From assembly GCF_030144855.1 (NCBI RefSeq), contig NC_082722.1, positions 27,528,001-27,592,000 of the forward strand: a stretch of DNA of 64,000 nucleotides, written 5' to 3'. This document shows positions 1-64,000 of this stretch, piece by piece (the stretch's first letter is position 1; each line of letters opens with the position of its first letter). A program made the translations under genes and the position numbers. The notes under the pieces were generated by a model. It saw only the letters and a list, made by a program, of their open reading frames with translations, was not told the DNA's origin and made no database searches. This stretch comes from Hypanus sabinus. Taxonomy: Eukaryota.

Positions 1-541
1 CAACACAGAGAATTTTAAAAAGGTTCCCCAAGGAACCAGGAAAGCTGAAAAGTTAGGTATTACTATAGACTGGAGTAACCCTGTTAAAAATAATGACTAA
101 TTTACTGCATTTTTTTTAAAGTTTTAATGTTAATGGGCTTAATGGACCGGTGACAAGAAAAAGAATTTTAACATACATTTAGTAAATGAAAATTACTTTT
201 AGCTGCATTCCATTTGAAAAAAATACTTATCATTTAAGATATAGATACGAAATATTACTGAAAATTTGGCACCCTTATTTACAAAAGATAGGATTAAATA
301 CATAGGTGCTCCAAAGATAAAATTATTGGTTATTTGGGGAAAGAAATAAATATATATACTAAAGCTATTATGAACTCCATGGAGCATGCGGGGATCTTCC
401 GATATCCAGGCATTCTTTCTTTCTTTCCTCTTTCTGCAGGGATATATTGAGGGGGGAGGGGTTAAGGGGAGGGGGTTAAGGTTGATATTTTTTTCCTTCT
501 GAAACCATTTGAAAATTCAATAAAAAAATTTGTTAAAAAAA
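1..541 (+). mobile_element. 3' part of an internally deleted L1-clade LINE (start of ORF2 endonuclease joined to the ORF2 C-terminus, 3' UTR, A-rich tail); runs off the left edge
   Basis: Co-linear with 31520-32190. FNVNGLNGPVTRKRILTYI-like APE start at about 120-190 is followed directly by C-terminal ...YEILLKIWHPYLQKIGLNT*, then a G-rich tract, AATAAA and an A tail at 519-541. Confidence 0.85.
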
Positions 542-805
542 GTAAGTATTTGTTGGTAACAGTTGTGCTACTATACTCTGTTCTGCATTAACCTGGTGCT
601 ATGCTCAAAAGGCTTTGACTTTCAATGAGGCTCTAAACTGGTAATAGCATAACTGCAGCAGTACCGTATTTAAGTATGGCAAACAGGATAGAAATTAAAA
701 CCAATGAGACGTACATAAATTGGTAAATGTCCTTTACACAATCAGAGGGAGTTTAGATCTATGCCAAATCATTTACGTTTCAAAATAAGGATCTGCCATT
801 GTATT

Positions 806-981
806 TTAAAAAAAAGACATTTGAAGAATTTCAAAGGGATGTATCAGATATGAAACAATTCCAGCTAACTGGAGATATACTTGAACTTCAACATCAAGCG
901 TGTATTGTGCCAAAATATTATCACTGAAATCCGGCTTCAAAAATCGCGATCCATGTCCAAACATTCTGTAAATGTCATTTA
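806..981 (-). CDS. Candidate cytoplasmic exon of the VJ-C1 receptor gene (VNDIYRMF...QMSFF*)
   Basis: AG acceptor at 983-982 after a 79-nt intron from the TM donor, phase 1, open for 58 codons. The same frame is open in the paralog (51366-51638) with three Tyr kept. The pyrimidine tract is weak and the acceptor is absent in the paralog. Confidence 0.3.
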
Positions 982-1060
982 CTGATTTTAAGTTAAATCT
1001 CATTAACACTTCTATTTTGTACGAATAGAGGCAATATTTATCAGCGATCAGTGTTCTTAC

Positions 1061-1165
1061 CTTGTGATCTCTTTAACTTGAGTATCAGCAAAACAATTAT
1101 AACAATTAAAATTAAATTTGCTGATGCGCCCTCTGCACATGCGAGAATCAATCTGGTATCAGCGC
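1061..1165 (-). CDS. Exon 4 (transmembrane) of the VJ-C1 IgSF receptor: (G)ADTRLILACAEGASANLILIVIIVLLILKLKRSQ
   Basis: Acceptor tttctttttcaag, donor G|gtaaga, 105 nt, phase 1-1 matching the C1 exon; hydrophobic run followed by a basic stop-transfer KLKR. Homologous exon at 51696-51794. Confidence 0.85.
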
Positions 1166-1966
1166 CTTGAAAAAGAAACCGTAAAGCATTTATACATCCA
1201 AAACAAATCCACACGAGAAGCTTGAACGCAAACGATTATATAGGGTCCTTACAAATCTCACTACACACTGATAGGAAAATGACAGAATATACAGTATAGA
1301 ACAAAAAAATCTGGGTTTTAGTTTCTCCAGATACATACGAGCTATTTACTAAGACTAAGAATAAGCTCGGCTACTTTTTCCTATACTTCGCTTGACAATA
1401 AGTATCAGCACAACAACTGAACGTGTAATCATCCAACCTAATACAATTCTGAGCTCGATTTAATCTTTTATTTCACTTATGTCAAGGACATTCTTTAGTA
1501 CAATCAAAATCCTATAGACAACTTGTAGACATGCCAAAGGAGTCCCGGTGCCGCAACATTTCACTTTTGCATTACATGCTGAAATTACTCACTATATTCA
1601 TGACTTTATAGCACTGAAACTTCTAAGCCTCCTGAATGTGTATCAAACATATGAAATGTGTTTTCCCACTGTTGAGTTTTCCACAGCTATACGAGTGACA
1701 AACCCGAATTAATGGAAAACTGCATAATGAAAGCATAGATAAACACAAGTCATGCATTTGAACTGCATTGCCCACTATTACTGGAAGGTAATTACACAGA
1801 GACTGAATTTTGTCAAAGTCTGTTCACAGTTTCACACCCTATGCATTTGTTCCACGTGGCAATAATGTGTCATGCCTCAGTGTTCAGGAATTCCTAGCAT
1901 GATGCTGATTTTGCCCCATGTCCACATTTTTTCCGGTAGAAATATGTTAATTAAATACACCTTCAC

Positions 1967-2061
1967 TCACCAGCAGATGGCTTCACCCTTCGTTATATCA
2001 CTATGCGATTTAGAGCTTAAGTTTTGCTTTGCCTCATCTTTAACAAATGTCCAGAAGTTTG
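1967..2061 (-). other. Possible alternative cassette/terminal exon between C1 and TM (ANFWTFVKDEAKQNLSSKSHSDITKGEAICW*)
   Basis: Phase-1 AG at 2063-2062 and a strong donor CTG|GTGAGT at 1970, both kept at identical spacing in the paralog (52585-52679). No transcript evidence. Confidence 0.3.
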
Positions 2062-2418
2062 CTACCTTACACGTACTACACAAAATCAATTTCCCAATTC
2101 ATCCTACATTATTTAAACTGAGAGTATAAGACATTTGTTTTTATACACCATTCACATTGAATGTTCACTGCAATCAGGTAATCTGAAAATTTCACCCTTC
2201 TTCCATGTTTGGCTAACTGTTCTGTGATTGCACTTAACCAGATTTGATCGACACACCTATGGCACTTGGAAACATTTCCACCTTGTCCAGAGCACTAGAA
2301 ATTTTGAACCAGTCGGATATTCGGAGTAACACAAAATGCAGCAGATCGGGAGAGGAATAAAATAACGACATTTTGGTCCGAGACTTTACATCTGGACGCA
2401 ATCAAGACACCATCTTAC

Positions 2419-2712
2419 CTTGCTCCAGGATGTTGCTGAAACTGACAGGCACCGTGAGGGAGACATGTGACACCAGGCAGGTGTAAACGTCTTTTCCCGA
2501 AGCAGGCTGATTAATTTCCAATGAACTGCAAGCCTTGTGTAAACGCTCCGCGGTCTGGTTTATCACAGTTTCAATTCCAGTGCGAATTTGCTGGTTATTT
2601 TTTTGCCAGACGAATTCAAATTCCTTTGGGTAGAAGGCAGCTGTTTTACAGAGGAGCTGCCGAGGAGACGAAAACACTCTAATAGGAACGATTTCCAATG
2701 GAGTTGGGGGAA
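2419..2712 (-). CDS. Exon 3 (C1-set Ig domain) of the VJ-C1 IgSF receptor
   Basis: LLCKTAAFYPKEFEFVW and YTCLVSHVSL match C1-set motifs (C-x4-F-Y-P-x2-I-x-V-x-W; Y-x-C-x-V-x-H). Acceptor tttttattcaag, donor G|gtaaga, 294 nt, phase 1-1. Confidence 0.93.
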
Positions 2713-3964
2713 CTTGAATAAAAAGATCGTTATATTGGGTATTTACCATTCATTAAGTTAAAGTAAACTCCCTTATCTCCCTGCTAATTACAATGACATC
2801 TCACTATCAAATTAGTTACCCGGCATAGGTTACAAGTATTTTATAAATTATTTTAAGTTTAAGTTCAAGTTCATAATTATTAAACCAGAGAGGTGTACAT
2901 GGCTAAATGAAACATCATTCTTCTGGGGTCAATTGCAAAATACAGTCCATGCATTCCCACACAACACGTGCAGTCACCAACAACCACATAGAGTGCAAAA
3001 TAAACAAAGTAAAATTGAGTCACAGTGCAGAAACAGATGTAAGGAATAATTCAAAGAAGTCAACGAGAAGGTGAATCTAAAGGGTGCAATGTGAGGAAGA
3101 CATTCTGTTTTGAATGGTATTTCAGCTTTATCACTCAATTATGTTTGCTGCAGCCCGTTGTCTTTGGAAACAGTTCCTTTCTGTATTTTTTCATTTCCAA
3201 TCCAAACTGAACTATAAAACCCAAAATATGACAGATTTTCACAGTCCAAACTCAATAAGCACTTGCACATGTTTATAATAATCTGGCAACTCATTTGTTC
3301 AGGTAGTTCTTCAGAGCTTGCGTTGGAGCTTTCCAGTCATCAACATTCACTGATCGAGCTTTCCAAAGAATGTAAATTATTGCTGGAAAACTTTTTCCGT
3401 ATTTAATGTGTTGAATGTGGCAAATCGTAGCCTCCGTGAAGCATCTAGGAAAGCAAATGCGAAGCTGATATTAAGCACATTTATTCTACGTTTCTATTCT
3501 TTCATAAACATGTCTAACTGCAGCAAAATGGTCGACAGTGACCTGGCACTGCTATACGAACGCTGATGTCCTGCAGAGAGGCAACCCGGGAGCTGAACGA
3601 TCTCCGTTTCCCCCTGCAGAGATTTCACTCAAAGGAGAACCCAAAATTCACGATTTTGCAAACGTGGACTGCCTCCGCTGCAACTATGCTCCGTATCTAA
3701 CTTAGGAAACTCTATTGTCAGATTGTTTTATCAATGTGCCACAACATTTAGCATTTCGCTCTGCCTATAATGGCCATCCTGAGCTCAGTTGCCCGCACAG
3801 CACTGCCATGGACCATGTACGGATGACAGCTGTTTACGTGCTTGTTGCTGTAAGGCAAATTTGTTTGTATAGGTCCCCAGGGCCCAATACGGAGTCACGT
3901 GCAACCTTTTTGGGAGGGTTCTGTAGAACTTTAAGGTGCCCTGATAGAGGCATTCAAAACGTCC

Positions 3965-4190
3965 TGACACACTGGTGAGGTGCCGGAGGACTGGATATGA
4001 CTAATGTTTTGTAGTTGTTCAAAAAAAGCTCTAAGAATACACCAGAGGTTTTTAGGCTGGTAAGCCTGATGCGTGAAAAGCCTAACTTACTCGAAATACA
4101 CATGACAGGTGAGAGCTGGGGAATGCCCGACTGTTTGGAATGAACTTAGCAGATTTAGTGCGTGCTAAGAGTAACTTTATTTCTTCTTCA
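3965..4190 (+). mobile_element. Old decayed CR1 LINE fragment in the V-C1 intron
   Basis: Degenerate EVPEDW..ANV..LFKK..K...YRLVSL-like sequence; shared with the paralog at about 55160-55330, so it predates the duplication. Confidence 0.5.
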
Positions 4191-4694
4191 AACTGGCGAT
4201 ATTTGTCCCTACCTCTGCCCTTGTAGGTCCATTTTGTATTAACAGAAAATGAGACAGTGAATCTGCATATCTATGCTTGTTTCAATGGGATCAGCATTGT
4301 GGAGCAGCACACTGATCAAGCTGTGTTTCTCTCTGTGGAGGTTTTAAGCAGACGTCTCGGAATTGATATTAATGAAGTGGCTTTGTTTGCCTTTCCTGAT
4401 GTTTATTAATTACTTATAAATATTTGTAGCTGTGCACTTCAGCAACTGTAGAATCGAAATCGGCATAATACGTTGAGATACAGTAGTATAGAAGCAGGCT
4501 GATGAACGGGAGGATATCGTTTAACCTCGACAACATTTCGTTTTAAGTAGGATGACTTGCGATTTACCCTTCAACTGAATTTGTCTACTGCTCCATATCT
4601 CTCATTACCTACCTGAATCAAATTCTTCATCTAAAAATGAGGTGGTTCCATTCATCCGCTGTTTAAAGCTTTTGATCGTTTAAAGTTGATAGTC

Positions 4695-6111
4695 AGCAAA
4701 TGTCACACCACTTTTTAAAAAAGGATTTAGGAAAAAGACGGGCAAATATAGGCCAGTTAGCTCAACATCTGTAGTTGGGGAAATGCTTGAAGCTGTCACT
4801 AAGGGAGAAATAGTGAAACGTTTAAAAGGAATGGTTCCATTAGATAGACGCAGCATGGATTCAGAAAGGGCAGGTCCTATTTGACAAGCTTACTGGAGTT
4901 CTTTGAGGACATAATGAATGTAGTCGATGGAAGGGAACAGGTGGTTGTCATATGCTTGGATTTCCAGGAGGCCCTCGATAAGGTGCCACATAAGAGAATA
5001 AAAAATTAGATATGGATGCATTAAGTCGAACGAAGTGCATTGTCATGGACAGTGGAATGGTTATGCAACAAAAGGCAGAATGTTGGCATAAATGGGCGTT
5101 TCTCCATGTGGCTGTCAGTGTTGAGTGGGATGACGCAGGGGTCAGTGCTGGGCCCAGAGCTGTTTACCATTCACATTGATGATTTGAAAGAGGGAAATGA
5201 GTGTAGCGTAGCCAAGTTTGCCGTTGACACTAAACAGAATGGAAAGCAAGTTGTATGGAGGATGTGGGCAGTCTGCAGAGGGATATAGATAAAGTGAATG
5301 GGACAAGATCTGGCAGATGGAATATAATGTTGGTAAATGCCAGATCATACACTTTGGAAGGAATAATAGAAGAGCAGATTATATTTAAATGCTGCAAAAT
5401 TGCAGCATGATGTTTTGCAGAGGGACTTGATAGTGCTTGGGCAGGAATCGCAAAGATTTGGCTTGCAGGTGCAACAGGTTTATGAAGGCGGCAAATTCAA
5501 TCTTTGCTTTCATTGCTGCAGGGATTGCATTCAGGAGCTGGCAGGTCATGCTGCAACTGTACAGGGTTCTGGTGACTGCACCTGGAGTACTGTATGCATT
5601 TCTGGTCACCATACTTGAGGATATATTGGCTTTGGATGCAGTGCAGAGGAGGTTCACGAGGTCGATTCCACAGATGAAGAGGAGAGGGACTATACTCTCT
5701 GGAATTCAGAAGAATGAGCGGGGATCTTAAAAACATACAAAACATGAAAGGGATAGTTAAGATAGATGTAGGAAATTTGTTTCCATTGGTAGGTGAGACT
5801 AGAACTAGGGGACATTGCCTCAAGGATCAGGAGAGAAAATTTAGGACGGAGATGAGGAGAAACTGTTTTTCACAGAGAGCGGTGAATCTGTGGAATTCTC
5901 TGCCCAGGGAAGCAGTTTAGTCTTCTTCACTAAATATATTTAGGATACAATTAGATAATTTTTTACATAGTAGGGGAATTGATGGTAATGGGGAAAAAGG
6001 CAGGCAGATGGAGCTGAGTTTGTGGGCAGATTAACCATGACGATACTGAATGGCGGGTCAGGCTCAACGGGCCGCATGGCCTACTCCTGCTCATATTTCT
6101 TATGTTCTTAT
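4695..6111 (+). mobile_element. 5'-truncated CR1-clade LINE (RT fragments with stops/frameshifts plus 3' UTR)
   Basis: NVTPLFKKG, QGSVLGPELFTIHIDDL, KFAVDTK, VQRRFTR and NLWNSLP motifs; 3' end ...ggcctactcctgctcatatttcttatgttcttat. Confidence 0.9.
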
Positions 6112-6414
6112 AGGCTGGCTGAGGAATATGCCAAGGCAGGAAGAGGGTGAGGCACTGTGTAGGAATATAGGCATAAATATGGTTGGAACTATCAACGGAC
6201 CAAGTAATAAGCGGAGCAAAAGCCAATCTGCAGAATCGCATCAAAATAATAAACATAACAATCTGAAAAATATTTCAAAATATTTTGGAAAAAAAGCTGG
6301 AAAATCACATTAATGGCACAAATTTTCAAACAGCAATAACATTTCCGCAATCTTGGCTTTTCTTCAAATGCAAAGAGCTGAAAGTTTTCCACTTACAGGA
6401 ATAAAGACACTTAC

Positions 6415-6720
6415 CTAACACAACAAGCTGAGAGCCACTTCCATATCCCAATATTTGTTGTTTAGTTTTCACTTGACAGTAATACACGCCGACGTCTGCG
6501 TATCTCACATTCAGGAGGGTAAATGTAGCCCTGCCTTTCTTTACATTGAACTGATTTCTGCTGCCTGGTTCTAGAAATGCTTCCTGACCCTCCTTCCGCC
6601 ACGAAACTTCAGCAGTATCTTGTAGTATTGGAAATTTGCAGAACATGGATACATTTCCACCGATTGAGACTTTTAAGGTTGGAGGTAATTGTTCCACTCT
6701 GGCCGAAGTTCCTTTTGAGG
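6415..6720 (-). CDS. Exon 2 (V domain with germline-joined J-like segment) of a non-rearranging VJ-C1 IgSF receptor
   Basis: ARVEQLPPTLKVSIGGNVSMFC...VSW...ADVGVYYC...GYGSGSQLVVL: both Cys, the Trp, D-x-G-x-Y-Y-C and a G-x-G-x-x-L-x-V J motif lie in one exon. Acceptor ttttgtcag, donor G|gtaagt, 306 nt, phase 1-1. Confidence 0.95.
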
Positions 6721-6906
6721 CTGACAAAACGTAAGTGAAAATGATGAAAACAGTTGCATTCACTGCACAGCGAATGAACAGACTGAATAGGCAGAACACT
6801 GGTATGCAAATTGGATGTTTACTATGGCTAAATTTGCTGCAGGTAAATGATGTACAATATTATAAAATATCTGTTTCATAGATTGAGCACAAACATTTAC
6901 GCGTAC

Positions 6907-6961
6907 CTGGCCAAAACGCGGCGAGCAGAGCCAAGAACCAAATGGTTGCATCCACCGACAT
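6907..6961 (-). CDS. Exon 1 (signal peptide) MSVDATIWFLALLAAFWP(A)
   Basis: ATG at 6961, hydrophobic core, CAG|gtacgc donor in phase 1 giving an in-frame join to the V exon across a 186-nt intron. Confidence 0.85.
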
Positions 6962-7022
6962 TGCAAATGAGAGTAGTCTGTCTGAAAGTTAGAAATTCAT
7001 AAGCTGTAATAATCAAGTGCAC

Positions 7023-7028
7023 TTTATA
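7023..7028 (-). promoter_or_regulatory. Putative TATA box of the VJ-C1 gene
   Basis: TATAAA on the minus strand about 62 nt upstream of the ATG; motif and position only. Confidence 0.4.
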
Positions 7029-7099
7029 TGAAGTCAATAGTCAAGTCTACGTCCATGCCTTGGGTAGAAGAAATGCTGTAGTTACAGAAAATCCTGTGG

Positions 7100-7510
7100 A
7101 ATACTCACAACGAGAGAGTGGAGCTCAGCATCAATGATGAAAAATAAGCAGTCGCTGTTTCGGGGTAAGATACTTCTTCAGGACTGGAAATGAAGGGGGA
7201 AGAAGTCACAATAAGGAGATAGGGGAGGGGCAGGCATATAAACTGGCAGGTGATAAGTGGAGGGATGGGGACTTAAAGAGATGGCACGATAGGTGGATTT
7301 ATATTCCATTTCGATAGGTGCCAAACTGCTGATCTGAACATAGAATTCTGTAACTTTCAGTAAATACTCCCGTATACCTTTCATCATTTTCTATTTCCCA
7401 TAGCAGCATCCCATTTTATCCCTTCTCTTCTCCTCACCTCGCTTATCTGCTGCTCCTCGTTCACTTTCTCAAATGGCCCAATGTCTTCTCCAGTCATTCC
7501 TTCTCATTTA
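7100..7510. mobile_element. Decayed Penelope-like-element 3'-end sequence
   Basis: Resembles the purine-rich repeat ends at 13440-13610, 46840-47340 and 56140-56506. Confidence 0.4.
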
Positions 7511-8294
7511 GTCCTTTACCACTTGAAGTTAATAACTCATTAAGGATGATTGATAAGTTCATGGCCGAAGGTAGAAGGAGATGAGTTATTAACTTCAAAC
7601 TTTCTGCATGATCACTCAGTTGACCTGCAGGTGCATGTAATGAGAGCTGTATAATTTATCTCCTCCTATCTTAGGCCACAAAGTTATCAATCTACCATCT
7701 GTGGGCACTTTCTGGAGGTCCATGATCCATATGCCCCACGACCGCTGCACTAAGTGTTCAAATTTAGGAGGGGACTATGTTGAAAAATAAATGTGCTAAT
7801 TTTTCTAAAATTGACTCCTTCTAATTTAAGCCACGAACTTATCCATCACCCCTCACACAGCACTGGAGAATATCTTTTGACCAATGATGCAAATTGACCA
7901 TCTTTTGACCATCGATCATAATGGAAATTGAACTCTTATCATACCGGACGTAGTCTACATCCTTCCTTTTTGCCTGTTCGTGGGCATGTTTGAATGTCTT
8001 TTAACTCTTGTGATCAAATCACTCTTGTAGCACTGTCAAGTCGTCTACTGCTCTCTACGTAATATACCTGCTTCGCAACCTCATTTAAATTTTCCCTCAT
8101 ATTTCAAGCAATGTGCTCTGTTAACTGCCACTAAAATGCATGAGTGGTATCAGTAAAGAGAATGGCAATTCTAACAGGATTAGAGAATCCCGGTTCACGA
8201 GGACATCAAGACTGTTTTAGAGAAAGGAGACCTGCATCATCTATAGGGAACCGGTTCAAGCAAATCCTGACAGAAATATCAGATGTATTTCAGT

Positions 8295-9092
8295 AGACCT
8301 GACGGGAATCATGAGAGCACAAAGATAGCATGATACACCTTCTGAATAGAAAACAAAGGGAAATGAGAAAATAGCGTCCGAGAGATCCCGATAACCGAGC
8401 TGTAAATTATTATTTCCCATCACTGTGAGAACCCAGAGGAGAAATTGTGTAAGGTCTATTGCAAAGATATCAGCATCGTCTTCAACGGAGATTGCATTAC
8501 CTTAGCATTGGAGAGTGGCATATATGCATTTACTTAAGAAGATCTGCAAGGGCAAGAGGAGAGCTGAAGTTGGCGAGCCCAGCATTGGTGTGTGGAAACA
8601 TACTGGATTGGAGACCTGACGGGAATTATGAGAGCACAAAGGTAACATGATACAACATCTGAATGGAAAACAAAAGTAAATGAGGAAATAGCGACCGAGA
8701 AATTGCGATGACCGAGCTGTAAATTATTTCCCATCATTATTTTCCCATGAAAATCATGGAAACTAAGGGAATAAAGGGAATTAGCATTTTTTTAAAAAAC
8801 AGATCTACATGAGAAAAATGAAGGCGTCGGGTGAACGGGGTGTTTACGGTTTAAGAACTCAGCCTGTTTGATGAACTTACGGCACCTAATCAAATGTATC
8901 TTTTGACATTGTGTGAAGCCAGAGGGGAAATTGTAAGGTCTATTGCAAAGATATCAGCATCATCTTTATTGGACGTTGTGCTACCATAGCACCGGAGAGT
9001 GGCAAATGTGCATTTACTTAATAAGATCTGCAAGGGCAAGAGGAGAGGTGAAGGTGGTGAGCCCAGCATTGGTGCGTGGAAACATTCTGGAG
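8295..9092. repeat. Diverged tandem duplication, period about 317 bp, with about 175 extra bp in copy 2
   Basis: agacctgacgggaat...gagagcacaaag starts at 8295 and 8612; both copies end ...gagcccagcattggtg(t/c)gtggaaaca. Confidence 0.85.
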
Positions 9093-9099
9093 TGAATTG

Positions 9100-10290
9100 G
9101 AGGGAAAGAATCTGTCACAATTTGAAAAGAAAAAGGTTGAAAAAGAGCCGCTCAGCATGGATTTGTCATTTGGGATCGTAAATTTGATTGAGTTGCTTTG
9201 ATGAAGTGATGAAGAAAATTGCAGAGTGCAGCAATTGGACTATAACTTCATTAACTTTTGCAAGGTCCCGTATTGCAGGCTTACACAGAAAACGCGATGA
9301 CATGGGAACCAGTGTGAGACAGCCACCTGAGCACAAGAATACAAAATTGGTTTAGTAGAGGGACTCAAACGGTGATAAAGGAAAACTGATATCAAGAATG
9401 ACCACCTGCAACTAGTGTTGTACTATCAGTAGGTTCCATTTCCAGTATTGTTTGCCATCTCCGAAATATTCAGATTAACTTCACTAATATCTTTCGGAAT
9501 GCAATGGAATTGGTGGTATATTTGACAGTGAAAGATACCTACGATGCTAAACTGCGAAAGCAGGACAAGAAATTGCAGACAGAATATTACTCGGACATTT
9601 GCGAAGTGTTGCATTTTGGTTAGTTAAACCAGGGCAGGAATTTCACAGGAGATTGCTCAGGGCATTGAAGTAAAACAAACTGATTGAGGGTGCATGCAGA
9701 CTGATGTTTGAACCTGACAAAAGAGGTGGACAGAATGGTGCACAAGGTTTTTCTCACATTTATTCACAGTTTTGGCACTAAGTACAACATCGGCACCGTC
9801 ATGTTCAACTATACAGGTCGTTGATGAAGCATACTCAGAGTATTCTGTGCATTTCTGATCAGCCAGCTACAGTAAAGGCCCGACGAAGCTTGAAATAGTC
9901 CAGAAAACATTCACAAATACATTTGCGGGACAGCATGATTTTAGTTGCAGGGAATGTCTGGGGTTACTCTTCCCTAGAGCACAGGAGTTTGAGTGGTGAC
10001 CTTATATATTTAGGGGCGTAAGCAGGGGTATGGTTATATTATTTTACCCAGAATAGCTGAATTTAAAATGAGAATGCATTGATTCAAGATGACAGAGAAA
10101 ACATTTGAAAAGATCTAGGGCAAGTTTTCCAAAGCAAGGGAGCTTGGTAAATGGAAGAGAGTACGGGATGAATCTGTAGAAGTGGGTACGATTGCAATGT
10201 GTTAGAAACATTTGAATTGGTACACAGATAGAAAATGTTTACTGTGGCAAGATGCAAACGCATGAAAACGGGTCTAGCTGGGATAGGTTT
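9100..10290 (+). mobile_element. Very old CR1-like remnant shared with 38500-40430
   Basis: Degenerate RT-like and 3'-end-like sequence; aligns by eye with 38500-39110 and 39960-40430. Confidence 0.5.
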
Positions 10291-10299
10291 CTCATCTAG

Positions 10300-12087
10300 A
10301 CAATAGACAATAGGTGCAGAAGTAGACCATTCGGCCCCTCGAGTCTGCACTGCCATTCTGAGATCATGGCTGATCATTCACTATCAATACCCAGTCCCTG
10401 CCTTGTCCCCATATCCCTAGATTCCCCTATCCATCAGATATCTATCTAGCTCCTTCTTGAAAGCATCCAGAGAATTGGCCTCCACCGTCTTCCGAGGTAG
10501 TGCATTCCACACCTGCACAACTCTCTGGGAGAAGAAGCTCTTCCTCAACTCTGTTTTAAATAACTGACCTCTTATTCTCAATCCATGCCCTCTGGTACTG
10601 GACTCTCCCAACATCTGGAACATATTTCCTGCCTCAATCCTATCAAATCCTTTAATTATCTTAAACGTTTCAATCAGATCCCCTCTCAATCTCCTCAATT
10701 CCAGCGTGAACAAGCCCAATCTCTCCAATCTCTCTGCGTAAGACAGCCCTGCCATCCTAGGAATCAACCTAGTGAATCTACGCTGCACTTCCTCAATTGC
10801 CAGAATGTCCTTCCTTAAACCTGGAGACCAAAACTGTACACAATATTCCAGGTGTGGTTTCACCAGGGCCCTGTACAAATGCAAAAGGACATCCTTGCTC
10901 TTGTATTCAATTCCCCTTGTAACAAAGGCCAACATTCCATTTGCCATCTTCACTGCCTGTTGCACTTGCTCATTCACCTTCATTGACTGGTGAACTAGGA
11001 CTCCTAGGTCTCTTTGCATTTCTCCCTTACCTAACTCTACACCGTTCAGATAATACTCTGCCCTCTTGTTCCTGCTTCCAAAGTGGATAACTTCACATTT
11101 ATTCACATTGAATGACATCTGCCAAGTATCTGCCCACTCACCCAGCCTATCCAAGTCTCTCTGTATTCTCCTAACGTCCTCTTCGCATGTCACACTGCCA
11201 CCCAGTTTAGTATCGTCAGCAAACTTGCTGACATAGTTTTCAATGCCCTCATCTAAATCATTGACATAAATCGTAAAGAGCGGTGGTCCCAATACAGAGC
11301 CCTGTGGTACCCCACTAGTCACCTCCAGCCAGTCCGAGAAACACCCATTCACTGCTACCCTTTGCTTTCTATCTGTCAACCAGTTTTCTATCCATGTTGA
11401 AACCCTGCCCCCAATGCCATGAGCTCTGATTTTACTCACCAATCTCCTATGTGGCACCTTATCGAATGCCTTCTGAAAATCTAGGTATACAACACCCACT
11501 GGCTTATCCTCGTCTAACATCCTTGTTACACCCTCAAAAAACTCCAACAGATTAGTCAAGCATGATTTGCCCTTGGTAAATCCATGCTGGCTCGGCCTAA
11601 TCCTATTTCTGCCATCTAGGTGTGCCACTATTTCGGCCTTAATAATGGACTCAAGCATCTTCCCCACGACTGACGTTAGGCTAACAGGGCGATAGTTCTC
11701 CGTTTTCTCCTTCCCTCCCTTCTTGAAAAGTGGGATAACATTAGCCACTCTCCAGCCTTCAGGAACTGATCCTGAATCTAAGGAACATTGGAAAATGATT
11801 ACCAATGCATCCGCAATTTCCTGAGCCACCTCTTTTAGAACCCTCGGATGCAGAACATCTGGACCCGGGGATTTATTAGCCTTCAGTCCTACCAGTCTAC
11901 TCATCACAGTTTCTTTCCTAATGTCAATCTGTCTCAATTCCTCTGATATCTTATGACCCAAACCCATCCATACATCTGGGAGATTGCTTGTGTCCTCCCT
12001 GGTGAAGACAGATCTAAAGTACGCATTAAATTCTGTTGCCATTTCCCTGTTTCCCATAACAATTTCTCCCAATCCATTCTTCAAGGG
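10300..12087 (-). mobile_element. Young 5'-truncated CR1-clade LINE with uninterrupted RT-to-C-terminus ORF
   Basis: ORF 10417-12381 contains KSPGPD, YRPVSLTS, QHGF, LDFQKAFD, QGSVLGP and FADD with no stops; (CTATTG)n-type tail at about 10300-10313. Only the part below about 12087 is CR1. Confidence 0.95.
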
Positions 12088-12650
12088 CGAAATGGGCTGA
12101 AGTCCTGGTGCAATGCCGGATGAAGCCATGGATCCATCTACAGGGTGGTGAGGTGTGTTCCTTGGAATGCCGAGGATAGTAGGGTGTTGTGAGAATGCCA
12201 TAGGGCTATTGTGTGATTTACATAATTGGTGCTTGATTGTAGGCATGCACTTAGTCGCCCGAATGCGTTCTACACATGTATAACTTATTCCCGTAAACCA
12301 GCAAACTATTCTCCAATTGTGGCCAATTATATTCTCCAAATATAACTTATTCTCCTGTGTTAAGGTCAAGTGAAGAAACAAGGACTGGAAACAATTGTTC
12401 CACTCATATAAATTAATTTATAGGTAAAAAAAAAATACCCACCTGAATTTTGGAGCTGAGAGCAATATTCTCCTGTTTAATAGAAGGGAATAATAATGAC
12501 AGTCGAGGGTAAAACAAAGTACAGATGTCTTAAGAGCTTAAAATGCACCTTACAAATATTGGCCAGATTGTATGTAAATCATCATGTGCCTGTTAATTGA
12601 AATTTATTCACTGCTGAGGCGGTGTTTGAAAGTTTGAAAGTTTCTGTTTG

Positions 12651-13760
12651 AAAGTACTGAAAACTAAGAAAAACATTTATTTAGTGTTTTAAGATTTTTA
12701 AATCTTTAACTTCTGTTTTCCTTTTGGAAGATTTGAGAAGTTTTGCAATTTATCCAAAAAAAAATCAGATGGTTAAAACGTTTTCGACTTGACAGTCCCA
12801 GTTAACTCAAAGGCTATTGGACTAATTTTCTCAAGGCATGTGTTGGACTATTCGAGAAACCCCATGAATTGTGCAATATCTACCTATTACCATGTGCATG
12901 ACTTCATCTCGTTTCCCCAGCCATCAGGAGTCTTCTCATAGTTAAAAAGTACTTACAGCATCTTGCAAAGATCGCAAATTCCACCATACTTGTACTGTAA
13001 GGTGAAAGGTGCTTGGGAGAGTAGGGAGAATCGAAGTATGGAAAACAAAATCAGTCTCTTAGTTTGCAACCATTCATCTAGCGATCGATCTGAAATCTTA
13101 GGTCTGTTTAGCTCTCCGCTGACGCTCCATGTTTCCTCTACTTTTGCGCATCGGTTTTTGCTGCTGTTGTCCAAAAGATACTGTGCAGTCTAACCCGATA
13201 TTCAACTCCACAGTCTTGTGTTACTTCACTCATGTCTTTGAAAATTGGGTCCAAGACCAAAGGGACTTCAGCATGCTGTGTGCTCCTTCCGTTCTCTCAG
13301 CGGAATCGAAGTAATTCACCGCCAGAAACAGCACGTTAACTATAGCTAGCAGTGTTGCCATTTTCTGATAATGTCGAATATTTCTCAAAGGATTGATAGA
13401 AGATCATTCATATCAGTTATAACAAGTGTTTCTGGAGATACTGGAATCTCGACCAACACACAGAAAATGAACTCAGCAGACCAGGCAGCATCTATGGAAA
13501 TGAATGAACAATCAACATTTTTCTCCGAGTCCCTTCATTAGGACCGGAAAGGAGGGTGGAATATGCCAGAATAAAAAGACGGTGAGATGGAGGACAAATT
13601 AGGAGGTGAAGTCAGGCAAAGTACTGAAAACTAAGAAAAACATTTCTTTAGTGTTTTAAGATTTTTACATCTTTAACTTCTGTTTTCATTTTGGAAGATT
13701 TGAGAAGTTTTGCAATTTATCCAAAAAAAAATCAGATGGTTAAAACGTTTTCGACTTGAC
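12651..13760. repeat. 143-bp near-identical direct repeat (12651-12793 and 13618-13760)
   Basis: Three mismatches in 143 bp; the second copy interrupts a Penelope-like remnant. Confidence 0.9.
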
Positions 13761-14290
13761 TGAGGGGGCTTTGTGGGGAGGGAGGAAGAGGAGTGTGTAT
13801 GGTTGGACAGTGGGATTAAGTAACATGCTGGAAGGTAAGAGGCTGAAAATGCAGAGCTGAAGAATAAGGAATCTAATAGGAGAGGAGAGAAGACTACGGG
13901 AGAAAGGGAAGGAAGTGGGACAGAAGTGGCGGTCATAGGCAGCAGATCAGAGAGGATAAGAGGTCAGAGATGGGAACAGAAGAGAGTATAGGAGGTTAAA
14001 GTCCTTGAAGGAGGAATCGATGTTCATGTTGTCAGGTTGGAGGCTACCTCGACTGCATCCAAGGTATTGCTCGCCCACCCTGAGAGTAGCCTCATGAAGG
14101 CGTAAGAAGAGAACACAAATCGAAATGTCGGAATGTGAATGGATAGGAATAAACTGGACACTCACAAATACTGCATTTTGGGATGGACTGGACGTGCTGG
14201 AAAATGTGGTCGAATGTTTATGTCGAGTCTCAGTGTAATGGATGCAACATCGGTAGCTCTGGCTACAGTAAACGATGCTTCCCAATTTGC
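13440..14290 (-). mobile_element. Penelope-like element 3' fragment (GIY-YIG endonuclease C-terminus plus 3' region)
   Basis: ORF 13947-14285 contains HSHSDISICVL...EATLRVGEQYL...GSLQPDNMNID, typical of the end of a PLE GIY-YIG domain. Confidence 0.65.
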
Positions 14291-15242
14291 AGGTGGAGTG
14301 TTGACCAGCAATGGAGGTGATGAAGTTATAATATTCAGGTTGCCTTCATCTGTCAGGCTATTTTTTTCTTCTATTTAGATTTACATTTTTTGATTCTACA
14401 AAGGCTGATGTCTTCACCCATCTTCAAATTCATTCACATAGCTATGTCTGTCTAGAATCTATCTCGTTGTGAAATTAATTACAAAAATAATATCCTTTTA
14501 TTTATGGAACGGTCACTTCTTTGTTTCAGTGTGCGTTCTGATGTCGATATCCAACCACATTTCATTATTTTCTGCATTAAATGAAAATAAACCGTAATCA
14601 TTTTCCAAAGAGTTGTTCATGCTATAACTGTTCACGCTTGGAAGGCATCTCATTTTTCTCTTTCCAGAATGCACACGCCGTAGAATCGAAACACGGATAT
14701 CGCAGAAAAACATTAGAAACACTCAGTTGCGTGAAAGAGGCTTTGAAGTTACTTTATATTTCTAAAAATCCATTGTCTGTAGCCTAAAGGACCACCTTTA
14801 AAAATAAAGCCAACAGTCTGCAAATCGATTTTTGAAACACAGGTAAATTTTAACCACAAAGTCTTTCCGTGATATCATCAGTATATCATCAGTTAGTGTA
14901 TTTCTATTCTCTGTCATTTGTCGGTTCCTGTTAACCTGCACGAGGAGATTGTTGTAGATCTTTAGCTGAACAAATACATTGAATCCTGGAGTGCATCACG
15001 GAAGACGGCTCTTACACCGCTTTCATCCATTTAGAGCAAAATATTTCCGTAGCTGTTGCCGGCAGCAACAGCCATGGTACCGGCAGCACGGTACCACTTC
15101 CTCTAACAACTGTTTCAAAATACCTACCATCCTCTGTCTGAAAACCATGCCGTGCCCAGCTCCCCTTTAAATGTTTTCTCTCTTGGTTCACAGCTGTGTC
15201 TTCTAGATTTGGATCCCGTCTTGAGAAATGGGCTTTCAGAAT

Positions 15243-16074
15243 TGTTACGAACCCCATAACTCGGTCACTTACCAGCAAAGATAGAGAGGTCCGTTGAAGT
15301 CTGATGATACTATTTTTAAACAGTATTCATTAGTAAAAATACACAAAAATAATATCAAAGCAAATATACAAATAATATACGTCGTCAATACTAAAGCTAG
15401 AAGTGCAGATATAATAATAATCAATAAGAAATAAGCTCTATCATTGTCTAGGGGATAAATGTATTGTCCGATGAAAATATAAAGTTCACTCAGTTCATGC
15501 AGGCTGCTGCCTTTGGGGACCGCTGTGTTGCAATGGTGGGAGAGAGAGAGAGAGATTTGGAGAAAAGCTTGCCGATTTTCCTTTCATGATTTCGATCCGT
15601 CCGAGTCTCGTTGGTGTGGCTGTTCACTTGTGGTCTCTCCTTTAGCTAAACCGTTCTTCTGTAGTGAGCGCACCAACCCAGGCATGGACGACGCACACGA
15701 GCCCCACCGGCTTTTGCTATAAAACACTGTCACTGGATTTCCAGCGTTTCTCCTGGTGTGTCCAAAGGGGTTGTTCCCCAAACCCTCTTTTACCCTTACT
15801 TACGGGGTCTCAGAAGTTAATCAGGTTGGGATGATGCAATCCCTCAACCAGCCCACTCTGGTTGTCCCCTGAGGGGTTTCAATGAATAGTACAATACTCA
15901 ATACACAATTCCGTCTCCAAGAGACAATAGCCGTTATCAGTGGTTTTGTTTTGCTGAGGCCAGGACACATTCCAACCCCTTTGGATTCTGCATGTCTCTC
16001 TCATTTTCTGGGTCCCAGACCCGAATTAATAGCGATCTTGCGATTCTCAGAAAGGAGGGGGCGACTTTGTAACC
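15243..16074 (-). mobile_element. Solo LTR (probably Ty3/Gypsy type), same family as 53488-54263
   Basis: Reverse complement aligns end to end with 53488-54263 (shared 3' cagacttcaacggacctctctatctttgctggtaagtga...cgtaaca); no clear TSD. Confidence 0.75.
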
Positions 16075-16089
16075 TTTGTAACCTCAGAG

Positions 16090-16560
16090 TTGCGTCACAT
16101 TCGTAACAGCATCTTGTATATTAATGTCCGTAACAGTTCGTTTATTTTCAAATTCATAAAGTTGTCCCTCAGTCAACTGTACTCCAGAGTAAACAGTCCA
16201 TGTCTATCCAATCTCTCCGTGCCACTAAAGCCTTCCATTCCAGGCAATGTCCCAGAGAATCTCTTTTGCAATCGTTCTAACTCTACAACGTGCTATATGT
16301 GGACCAGAAGAGCACACGACTCTCCAAGACTGGCCTCGCCATTGTCGACTAATACAACATGGTGTTTCAGCTCTTGGCAACATACTGCCAAGAGGGCAAT
16401 TAGGCTAAACTCCTTATCTGGATCCCGATGTGTCGTCGTTAAGTGCGCACTAAAATCCCTTTGTGCATCAACGCTTCTAAGATCCCTCCAGTATATCCTG
16501 TCATTATTCAAGGCAGAGAAAATCATAAGCACATGAGATTCTGAAATCCTGATCAACCAC
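16090..16560 (-). mobile_element. Old CR1 C-terminal fragment
   Basis: Degenerate LERLQKRF..TLPGMEGFS..ERLDR.GLFTLE reading on the minus strand. Confidence 0.55.
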
Positions 16561-16738
16561 CATCTCTGACAAGGGCTCCCAACCTCGGTTAATGGTGGGG
16601 GTTTATAGCATGAAAAGGTTGGAAACCCCTGACATATGGAGAGGTATAATATAAACAATCAATGGTTCAGATCGAGAACCTTCTTCAGTCTTTGAAGAGG
16701 ATATGCCCTTGATTAGCCTGTTTTCTTAGGGGGAGCGT

Positions 16739-17094
16739 ATTGGAGTATAGAAGTTGCAACTTGCTATTTGCTGGAGAATGAAATCTTAGGAATGTAGAAG
16801 ACAATGGTGTGTTAATGAGAGGTAACTAAGAGATGTAGATTTGAACATGATTAAGTCAATAGTTAGAAACAATAGTGTCAGATGTCCTTCTGATACGCTC
16901 CTATAGACCAATTGGATATGCTAATGCAACTAAACCAGGAGATTGCTATAAAAAACGCTATGTACAAGGATCGGTGGGCAATCAGCGACTAGCTCAATGG
17001 CCGTCTCAGCTTTGATTTGCAAATTAAAGTTTAATACTTCTTTAAGAAACTTCTGCGCCTCCTGGCCCTTTGTGGGGCACGAGAAATCACGACA
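16739..17094 (+). repeat. ERV 5' LTR (356 bp)
   Basis: Aligns with 27812-28226 at about 11% mismatch (hand count); TATA-like gctataaaaa; ends ...cacgaca before the PBS. Confidence 0.9.
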
Positions 17095-17098
17095 AGAT

Positions 17099-17116
17099 TG
17101 GCGACCGCGGCAGGAC
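17099..17116 (+). promoter_or_regulatory. Primer-binding site complementary to tRNA-Arg(UCG)
   Basis: TGGCGACCGCGGCAGGAC, 4 nt after the LTR, is the reverse complement of the 3' 18 nt of vertebrate tRNA-Arg-TCG as I recall it (...GTCCTGCCGCGGTCGCCA); not database-checked. Confidence 0.75.
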
Positions 17117-17534
17117 CGGAAAGAGACCTGCGGAAAGGAAACGGCAGATTGGGGACGCTTTCCGGTCCTCTAGGGACCCCCACAGGGTTAACAGAATAAA
17201 CAGTGCACCCAAACAAAAGGCAAGTGCTTTTTGCGACAATTTGGACTAAGAACTCTGTTGGTTTTGGGGAGGTCTTGGAGACTCAGAAGTGTGGAACCAC
17301 TGCCGAAGGGTCTCTCCGGTCCAAAGAATCTGCCAGAATTGGGGGTTAACAGGAGGCTCAGAGGATTGATCAAGAACACTGCAGTGAGGGTATGTACAAA
17401 TGTTAATAAGAAGTTAAGAAAACTTCCACGTGGTGTTGGTAAATCTCTGTGGATACCGCTTCGTATAAAGCAAAGGTCTGAACGGGCAGGGAAAGGGAAA
17501 ATAGAGCAAATCCTCGTGGCCTTGTGTAAAGCCT

Positions 17535-20500
17535 TGTGTTGCCTTTATGGCATTTGTTTAGTTTATAATATTTTTGCTTTAGTAATTCGTTTGTTAGCAT
17601 TTTCTAGTTAAAGTTAGGATTGTTTAAAGTAAATTCGTTGTCTGTGATATATCGCGGCATGTGGTGACGTCACATCTGGTTTTGCCGCATCTTGTGGGAA
17701 AATACCGGGTTGGAGAAACGGGAAGAAGGGGTCTCATATGTGCAAGATCAGCGCAAGAAAAGTTGTCTTTCTATGCACTAGAAACATAGTGAAGCAAAGC
17801 CTTTTCACCATACGTTAATGTGGAAGAGTGAACAGTAAACAGTTAATCTTACTGCGATCTGTTTTCATTGACTACGGTTTACCTCAGTGCTTAGTTCAGA
17901 GGTCCATTACACCTGAGCGAGAACACTACAGTGAAAAGGCGTTGTTATCAAGTGTTTCAAGTGCTGCAATGACAACTCGATCCAGCATCAAGTCGTTGCC
18001 ATCCAGCGACAGGGGCAGTAGGGCATCATCAAGTAGGGCTGCCCATTCAAGTGCTAAGACAGGAGCCGCCACGGTGCGAGCATTCTACATCAAACAAGAA
18101 GCAAAATTGAAAATGGAAGCGGCTGCCAGAGAAGCCGAAAACCAGATGGAAGTGGCTGCTAGAGAAGTCGAAAACCAGAAGGAAGCGGCTGCCAGAGAAA
18201 TGGAAAAGGCTGCCAGAGAAGCCAAAAACCAGTTGAAAAGGGCAAGGATAGCGTCAGAGTTAGAAGTGCTGATGCTACACCGAGAAGCACAAGCTGCCAG
18301 GGTGGAAGCAGAGTTAATAGAAGATGCTGAAGAAATGCATGATCTGGTTGACGTAAAATCTACTTCAGAAAAGATCAGATTGGAACACACAAGCGACTAT
18401 GTCCGATCTCAAATAGACTGGAAGATTCGTTGTTCCTCCCCATACTTATATGGTAATGCCCCATTTCATGAGGAGCCTCAGAGAGACCCAATTGCATCAC
18501 AACCATCCGAGGAAGACAATTTACCCTTGCAACTCCGCGATGAATTCAAGAATGAAAGGGCTGATGACAAATATTTCGATGCCAAACTTACCAGATTTGT
18601 AGAGAAGAGAGGCAAAGGCTGAATTCAGAACAGCAAATTCCATAACAGAGGTACGCCCTCAGCCATATACCCGCTGACCTATTCCCCCAGGCCGCATGCC
18701 ACTTGCAGTTGAACCCATGGCACGGTATTTAGCATGACGAGATTTCGTCACTTCAGGACTATACCAGTTTGAAGACAAACCTGAAAATTGTCATGCATGG
18801 TACTACATTCACCAACGCTATCCACGGAGTGCAGCTCAGAGCAACCCAAGAGTTGGATCTTATGGCAAAATGGCTGGGGAAAAGAATCATGCGAACAAGT
18901 GAGATGCATACGTTTAGTGTTCATCAACAACCCCAAGCTAGCCTTACGCAAAGCATAGGAGAGACTTCGGGAGGGCTATGCGGCCCCCAAAATTATTGAA
19001 GTGGCACTATACCGATGTCTGGAAAATTTTCCAGAGGTGTCTGCCAAGGACCACACTAAGTTAAGAGAGCTCGGAGATTTACTCATCGAGATTCAAGGCG
19101 CCAAAGACGATGGCTACTCAACTGGTCTATTATACCTAGGCACTCCGTACGGGATTAGACAAATCGTGGACAAACTTCCATTTGGGCTGCAGGAAAGGTG
19201 GATGTCCGTTGGCGGAGAGTACAAGGAAGAGAACAATGGTCGATTTCCTCCCTTCGAGTATTTCACTAGGCTTGTGTGCAAGGAGGCGAAGAAGCGAAAT
19301 GACCCTAGCGTCATTGGTCGAGGAAGCAGTACAATTTACACCAAGTCAGATAAATCCTCTTCGAATAATTTCAACATTAATAAACCCGCCTCAGTGCTTA
19401 GGACTGAAGCCTTTACAACTAAAAACGATCTTAGCAAGAATTGTCCATTCCATAACAAAGCCCACCCCCTCAAAAAATGCAGAACATTTAGGGAAAATCC
19501 CCTTGGAGAGGTTGGCCCTTCTCAAGGAGAAAAAAAAATGTGTTTAATGCTGTTCCTCGACCTCTCACCTTGCTCGAGAGTGTACGATCGCCGTGAAGTG
19601 CCCGAAATGTAATAGCACTAATCATGATGGGGCCATGCATCCCGGCCCGTTACCGCAAACCAACAAAGCTCCTTCACCCTCACAACAGGACGGCGGAGAG
19701 GAAGAGGCTCACTCCAGGACAACTGTTGTCAGCTCGAGTTGTACAGAAGTTTGCAGTCAAGCTCAGTCAAGCCGTTCTTGTTCAAAGATCTGCCTCACTA
19801 AGGTATACCCTAAGGGAGCCAAAGACAAGGCCATCAAAGCTTATGTAATTCTGGAAAATCAGAGCAATCGCTCACTAGTCAGACCAGAGTTCTTTAACTT
19901 GCTCCACATTGAGTGTAATCAGTTCCCATACTACCATAGAACTTGCTCAGGCAGAGTGGAAACTTATGGAAGGAAAGCAGAAGGCTTCCAGCTCGAGTCC
20001 CTGGATGGTAAAGTCGTCATCTGTCTCCCTCCGCTCTTAGAGTGCAATGAAATTTTGAATAACCGCACTGAGATCCCGACACCAAGTGCAGTGCTACACC
20101 AGCCACATCTCCACCACATTGCCAAGCACATCCCAGAACTGGGGTCAAAAGCAGAAATACTCCTGCTATTAAGAAGAGATTTTCTCCGGGAGCACAACGT
20201 TAGGCAGCAGGTCAATGGACCACATGACGCCCCCTTTGCGTAACGCCTGAATCTGGGCTGGGTGGTGATAGGAGAGGTGTGCCCTGGCAATGTACACAAA
20301 CCGTCGGTTAAGACATTCAAGACCAATGTACTAGAGAGTGGCCGCCATTCAAGTTTTTCAACCCCGCACAAGTGTCATGTGCATTAAGGAAGCACAACAA
20401 GGCTTTAACAAATGTAAAGTAACTGACGAGACGCTGGGTCAGTCAGTCTTCGCTCAAATTGAGCATGATAATAAACTTGCTCCATCAGCTCAAGACGCCA

Positions 20501-21626
20501 TTTTCTGAAAAACAAAGGACACCAAGGTCTTCAAAGACGAAGCAAGTAATTGGGTCGTCCCACTACATTTCAGAGAACCACGCCAGTGCTTGCCAAACAA
20601 CAAAGAGCAGGCAGTCAAGCGGTACACGTCCTTGCAAAACACCTCGAAAAGGAAACCTGATATGCAGCAACGCACCCGATTGACCCACGAGGTACTGTGC
20701 ACACTAATGGCAGAGGTCACAGCCATTATAAATGCACGACCACTCCTATCCGTGTCTTCTGACCCAGAAAACCCCTTCATACTCTCGCCATCAGTGCTCC
20801 TTAAGCAGAAGGCAGGAGCGCCCCCTCCACCAGAGGACTTCTCTGATAAGGACTTGTACACAAAGCAATGGAGACAGCTCCAGGCTCTGGCAAATCGGTT
20901 CTGGTCTCGTTGGAGACAGGAATATCTACCTTTGGTGCAGCACAGACAATAGTGGACAGAACCCTGCAGGAATCTTCAAGTTGGAGATTTAGTCCTGTTC
21001 AGGGATAAGCAAATCGCCCGCAACAGCTGGCCAATGGCCAGAATCACTGCCACATTCCCTAGTAGGGATGGACGTGTCAGGAAGGTTGAGTTGAGAACTA
21101 CCGACCAAGATGATGCGAAAATTTACCAAAGGCCAGTTGCAGAAGTCATTCTACTTCTACCCAAGGACTGATTTGGAGACTGAAGTTTTGTATTATTTTC
21201 ATTGTGAACCTACGACAGTCAAGCGTGGAGTGTGTTGCCTTTATGGGATTTGTTTAGTTTATAATATTTTCACTTTAGTAATTCGTTTGTTAGCATTTTC
21301 TAGTTAAAGTTAGGATTGTTTAAAGAAAATTCGTTGTCTGTGATATATCCCGGCATGTGATGACGTCACATCCGGTTTCGCCGCGTCTTGTGGGAAAATA
21401 CCGGTTTGGAGAAACGGGAATGAGGGGGCTTACAGGTGCAAGCTCAGCGCAAGAAAAGTTGTCTTTCTACGCACTAGAAACATAGTGAAGTAACGCCTTT
21501 TCACCATACGTTAATGTGGAAGATTGAACAGTAAACAGTTAATCTTACTGTGATCTGTTTTCATTGACTACGGTTTACCTCTGTGTTTAGTTCAGAGTTC
21601 CGTTACACCTGAGCGAGAACACTACA
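17535..21626 (+). mobile_element. BEL/Pao LTR retrotransposon, internally deleted, nested in the ERV leader
   Basis: 396-bp TG...CA LTRs at 17535-17930 and 21231-21626 (about 6.6% mismatch, hand count); gag with Cys/His knuckles, protease (ILENQSNRSL), integrase end LMAEVTAIINARPL and FWSRWRQEYL; RT and RNase H missing. Confidence 0.9.
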
Positions 21627-22079
21627 CCCCTTAAGAGATAAGGGTCTGAACAGATGAGGTGCAAAGAGCAAGTTCTGTGGATACCGCTCTGAATAGAAGT
21701 CTGTAAGGGCAGAACAGAATAGCAAACAAGGACAGTCCAATATATAGTTTAAAGCGCTGGCAGATAGATGATAGACTAGGCATAGAATTAGAGTAATTAA
21801 TATTATCCAGTAAACGAACTGTGAATCTCTGAAATACCTTAAAAAGAGAGAAAAACATGGCAGGTAACGGCTGTAGAGATTCTGAGCAAAAAAATTCCCG
21901 ATAAATAAATATCAGATCACAAAAACTTCAGAAAAAACGGGAAAAAAGAAGCAAAAACCTGGTCCCAAAGTGGCCAAGAGAAGAAACGTTTGATGTAAGC
22001 TTGTGCGAAGAAATGGAGGGACTAATTAAAAATTACAAACCAAAAGATAAATCTAAGAGGGCAAAAAAGAGAATGAGAA

Positions 22080-24163
22080 ATGGAACTGCTAAAAGTCTTC
22101 AGAACGGAGGGAGAGAGGCTGAGGAGGACAGGTAGAATATTGATTACAAGCGAAGAAGACACTAAGGTGCTGGAGAAACAGCCTGTTAGAGAGAGAGGAA
22201 GGTACAGTGAGAAGCTGGCTTCAGCTCCGTACCCGGGTGTGAAAGAAACAGTAAAGTCCCCTTCCTATAATGAGGAAGCAACCCCTAAGCAGTACCCACT
22301 GCTGCCGGGAACTGTAAACATGCAGGAAGAAGTACAAGTTTGGGATAATGAGGAGGAAAAAAGACAATACGAGAAGGAAAAAGCGGCGATATGGAAGGAG
22401 ATACAGGCAGAAAGGATAAAGGTGGAACAGGCAAAGAGAGAAATGAAAGAAGAGATTGAACGGATCAAATACTTGAGAGAGGAAAAGGAGTATGAGGAGT
22501 ATCGGTTATACCATAGAAAAGAACAGACTAGAAAAGAAAGTGGCTCATCAGGGCAGGAAGAGATGAGGCATTCAAGAGGAAGTGGAAAAAAGATAGGAGA
22601 TGAGTCTTGGAGAAACACAAGAGCGAAGGGAATCAATCATGAGTAAGGATCATGTGGAGTCCATGCCACAGGTGTACAGACACGGACAGGAAGAAAGGGA
22701 AGGTGAATCATTGGAGGAGTAAGAGTTAAGTGGAGAGAGAGAGGATGCGAGAATTTGTGGGGAACAGGTAGGAGGCAGAAGCCTAGAAGAGCAGAAGGAG
22801 GTGGTAGGGATGCGACTTGCGGAAGCAGAGAGAGAGATAGATAAGTTACTGAGAGGGGATTGCCAGAGGAGATGCGAAAAATGCTCCAGGGGCCAACCAA
22901 GTATTGAATCAAGATCGAAAGGAAGGACTCCACAGAGAGACCGAGGGAAGAAGAGGACCCTGGAGAAATTTGTGTGGGAGGCAGTAAAGACATACCCTGA
23001 GACAGATGGGGAGTCAGGTGAGGAGGAGTGCCAAGGCAGGTGGGAAGAAAGAGGAAGAATGATGCCATTGTTAGTTAAAGGATCAGGACAAGTACAGTAT
23101 ATCCCTTGGTGTTCCCAAGACCTAGTAGGGCTGAGAAACACTCTGCCCAATCTACATGAAGGAGCAGGGAAATGGATTAGAGCCTTTGAAGAAGAAACGG
23201 CGGGGCAATTATTGGCTATGGCCCTATTGATAAGGTTGATGGGAACCTCCAAATTTAACAAAATACTGGAATTGGCTAGCATAGTAAACTCGATCGACCC
23301 GAGAACTGATGGAGACGGGTTTGACAGAGTGAGGCAGAGGGTATGGCAGGCACACAGGAAACTTTATCCACCCAAAGTGGACCCCAAACCCTTAAAGGGG
23401 GATCTACTGAGAGACCCTGAAAACCCAGCAGCCTACGTAGAAAACCAGTTGAAAAGGTGGAGACTGGAGACTGAGCAAGAGGTGGAAAATAGCTTATTTA
23501 TCACCACTGTTCCGACAGAGCATTTTGGATGCAATACCTCCGCAAGTAAAATCCAAACTGGAGGAACTGGTTGGGCTGACGTCAATGACCCCACAAGAAT
23601 TTAGAGACCACGTAGTCCATGTGGTTGAGAAATACCGGAAAGACAAACAAAGGTTGGCTGAGCAGCAGGAAGAGATGCAAAGAAACTTAACACAAATGCA
23701 GCTCGAAGAACTCAAAAAGAAGGAAAAACGGAAAAGCAGAAAGATGCTGTCAGCAACCACCGGTCCGATTACAGCCATCGAACTGGATGAAGCACCGCTA
23801 TATGGAGGAACCAATCATACTGTAAGACAAGGGCCGTAAAACCCCATACCAATAATCAACATCTTTGGAGCAGCATTCACACAAATGCTCTATCAGGAAC
23901 AGACTAAATTCAAACAGCCCAGACAGGACTGGAAGTCCCAAGGAGGGGGACAGAGGAGCTATGGGCAAAGGGGACCAGTGAGGAAACAGGGGGAAAGAGA
24001 GGTAGAGAGATTGTGCTGGGGATGTAATCAGCCAGGTCACATGAGAAGAGATTGTCCGTTTACACCATGGCCTGTCACACACCAGCAGGAGCCGATAAGA
24101 AGGGAACTAAAGTTTAGCCAAGGACCAGCCCCCACAGGCCCAAGTGGACCTGTGAACCCCTAG
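22080..24163 (+). pseudogene. gag: ERV gag (frameshifted)
   Basis: ORFs 22080-22646, 22801-23604, 23525-23839 and 23885-24163; capsid-like LPNLHEGAGKWIRAFEE and a CCHC zinc knuckle. Confidence 0.8.
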
Positions 24164-24269
24164 GCGAGGTATTAGGGGTGCCCCAAGAACTGAAATGGGC
24201 AGGGGCATTACACAATAATAACAAGGGAGGCAGACAAGGAACCCATTGTTCAGGTTATGTTAGAAGGGC

Positions 24270-27200
24270 AACTGACACCAATGATGATAGATACTGGAGC
24301 CACGTACACTTATGTACAGCCACAGTAGGCCCTTCATCTTCCCATGTCAGGAAAGTTTATTAAGACGGTAGGGTTCTCGAGGAAAACACAGTACACGGCT
24401 CCAGTACAGTTGAGAGTGGGAAATAAAGGAACTGTTTTGCCAGTGTTAGTATCTAAAGGAACTCTGATTAATTTGTTAGGCAGAAATGCCTTATTGAAAC
24501 TGGAATTAAAATTAGAATGCACCAGAAATGGGCTGAGTGTGGAAAGAGCAGGGGCTCAATTGATGGTGCGAGAAGACAAGGCGGCTAATGTCTTTTGGAT
24601 AGGAGACAACGCGGATCAGATTCAAGAAACCTGGGAGAAAATGGAAAAAGGATATGCAGGCTATATTACCCAGGGCGGGAATGCCCAAATCTGAGCTACA
24701 TTGTACAGTGATTTTTGATGAGACTCAGAACAGGGAGTTACAGGAGAGATGGCACCTGGAGGTATGTACCCAACAGCTCCTGGAAGGGGAGGCAGCTTTA
24801 CAAGTTACCCCTTTTAGAAAAATGGTACAGGATACCAGAGGCTGTGCCCAACGTAACATTGTTGGTAAACAAGGGATATCAGTCTAAAGACTTAGGACCC
24901 TTAGTTAAGAGTGCTGAAACCGTAACAGTGTGGAGGAAAATCATGCCAGAGGTGTGGATATCAGAAGACAACAATTGCATTAAAATAATGGTAAGTGTAG
25001 ATATGGTAGGGACAGTGAGAGAGGTTGAAATAACTCCCCAACCACACCTTCCCTTGCTGGGAAAGGAAAGAAGCCAGCAGAAAGATAGAAGGTTAGATGA
25101 GTTGCCGTCTGTTCTGTGGTCACAGCATGACACGGACGTAGGGAAAATAAAAACAGCTAGTCCGGTGGAAATAAGGCTGAAAAGGGGAGCAATTCCACCC
25201 AGGAGACCACAATACCCTCTAAGACCAGAAGCAGAAGAGGGAATAGCATCGATAGTGCAGGTGTTGCTTGAAATAGGAGTGCTTAAAGGAACAAACAGTC
25301 CATGCAATACCCTGTTGCTGCCGGTCTTAAAAGCAGATAAATCTAAGTGGAGATTGGTGCATGATTTGCGAGCGGTAAATGATGTGGTACAGGACTGGCC
25401 AGCGGTAGTCCCCAACCCACCCACGCTTTTGACTAACGTTCCACCAGAAGCAAGTTACTTTTCAGTGATTGATTTGTGTTCGTCTTTCTTCAGCATTCCT
25501 CTAGCCGACCAGTGTCAGTATCTGTTTGCATTTACTGACAGAGGTGCTCAGTATACCTATACCAGAATGCCGCAAGGATTTAAACATTCACCACACGTTT
25601 TTAATCCGGTATTGAAGGCAGACCTAGAGGGCATGCCATTGGAAAGTACATTGTTACAGTATGTGGAATACCTGTTGATTTGCTACCACAGCGAGGAACA
25701 GTTTGAGCAGGACGCTATCTCAGTTAGAGAATCTGGCGCACGGAGGACATAAAGTATCCAAAAAGAAACTGCAATTTTGCATGCAGCAAGTGGAATACTG
25801 AGGCATGGTAATATCCAAGGGAGTGAAGGTGATAACACCAGATCAGATTGAGGCACTAACTAAGGCCCCCAAACCCCAGACTGTAGGGCAGATGATGACG
25901 TTTTTGGGAATGGCAGGGTACAGCTCGGATTGGATAGGAGAATATGCTTAGATTGTGGCACCTTTGAGAAAGGTAGTGAAAGAAGCAGGACATACAAATT
26001 TGAAGAATGGCTTACAGTGGAATGAAGAGGCGGAGATAGCTTTCAATACTATTAAGCAGGAATTGAAGTCAGCACCAGCATTAGCTTTGCCTGACTACGA
26101 GAAGGTTTTTCGTTTGTATGTATCCAACTGACAGGAGAGTTATGTCACGGCGGTTCTAACACAGGAGACAAGCACAGGAAAAACAAAGCAGATGATAGCA
26201 TACTACAGTACGAGACTAGATGAGGTGGCTCAGGGGTATCCACTCTGTTATCAGGGATTGGCGGCACTGTACTATGCATATGAAAAGGCATCATCTGTAT
26301 CTGGGCTATCCTGTGACTCTACACACACCACAAAGTAGCAGAATTGCTGGAAAGAAGGAAATTTGTGCTTACGCCAGCCAGGATAGCAGCTTATCAGATG
26401 CTATTGACATTTCCAGACATGAATATACAGAGATGCACTACCAGTAATATAGCCAATTTTGTCCCTTTGGGCTATGAAGGAGATCCCAATGATTGTGTAG
26501 GGAAGACGATGACATTTGCCAAATTGAGAGCAGATTTACGGTCAGAACCACTAAAGGATGCAGATAAAAGGTTCTGTTCGTAGATGGCTCTTGTTATAGG
26601 GATTATGATGGAAATCATGCAGGGTTCTCAGTAGTGCAGCAGGATCAGTCGAGCTACAAGATTATTGGGATGGAGTCCTGTCCCCAACCGTGTTCCGCCC
26701 AACTAGCGGAAATCAAAGCCCTGACAGCTGCGTGTGAAATAATGTAAGGTGAGAAAGTAGACATCTATACTGATTCGGCTTATGCCCATGGAGTATGCCA
26801 TTTGTTCAGGGCAGTGTGGAAGCAGAGAGGTTTTAAAAAAAAAGTAATGGAGATCCCATACAACATTGTGAGCAAATTCTAGACTTAATAAAAGCCATAA
26901 TGAAACCTAAAGCATTGGTTATAGTAAAATACCAGGCACATAAAAAGGGAAATGATGTAATAACGAAGGGAAATCAAGCTGCAAAAGCTGTCATTGCCCC
27001 CCAGGTAAGCCTAGCTCCAGAACCTGTGGTAGAGGCCCTAATTGAAATACAAGGTAAGGCAACACTGGCAGAACAGACAATGTCGAGACGAAGGGGGGCC
27101 AAGCAGAACCCAGAAGGCTTGTGGAGCATGGAAGACGGTTTGTTGGTAGCGCCCACCCCTCTACTGACAATTCTGATTTCAGAAGCGCATGGGATTGACC

Positions 27201-27295
27201 ATTGTGCAAGGGGGAAAGTGATAAAGAAGGATGGTTTTTGGTCACCTTATTTACAGGCTTCAGTGGACTTCGTCATGTCACAGTGGGCGGTATGA
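24270..27295 (+). pseudogene. pol: ERV pro-pol (protease, 2H-like insert, RT, RNase H, integrase zinc finger; integrase core deleted)
   Basis: MIDTGATYT, LHCTVIF...VPNVTLL, RT motifs in ORF 24715-25752, FVDGSC, YTDSAYA, HGIDH...; many stops and frameshifts. Confidence 0.85.
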
Positions 27296-27309
27296 ACACA
27301 GAATGCAGT

Positions 27310-27593
27310 GTTCGGGCGTCAGTTATTTGACTGGTTATAAAGTAGATTCAGGATGGGGAGCATGGCTGACTAAAATGGCAATAACTGTCAGTATTGTATT
27401 GTTGAGCTGTGCGCTTGTGCTGTGCTGTTTTCTTCCTTGTCTCAAGTCTCTTGTAGTGAGTGCTGCAACCAAACAATTTCCGATGCTCGTGGCAATTACT
27501 GAAGCAAGCTTATTGGAGAAAGAAACACCAAAAATGTATCGTTACAGCCTACAACACCTGCAGGATGAACAAGAGCAAAACAACAGTATGTGA
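27310..27593 (+). pseudogene. env: ERV env C-terminal remnant (membrane anchor plus cytoplasmic tail)
   Basis: GWGAWLTKMAITVSIVLLSCALVLCCFLPCLKSLV..., a W-rich membrane-proximal region plus hydrophobic, Cys-rich anchor just upstream of the PPT and 3' LTR. Confidence 0.65.
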
Positions 27594-27811
27594 GTTGATT
27601 GTAAGGGCTTTGGAGACTTTTTCCCTGTCTCAGGTACAGAGGGACAGGTTTTTGGCTCAGCAGCCCAGGGTAACAGGGAGAGAATACTTTGAGGTCCTGG
27701 CGCAGAAAATTATTGTTTAACCCGAGATTTGGGAATAAGTGCTTGAGTCTATTGGGGCTTTTGAGCGCGGAATCTTAGTCTTCTTTCTCTGGGACTCAAA
27801 GGGGGACTATA

Positions 27812-28226
27812 TATTGGAGTATAGAAGTTGCAACTTGCTATTTGCTAGAGAATGAAATCTGAGGAAAGTAGAAGACAATGGTGTGTTAATGAGAGGTAGC
27901 TAAGAGGTATAGATTAGAACATGATCAAGTCAATGCGTTGAAACAAAAGTGGTGGTAGCTAAGAGGTATAGATTAGAACATGATCAAGTCAATGCGTTGA
28001 AACAAAAGTGGTGGATGTACTTGTGATACGCACCTACCGACCGATTGGATAGCGAACGCAACTAAACCAGGAGATTGCTATAAAAAGTGCTATGTACAAT
28101 GATCGGTGGGCAATCAGCGACTAGCTCAATGACTGTCTCAGCTTTGATTTGCAAATTAAAATTTAATACTTCTTGAAGAATCTTCTGCATCTCCTGGTCG
28201 TCTGTGGGGGATGAGAAACCACGACA
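27812..28226 (+). repeat. ERV 3' LTR (415 bp) with a perfect 59-bp tandem duplication
   Basis: Duplicated unit at 27895-27953 and 27954-28012; the rest aligns with the 5' LTR. Confidence 0.9.
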
Positions 28227-29886
28227 ATGGAAGCAACGTTCCCTCTATTTAATTTTTAACAGCAGCACGAACCAACAATTCCTCCAAGAAGGAAATCTTG
28301 CCATGGCTTGTAAAAGGATTATGTACGGACTGGCTGTTTACTAACAATGATCTGCTGACTTCCATTCTGAGCTTATTGTTAGAATTTCTAACGGTGATGC
28401 AACTTTAAACACTGACAATGTAATACGTTGAAGCTCTAAAATGTTACACAGAAAAGGTTGTTATTTAAAAAACATACGTACTTTATACACCAACACAATT
28501 AATTACAGAGTATTTCATAATTATGTTTACATAGATTTCAAAATTATATCAGCAACAAATGCTCCGTGTGCGGGAGTGCTTCAGTTACCACATGGGGGTC
28601 GCACCTGCGCAGCTGAGAGGGAACAGTGGTACCAAGTGCATACAGACTACATGGATGGGAGGTTGGTTTCCTGATAAACTGAGCTGTGTCCATAACCTTC
28701 TGCATTTCTGCTGTGTTAGGTAACCTCCACTGTCAACAGTTCCGTATTACCATTGGTTCGAGGCTTATGTACAGCTTTGAATCATGGTAAAGTTGAATCT
28801 TGCTTTACAAAAGCTTCATGGTGTGTTCATTACAGATGAGGATTATACCACTCTGGAGAAAACCTCTTCATTTTGAATCATCGATATAGATTTGTCTATA
28901 GACAGATGTAATACTATGATTCTGAAAAAAATGATGCCTCTCATCATCATGCAGAAAGAGTACTCTGTGAATAAACAATGTAATTTCAATCCGCCATCTG
29001 TATGATCCATCCACAAAGTACAAAGATGGCCACTGGGGACTCACTGCCCTCCCACCTGCATTCAGATTTGTAAATATAGTACGGTATCTACATTGAGTTA
29101 CCACGCCAGACGTCCCTATCCTACAAGACAATCAAATACTACCTTCGCAGTCCCCCAGGTAGGAAGAGTTAAAACTTGCCTTATGAGGTAGCAGCTTTAT
29201 TCGCTGTTATTATATTTAGGTTACACACTGCGCTGGAATGAAGTTTTAACAAGTGAGTTCAATACCCGTATTTAACTGTTTCCGTGAGCGTGGCACCACA
29301 ATTCAGCGAATGCTTACAAGATGTTAACATCACTTATTTGTTGTTTCCTTCTTATGTTGCCAACAGGTCACTCAGTTATGTGGCCGCACAAATATATTTA
29401 CTTCACATCATTCTGTGACCTGAACATTTTTCTCCTTTTCCATCTAAGTAACACCAACGTCATTGATAAGATGAACGGTTAAAAGATAGTAAGCATAAAT
29501 TTCAATATGGTATTAATTAAAATGTGCAATATTCATTCATGAATGAGTGCTCCAATAGGCATACATAATGATACATAAATTTACTGTAGCCACTGCTTCT
29601 CAAATTTGCTTTAACATAGAGCGCGTTAAGGAACAATTGCCAGAAGACGATTTGGCAATGTCGTGCACTCACGTGCTTTTCTATCATCTTTATAAAGCTC
29701 TGTTCAATTTTTATGCAGGATATTCGACAGTGCTAGCAAATAATGCTACATGGTTGAAACGATGATGAAATAAGCTGACAATGAATAAGTTATGAAGCAT
29801 ATTTTAGAAAATATCAATAGCACGTCACATTTGCTTACTGAATTGGTCCAATATGTGACTTTGCGATTCAAGAAAATGACAATCGG

Positions 29887-32190
29887 GGCGGGGGGGGGGG
29901 GGACGTCACGTGATGACGTAGGATCGAGACGCTGGAACCCAGCCCTCCCATAAAAAAATCAATAAATTAATGTTTAAGTGAAGAAAAGTTAGTCAATACT
30001 TTCTTAAGTTTACTTATAAACTACTCCGGATTGTTTTAAGCTATGCCTCATAAAACAGAGGATGAAGAAAACTACTACCACAAAGACAGCTCAAGTTGGA
30101 ACAGAATCAAGGCCTACTTCTAACGAAGAACCGCGGACTCAGACACAATGAAACAGAACAGGAAACTGCGGCAGCATCGGCCATATCTAAAGGAAAAGTT
30201 CAACGAGAATTACGCAAACGTAAAGGAACGAGCATGCGCAAAGGAGAGCAACCAGAACTACAAATCACAGCTGCGACTGACACCAAAACTGAAAGTGAAT
30301 CTGAGAGAGAGTCCGATTCTCTGGAAAAATCAGACGAAGATGGAGATGAAAGTTCCTCTGAAAATATAAAAAAGACTTTGAGGCAAATATTGCATAAAGT
30401 AGAAAAATTAAATGCATTAAAAGTAATTAAAAGTAACCAAAAAGTAATTAAAGAAAAAATGATGAATATGGAGACTATGTTTGATAAAATGACAAAGAAA
30501 CAGGAAAAAACGGAAAAGAAAATTACAGATTTGGAAATTAAAATGGAAGGTATGGGTGGAAGAATGAAGAAAATGCAAGATGATAATAATGCCTGGACAT
30601 CAGAAAGAAAACAACTCGTGGAAAAAAATGATAAGCTTGAAAATTTTAGTAAGACACAATAATATTAAAATTGTTAGACTTAAAGAAGATACCGAAGGAG
30701 AAGGCCCAATAATTTTTTTTCAAAAATGGATCCCTGAAAAATTGGAAATGGGAGAAGAAACTTCAATTGAAATTGAAAGGATGCACAGAGCCTTAAGGCC
30801 AAGATCTCAAGATGATCAAAATCCGCGATCAATTTTGATAAGATGTTTAAGATACCAGGATAAAGAAAAGATTCTGAGGGCGCTGCCCAAGGTTCCAAAA
30901 GAAGAAAGGGTCCATTGATGATAGCAGAGAAACCAGTTCTTCTTTATCCTGATATAAGTTATAACCTTTTGAAGAGAAAGAAAAAATTTAATTCAGCTGA
31001 AAAAGTCTTATGGGAAAAAGGTTATAAATTTTTAATGCATCACCCAGCAACACTGCTAATTTTTTTTGGAGAAGGGGAAAAGATTTTTTTCCGATTATCG
31101 AGATGCGGATGTGTTCGCACAAAAACTTCCATCTATTCGCAAATTAAACGTAGAGATTTCTAAACGTAATGGTTAAAGACGAAGACAGAGATAGCGAATG
31201 GAACTGATGGACATTTAAGGATGATACAAGGGAGAAAAGTAAAATTTTAGAAATATTAATTGAGAATTGTATTTTTTTCTTTTCTTATATATATATATTT
31301 TATGTTGCGGGGGGGGGGGGCTGGGGAGCTTTGAATCGGTTACTACGGGATTCACGTGTGTAATCATGGCGTTTGCCATGACCCGTACAATAGAGGGGGG
31401 TAATGTGTGTGTGTGTTTTTTTTTCTTTCACAACATTAGTAGGGAAGTATTTTGTTTTTTCTCTTTACACTCTATTTTTCTTCTATTCTTTTGCCTGGAT
31501 GATTGGTGGGGACACACATAGCAACATGGAGAATTCTAAAAAGATTTCCCAGGATACCACAAAAGTTGAAAGATTAGGCATTATTATAGATTGGAGTAAC
31601 ATAATTAAAAACAATCATAATTTATTGAATTTTTTCAAGTTTTGATGTTAATAGGCTTAATGGACCGGTAAAAAGAAAAAGAATTTTAACATATATTTAA
31701 AAAATGAAAATAGATATAGCTTCTTACAAGAAACTCATTTACCGAACATAGAACATCAGAAATTAAAAAAAGGGAAATCGGATACATATATGTATAGATT
31801 GTTGGAAGACAGAAATTTATGGCTGTATTCCATTAGAAAAAAATACTTATAATTTAAGAGATAAATATGAAATATTTCTGAAAATTTGGTGCCCTTATTT
31901 ACAAAAGACAGGACTAAATATATAGAAGTTCTGAAGATAAAATAATTGGTTACTTGGGGAATGAAATATAAATATATATATACTAAAGTTATTAGGAACT
32001 CCATGGAGCATGTGGAGATCTTCCAACAACCAGGCACTCTTTTTTTTTCTTTCGTTTTTTCTTTCTCTTTTTTTCCTATAGGGAAGTTAGGGGGAGGGGT
32101 TAAGGGGAGGGGGGAAGGGTTATATACATTTTTTCCATACTTTACTCTGTAATCACTTAAAAACGCAATAAACAAGTTTTCAAAAAAAAA
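29887..32190 (+). mobile_element. L1-clade LINE with 5' UTR, ORF1 and an internally deleted ORF2, 17-bp TSD
   Basis: ORF1p motifs (NNIKIVRLKE, IEIERMHRAL, PRSILIRCLRYQDKEKIL); about 50 codons of APE joined at about 31774 to the ORF2 C-terminus; poly-A; TSD aagaaaatgacaatcgg at 29870-29886 and 32191-32207; empty site in the paralog at about 45228. Confidence 0.92.
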
Positions 32191-33398
32191 AAGAAAATGA
32201 CAATCGGTTGTTTGTTCGTTTTATTCATGGGTAGATGGTAAACGAAAGAGAGATAGGAATAGACAGATATTGTTAATTAATAATAAGACATTACATTTGG
32301 AACTTTTACTGGAATGTAAAAGTGAAAGCATTATTTACAAGTGGAAAGGTCGAGGGGATTTGAGCTGCAATGTGACCTGGTTGGACGAAGCCAATGAATG
32401 ATTCGCGATGGCAAACCTACACCAGTCCTCCAACATTCAGACAAATTTTCAAGCAGCAAACGGGCTGTAGGGGTCACGGGTCGGTGGGAAAACGAGGATG
32501 CAGATCAAGCCAATCAACCATAAAGCCATAAGATATAAGAGGAGATTGTGGATATTTTGCCGATGGGGTTTGCTCCACCATTTCTTGCTGAGACCATAAG
32601 AGCACAAGATGTAATAGTAGAAGTAGGCTATTCGGCCCATCGAGTCTGCTAGGCCATTGAATCATGGGCTGACCCAATTCTTTTGGTCATGCCCACTCCA
32701 GTGCCTTCACCCATACCCTTTCATGCCCTGCATAATCAAGATCCTATCTATCTCTCCCTTGAGTAAACCCAATGATTTGCCTTCCACAGACACTCATGGC
32801 AACAATTTCCACAGATTTACCACCCTCTGACAAAAGTAATTTCTCCACATCTCAGTTCTAAATGGCCATCCTTCAATCCTGAAATTATGCCCTCTTTTCC
32901 TAGAATCCCTACCATGGAAAATAACTTTCCCATATCTAATCTGACCAGGCCTTTTAACATTCGGAATGTGCCTGTGCGATCCCCCCTCATCCTCCTGAAC
33001 TCCGGGGAATTCAGCCCAAGAGCTACCAGAAGTTCCTCATACGGTAACCCTTTCAATGGTGAAATCATTTTTTTTATAAATATCCTCTAAACACTCTCCA
33101 ATGTCAGTATATCATTTCAAATATATGGAGCCCGAAACTGCACACAATACTCCAAGTGTGGTCTCACGAGTGCCTTATAGAGTCTCAACATCACATCGCT
33201 GTTCTTATATTCTATTCAACTAGAAATGAATGCCAACATTGCATTCGCCTTCTTCACAACAGACTCAACCTGCAGGTTATCCTTTCAGGTACGTTGCACA
33301 GGAACTCCCAAGTCCCTTTCCATTTCTGCATCTTGAATTCTCTCCCCATCTAAATAATAATCTCCCCGTGTATTTCTTCCACCAAACTGCATGATCAT

Positions 33399-34243
33399 TG
33401 TTACGACCCAGCAACAATTAATATATGATTGAGACAGGTTTTTGTATGACAAGAAAAACATTTATTAAACACTGCAAAAAAAAAAGTAAACAAACGACTA
33501 ACTTAACCGGAAGTCAGCTTCTGTACGGCAGCTCGAACAGTCCTTAAAGCGAGAAATGCGATCTCAGTTCTTTAAAATAGTATTGCAAAAAGCCCAAAAC
33601 GATTTACAGTCAGTTAAAGGAAAGTCTTTCCTTTAATTAAATACTCTTTCGTGAGGTTACTGCTGATCCTGATCGAAATATACTATGACGAGGGACTTAC
33701 GATTGAAGTAAATAAAATGGCTTAAAGGCACTGAGCTTTCCTTGGCGAAACTCTGCATCCAACTCTTTCTGCTCTTTTAGCAAAGCAGGAGTTAACACGA
33801 ACACAAGTTACTAATTCCTCGTACGAATATTAAATAAAGGTCGAATCTGCTTCACAGCCGACATCAACTTTCCTCGATCTTTCAGCTTCCCGAACTTCGA
33901 CGAATCTCCACTCTCCGACTGGATTTTAACTGGCAGTATTGTCGCAAAACTATCGGCAATAACCTTGAAACCTCAGGCAGGAAGTAACTCTCCATTTTAA
34001 AATAAACCTGCGTCATGACGTCAAATACATAGAAACACTAGCGAATTCAACCACAAACTGCCCCACCTCACAGAGAGGGAGTCTCCTTTTATACCCTGTT
34101 GGAAATACGGTCTCATGAACGCCCACTGATGGGAAAATGACGTCACTCCCCTATCACAGGACCATTACCTCATGCCCAGCATAGCCTTAGTTACATCATG
34201 GTCATGTGACAGGCACAAGCTACATACCCACGGGTACGTAACA
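33399..34243 (-). mobile_element. Solo LTR (845 bp) inserted in the CR1
   Basis: tgttacg...cgtaaca inverted termini; CR1 sequence resumes on both sides; TATA-like and AATAAA on the minus strand; TSD imperfect (tcat/tcgg). Confidence 0.75.
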
Positions 34244-34939
34244 TCGGACACTTTCCAACATTATACTGTATTACTTTTGCCACTTCTTTGCCTATTTCCC
34301 TAAACTATTTAAGTCTCTCAGCAGGCTCTCCTTTTCCACAACACTATCCGCTCCTCCACCTATCTTTGTATCATCGGCAAATATAATCACAAACCCATTA
34401 ATACTGTAGTCCAACTCATTGACAATCATCGTAAAAATCAGCAGTCCCAATACAGACCCCTGTGGAACTCCACTGGTAACCGGCAGCCAGCCAGAAGTGC
34501 ATCCCTTTATTTCCAGTTGCTGTTTTCTGCCGAGCAGCCAATGCTCCACCCATGCTAGAAACTTGGCTGTATTCCATGGGCTCTTATCTTGCTAAGCAGT
34601 TTCTTGTGCGGCACCTTGTCAAAGGGCTTCTGAAAATCCAAGTACAGCACATCTACCACATCTCTTTTCTCTACCCTGCTTGCAATTTCCTGAAATAGTC
34701 GCAGTATGTTAGCCAGGCAGGATTTTCCTTTCAGGAAACCATTCTGGCTTTGGTCTATCTTGCAATGTGCCTCCAGCTACTCAGCAATCTCTTCCCTAAC
34801 AATCGATTCTAATGATTTCCCAACGACTGATGTCAGGCTAACAGGTCCATAGTTTCCTTTCTGCTGCCTTATCACCCTTCTTAAACAGCGGAGCAGCATT
34901 TGGAATTTTCCTGTCATCTGGTACAAAGATGTTGTACCA

Positions 34940-35612
34940 ACAAGGATGTTGCCTGGATGGGGGAGCATATCTTCTGAGACCAGGTTGAGTGAACTCGCCA
35001 TTTTCTTCTTGTAGCCACGGCAGATCAGAGCTGACCTGATAGAGGTGTATAAGATAATCAGAGACATTGATCGTGTGGATAGTCAGTTGCTTTCTCCAAG
35101 GGCTGAACTGGATAGAACGAGAGTGCATTGATTTATGGTGCTTGGAAGATGGTACAGACAAGATGTCAGGGTTAGGTCTTTTACACAGAGATTGGTCAGT
35201 GCAAGGAATGAGCTGCGGCGGTGGTGGTGGAGTAGACTTTTTACACAGAGAGTGGAGAGTGCATGGAATGAGTGCCACCGGCGGTGGTGGAGGCGGAAAC
35301 GATAGGGTCTTTTAAGAGACTCCTGAACAGGTACATGGAGCTCGGAAAAGTTGAGGGCCANNNNNNNNNNNNNNNNNNNNNNNNNNNNNNNNNNNNNNNN
35401 NNNNNNNNNNNNNNNNNNNNNNNNNNNNNNNNNNNNNNNNNNNNNNNNNNNNNNNNNNNNNNNNNNNNNNNNNNNNNNNNNNNNNNNNNNNNNNNNNNNN
35501 NNNNNNNNNNNNNNNNNNNNNNNNNNNNNNAGGGTAAGGTCATGTTCTGTATAACTTTGTGGGCCGAAGGGCCTTTATTGTGTTGTAGGTTTTCTATATT
35601 TCTATGTTTCTA
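34940..35612 (+). mobile_element. Short CR1 3' fragment nested antisense in the larger CR1, spanning the gap
   Basis: VYKIIRDIDRV...W..LP..VVEAETIGSFKRLLNRYM* and a ttctatgtttcta tail. Confidence 0.8.
35361..35530. other. Assembly gap (170 N)
   Basis: Run of n characters. Confidence 1.
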
Positions 35613-38600
35613 ATGCCAGAATCTATCGATTCTTCTAAAATCATCGTTAATCCCACCGCAATCCTTCCAGCTATTTCCTTCAAACTCCGAAGGTGCATTC
35701 CATCAGGTCCAGGAGATTTATCCACCCTCAGAACATTAACCTTCCTGAGCACCTGCTCAGTCGTAATTTTCTCTGCATGAACTTCATTTCCCTGACAAAC
35801 TTGATTGTCCAGTATACTGCAAACGTCTTCCACTGTGAAGACCGACGCACAACACGTATTCTCTGCATCCCTCATTACAATATCTCCAGCGTCATTTTTA
35901 TTGGTCCCATATCTACCCTCGACTGCCTTTAACCCTTTATATAATTAAGGAAAACTTTTAGTATAGTATCTTCATTGATATTACTCACCAGCTTTCTTTT
36001 TAGAAATCATCCTTTCCTTTCTAATGATCTTCTTAGTTTCATTCTGCAAGTTTTCAAAAGTTTCCATATCGTCTATCTTTCCACTGGCTCTGGCTTGCTT
36101 GTGTGCCTTACCTTTTGTTTTGACTTTGACTCTGACTTTCCTTGTTAGCCACGGTAATGTCCTTATTACCTTTGAAAATACCTTCTTATTTCCAATATAT
36201 CTGTCTTGCACTTCCCTCATTTTTCGCAACTCCAGCAGTTGCTGCTCTGTTGTCCTTCCTGCAAATGTCCCTATCCAATCAACTTTAACCAGTTCACCTC
36301 TGATGCCTTTGTAATTTCTTTTATTCCACTGAAATACCGACATATTGGATTTTATGTTTCCATCTGAAATTTCAATGTGAATTCGATCATATTGTGCTCA
36401 CTCGTGTTTAAGGATTCCTTAAACTTAAACTCACTTATCTCTTCCAGATCATTGCACAACACCTCATCCAGCACAGCCGATCCCCTATAGATGTTCTAAA
36501 AAGCCATCCCTTGGACATTCTACAAATTTTCTCTCTTCAGATCCAGTGCTGAGCTAGTTTCTGTATCCACTTTCATGTTGAAAACCCCAATCATTATCAT
36601 GACCTTGTGTTTCTCATACGCTTTTCCTATCTCCTGCTGTAATTTGTAATTCACACCCCGGCTGCCGTTTCGAGGCCTGTATACAACTGCCATTGGGGTC
36701 TGCCATTTCTTAACTCAGCCAGTAGAGTCTCTACACCTTCCAATCCTGCGTCATCTCTTTCTAATGATTTAATATGATTTTTTTATACTCAGAGCCACAC
36801 CACACCCTCTGCGAATGAATCTGTCTTTCGGATACACGTCATATCCTTGGACGTTAGTCTCCTAATTGCCGCTATCCTTTAGCCAGGTTTCAGAGATTGC
36901 CATAACATCATATTAGCCAATCTGTAGCTGAATTTCAAGATTGTCCATTTTATTCCTTATGCGCCGCGCATTTAAATGTGACACGTTCAGTCCAGTATTT
37001 GCTACTTTCTGTTTTAATTGCAAGCCGGCTCTGGTGCCCTGTAATTCACGCCATTGGCTGTGATTAAGCCTCATCTCCTCCCTGTTCTTTGTATAATCTT
37101 TGCTGCACGCTTCCTTTGATTTATTTCTGTTTTCCCCTTTCTCAACCCTATCATTCAGGTTCCCATCCCCTTGTCAAATGAGTTTAAACGCCCCCTAACA
37201 GCTCTATTAAATGTGACCACTTGGATATTAGACGCCTTCGGGTTCAGGTGTAACCCGCCGTTTTTGTACAGGCCGTAAATCCCGCAAAAGAGACCCCAAT
37301 GTTCCAGGAATCTGAAGCCCTGCCGCCTACACCAGTTTCTTTGCCACACTTTGATACGCCTGAACATACTATTTTTGCACTCGTTAGCACGTGGGACAGA
37401 CAGCAATACAGAGATTATAGCCCAAGAGGACCTGCTTTCTACCTAACTCCCTGAATTCTCTCTTCACACCTCCTCCCTTTTTTCTATCTTTGTCATTCGT
37501 ACAAACGTGGACCAGGACTTCTGGCTGTTCGCCCTCTCCTTTCAGAATACTCTGCACCCGATCCGAGACACGCCTTACCCTGGCACCTGGAAGGCTACAC
37601 CACATTCATGTACATCTATCAAGCTGACAGAACCCCCTGTCTGTTCCTCTGACTATGGATCCCCTGTGACTACCGCATTCAGCATGTTCCTCTTTCTCTT
37701 CTGTACCACGGAGCCAGGCTCACTGCTACAGGCCCGATCGTCATGGTCGTCTTCTGTCAGGTCATCCCACTGAACCGCTTCCAAAACGAGATAACAATCA
37801 CATAGGGGGATGTCCACAGGAAAGCTCATTATTATCTGAGCTCTGCCCTTCGTTTCCCTGACCGACACCCATTTATCTAACTCCTGATGCCTCATGGTGA
37901 CTAACTCCCTGAAGCTCCATCTCTCTCCTGTTCATTCTCACTAATAAGCCGAAGGTCATCGAGCTGCAGCTCCAGATCCCTGACATGATCTGTCAGGAGC
38001 TACTTCTCGGTGCACTTAGCGCAGATGTGGCCATCTGGGAGACCGTTAAGTTTCCCGGGATTCCCACATCTGACACCCAGAACAAAATACTAACCTTACC
38101 AATATGTTCAAAACATGTAAAAGCATACCTCAAAAATGTAAAGAAAAAGCAAACATGAAGTCCACCTACCCACCTACCTACCTACCTCGCCGAAGCCTGA
38201 ATAAGCCAATGCCTGTTGATTCTACTCTCACTACTGTCCGATCTGCTTAACCATTCTGCAATTTAGTTCGTCGAGCTCAGTTGCCGCCGCTGCTAGGCCC
38301 GCAGAATCAGCCAACTTCCGCGAAGCTCTCCTTTTAAATAACAGACATATCAGTACCGTCTTTAAGCAGGATTTTGTTACCGGAACACTGAAAAGTGGCT
38401 AATGCGCGTTCATTGAAGAAGGCCCGCAAGTACAGGTAGCGAGCCAAATAGCGGTCCCGGGAAAAGATACTGAATAAGGACAGAATCTGACACAATTTGT
38501 AAAGGCAAAGAGTGTAAAAGTGACCGTCAGAATGGGTTTCTCATGGGGAATCTCTCACAAATTTGATTCAGTTGTTTTGAAGATGCTGTGCTGAAAATTG

Positions 38601-39171
38601 CTAAGGCAAGGGCAGTAGACTATATCTTAACTAAATTTCGCGAGGTCCAGTATAACAGTCTAATATAGAATGTTGCGTGACATGGGAGCCAGAGTGAGCT
38701 AGTCAACTGAACACGGGAACACAAAATTGGTTTACTAGAGAATCAGACGGTGATACTAGAGATTTGATACCAAGAGAAAAGGCCTGCAACGAGTGATGTA
38801 TTGAGCAGGTAGGTCCTGGTTACAGTATAGTTTGACACCTCAGAAATATTTAGTTAATAGTATTTTAGGTTTTTAATAAATTTCAGGATGCAGCGGAATT
38901 AGTGATATACCAGACAGTGAAAGTTAACTGAGACGAGGATCTGGGAAAGTGGGCAAAGCAATTGCAGACAGATTTTAATTCGGATATTTGCAAATATTGG
39001 TTCGATGCTTTTCGGTTATTTAAGAGACGGCAGAAATTGCGAAGTAGATTTCCCTGGGCGTTGAAGTAGAACACGGTGAGTGAGAGGTACAGGCAGGTGA
39101 TCTGTAGAATTGTCGACAGACGTGGACAGACTGGTAAAGAAGTTGTTTGTCACCATTGAATCGACAGTTTC

Positions 39172-39955
39172 GAATCAGAATCAGTATCACAATCAGGTTT
39201 ATTATCACCGGCATGTGTCGTGAAATCCGTTAACTTTGCAGCATTAGATCAATACAATACATAATCTAGAGAAAGGGTAATAAATAAATTTATTAGACTT
39301 TGCGCATATTAAGCAGATTTAAAAAGCGTGCAAAATAGAAATAACATATATTTAAATATTGGTAGTATTAACAGGTTTAATGTTCATTTAGGAATTGGAT
39401 GGCAGAGGGGAAGAAGCTTTTCCTGAATTGCATAGTGTGTCTGTTACTCCTACGTGACGGTACCAGTGGGGAAAATGTCATGCTTTGGGTACTGGGGATC
39501 CTTAATAATGGACGCTGTCTTTCTGAGACACTGTTCCTTAAAGATGTCCTGAGTACATTGTAGGCTTGTACCCAATATGAAGCCGTCTGAATTTTCCGAC
39601 ACTCTGCAGCTTCTTTCAGTGCTGTGCAGTAGCCAACTCCTCCCCCCACCATACCAGGCAGTGCCGCAGCCTGTCAGAATGCTCTCCACAGTACACTTAT
39701 AGAAGTTTTTGAGTGTTTCTGTTGACCAGATCTCTTCAAACACGAATGAAGTATAGTCGCTGTCTTGCCTTCTTTATAGCTGCATCGATATGTTGGGGCC
39801 AGATTAAATCCTCAAACAGAACGCCCAGGGACTTGAAACTGATGATTCTCTCCACTTCTGATCCCTCTATGAGGATTGGTGTGTATTCTTTTTCTTACCC
39901 TACCTGAAGTCCACAGGCATCTCTTTCGTCTTACTGACGTTGAGTGCAAGTTGTG
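39172..39955 (-). mobile_element. Rex1/Babar-clade LINE 3' fragment
   Basis: AAIKKARQRLYFIR, NFYKCTVESILTGC..AWYG and FRKSFFPSAIQFLN motifs; (ATTCTG)n tail. Confidence 0.8.
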
Positions 39956-40962
39956 AAAATGAATGCAGGATCTGGGACGTCATGTTCAACTGTACAAATC
40001 GTTGGTGACACTGTGTGTTGTGAATTCGTTTGTGAAAAGTAAGCTGTGCATTTTGATCGCCAACTATAGAAAAGATGTCATGAAGCTTGAGATAGTGCAG
40101 AAAAGACTGACAATTAGGACAGTGTGATTTTAACCGCAGGAAGAGACGGGCGATTCATCCCTAGAGCACAGATGGTTGCGATGTGACCATATATATGTAA
40201 TGTCAGGAAGGGCGCAGGCAGGAGTATGATCACAGTCTTTTACCCAGAATCGGTTAACTGAAAATGAGAACACATCGACTCCAGACGAGGGAGAAAATAT
40301 TAAGAACTAGTCTAGGGCAAGTTTTTCAACAAAAGAGGTATAGTTAATGGAATAGAGTACCAGATGAATCTGTAGAGGTGGGTATGATTCCAATGTGTGA
40401 ACTGCATTTAAATTGTTACATGGGTAGAAAAAGGTTATTGTCGCAAGATCCAAACGCAGCTAAATGCGACCAACTGGGGTTTTCAATGTTCCAATAGTTC
40501 AATACTTCCAGCTTAATATCAGAGAATCCATACAATATACAAACTGAAATTCTTGGCCTTCGCAGACATGGTGAAAACAGAAGAGCACCCCAAACAATCA
40601 ATGACAGCAGACACTTCAGAACCCCAAAGCCTGCTTCCCCCTCCCACGAACAAGCAACAACCCTCCGTTACCCCTACCCCAGCAAAAAACAACAGCAAAG
40701 ACCCCAAGACAGACCATGATCTTCAGTACAGAAAAAAGCTAATCGCCCAGCCAACCAATACAACATTCCCCGTCACTCTCTTTCACTAATAAAGTGACAG
40801 AGAGGTGCCACGCGGCGAGGGAGGGGAGCACAAGCAATCAGTTCGTGGAGTTACGGTGTTGAAGCCTGCCGCGTCGCTCTTTATCGAATGCTCTGACTCG
40901 ATAATCGGTAACAAACTCTCTCCAATCATTGAGAGAAACTGTGTATGCGCACATGTGTAGGC

Positions 40963-40965
<3 letters not shown>

Positions 40966-41035
<70 letters not shown>
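40966..41035. repeat. Compound microsatellite (TG)n(AG)n
   Basis: About 17 TG units followed directly by about 18 AG units. Confidence 0.98.
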
Positions 41036-41039
<4 letters not shown>

Positions 41040-44000
41040 ATAAATAAGCAAAGTGTGGAACAACACATTTGAAATGAATTTCGGTGCGGAAGTACCTACC
41101 TGGAGTTCAGAACTGCAAGGTATATTCTCTGACTAGAAGGAAATGATGGGAATCGCATTCGAGGGTAAAACAACGTATAGATTTTAAAATACACTTTACA
41201 AATATTGGCCAGGTTGTTTTTAATTCTACAGCTCCTTGTTAATTAAAATTTGTGCTGAAAATACGTTTATGTCTTTGAAAGTACTGATAACTAAGAAAAA
41301 AACATGTTTTCCTGTTGTATATGGAAAGCTTTAAATTTAACACATTAAAAATTCACCCGTTTACATCGATTTCGATTTGACAGTCCGAGTGACCACCGGA
41401 GGTTATTGGACTATTTTTCTCAAGAGACGGACCGGACTATTGATATAACCCCATGAATTTTGTAATATTATTCATGTGCATGGTTTTATCACATAAACCC
41501 TACCCCCAGCCGTTACTATCGCTGACATAGTTTGAAGAGTAATGGTTACAAATATCTTGCAAGGACTGCAAATTCCAGAAAACTTTCTGTTATACTGTAA
41601 AAGATTATCAGGAGAGTCAAGGGTGAGAAACCAAGTCAAAGCCTTAGATTTATAACTTTTCATTGGGTTACCGTTCAGTATTCTCTGTTCTGTTTATCAT
41701 CAGCTGTTGATCCTCATGTTCCCTGCATTTCTGAGGGCATCCACTGTGCGGAATGATTTATTTGTTCATTTATCTATTGATTGAGATACAGGGTGAAGTA
41801 GGCACTTACGGTCTTTCGAGCCAAACCGCACCGCAGTTTGCGATGTTAACCTTCGCCTGACGTTGTGATGACGTTTCTCATTTTTCTCTCTGGAATGTAC
41901 ACGTCATAGAATCGAAACACGGACATTACAGAGTAGACTATGAATCATTTAGTTGAGAGATAAAGTCTTAGAAGTCACAAGCTTAATCTATATCCACTCT
42001 ATGCAACCTAAGTGTCGTGTTAAAAAAAAGAGTGCAAATCGCTTCTTTGAGATGCATGACAAATGAACCCACAAAATCTTTCCATGATACCAACAGGCTC
42101 GTTAGTGCATTCCTGTTCTCTGACTTCCTATTAATTGTCATAGAATTTTCCCATAGATCTCAAGCTGAAAGAGGAAATTGAATCGTGGAGTATGGCTTGG
42201 ACGAGGGATTTTCCTCCCGTCCCGATCACGAACGAGGTTTTTAGGTAGCTGTTATTATACCTGCCTTCGAAGATGATACCATTTCCTTGGGCAGCTTGCT
42301 GTATAAATCTACCGTCTTCTATGTGAAAACCATACCATGCACAGCCCCCCTTTAAATATAACCCTTTAGGCTACAGAGGCAAATAATGCCCCAACACTGG
42401 TCAATACACTGCCAAGAGGGTACAAAGGCTACTTAAAATTATTCTCTCCTATATCTTTGTCTTTTCAAGGTGGCTAGGGCCTTGTTGGAGACCGTGATCT
42501 CCAGATGCACTCAAAATGCGTTTTTCTCAATGGTGCAATTGTAGCACGTTTATGTTTTTAATGGATTATGTTCACAAACACTTTATTAATTATTGCGTAT
42601 TTCACAATTGTATTAACATAGATTTCAGAATTATCTTAATATATTTTCTCTATTATATTAACAATATATGAAATAAATTCCAGCCGCCTGGCAAATAAGG
42701 CTATGTGCAGGGGAGCATTTCAATGTTTGTGCGTCCGCACCAATGCAGCGTAGAGCGAAAATGTTGGCGAGTGTTTCCAGAGTACAGACGGGAGGGAGGC
42801 TGATTTCGTAAGAAACCGAGCTGTGTCCACAATGTTCTGCAGTTTTTACGGTCTTGTGCAACCTCCTGCTAACAATATGTTGGCTATTGCCTTTGAGTCG
42901 AAGCTTACATAAAACTTTGATTCACTTTACGTTTGAATCTTACTGTAAAATTACTTCACTTAGTGTTCATTACAGACGAGTATTATTCACTCCGGAAAAA
43001 CCTCTCCATATGTACATTTGCATAAAGAGTTGGTCCAGAGACCGATATAATATTGATGTTGGATTAAAAAAATGAAACATTTCATCATCATGCAGAAAAG
43101 AATACCCCGTGAATAACCGATGTTGTTTCAAACCAACATCTGCATTTTGCATCCACAAAGAGTCATGCAGCAACAAATCACTTTTTCAACAATGTTGACA
43201 AATCCTAAAACTTTTAACAACATGACAACAATGGCCAATAGAAACTCCTTGCCCTATCATCTGCATTTGTGAATTCAGATTTATGAATATAACTCTGTCC
43301 CTTTATTGACGTAGATTTATCACGCCGTGAGTCCCTATCGAGCAAGGCAGTCAAATGATTGCTTCTCAGTCAAATACGTCGGGAGAATTAAATATTGCCC
43401 AACGAGGAACAAATATTCTCTGTTATTATGATTAAGTTAATCAGTGCGATACCATGAAGCTTTGAACGTGAGATCGATTCCCGTATCTACTTGTTTCCCT
43501 GTGGGGTGGACCACAATTCAGTGAATTCTTACAAGATGCTAAGATCACTTATTTGCTGAGTCACAGAGTCAGTCAGCCTCAGAGATACATTAGCTATTTC
43601 AGATAATTCTGTAAATTCTATACAATTTCACTTTGGCTTGATGTGAACAAGAGTCAGAATAAATACAAATCAGGTTCTGTGCTAAGGTTTTCAACAATTT
43701 CAACACAGTGACACAATAATTCAACAATTTTGTGTGAATTAATTATTTTTATAGAATACTGCACCGCTCTTTCGTCAGCTCCCTTTTAACCTCCTTTCAA
43801 TCCAATTCTTCGGGTTCCAAACATTTCCTATATTGCTATCAGCAATTCCTGTCATTCTCTCAATTACCCTGACTGTTCATGAAGCTGTGCCCCCTGCACT
43901 TCACATTCTAGTTACACGTTGACAGCTTTCCTTGGAGAGCATTTGGCCAGCAACTTTGCAAGTAGGATTCCTGACTGTGTGGTGTATAATGTTCTACCTC

Positions 44001-46839
44001 AGTACCTTTCTTATTTTGGTCCTGAACGATTTTGCCACTGTAACTGGACAGCACAATCAAAGCTGTAAGAATACTATAATTTAATCATTTCAGAACTTAT
44101 CCTCGGGTTTTTTCAGACAGTGGTTTTAGTTCTACCTCAGCTGTTTAATACTACTCTAGAAAAGTGTTTCCCAGCCACTTGAGACCAACGCTATCCCCCC
44201 TCCAAGCACGTTTATGCTTGCTAACGCCCAACTAAAGCACCTTCAAACTTGCCAACACCCCTCTTAGGCACAATAAGCATACCGGCGCCCCCATAATGCA
44301 ACAAATGTATACTACTGTATATGCTAACATAAGTAAAATAAATCCTCAGGGTTGGCAGGTTCACTGATTGACTCCAATTCTCGTTTGGTTTTAGTCAAGC
44401 GCTGTAACATTGCTAGATCTGCTTTCCGTACACCTGCAGAGAAAGTTGAGAGGGTGTACTTGGCCTACCAACTATTAAATTGTATATGAGCGTTACCAAA
44501 GTGGTAGGATGGAGTGATTGACTTTGGACTTTTTGAAAGCGTGGCAAGAAAAGTTTGTTCCAATTTCCTCATGCGGAATCCTGCAAAAACATATAATAAC
44601 GGTCGACTCATATTTTGTTAAGATGGATTTAAGGATATATATAAGGACAGTTAATGGGAGATATCGCTATCATTCAAGGAAACGATACCATGGGATCAAT
44701 GCCGCTCCGTCGGCAGTGCAAATTAACTTTGATTTAAGATGGTTAATGAAGCGCAATTTGTGTCTAATAGATCGTCCATTATTCGCCGAAGCATTTTAAC
44801 CGAGATTTAGCCCTCAAATCCTGAAAGAATTTCAGTTCTCTATGAACTCCTGTGACATGTTTCGGATGACTCAGAGGAAGTTACAAGTTTATGCACCTCT
44901 CTGTACTTTATAAAGGTTTTACATTGTAATAAAAGGTAATATTGAACCGGTTATCGTTTAAATCATTATCTTATTTATTTTCTTTGTTCATTTGACTATT
45001 CTGAGCTATCATTTCATATGAATGTAATGGAGACGTGTTTTTGCATCATTATTAGGAAGTTCTGTTTATTTTGTATTACGAGAAAATAAGGATGAAGGGT
45101 TGAAACGACTTTGAGGTTAACGGAAAATAATTAAGTGGTGGATAGGATTATTGAAAATAAACCAGCATTTCATACTTGCTTGCAGAATTGGTCAGCTATT
45201 GTGGCTTTGCCAACCAGAGAAATGACAAACGGCTGTTTGTGTTTTTAATGGATAGGTAAATAAATGAAAAAGGAAGATAAGAGTACAATGATCCTGTCAA
45301 CTAAGTTTAAGATATGACATGGTGGACATTTACTTGAAAGTAGGAATAAAACAATATTTCAAAGTGGAGAATTCGATAAGATTTCAGATGGGAAGTGACC
45401 TGGGTGAGCAAATTAATTGAATGATTCGCGAAGAATCATCTATCCCACCCATCCATCTGATAGACAAGTCTTCAAGAATCACGTGGGTAAAAAGGATCAC
45501 GTGGAGGCGAAGAAAGGAGTTAATGATACAAGCAGATCGGCTACGTACTGCAGAAGAGGTTTGAGTGGACCACCCTTGATTTCAAGAGTGTACTTTTCTA
45601 TTATTTTCCGGAATTTCTCTGGATTGCTGAAATTAGTTCAGGGTACAGGAGCCTGCTTGTGTTATCAAACTGAGGATTTCACAGCTCGTGATCCCTTTAC
45701 TTACCCCCAGCCCTACCTTCCTGAATTCCGCACTGTATCCACCAACCACGGCGACTTGATGAGCAACAATAATGTATTATAACCGGATGTTCACTCTGTT
45801 CTGTCAGATAGACATTTAGCTGAACAGCTGTTAATGTGCCAATATGCTGACTGTTGGTGAGGCAAACGCTGGGTATATTTCAGATTGATTTTGCTCCATT
45901 GAGCCAATAGGCAGTTGTAATGGATGACGTGCTGTGTCTTGGGCACCATATTCTTGGCGAGTTCGCATCCACACACATGAATTCCATGTACCTCTATTTT
46001 CCAACGTCTATGATTTTAGCCAAATGTTAAGATGAGGCTAAAGTTGATTTTACTTAATATGATCATGTGCTGTCCTACTCTGCTTCAATGCAGGTAAGGA
46101 CAGTTAGGAACGGATTGTCTTGCCTGCTGGCTGCACTGAGATTTCTGTTACTACCATGTAATACTGGAGTTCTATTTTACAGCTAATTATGAGCAACAAT
46201 CCGTGAATGAATATGAAAACAAGAGCTTTAATTAAATAAAACAACGCATTGAAATTTTCTTCATACGGCTTTTACTCATCAAAATTCAGGCACTTTAGGT
46301 TGCTTACACTTCATACACAATTTACGTCAACGTTGTTTCAAGATTTCGGTTTGACGATTTATATATTATCGTTTATTTCCTTAGTTAAAAAGAACTTTAA
46401 CAAAATTAATTTAGGAGAGTAGAGGAATTTTTGAAGTAGCAGTTATGGTACAAAATAATTGGCTAACGTATAAGAAAATCGCAGTTTGTGTTATCTGTGT
46501 CTGATTGCTGCATCCCGTTTCGTCTATAGACCTCACAAGTGTTTGTTCATTCAAGTGTTTGTTCCCAACAAAGCTGAAAATGCACATAGACATTGTCGTC
46601 AGTGGACAGCGCATAACTGACAGAATGAACGTTGGCACTTTGTTCAGTCAGGTTAGCTCATTACAGTTTTGTCAGAATTCGGTATTTCCACTAGTTCAGT
46701 TCTCCTCGCTTATATTATATTGTGTTTATTATGGAGCTGATTGGCAAGGACGGCATTCCTAGTTTGTGCTTTTTGGCGTTTCCTCGCGTGCAAATTAAAC
46801 GTCAAATTAAATTCGTAATAGCAAAGAAAATGTAATCAC

Positions 46840-47340
46840 TATAGATTCTGCAGATGTTGAAAATGTTGAAGAACGGAATCAACATACCGAAGGAAATCAT
46901 TATTTAAGGCAACATAGAAGAAGGTAAATAAACTGTCGATTGTTTCTGGCAGAGACGCTTTGTCGGGACTGGAAAAGAGAGGTCAGAACCTAGAATATAA
47001 AGGTGTGGAGGGGGCGGGAGAGGTAGCAGGTGACAGGTGAAACCAGCTGAGTGCGAAGGTATGTGGATGATTGCGGTGGGAATGACGTAAGGAGATGGTA
47101 GCTGACGGGTGGAAAAGGTAAACGGTGTATGAAGGAGTCGGATACGGGAGGACAGTGGACACTGCAAAATGGAAGACGAAGAAGCAATAGGGTGGGGGAG
47201 CCTAATGGGAGATGCCAAGAAGAGAAAAATGAAAGTGAACCAGAATGCAGAATGGAAAAAAAGAGAATGGAATGACGGAGAATTCCTAAATGTTAGAGTA
47301 ATCGACATTTATGCCCTCAGGTTGGGTTCTCCGCAGATGT
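46840..47340 (-). mobile_element. Penelope-like element 3' region
   Basis: Same purine-rich repeat type as 13440-14290 and 56140-56506. Confidence 0.5.
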
Positions 47341-47516
47341 TAAAAACATTATGCTTGTACCAGGATGTTAAGTTGTATGTGGTGATAGGTTACTTTTCAC
47401 TGAAAGGGGATTAGTTATGACGCACGTTATATTTTGCTACTCTGTCAATGGTATGCTCAAGTTTGTAAAATTAACCCTCTTGAATGATGATTATATACAT
47501 AATTATGAACCCTCTA

Positions 47517-47630
47517 GGGTGTTCTGGTTTCCTCCAAAGACTTACAGGCTAGGTGGTCAATTGGCACATGGGTGTGATTGAGCGGCATGAGCTAGTCGTA
47601 CCGCAAGGGCCTGTACCGTGTTATCTCTCT
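47517..47630 (+). mobile_element. SINE fragment (V-SINE/HE1-like central domain)
   Basis: gggtgttctggtttcctcc...aaagac.tacaggctagg resembles the V-domain of vertebrate tRNA-derived SINEs. Confidence 0.5.
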
Positions 47631-47789
47631 AATATAAATCTTTATCACATTCTCGCTAATCACTCTGCTTTACCTAGGAATAGATAATGCGCTCCTCATG
47701 TTGTCGATCTTTGCGAAATGGTTTTCTCTCCCTATGGTTTAGTGAAGCATAGGCAGTGGAGTGCTCAACCAGTGCTTGTTCAGCTTGTC

Positions 47790-49166
47790 CGTGGTGGGAA
47801 AGATGCTGGAGTCAATTATAAAAGAGGAAATTACGACGCATTTGGATAGCAGTAGAAGGATCAGTCCGAGTCAGCATGGATTTATGAAGGGAAAATCATG
47901 CTTGACTAATCTTCTGGAGATTTTTGAGTATGTAACTATGAAAATTGACAAGGGATAGCCAGTGGATGTAGTGTACCTGGTCTTCCAGAAAGCTTTTGAT
48001 GAAGTCCCACATAGGAGAATGTGGGCAAAATTAGGGCACATGGTATTGGGGGCAGAGTACTGACATGGATTGAAAATTGGCTGGCTGACAGGAAACAAAG
48101 AGTTGTGATTAACGGGTCCCTTTAGGAATGGCGGGCTGTCACCAGTGGGGTACCGCAAGGTTCAGTGCTGGGACCACAGCTGTTTACAATATACTTTCAT
48201 GATTTAGATGAAGGGATTAAAAGTAACATTAGCAAATTTGCTGATGACACAAAGCTGGGTGGCAGTGTGAAATGTTAGGAGGATGTTATGAGAATGCAGG
48301 GTGACTTGGACAGGTTGGGTGTGTGGTCAAATATATGGCAGATGCAGGTTAATGCGGATAAATGTGAGGTTATCCTCTTTGGTGGCAAGAACAGGAAGGC
48401 AGATTACTATCTAAATGGAGTCAAGTTAGGAAAAGGGGAAGTACAACGAGATCTAGGTGTTCATGTACATCAGTCAATGAAAGCTAGCATGCAGGTGCAG
48501 CAGGCAGTGAAGAAAGCTAATGGCATGCTGGCTTTTATAACAAGAGGAATTGAGTATAGGAGTAAAGAGGTCCTTCTGCAGCTGTACAGGGCCCTGGTGA
48601 GACCCCACCTGGAGTATTGTGGGCAGTTTCGGTCTCCAAATTTGAGGATGGACATTCTTGCTATTGAGGGAGTGCAACGTAGGTTCACAAGGTTAATCCC
48701 GGAATGGCAGGACTGTCATATGTTGAAAGATTGGAGCGACTGGGCGTGTATACACTGGAATTTAGAAGGATGAGAGGGGATCTGATTGAAACAGATCAGA
48801 TTATTAAGGGATTGGAGACACTGGAGGCAGGAAGCATGTTCCCGCTGATGTGTGAGTCCAGAACTACAGGCCACAGTTTAAGAATAATGTGTAGGCCATT
48901 TAGAACAGAGATGCGGAAAAACTTTTTCACCCAGAGAGCGGTGGATATGTGGAATGCTCTTCCCTAGAAGGCAGGAAGGCCAAGTATCTGGATGCATTCA
49001 AGAGAGAGTTAGATAGAGCTCTTATAGATAGCGGGGTCAAGGCATATGGGGCGAGGGCAGGAACGGGGTACTGATTGTGTATGATCAGCCATGATCACAG
49101 TGAATGACGGTGCTGGCTAGAAGGGCCGAATGGCCTACTCCTGCACCTACAGTCTATTGTCTATTG
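47790..49166 (+). mobile_element. 5'-truncated CR1 LINE, same subfamily as 10300-12087
   Basis: [51 protein letters not shown]; tail gtctattgtctattg; contains stops and frameshifts. Confidence 0.92.
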
Positions 49167-50849
49167 TTAGTAAAATCATATTTAATACAGCTAACTGATA
49201 TACTCAGTAATCAGAAACTAAATTACAATTGTAAAACCTAAACACCTAGGATAAAAAAAATGTTGGAATAACATCTTGGCTCCGCACAATGATACTGTCC
49301 ATACATCATACCGGTGGTAGGATCTCGACCGTTTCAGACTGCAAGTCGCTACTTTTAGATTTTAAAATCACCGCTCATAACAGCCTGTGAATAGGATGGG
49401 GTTCTCAGGTCTGGCCATCTCTGTTTATTCATCTCTTAACTCCTATCGCTTACATCGCTCTAAATTCTGTGCATGGGCACAGGACCATGTTCAATCTTTT
49501 ATGCATGCGTCGAATTATTGTAATCATTGCCGTGATCAGAATTCGTCGCTACAGTGCAAACTGAAACTGTGACCCTTACCACTCACGTTATTTAAGTTGA
49601 GGATATTAGAGCAAATGGCAAGTCCTGATGCTAAATCTCGCTTAACTCCGGAAACGCGGCAGCGGCATCTTAATCCTCCGTTGATTTGTTTGGGTTTGCT
49701 GGTAAATCACTTAAATCAGGATCAAAGCAGGTAGAGAAAATGGACGTAGCCGTTTGCGTAAGTGATAAAAATGGCATTTCTTTAGTGAAATAATGGCACA
49801 GCATTCTAGAGAAATAAAGTAATAGTAAAAATTTAATTATGAATGCTTCATCTTCAACTTGGATATTACTCTAAGAAGCAGCCCTACATTTCCGGAGGTG
49901 TTACGAACACTGGTAGTAGCTTTAGCGGAATTTATACTGTAACGAATTCAGTGATGTATGTATAACAACTTGACCATAGTTGCTGCAGTCGCTTCATTTG
50001 CACCTCGCGTTAAACTGGGGAAAGCTAAATGCGTTAAATTGGGGAAAGTGATTAAAGTAACACAAGTAGCCAAATGTTATAAGGAGAATGAATCCGGGTC
50101 GGAAAAATTGCATTGAAGTGATAGAAACATAAAGTAAACAGAGAAATATAACACACAAAATGTTAGCAGATCAGGAACCACCTGTTAAAGAGCAATAGTT
50201 AACGTTCACGTTGCATTCGCCGGAAGGGTCTTCGATCTGGAATGTCAATTCGTTCTCTTTCCAAAATCGGTCAGTAGCAACAGACTATTTTCTGCTTTGG
50301 ATCCAAATGGGAGACGACAATACTTTTATCCGTTTTAGGCTTTACTTCCCAAATTGAGGATGATATTTATGCAGCGTAGCATCGTGGACTAGAAGGTGCC
50401 ATGTGGAGCTTCGTTTAACAAATGGTTATCATTGTTCACCACATAATACAAGGTTTTGTTGCAGGTATATTCGATTCCATTGCAGGTTATTCACCGTTGT
50501 GCGGATCTCTGTTATGGATCGGGGTTAAAACTACATTTAATATTGCAAAGGCCATTTCAACAAAACAAGATGTCGTTACATTTTTACTTCGCTTACTGTC
50601 CGTTAGATCAAATGTTACAGACATTACCATTTGATTCATTCACGTGCTGTACCTTCCCGTTGTCCAATCAACTGTTCCTATTGTAAACTAGCATTTAGTA
50701 GTTTCTCACAGTCTCAGATGAGTGTTGAATCATTCGTCAAAACAACTGACCTTCCATTGGTAAATATTACTGTACACCTTCCAATCCAACCGGTTATGAA
50801 CTGGTGTGGAATCTTGACAGAATACAGCAAGCAGATGCAACGGGAACAT

Positions 50850-51052
50850 TCAAATAAATCTTGGATATATACTTGAAAATAAATATTTGACGGGGGAAAT
50901 AGTTTTAATTTCCCCACTACTCCTCAAAGTGTTATGGAATAAAATAGATTCATAATATCTTTGCTCTGCTAATATCCCGCTCTGATGAAGATGTGTCGCT
51001 TCATCTGCCGGGTCTGCATGCTGGCACCCGACCAAAGAATTCGTGTTACGGC
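50850..51052 (-). pseudogene. Probable last (cytoplasmic) exon of the paralog: (G)RNTNSLVG...QRYYESILF...VKYLFSSIYPRFI*
   Basis: Long pyrimidine tract ending ttttctgaag, phase 1 compatible with the TM donor, about 67 open codons with Tyr motifs; ATTAAA about 310 nt downstream. Confidence 0.55.
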
Positions 51053-53346
51053 CTTCAGAAAACAAATCAAAAAGAAATAAATTGCATTGCAAACATTGAA
51101 CATTGTTCATTTGATACCAATCGAATTAATCGTGTAAGTGGAACTGCTTAATGCACGGAACGTTCAGGAAGTATTTGGTGGTAACAGTCGTGTTAATGTA
51201 CTGTTTTCTGCGTTCATCTGATGCTATGCTCAATAGGCTTTGCCTTTCAACGAGGCTGTAAAGTCATAAAAGCATAACAGCGACCGTACTGTATTTAAAT
51301 ATTGTAACCAAACTGAAAATAAAGCCAATGAGATGTACAAAAATTGGTCTATGTTCCTTTAGCAATCAGAGGGAGGCTGAAACTACATCAAGTCGTTTAT
51401 CTTTCAAAATACGGATATGCCATTGTTGTAAAAATATATTTTTGAAGAACCTCACTGGGATATAACTGCATTCGTGAATGAAATACGAAATACTTCGAGA
51501 GGGCTGGTGAAATAGCTGAATTTTAAGATCCAGCATGTATTGTGCCAGAATATTATCACTCAAATCTGGCTTCGAAAATCGCGATCCATATCCAATTATC
51601 ATATAAATGTCATTTGTTGTTTTGAAGTTACTTATCATTAACGCTTCTGTTTTGTACGAATCGGGGTGATGTTTCTCAGCGATCAGTGCTCTTACCGTGC
51701 AATCGTTTCAATTTGATTTTCAGCAAAACTATTATCAGAACTAAAATTGCCGATCAGCCCACTGCACATGCGAGAATCAATCTGGTATCAGCGCCTTGAA
51801 AAAGAAACGGTGAAATATGCATGCGTCTAAAAACAAATCCAGCCATGAGAATCAGCAATGCAAACTATTATATAGGTTCCTTTCAAATCTCACTACACTC
51901 TGATAGGAAAATGGCAGAATATACAGTATAGAACAAAGAAATCTGGTCCTTAGCTTCTGCAGAAGCATATGAGCTGTTTACTGAGACTAAGAATAGGTTC
52001 AGCTGCATCTTCCTATACTTCCTTTGAATATAGATACAAGCACAACTATTGAACGTCAAAACTGATACGATTTTGATCTCGATTCAACCTTTTACGTCAC
52101 GTCTGTCAAGGACGTTCTTTCGTATGATCAAAACCATACAGATAACTCGTAGACTCGCCAAAGGAATCCCGGTGCAGCAACAACTCCCTTTTGCATTGCA
52201 TGCTGAAATTACCCTCTAACTTCATGAGTTTATAACACTGTACCTTCTATGCCTCCTGTATCTTTATAGAACAGATTAAACGTATAATTCCCACGTTTAC
52301 GGCTTCGACAACTTTACGAACGACAAATCCAAATTCATGTAAACCTGCATAATATAAGCATAGACCAAACTGAAGACTCCCATGTGATCTGTATTTCACA
52401 CTAATTGGAATGTAATTACGCGGACTGACTTTTGTTAAAAACTGTTCACAGTATCGCTATCTATGTATTCGTTCCAGGTGACAATTAAGTATCACGCGTC
52501 AGTGTTCAGGAATTCTTATAATGATGCTGATTTTTCCCCATCACGTTTTTCCGATAAAACTATATCAATTAAGTACACCTTCACTCACCAGCAGATGGTT
52601 TCTCCCTTTGTTATCTCACTATGCGATTTACAGTTTAAGTTTTGCTTTGTCTCATCGTTGACAAATGTGCAGAAGTTTTCTACCCTACACGTACGACACG
52701 AGTTCAATTTCTTAATTCACCTACGCGATTTTAACTGAGGGTATAAGACGTCTGTTTTTCAACAGAATTCGCATTTAATGTTGACTGAACACAAGTAATC
52801 TTAAAATATCGCCCTTCTTCCGTGTTTGGGAAACCGTGCTGCGATTGTTCTTAACCTGATTTGATCGATCCCACCTATATCATTTGAAAACACCTCCATC
52901 TTGCCCAGAGCACTCGAGATTCTGAACGTGTTGGAAATTCATAGTAACACAGAAAATGCAGAAGGAACGCAGCAGATCAGGAGAGGAATAACATGTCGAC
53001 GTTTCGGTCCGACACCTTATATCACTACGCCATCAAGAAACCAACTTACCTTGCTCCAGGATGTAGCTGAAACTGACAGGCACCGTGAGGGAGACATGCG
53101 ACACCAGACAGGTATAAACATCTTTTCCCCAAACAGACTGATTAATTTCTAATAAACTGTAAGCCTCGTATAAACTCTCCGCTGTCCGGTTTGTCACAGT
53201 CTTCTAATGCGCATATGCCTGTCATTTTTTTTTTTTTTTTTTTGTCAGATGATATCTAATTCCTTTGGGTAGAAGGAAGCTATTTTACAGCTTCCCAGGA
53301 GACGAAAACCCTCTAATCGGAACGATTTCCAATGGAATTGTGGGAG
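50850..53346 (-). pseudogene. Disabled paralog of the VJ-C1 receptor gene: C1 exon 53050-53346, TM exon 51696-51794, probable cytoplasmic exon 50850-51052
   Basis: About 80% co-linear with 545-3700. C1 acceptor AG changed to AC, a frameshifting deletion before the first Cys, conserved Trp TGG changed to TGA, an expanded A-run, and TGA in the TM exon (51754-51756). No leader or V exon found up to 64000. Confidence 0.9.
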
Positions 53347-53487
53347 GTTGAATAAATAGATAGTTACTTTGGAGTTTACCATTCAATTTGTTGAAGTAAA
53401 TTCCTTTATCTTCCCGCCAAATACAATGACATTTCTCTATCAAATTTGTTACTCGCTATAGGCTTCCAGTATTTTATAAATTATTTT

Positions 53488-54263
53488 TGTTACGTCCGTA
53501 GCCCCCTTCTTTGTGAGAATCCGAAGATCAATGTTGGGTTGGATCAAGGGACCCAGGAAATGAGAGAGAAACGTGCAAAATGCCTCGTTTCCCCGGCGAT
53601 GTAAAGCTACGGGGCATGGCCATTGTCTCCGGATGACCAAGTTGTGGATTGAGATACTGTGCGCCGTGAACGCCCTCAGGCAAAGTGGGCTGGTTGAGGG
53701 AGAGATTGCATCACCCCCAACCTGATTGACATCTACGACCCGGCGAGTCAGGATAAAAGAGGGTCTGTAGGAACAGTCCCTCAGACGCACCAGAAGAAAC
53801 GTTAAGCGACCATGTAACAGCAGGAAGTCATCTGAAGGAGGCCACGTGCGTTCAGGTCCGTCGCTGGAATTGGTGGCTGGAACCACGGAAAACGGCTTTT
53901 AGCTAAAAACGGGGAAATCCACTCCCCTGACTCAACGGATTGGCATCATAAAAGACCTGGGCAAGTTTAAACCGCCTCGCTCTTAAACCCAAAAATGCTG
54001 CAGCTTGAACGAACTGACAGAGACCGTTATCTTTCCATCGGACAATACATTATACCCTGGACAACAATAGAGCTATTTCCTATTGGTTACTATTATACCC
54101 GCGCTTTAGATTTAGTATTGACGACGTATATTATCTGTATGTTTGCATTATTCTTATTTTTGTGCCCTTTATCAATAAATACTTTTTAAAAATAGTACCA
54201 TCAGACTTCAACGGACCTCTCTATCTTTGCTGGTAAGTGATCCAGTTACGGGATTTCGTAACA
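53488..54263 (+). mobile_element. Solo LTR (776 bp) with a 4-bp TTTT target-site duplication
   Basis: tgttacg...cgtaaca termini, AATAAA near 54173; the paralogous empty site at about 2848-2856 has a single tttt. Confidence 0.9.
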
Positions 54264-55159
54264 TTTTAAGTTCATTGTTATTAATACATACAGATTTACA
54301 TGGCTAAATGAAACATCCTTTTTCTGGGGTCAGCTGCAAAATACAGTCCATGTATTCCCACACAGCACGTGCAGTCACCATCCACCACATACAGTGCAAA
54401 ATAAACAAAGTAAAATCCAGTCATCGTGCTGGGACAGATGAAATGAGGAAGTCGAAGAAGACACCGAGAAGGCGAATCTTAGGGGTGCAAATTGAGGAAG
54501 ACGTTCTCCTTAGAATGGTCTTTAAGCTTTATCACAGGGTTGTGCTTATGGCAGCCCGTTGCCTTTGGAAAATGTACCTTACTGTATTTTTCATTTCCAA
54601 GCAAAAATGAACTGCAAATCCCAAAATATGACAGATCTCCACAGTCCGAACGCAAGATGCTCTTACACCTGGATTTGATATTCTGGCAGCTCATTTGTTC
54701 AGGTAGTTTTTCAGAGCTTGCGTTGGAGCTTTCCTGTCATTAACATTCACTGAAAGAGCTTTCCTCTGAATGTAAATCATGTGGATTTTTTTTTCCGTAT
54801 TTAATGTGTTGAATGCGGCAAATTATACCGTCCATGAAACAACATGAAACAAATGTGAAGCTGATGGTCAGCGTATTTATTCTACATTTCTATACTTTTA
54901 TCAGCCTGCAGCAAAATTGTCAATAGTGACCTGGCACTGGTATACGAACGATGATGCCCTACAAAGAGATAACCCTGGAACTGAACGAAATCCGCTTCTC
55001 CCAGCAGAGACTTCACTCAACCGTGAGCCGAAAATTTAAGGTAATTTATGCTCTGTGACTTTGACCGTCTAATAATATTTGGTGCTTGACTGGGTGCTTG
55101 CTATCTCAGAAACTGTTGACTGGCTGGCAGCATCATGTACAACTGTCCCTGAAGTTTAA

Positions 55160-55780
55160 AGAGAATGGTGCGAAAAAAAAAACACGAAAACACAGCTAAG
55201 AATACATTGGGATATTATAGGCTGGCGAGACTGACGCTTGTAACTCATAATTTACTGAAAATATTCCAAGTGACAGGATATATTACTACTTACATCAGAG
55301 TCGGAATGGCATACAAGGTTTTTCGCATGGTAAGTAGTGTCTAGCTTATCGTAAAGAACTTTTCAATGAGTTTACCAGGGATCATGGTGAAGAAAATCCA
55401 GGAGATGTCGCCTACATGGCAAACCCTTTGGCAAAGTCCCGACTGGAGGCTGATTAGGAATGTTCGGTTGGCATTCAAGATGAAGTAGTTAATTGGCATT
55501 CAGGAAGGAGTAGTTAATTTGATTTAGCATTGGCTTGGCAAACCAGAGAGTGGTAGTAGATGGCTTCTCTCTGGCTGGAGGCCTGTAACTAGTGATGTGC
55601 CAGGAGGATCAGTGCTGGTTACGCTGTTATGTGTTCATCTATATTAACGATTGGTATGATAATGGATTAAGCTGGTTCAGGAATGTTGCTGATGTGGACA
55701 ATGGGGAACGATTGCAGTGAGATAGGGGCCAGCTTTCAAAATGTGTTGTAAAATGACAGGTGGAATTTAATCGCTTTGCA
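55160..55780 (+). mobile_element. Old CR1 RT fragment (pre-duplication)
   Basis: Degenerate YRLARLT, RQRVVVDG..S.WRPVTS.VPGGSVL-like sequence; its left part is shared with 4020-4190. Confidence 0.55.
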
Positions 55781-56139
55781 ATTCCATTTGCGCTCAACCC
55801 CTTTCCCTTTACTTTCTAACTCTATCAAATTCACCTCGATATTGCGAGTTCTATTTCTCTCCCTATTTTGAATGGGGAAAGTATAGATTTTGAGAAATTC
55901 TGCATAATACATTTTGATTTATAATTTGCAGCACGTGTGACAAACAGATGCATTATAATACTATCATTTTTTTGTTAGATCAAGTTATTATTCCCCTGAG
56001 TTTGTAAGTTTGACATACCTTATAACAGAATTTGATGAAATTGTTCATGATTTGCATCCTGTGTGATGGAAAATCGAGCTATCCAATTACAGCCACTCAC
56101 CTGGGACGGGAGTCAATGACTTCTCTAACTTCCATTAAT

Positions 56140-56506
56140 GACCCTCCTACCCTTCTTACCCCATCTCTGACATATTTAGTTGTTTGCATGTTCTCCATTT
56201 CCCTCTACTGTTCCCACCCCCCTTTCTTTCTCCTGAGGCCTCCCGTCCCATGATCCTTTTCCTTCTCCAGCTCTGTATCACTTTTGCCAATCAACTTTCC
56301 AGCTCTTAGCTTCATCCCACCCCCTCCGGTCTTCTATCATTTCGCTTTTCACCCTCCCCACCCCCCCCCCACTACTTTCAAATCTCTTACTATCTTTCCT
56401 TTCGGTTAATCTTGACGCAGGGTTTCGGCCCGAAATGTCGACAGCTCTTCTCCCTATAGATGCTGCCTGGCCTGCTGTGTTCCACCAGCATTTTGTGTGT
56501 GTTGTT
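56140..56506 (+). mobile_element. Penelope-like element 3' end
   Basis: ...gcagggtttcggcccgaaatgtcgac...gatgctgcctggcctgctgtgttccaccagcattttgtgtgtgttg, a well-preserved terminal motif. Confidence 0.6.
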
Positions 56507-57299
56507 TCAAAAAAGCTAATTGCCCTTCTCTTCGAGGCAAACGAGCTGTCTGCAACATACGTGTTTCAGAGAGGCGTAGTCTTTGACCACAGATCTTCCA
56601 TTATGTCACCAACAGACTCGCGAGTGCAGTTCTATTCTCAAATAGTATGTTAGTTCCCAAAAACGAGATGTATAATGACATTCTTGGTAAACTGACACAT
56701 TAATTAAAAGCTCTGTTCCGAACATCATTTTACAGAGAACTTTCACAAGCTCGCATGTAAACATTCGCATTTGTGAATATCAAACAGGATGCTAACATAC
56801 CAGTATATCTGCTTTGAGAAGATATTAAACTTCATCGGAATGTAACATAATAATATAATCTGATTGCGTATCGAATCGGCAGTGGGAATAGAAAGGGAAA
56901 ATACCCAGACAAGCACGAATACATGCATTTATCTATCTTAATATGTTAACTTAATTACTTGGATTCATGAATCGCGGATATGGGGTTTGAACTTGGATTT
57001 GAACCTATTCCTAGCATTTCATATTCAATAGTCAGCAAGCTGAACCATTATTCTATTTACTTATCTACTTCGTTAGGCCAATTAATATTCATTGAATATG
57101 GAATTTTAATCTCCGTTTCGTATTCTACCGTTATCCATAAAACTCTTGGTCTCCACAGGTTTAAATGATCCGCGAGATCAGTACGCCATCTCCAAGAACA
57201 TTCATCTGCTGAGACACTTGGCGTGAAAAATTGGTTAGATGCAACATAGAGATTCCAGAGAGGGCCATATACAGAAACACCTAGGCTATCAGTGCTGAA

Positions 57300-58445
57300 A
57301 TTTAACAAATAAAGAAGAGAGATAATGGGAGCCATTAGAGGAGAAAGGATAGGCAGATGGGAGACGGGGAAGTCTTTGTGCGAAACGTTTGTGTGGTGAA
57401 TGGATGGAACCGGTAGGGGGCGATTACGACCACGAGTACCAAGGAACTGAGGTAGGAAAGTGTGAATACGGTTTAACCTACAACAGCAAACTCGGTGTGT
57501 AATTTCATGGTTTGCAGAATATATAGGTGGAATATGAAGCTAGATATAAGCCACAAAATGCTAACTTTGATTGAAAAGTGCTCAGTGTATGACCGGAAAT
57601 ACATGCTATGCTGCAACAAGGTACAATGAATTGGTTGGTTTACGCACACTTGCGAAGTATTTTGAACATTTTCTTGGAAGGAGTTTTACTTGGAAGGAGT
57701 ACAGCGAAGCCACTCTAAATTGGGTAAAGCAGCATCTATAGAGCGAATTGAAAGGTCGACTTTTCTGGACTAGACTCGATCAGGACTGAACAGAAGGAGG
57801 AGAGCTAGCCAGAATTAAAAGGTCGTGAAACAGCTGGAGCAAGAGTTGGAGTGTAATAGCTGGATTCAGGCGAGGAAGTGACAGGCAGTTAAAGGGGCGA
57901 GATTTAGTGCGACCAATGAGGCTGGTTGTGTGAAATGGAAGCTTCAAAAACTGAAAAAATCAGACTATTTCATCAGTGGGGAATTCCATTCTTTTACCCG
58001 CATGAACGAACAACTCTCGATTATGTGATATACCGCAGGTTTACCCAACATTTCAGAAGATGCTTCTCGCGTCAGCAGCCCGCTTATAAATACTTAGAAT
58101 GTTATTTGCACGTATACTCCAAGATCACGTTCTTCGAATGGAAGAGTGCACAATATTGACTACTCTAAGCAGTTTAGATTCAATTATGATACTTCCTTTT
58201 TTCTGCAGCTCTCTCCTCAAACGCTATGATCGTCACTTTCTGTCCTTCATTCGTTCCTACGCATACTCACAAATAACAAGGAAGCTTAACGGGACGAAGA
58301 ACTTCCCCCTCGATCATGGCTGATCCAATTACTTTGTCTGCCACGCTTTATTCGTCCTCTGCAGCTCATACCGGTATGCTGAATTCCTCCATCATTTTGT
58401 GTGTATTACTTCGATTTCCAGTATCTGCAGACTTTCTCTTCTTTA
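57300..58445. mobile_element. Rearranged, decayed Penelope-like remnants in both orientations
   Basis: Terminal motif on the plus strand at 58300-58440 and inverted copies at 57300-57900. Confidence 0.4.
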
Positions 58446-58599
58446 TACTGGTACCAGTCATATTTACATTGTCACTATTCCGTGGCTTTCGAAAAATCAC
58501 CAGCGAATTTCTGTTATGAGTTTGGTCTTGTAAGTTAGTAGGCTAGATCAATGAAGAAAATCATTACATCAAATTATTACTTACGATAGGCTCAACAAA

Positions 58600-60135
58600 C
58601 TAGGTAATGATGGAAACCTAGATTATGAGTTTACCAAGGAGGAGCTTGGGAATCAAATCAGGGGAGACAGAAGGGGCCATCAGAAGGCCTTGGCGAGCAG
58701 GATTAAAGAAAAACCTAAGTCATTCTACAAGTGTGTGAGGAGCAAGAGGATAAGATGTGAGCGAATAGGCCCAATCAAGTGCGACAATGGAAACGTGTGT
58801 ATGAAATTGGAGGACAATGCAGAGGCACTTAATGAATACTATGCTTCAGTATTTACTATGGGAAAGTATCATAGCGATTGTATTTACAGCTGATTGAAAA
58901 GCTTGACCATATAGACATTAAGAAAAAAGATTATCAGCAGATTCTGGAAAGCATCAGGTTGGGCATGTCTCCGGTGGCGGACGAGATGTACTCCAGGACA
59001 CTCTGGGAGGTGGGTGAGGACATTGCTGACCTTCTGACAATGATTTCAATTCATCAATGTGGACTGGAGAGGTTCCAGAGGATTGCGGAGTTGCAGATGC
59101 TGTTCCATTATTCAAGAAAGTGAGTAGACCATTTAGTCTTACTTCAGTGGTTGGTAAATTGATGGAAAAGATCCTGAAAGCAAAACTTATGAACAGCTGG
59201 AGAGTCATGTTATGATTAGGAAGTGTCAGCATGTCTTTCTTAAAGCCAGGTCGTGCCTTAAAAGCCTGGTTTAATTTTTTGGAGGATGTCACTAAACACG
59301 TTGATGAGGGTAGAGCAGTAGATGTAGTGTATGGGTATTTCAGCAAGGCTTTTGATAAGGTATTCCATGCAAAGCTTCATGAGAAAGTCAGGAGGCCTAA
59401 GATCCAAGGGAACTTTGCAAGGTGGATCCAGAATTGGCTAGCCCACAGAATGCAGTGTGGTTGTAGTCGGGTCATATTCTCTAAGGAGGTCCGTTCCCAT
59501 TGGTGTGCCTAAGGGATCTGTTCCAGGAGCCATACTCTTCGTGATTTTCATAAATGACCTGGTTGAGGAAGTGGAGGGATGGGTTAATAAATTTGCTGAT
59601 GACTCAAAGGTTAGGGTGTTGTGGAGAGTATGGAGGGCTATCAGAGGTTACAGCTGGACATCGTTAGGATACAATACAGGGCTGAAAATTGATAGTGGAT
59701 TCAACACAGATAAATATTAGGTGATTCAGTTTGGAAGGACAAATATGATGACAGATTAGAGTAGTAACGGTAAGAATCTTGGCAGTGAAGAGAAGCAGAG
59801 GAATCATGGGGTGCGAGTCCTTTGGACACTCAAATCTGCTGCGCAGACTGTGTTGACAGGAAGGCATCCGGTGCATTGGCCGTCATCAACCATGAGACTG
59901 AGTTTAAGAGTCGAGAGGTAATATTACAGCTATATAGGACCCTGGCCAAACCCCACTTGGAGTCCTGTGCTCAGTTCTGGTCACCTCACTGCAGGAAGGA
60001 TGTGGAAACAATAGAAAGGGTGCAGAGGAGATTTTTAAGGATGTTGCCTGGATTGGGGAGCATGTCTTTTGAAGATAGGTTGAGTGAACTCAGCCTTTTC
60101 TCCTTGGAGTGGCGGGGGATGAGAGGTGACCTGAC
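58600..60135 (+). mobile_element. CR1 LINE fragment (linker plus RT), decayed
   Basis: IKEKPKSFYKCVRSKR, YFSKAFDKV, VPKGSVPG, FADDSK, LAKPHLESCAQFWSP, VQRRFLRMLPG. Confidence 0.88.
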
Positions 60136-61645
60136 CCAGAAAATATGGGTGGCAACTGCGAAGGCTGAGTTTGCCAAAATGGAAAGTGTTGGCATTATAC
60201 GCCTGTCGAATAGCCCTTGGGTTTTGCCTCTCCATATGGTCCCCTTGTCTGATGGTGGCTGCGATCCATGCGGCGATTATCAACGCCTTAATTGAGCAAC
60301 ATCCGCAGATCGTTATCCGGTCCCAGACACGAAAGACTGTTCGGCACATTTAGTCGATAGTGATTTTTTTTCTGCCAAAGGTGCCTTAGTTCGGGGCTAC
60401 CACCAGGTGCGTGTGTGCTCTGAGGATATTCAAAACGGCTGTGTTAACTACGTTTGAATCATAGAAACATAGAAAAAATCACTTCCTCATCCAGTTCATT
60501 TATAAAAATCATAAAGTGCAGGTGTCCCGGAACAGATCCCTGCCGCACACCACTGGTCACCGGCCTCCATGCAGAATATGATCCGTCTACACCCAGTCTT
60601 TGCCTTCTGTGGGCAAGCTATTTCTAGATCCACAAAGCAAAGTCCCCTTGGATCATATGCCTCCCTACTTTCTCAGTAAGCCTTGCATGGGGCACCTTAT
60701 CAAATGCCTTGCTAAAATCCACATATATTGCATCTATGACTCTACCTTCATCAATGTGCTTAGTCACATCCTCAAAAAATTCAATCAGGCTCGAAAGACA
60801 CGATCTGCCTTTCACAAAGCCATGCTAACTATTCCTAATCATATTATACCTCTCTTAATGCTCATAAATCCTGCCCTTAGAGTTGCTGCGCATGCCGTTT
60901 GGGCTGAAAAACGCACCACAGACTTTCCAGCTGTTGCTGAACACTGTATTAAAAGACGCAGTCTTTCTTCTTGTTTACCTGCATCACCTGCCAGTGCATC
61001 CAAATCCGAACATACATCTAATCTCCGCACGCGCTTTGAGCATTGTTTCCCTCATAGGGTTTACTATTGAACGTAATAAATTCCAATTTGGGTTGTCAAC
61101 CATGGCATTTCACGGATATCGCATCACCGCAGAAGGTGCGAAACTACTCCCATCGAAAGTAGCCTCTATTATGGTTTCCCACCGCCCTGCAGTACTAGAA
61201 AACACAGTTGGTTTTCGATATGGTGAATCTCTATCACCGCTTCATTCTGCGAGCTGCTAAACTGAAACTTCCCCTGCAAAGGCAACACCCGTAATCACGT
61301 ACTTAACTGGTCTGCGGACATGGCTGGGCATTTGACAACACCAAAGATGCCCATCCATTCGCCCATACGGCGCACCCGCTCCGCAGTGCACCATTACTGC
61401 TGCCGCTTCAGAATCTGCTCTGGGCGCTGTGCACGAACAGCGTAGGAGTGTGGCAATCGTTCGCTTTCTTCAGCCGGCAGTCCTGTCACCCCAAAAGGAA
61501 GTACACCACGTTTGACCGTGACTCTCCCGGTCTCTTTCTGACTGTTTGCCATTTTCATTTTCTTCTAGAGGGTCGCCATTTCAGAACATTCGTTGACCAC
61601 GAACCCCTCGTGCACGCGATGGCGAAAATATCTTATTTCCCATAA
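60136..61645 (+). mobile_element. Ty3/Gypsy pol fragment (RT plus RNase H), without LTRs, interrupted by a CR1 piece
   Basis: SNSPWVLPLHMV, CGDYQRLN, LVRGYHQV, RMPFGLKNAPQTFQ, AFFSRQ, KYTTFDRD, FVDHEPL. Confidence 0.85.
60456..60880 (-). mobile_element. Internally deleted CR1 fragment nested in the Gypsy RT
   Basis: KGRSCLSSLIEFFEDVTKHIDEGRVIDAIYVDFSKAFDKVPH plus a ctatgtttctatg-type tail. Confidence 0.8.
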
Positions 61646-62629
61646 TATTGACAACATGCCGCCTGCGTACGGGCGGATTTTTGTGGAGTGATATTTAGAA
61701 TTCCTTGAAAGTCAAATAGTTTGCGTGGTATTTTTTTTTTTTGCGCTATGCTTGCGCTGTCATGTTTCAAATCAAGTAAAACATTTATCTTTATTTTTCC
61801 GGATCAAATGATTTCTCCATGTGAAACAATTGGTTACTACATTGATTTAACAAAACAAAAGTAATTATTTAAGACCCACCTCCAATTGTATAAGGGCCCA
61901 GCATTTGAGCTCTAAAGAGAAAGGTGAACAACCTACGCAATATTTATTCCGAAGCGCGAATGCATAAACCTTCTTGTCTTCCTGAGAGATTATCAACTTT
62001 CCGGAAGCTGGGCTGCATCCAATTCGATTCATATCATCTAACAGTACATATGACCATGTGCACAGATGCATCGACATCTGTTGAATCAGACCAAGTCCTT
62101 TTCCGTAGAACTGCAACCTCGCACTCCGGAAGCAGCTCCGCCTTTAAGGTTCAAAGGTCCACTTTAATGTCAGAGTAATGTATACAATCTACATTCTGAA
62201 ATGCTTTTTCTTCACAAAACATCCACGTAAACAGAGCAGTTCCCAAAAGAATGAAAGACAGTAAAACGGAGAACCCCAAAGTCCCCCAACAGTCCCTCCC
62301 TCGCGTAAGCTACAGCGAGCAAAGATCCCCCCTCTCCACCCATCAAGAAAAGTGCACCTTCTGCCGAGCCCAATTGTGGGCTTGCCGATAGCAAAGTCAC
62401 AGCCCTTGCAGTTACCCCAAAGACTATCGCATTTAATCAAGCATTCGAGAAACCACAGGTTCACTCGCTCCCTAGTAAAGAAGAGGGAGGTGTCCCCGAT
62501 TTTCACGTTACTGCCGCACTTTTACTGCAATTATATCATCATTGCTATGTCCATTATACGCGTTAGAAAAAAAATACCCACGAGTCATGGACTCTGTTTC
62601 AGGGGCTGTTCATCTTACGTTCTCGATAG

Positions 62630-63380
62630 TTATTGTGTATTAGTATTATTGTTATTATTAGTATAATGATTGTATTTTTTCCCCAGCTCAAGCTGGTCAA
62701 ACTTCAGGTACTGGCATAACTAAGCACACCTATTTCTCAACTTCTATGAACTTTCGGACTATTCTAGTGGTGTTCAGCTTTCTGAAGAGTTACATAATCT
62801 GAAGAGTTACCTAAATATTGCTATGTAGACATAATTATTTAATGCTATTTTGTAATGACTTTGGGATGACACGTGCTGTGGATATCCTGCGGTGTATACC
62901 CTATTCATATTCCATATGCTTTTAATTTCTTTTAATTCAGCGTTATTTCTGATATTGAATTCTGTATGTTGTGTGTGCGTCCCGAATGGTTATATCTATT
63001 CAGTAAGTTGTTCTTGCTTATTTATTGTAGGCAGTTAATATGAATTGTCCGGCCTGTAATAATAGATTGGTCGTAATGTAATTTGTGGAATTCTGACTGT
63101 AAAACTGGATCATTCTTGTATTTATAGTAAGGTATGGAGCCTTTTATGAATTTGTATTTTAAATCAAGATTTTGTGGAATGTTGTTTGCAACTTTATTGT
63201 GCTTGGGAGAGTAAACAGATTGATTTAAACTGCTACAAGATTGAGTAATCTGTTGGATATTTCTGGTTTCTCTTGGCATTTTCTACTTTTATCGTCGTCA
63301 ATGTGTTGGTATTGTAAACAGTATTGTTTATATTAAACAGCTATTTCATTGCCACAAGGAAACTATCTGTTTCCAACTAT
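62630..63380 (-). mobile_element. R4/Dong-like (RLE-clade) non-LTR retrotransposon C-terminal fragment
   Basis: Degenerate CCHC (SRKCQE...IQQITQSC), HNKVANNI, KLHYDQSIITGRTIH, and a TAA-rich tail at 62630-62670. Confidence 0.65.
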
Positions 63381-63739
63381 TATCATTATTTTTATTATCT
63401 GTCAAACGCCTGCTCGGCAGCAGGAGACTGAGTTTGGAAAGTCCCCTGGACAGTGAGTCGTATAGCTGCATAGACTTGGAGAACAGGTGAGGAGCTGGGC
63501 TTGGGTTTCAAGGAGAAGACATCCACCGATGTAACATCAGCCGCATCCCTTTCCCACTCCCCGTCCTGAAAATAAGCCCAGACACATCTGTACCCAAATT
63601 GGGCGTTTCTCTGATCAGCATTTGTTCTCCATGTTAGTTGCAGCTGAAACTAAAATCTGGCTGGAGATTAAAAAAAAACATCTAACTCCTTCCACTTTCG
63701 AAATCGAAAGATGTCTACGGAACACCTAAGTCATATCCA

Positions 63740-64000
63740 TATTCACTCACCGTCCTTATATCCAGGTGCCTATTCAAACATTTATTAAAAGCCCCTGTTG
63801 TACTTGCTGCTACCACCATACCAGGCAGGGCATTACAGGCATCCACGACTCTCCGAGTAAACGTGCTTACCTCTCACAGCCCCCTTGAACCTAACTCCTC
63901 CCAGGTTTAATTTCATTTCACGTTTCAAACGTGGGCAACCGATACTCTCTAAACACTATCTTGCCTTTGATATTCTTTTAAATCTCTCTCAGATCTCCCC
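63740..64000 (-). mobile_element. Old CR1-like 3' fragment at the right edge
   Basis: Reverse complement resembles ...RVVDA.NALPGMVVAA..TGAF of CR1 C-termini. Confidence 0.45.

What the first reader, a model, noticed from the sequence alone, without database searches (positions are those of the whole stretch)
1061..6961. Intact non-rearranging VJ-C1-TM receptor gene: antigen-receptor architecture with no recombination
Seen: leader, V, C1 and TM exons splice in phase 1 into one open frame (MSVDATIWFLALLAAFWP-ASKGTS-ARVEQ...GYGSGSQLVVL-VPPTPLE...YTCLVSH...EQ-GADTRLIL...KLKRSQ). The J-like G strand is already fused to V within one exon, and no RSS sits at or inside it. Known: C1-set domains are largely limited to Ig, TCR, MHC, beta-2-microglobulin, tapasin, SIRP and B7H6-like proteins. 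Non-rearranging VJ-C1 genes (PRARP/VJC1-type) have been proposed as relics of the pre-RAG receptor, and NKp30 has a VJ domain but no C1. Inference: this is an elasmobranch VJ-C1 family that may be uncharacterised. It is not a germline-joined light chain, since it has a TM exon, and it lacks the basic TM residues of a TCR chain.
Basis: partly seen in the sequence, partly recalled or inferred. Interest (0 to 1): 0.9.

Follow-up and report, generated by a model that had tools for sequence, protein, structure and literature searches.

The report
Recombinant VJ-C1 innate receptor gene, ray
This is a real non-rearranging immunoglobulin-type receptor gene, one recombinant and possibly incomplete copy of a large shark and ray family that works more like paired inhibitory/activating receptors such as SIRP than like an antibody or T-cell receptor chain.

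Summary
All are phase 1 with AG/GT sites, and there is no RSS.

"Intact" is not shown. A splice donor follows the TM exon, and no cytoplasmic exon lies in the window.

The gene belongs to a multigene family found across Chondrichthyes, with RefSeq models in at least 15 species of rays, sharks and a chimaera. NCBI names these models inconsistently: B7H6-like, SIRP-alpha-like, TCR-beta-like, Ig-lambda-like, tapasin-related-like and PD-L1-like. Full-length members carry ITIM plus ITSM tails. Others have an Arg in the TM and short tails. That makes it a paired innate receptor family.

The window copy is a mosaic:
- Leader, V and half the intron are orthologous to Hypanus sabinus LOC132407123 (clade A).
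- C1 and TM come from a different subfamily (clade B).
- The junction lies at 4109/4110.

A decayed clade-B 3' fragment lies at 47.6-55.3 kb.

The family is a well-supported clade, but it is equidistant (about 20% identity) from SIRP, B7H6, Ig, TCR and TAPBPL.

The scan has noted at least nine other genes of this build elsewhere in this genome.

Verdict: a real gene, and a new variant of a known kind. Interest is moderate.

The parts
6907..6961 (-). Leader exon (ATG at 6961), ends in phase 1 before a GT donor
   Evidence: It is 91% nt identical to the leader of Hypanus sabinus LOC132407123.
6415..6720 (-). Single-exon VJ domain (compact V, J-like Y-G-S-G-S-Q-L-V-V). Belongs to clade A of the family.
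   Evidence: Pfam hits I-set and V-set at about 1e-9. AF2 pLDDT is 92.6 and the G strand is split at the GxG. Foldseek finds CD79b, Ig lambda V, VNAR, NKp30 and TCR V-alpha. The V tree places it in clade A with 100/98 support. No RSS is present.
4110..6414 (-). V-proximal part of the V-C1 intron. It is orthologous to the Hypanus clade A gene and holds an old LINE RT fragment (about 4696-6090).
   Evidence: Window 7692-4110 aligns to L001 33789-37413 at 83.6% nt, and the alignment ends exactly at 4110.
541..4109 (-). Clade-B-derived block carrying the C1 and TM exons. The recombination junction lies at 4109|4110.
   Evidence: Window 541-3648 matches 51166-55036 at 78-81% nt. A weak match continues to 4109. 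The only Hypanus L001 match is a paralogous 66% match at the C1 exon.
2419..2712 (-). C1-set exon (PPTPL linker, CKTAAFYP, YTCLVSH), clade B type
   Evidence: Pfam C1-set at 8.5e-9. PDB hits are Ig C, MR1, UrIg2 and MHC II beta. It is 84% identical to Hemitrygon akajei P0163 and 49-54% identical to clade A. The C1 tree places it in clade B with 100/99 support.
1061..1165 (-). Stalk and TM exon (Cys in the stalk, Glu and Asn in the N-terminal part of the helix, KLKRSQ stop-transfer), followed by a GT donor at 1059-1060
   Evidence: Unspliced read-through would add GKNTDR and then a stop. It is close to the TM of P0163.
1..541 (.). Repeat-like sequence that interrupts the intron after the TM exon. 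The expected cytoplasmic exons are not here.
   Evidence: It matches window 31522-32188 (77-82%), which lies in an insertion absent from Hypanus. No tail-like coding sequence is present in any frame.
53051..53347 (-). Decayed second copy of the clade B C1 exon (stops and frameshifts)
   Evidence: tblastn at 8.6e-26 with internal stops. The nucleotide alignment is 82% identical with 13 gap columns.
51696..51794 (-). Decayed second copy of the TM exon (in-frame stop)
50953..51059 (-). Cytoplasmic exon 1 of the decayed copy
   Evidence: tblastn with the tail of P0004.
47662..47784 (-). Cytoplasmic exon 2 of the decayed copy (STAYASL, RIIYS, then a stop)
   Evidence: tblastn with the tails of P0006 and P0154, 2e-13.

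Best explanation
Shown: the locus encodes the leader, ectodomain and membrane anchor of a type I membrane protein. It belongs to a multigene family of non-rearranging VJ-C1 receptors found across Chondrichthyes.

Shown at family level:
- A compact V domain with a germline J-like G strand sits on one C1-set domain.
- Then come a short stalk with a Cys and a TM helix.
- After that comes either a 100-140 residue tail with an ITIM (LTYAAL type) and an ITSM (TLYADV or TEYAEL type), or a short tail with an Arg in the TM.

Inferred: by analogy with SIRP-alpha/beta, the long-tailed forms should recruit SH2 phosphatases and inhibit the cell that carries them. The Arg-TM forms should pair with an ITAM adaptor and activate it.

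Shown for the window copy: it is a recombinant.
- Its leader, V exon and 2.3 kb of intron are the ortholog of Hypanus sabinus LOC132407123 (clade A, short-tailed).
- From position 4109 leftwards, the rest of the intron and the C1 and TM exons derive from a clade B gene (the ITIM/ITSM-tailed subfamily, closest to Hemitrygon akajei P0163).

Shown: the TM exon ends in a splice donor, and a repeat interrupts the next intron.

Inferred: the clade B cytoplasmic exons, if kept, lie beyond the window's left edge. If they are present and spliced, this copy puts a clade A binding domain on an inhibitory clade B signalling half.
For: - Exon structure and open frame.
- Domain identity.
- Family breadth: searches give homologs with the same build in Mobula (two species), Hypanus, Hemitrygon, Pristis, Narcine, Amblyraja, Chiloscyllium (two species), Heterodontus, Heptranchias, Scyliorhinus, Mustelus and Callorhinchus. 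A 5' decayed 202-aa fragment also turned up on a short Logan contig.
- Tails and TMs of members.
- The family C1 forms a clade with 100/98 support. There is a clear gap in similarity: family C1 domains score at least 53 bits, and other C1 domains at most 48 bits.
- Mosaic: the identity table, the V and C1 trees, collinearity with the Hypanus locus ending at 4110 and the junction.
- Preservation: 34 of 36 family-conserved positions are kept. The V exon is 90.8% nt identical to the ortholog, against 83.6% in the intron.
- Shuffling recurs in the family. Mobula P0160 and P0164 join a clade B ectodomain to a clade A type TM and tail, while their close relative P0155 has the clade B TM and ITIM tail.
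Against: - There is no transcript evidence of any kind.
- No cytoplasmic exon lies in the window, so the signalling half of this copy is inferred.
- The neighbouring clade B fragment is a pseudogene, so the inserted half could be on the same path.
- The TM has Glu and Asn where the closest relative has Val and Ile.
- V exon substitutions against the ortholog are mostly non-synonymous (23.5 against 4.5, omega about 1.5 on few sites). That fits either diversifying selection or relaxed constraint.
- The hybrid junction could be an assembly error in a repeated gene cluster.
- ITIM and ITSM function and adaptor pairing are inferred from motifs only.
Confidence: 0.75

Rival explanations
1. The hybrid is a dead or dying gene. 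A V-less 3' fragment of a clade B gene landed in, or was fused to, the clade A gene. It cut that gene off from its own C1 and TM exons, and nothing useful is made.
For: - A second copy of the same fragment, 50 kb away, is clearly decayed.
- No tail exons lie in the window, and a repeat sits just after the TM exon.
- The TM has polar substitutions.
- Omega is about 1.5 in V.
Against: - All four exons are open with good splice sites.
- The ectodomain keeps 34 of 36 conserved positions, which is within the range of annotated members.
- The C1 copy in the gene has no lesion, whereas its sister copy has several over the same length.
- The V exon is more conserved than the intron.
Confidence: 0.3
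2. The family is the cartilaginous-fish branch of the SIRP family (true co-orthologs), reduced to one C1 domain.
For: - The logic is the same: a V with a J-like motif, C1-set domains, ITIM tails and activating partners with a basic TM residue. The SIRP features are taken from PMC12975943.
- Human SIRP-alpha (2wng) scores 116 bits against the family profile, with V and C1 in one stretch.
- SIRP-alpha and SIRP-beta give the best whole-model TM scores, 0.73-0.76.
- The only bony-fish V-C1 hit of the profile search is a sturgeon SIRP-beta-like protein.
- Some family members have two C1 domains.
Against: - Identity is only 18-22%, no better than to TCR-beta, Ig lambda, B7H6, TAPBPL or PD-L1.
- In the C1 tree the family does not join the lungfish, coelacanth or sturgeon SIRP-like domains. 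The node is unresolved.
- UrIg2 and Ig heavy chains score as high in the PDB profile search.
- The V domain is much shorter than a standard V domain.
Confidence: 0.2
3. The genes are B7H6 (NCR3LG1) orthologs, as many RefSeq names say. On this reading they are ligands for NKp30-type receptors rather than receptors.
For: - RefSeq names many of the models this way.
- B7H6 is among the best Foldseek matches (E 2e-12, 21-23% identity, TM 0.66-0.70).
- B7H6 also has a V plus C1-like ectodomain.
Against: - The same proteins are named after six other families by the same pipeline.
- B7H6 chains are not among the 60 best PDB profile hits, while SIRP and UrIg2 are.
- The family has ITIM/ITSM tails and Arg-TM partners, which is the signature of receptors.
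- The V domain carries a J-like motif and resembles NKp30, CD79b and VNAR rather than B7 V domains.
Confidence: 0.1
4. One reading: the family is a direct relic of the non-rearranging VJ-C1 receptor that the RAG transposon later split, alongside UrIg and PRARP.
For: - It has a germline VJ exon with a split leader, a C1 domain and a membrane anchor.
- The V domain matches Ig lambda V, VNAR, TCR V-alpha, CD79b and NKp30.
- It is present in all three chondrichthyan lineages, so it is at least about 400 My old.
- The UrIg2 structure is a top profile hit.
Against: - No tree places it next to Ig or TCR (one search is unresolved).
- The V lacks the C'/C'' region.
- MHC-type findings of the scan lie on other pieces of the assembly (unchecked notes).
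- Any VJ-C1 receptor such as SIRP shares these features.
Confidence: 0.12
5. The clade A/clade B junction is an assembly artefact that joins two paralogous genes.
For: - The cluster is repeat-rich and holds many paralogs.
- The junction is sharp.
- An assembly gap lies in the window at 35361-35530.
Against: - The gap is 31 kb away from the junction.
- The two clade B copies are only 78-82% identical, which is too different for a collapse.
- Mosaics of the same kind occur in independent Mobula assemblies.
Confidence: 0.06

Closest known systems
SIRP family (SIRP-alpha, beta, gamma)
   Same: - It is a non-rearranging V domain with a J-like G strand on C1-set domains.
- It has single-pass membrane anchorage.
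- It has inhibitory forms with ITIM-type tyrosines and activating forms with a basic TM residue.
- It is a multigene cluster.
- It gives the best whole-model structural match (TM 0.73-0.76), and SIRP-alpha is a strong profile hit.
   Different: - Most members here have one C1 domain rather than two.
- The V is much shorter and lacks C'/C''.
- Identity is only about 20%.
- No tree support links the family's C1 to bony-fish SIRP-like C1 domains.
- The ligand is unknown.
[quoted passage not shown] 2019, J Immunol 202:1992, cited in PMC10751288)
   Same: From my knowledge of the abstract: non-rearranging VJ, a C1 domain in non-avian species, a TM and a possible ITIM tail.
   Different: PRARP was described as a gene pair in bony vertebrates, not as a family of dozens. 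No PRARP sequence could be brought into the tools and the paper is not held, so relatedness is untested.
UrIg / UrIg2 (PMC12227049)
   Same: - It is an elasmobranch, non-rearranging gene with a single-exon VJ, a split leader and C1-type domains.
- The UrIg2 structure 9dmx is among the best hits of the C1 exon and of the family profile.
   Different: - UrIg has three C domains and is secreted.
- UrIg2 has nine to eleven C domains.
- Both are single-copy, and no ITIM tail is described for them (one search found no mention).
- The present family has one C1, many paralogs and signalling tails.
NKp30 (NCR3) and B7H6 (NCR3LG1)
   Same: - NKp30 has a compact VJ-type domain, and 3noi is a structural match to the window's V (E 4e-8).
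- B7H6 has a V plus C1-like ectodomain and gives many of the RefSeq names.
   Different: - NKp30 has no C1 domain.
- B7H6 is a ligand.
- Neither family stands out from TCR, Ig, SIRP or TAPBPL in any comparison made here.
Ig light chains and TCR chains
   Same: Same V(J)-C1 order. These are the top Foldseek hits by E-value.
   Different: There is no RSS and no separate J segment. There are no basic TM residues. Tails carry ITIM/ITSM motifs. The predicted interdomain geometry differs (TM 0.40-0.48).

Membership tests
Chondrichthyan VJ-C1 receptor family (RefSeq models named NCR3LG1-like, PTPNS1-like and others) | Exon order leader, VJ, C1, TM, with all junctions in phase 1 | tested here: met
   RefSeq proteins P0001, P0006 and P0154 have the same order.
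Chondrichthyan VJ-C1 receptor family (RefSeq models named NCR3LG1-like, PTPNS1-like and others) | Family-conserved residues of V (W..GE, DSG.YYC, G.G...L.V), the PPTPL linker and C1 (C.TA.FYP, YTCLVSH) | tested here: met
   34 of 36 positions conserved in at least 85% of members are kept. Both domains fall inside the family in trees.
Chondrichthyan VJ-C1 receptor family (RefSeq models named NCR3LG1-like, PTPNS1-like and others) | ITIM plus ITSM tail, or Arg in the TM with a short tail | tested here: inconclusive
   No tail exon lies in the window and the TM exon ends in a donor. The TM has no Arg. The donor subfamily (clade B) has ITIM/ITSM tails.
SIRP | One V and two C1-set domains | tested here: not met
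   Only one C1 exon lies between the V and TM exons, and there are no other Ig exons in the window. A few relatives have two C1 domains.
SIRP | Inhibitory ITIM form paired with an activating form that has a basic TM residue | tested here: met
   Met at family level only. The feature definition comes from PMC12975943.
SIRP | Sequence or phylogenetic grouping with SIRP proteins | tested here: inconclusive
   The node is unresolved in the C1 tree. Identity of 18-22% is equal to that with other families. The family profile scores 116 bits against 2wng.
B7H6 (NCR3LG1) | Specific similarity to B7H6 above other V-C1 proteins | tested here: not met
   The Foldseek E-value is the same as for TCR-beta, Ig lambda, TAPBPL and SIRP. 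B7H6 is absent from the 60 best PDB profile hits.
NKp30 (NCR3) | A single VJ domain joined directly to the stalk and TM, with Arg in the TM | tested here: not met
   A C1 exon is present and the TM has no Arg.
Rearranging Ig/TCR chains | V and J as separate segments flanked by RSS | tested here: not met
   V and J lie in one exon and no RSS is present.
UrIg / UrIg2 | VJ followed by three or more C1-type domains | tested here: not met
   There is one C1 exon. The UrIg architecture is taken from PMC12227049.
PRARP | Sequence relatedness to the PRARP genes of bony vertebrates | not testable with these tools
   No PRARP sequence or paper could be fetched. No bony-vertebrate protein other than a sturgeon SIRP-like one, multi-V lungfish proteins and CEACAM5 passed the profile search.

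The most novel reading that the evidence does not exclude
The family may be the cartilaginous-fish survivor of the pre-RAG VJ-C1 membrane receptor lineage. On this reading it is sister to the stock that gave rise to Ig/TCR, UrIg, PRARP and SIRP. It would still show the ancestral mode of use: a germline-encoded, paired inhibitory/activating receptor that diversifies by exon shuffling between paralogs, as in this locus, rather than by somatic recombination.
Probability: 0.12. Interest if true: 0.8.

Novelty: new variant of a known kind. Interest (0 to 1): 0.45.

Why it matters
Non-rearranging VJ-C1 genes are the material from which the origin of antibodies and T-cell receptors is reconstructed. 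So far the shark candidates are UrIg and UrIg2, and the other candidates are NKp30, SIRP and PRARP.

Here is a large family present in rays, sharks and chimaeras. It has the same ectodomain build but checkpoint-type signalling tails. Genome annotation labels it with seven unrelated names, so comparative studies that rely on names will miscount B7H6, SIRP, TCR and Ig light chain genes in these species.

The locus also gives a dated example of domain shuffling between subfamilies, by comparison with Hypanus. That is how such families make new receptor and signal combinations.

For this single gene the importance is modest. It is one copy among many, and its 3' end is not in view.

Tried and rejected
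1. Searching with the whole spliced protein.
2. PDB profile search with the V alignment alone. Multi-domain proteins such as titin, Robo and contactin swamp the list, so it was useless for ranking single-domain families.
3. Looking for a second V exon for the decayed copy, and for clade A C1 or TM remnants in the window. None were found.
4. Looking for ITIM-bearing exons downstream of the TM exon, or anywhere else in the window. Only the decayed exon at 47662-47784 turned up.
5. Fetching the locus of the closest C1 relative, P0163. It is not on record.
6. Reading Kinlein 2021 (shark NCR3 family), Flajnik 2012 (B7H6/NKp30), Ohta 2015 and 2019, and the first UrIg paper. None are held. I therefore cannot exclude that some members were described there under NCR3 or B7H6 names.
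7. A C1 tree with SIRP-like, MHC-like and Ig-like outgroups. The family is monophyletic but its neighbours are unresolved.
8. MHC linkage through the scan's notes. MHC-type notes lie on other pieces of the assembly. These notes are unchecked, so linkage is not settled.

Full report
**What is there.**

On the minus strand, four exons join in phase 1 into an open frame of 253 codons:
- leader 6907-6961, with the ATG at 6961
- V 6415-6720
- C1 2419-2712
- stalk and TM 1061-1165

Each has a canonical AG acceptor and GT donor. Pfam calls the second exon I-set/V-set (1.4e-9 and 4.8e-9) and the third C1-set (8.5e-9). The C1 exon finds Ig C, MR1, UrIg2, IgM and MHC class II beta chains in the PDB at about 1e-8.

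An AlphaFold model of the window's own V exon is confident (pLDDT 92.6). It has strands A, A', B, C, D, E and F and a G strand broken at the G-S-G of the J-like motif. There are no C'/C'' strands, and only 54 residues lie between the two cysteines. Its best structural matches are CD79b, Ig lambda V, shark VNAR, nanobodies, NKp30 and TCR V-alpha, at 20-27% identity. No RSS-like signal lies in or near the V exon or elsewhere in the window. The regex scan found no other Ig-type exon in the window. Apart from the decayed copy described below (found by tblastn), the rest is retroelement-rich.

The TM exon ends in a splice donor, so the protein goes on. Unspliced read-through would add six residues and a stop. 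No tail-coding sequence exists in window 1-1060 in any frame. Window 1-541 is a repeat-like sequence that also occurs at 31522-32188.

**The family.**

Searching with the V-containing ORF found two Mobula RefSeq proteins with the same build and 77-79% identity in V. An exhaustive search with the C1 exon, and word-based searches with a full-length relative and a family profile, found dozens more. They come from Mobula birostris and M. hypostoma, Hypanus sabinus, Hemitrygon akajei, Pristis, Narcine, Amblyraja, Chiloscyllium (two species), Heterodontus, Heptranchias, Scyliorhinus, Mustelus and Callorhinchus. Many paralogs sit on one 80-90 Mb chromosome per species.

NCBI's automatic names for them conflict:
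- natural cytotoxicity triggering receptor 3 ligand 1-like
- tyrosine-protein phosphatase non-receptor type substrate 1-like
- M1-specific T cell receptor beta chain-like
- immunoglobulin lambda-1 light chain-like
- tapasin-related protein-like
- programmed cell death 1 ligand 1-like
- class II DP alpha-like
- CD276 homolog

A Foldseek search with a confident model of a member's ectodomain (pLDDT 89) returns most of these reviewed proteins (not the class II chain), all at E about 1e-12 and 17-24% identity. That explains most of the names and shows that none is a specific relative.

**How the family is built to work.**

Full-length members (for example P0154 of Hypanus, P0006 and P0153 of Mobula, P0181 of Heterodontus, P0177 of Callorhinchus) have tails of 100-140 residues. 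These carry an ITIM such as LTYAAL and an ITSM-type TLYADV or TEYAEL. Other members have a TM with Arg and a D-H pair at its end, and a short tail. A third group has a plain TM and a short tail.

This is the pattern of paired inhibitory/activating innate receptors. SIRP-alpha/beta, built of a V and two C1-set domains, is the textbook case (PMC12975943). That the motifs recruit SH2 phosphatases or ITAM adaptors is an inference from the motifs.

**Relation to known families.**

The family's C1 domains form a clade with 100/98 support on a long stem. Its position relative to lungfish, coelacanth and sturgeon SIRP-like, MHC-like and Ig-like C1 domains is unresolved. Family C1 domains score at least 53 bits against the window exon, and all other C1 domains at most 48 bits.

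In the PDB, the ectodomain profile hits several families:
- UrIg2 at 139 bits
- SIRP-alpha at 116 bits, with V and C1 in one stretch
- SIRP-gamma at 103 bits
- Ig heavy chains, up to 148 bits

B7H6 is not among the best 60. The only bony-fish V-C1 protein passing the profile search is a sturgeon protein whose own best PDB match is SIRP-alpha at 5e-35. SIRP is thus the closest working analogue and a possible distant relative, but membership is not shown.

UrIg and UrIg2 differ in having three, or nine to eleven, C domains and in being single-copy (PMC12227049). PRARP could not be compared.

**The window copy is a mosaic.**

- Its V is 75-79% identical to clade A proteins (P0001, P0002, P0014, P0019) and 42-49% identical to clade B.
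- Its C1 is 84% identical to Hemitrygon P0163 and 59-76% identical to the other clade B proteins, but 49-54% identical to clade A.
- Trees place the V in clade A (100/98) next to Hypanus P0019. They place the C1 in clade B (100/99) next to P0163 (92/89).

The window is collinear with the Hypanus sabinus locus of P0019 (LOC132407123, CM057990.1 at 21.20-21.26 Mb) from about 60 kb down to position 4110, at about 84% nt identity. That run includes the leader and V exon. The match stops 170 bp before the Hypanus C1 exon.

From 4109 down to 541, the sequence is instead a copy of window 51166-55277. That second copy carries a C1 exon with stops and frameshifts, a TM exon with a stop, and two cytoplasmic exons. 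One of those (47662-47784) has STAYASL and RIIYS followed by a stop. It has no V exon, and it lies in a block absent from the Hypanus locus.

So a V-less 3' part of a clade B gene was copied at least twice in this lineage. One copy now supplies the C1 and TM exons behind the clade A V exon. Whether this arose by insertion into the intron or by a deletion that fused two neighbouring genes cannot be told from the window.

Similar mosaics exist in Mobula. P0160 and P0164 have a clade B ectodomain with a clade A type TM and tail, next to P0155 with the clade B TM and ITIM tail. Exon shuffling is therefore a habit of the family.

**Is the hybrid alive?**

For:
- The exons are open and the splice sites are good.
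- 34 of 36 family-conserved positions are kept, against 0-7 misses in annotated members.
- The V exon is more conserved than the intron (90.8% against 83.6% nt).
- The C1 exon is clean, whereas its sister copy is not.

Against:
- There is no transcript evidence.
- No tail lies in the window.
- The TM has polar changes.
- V changes are mostly non-synonymous (23.5 against 4.5).

I put about 0.6-0.7 on an expressed product and about 0.4-0.5 on its having an ITIM/ITSM tail.

**Literature.**

Full-text searches found no description of this family. The papers most likely to mention it (shark NCR3 family 2021, B7H6/NKp30 2012) are not held, so prior description under another name cannot be excluded.

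The scan itself has flagged at least nine other genes of this build in this genome. Six lie 0.6-7.6 Mb before the window on the same piece, one lies 14.5 kb beyond its end, and two are on other pieces. Those notes are unchecked, but they agree with the RefSeq evidence from other species.

**Verdict.**

This is a real gene fragment with a correct exon model. It is a recombinant member of an unnamed, chondrichthyan-wide VJ-C1 paired-receptor family. It works most like SIRP, and it is not shown to be a member of any named family. The family deserves a proper description. This single copy is of moderate interest.

Noticed in passing
window 43865-56410: A block of about 12.5 kb is absent from the orthologous Hypanus sabinus locus (L001 13432-13930). 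It carries a V-less, decayed 3' half of a clade B family gene: C1, TM and two cytoplasmic exons.
   Followed up: partly
window 16735-28229: An insertion of about 11.5 kb relative to Hypanus. It holds long ORFs, including a reverse transcriptase (24715-25752, RVT_1 at 4.9e-15) and several unassigned ORFs of 190-270 aa.
   Followed up: partly
window 10417-12381 (-): A 654-aa ORF with a reverse transcriptase domain (RVT_1 at 2.3e-33), of LINE type. Related copies lie at 47788-49169 and 4696-6090, and several times in the Hypanus locus.
   Followed up: partly
L001 10001-10162 and 28834-28995 (Hypanus sabinus CM057990.1): The RefSeq model XP_059849401.1 (P0019, 414 aa) starts with about 100 residues from two upstream exons that resemble repeated sequence. 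It also reads 14 residues of the leader intron. The real start is probably the MSVDATVW methionine at L001 34524.
   Followed up: partly
P0160, P0164 and P0155 (Mobula): Near-identical ectodomains are joined to two different TM and tail types. One is the clade A type short tail and the other is the clade B ITIM tail. This is a second case of exon shuffling in the family.
   Followed up: partly
P0013 (Amblyraja), P0171, P0176, P0007 (Callorhinchus): Some family members have two C1 domains, nearly identical tandem copies in the skate. One chimaera model (P0007) reads C1-V-C1, which may be two genes fused by the predictor.
   Followed up: no
P0024, P0038, P0175, P0049, P0032: Some short-tailed members (P0024, P0038, P0175) have an Arg early in the TM. 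Those three and P0049 end the helix in a conserved I-I-V-D-H-V motif (I-L-V-D-H-A in P0049; P0032 has I-I-F-D-H-V). An Asp/His pair there is unusual for activating receptors.
   Followed up: no
window 35361-35530: A run of 170 N, either an assembly gap or masked sequence. It was left as it is.
   Followed up: no
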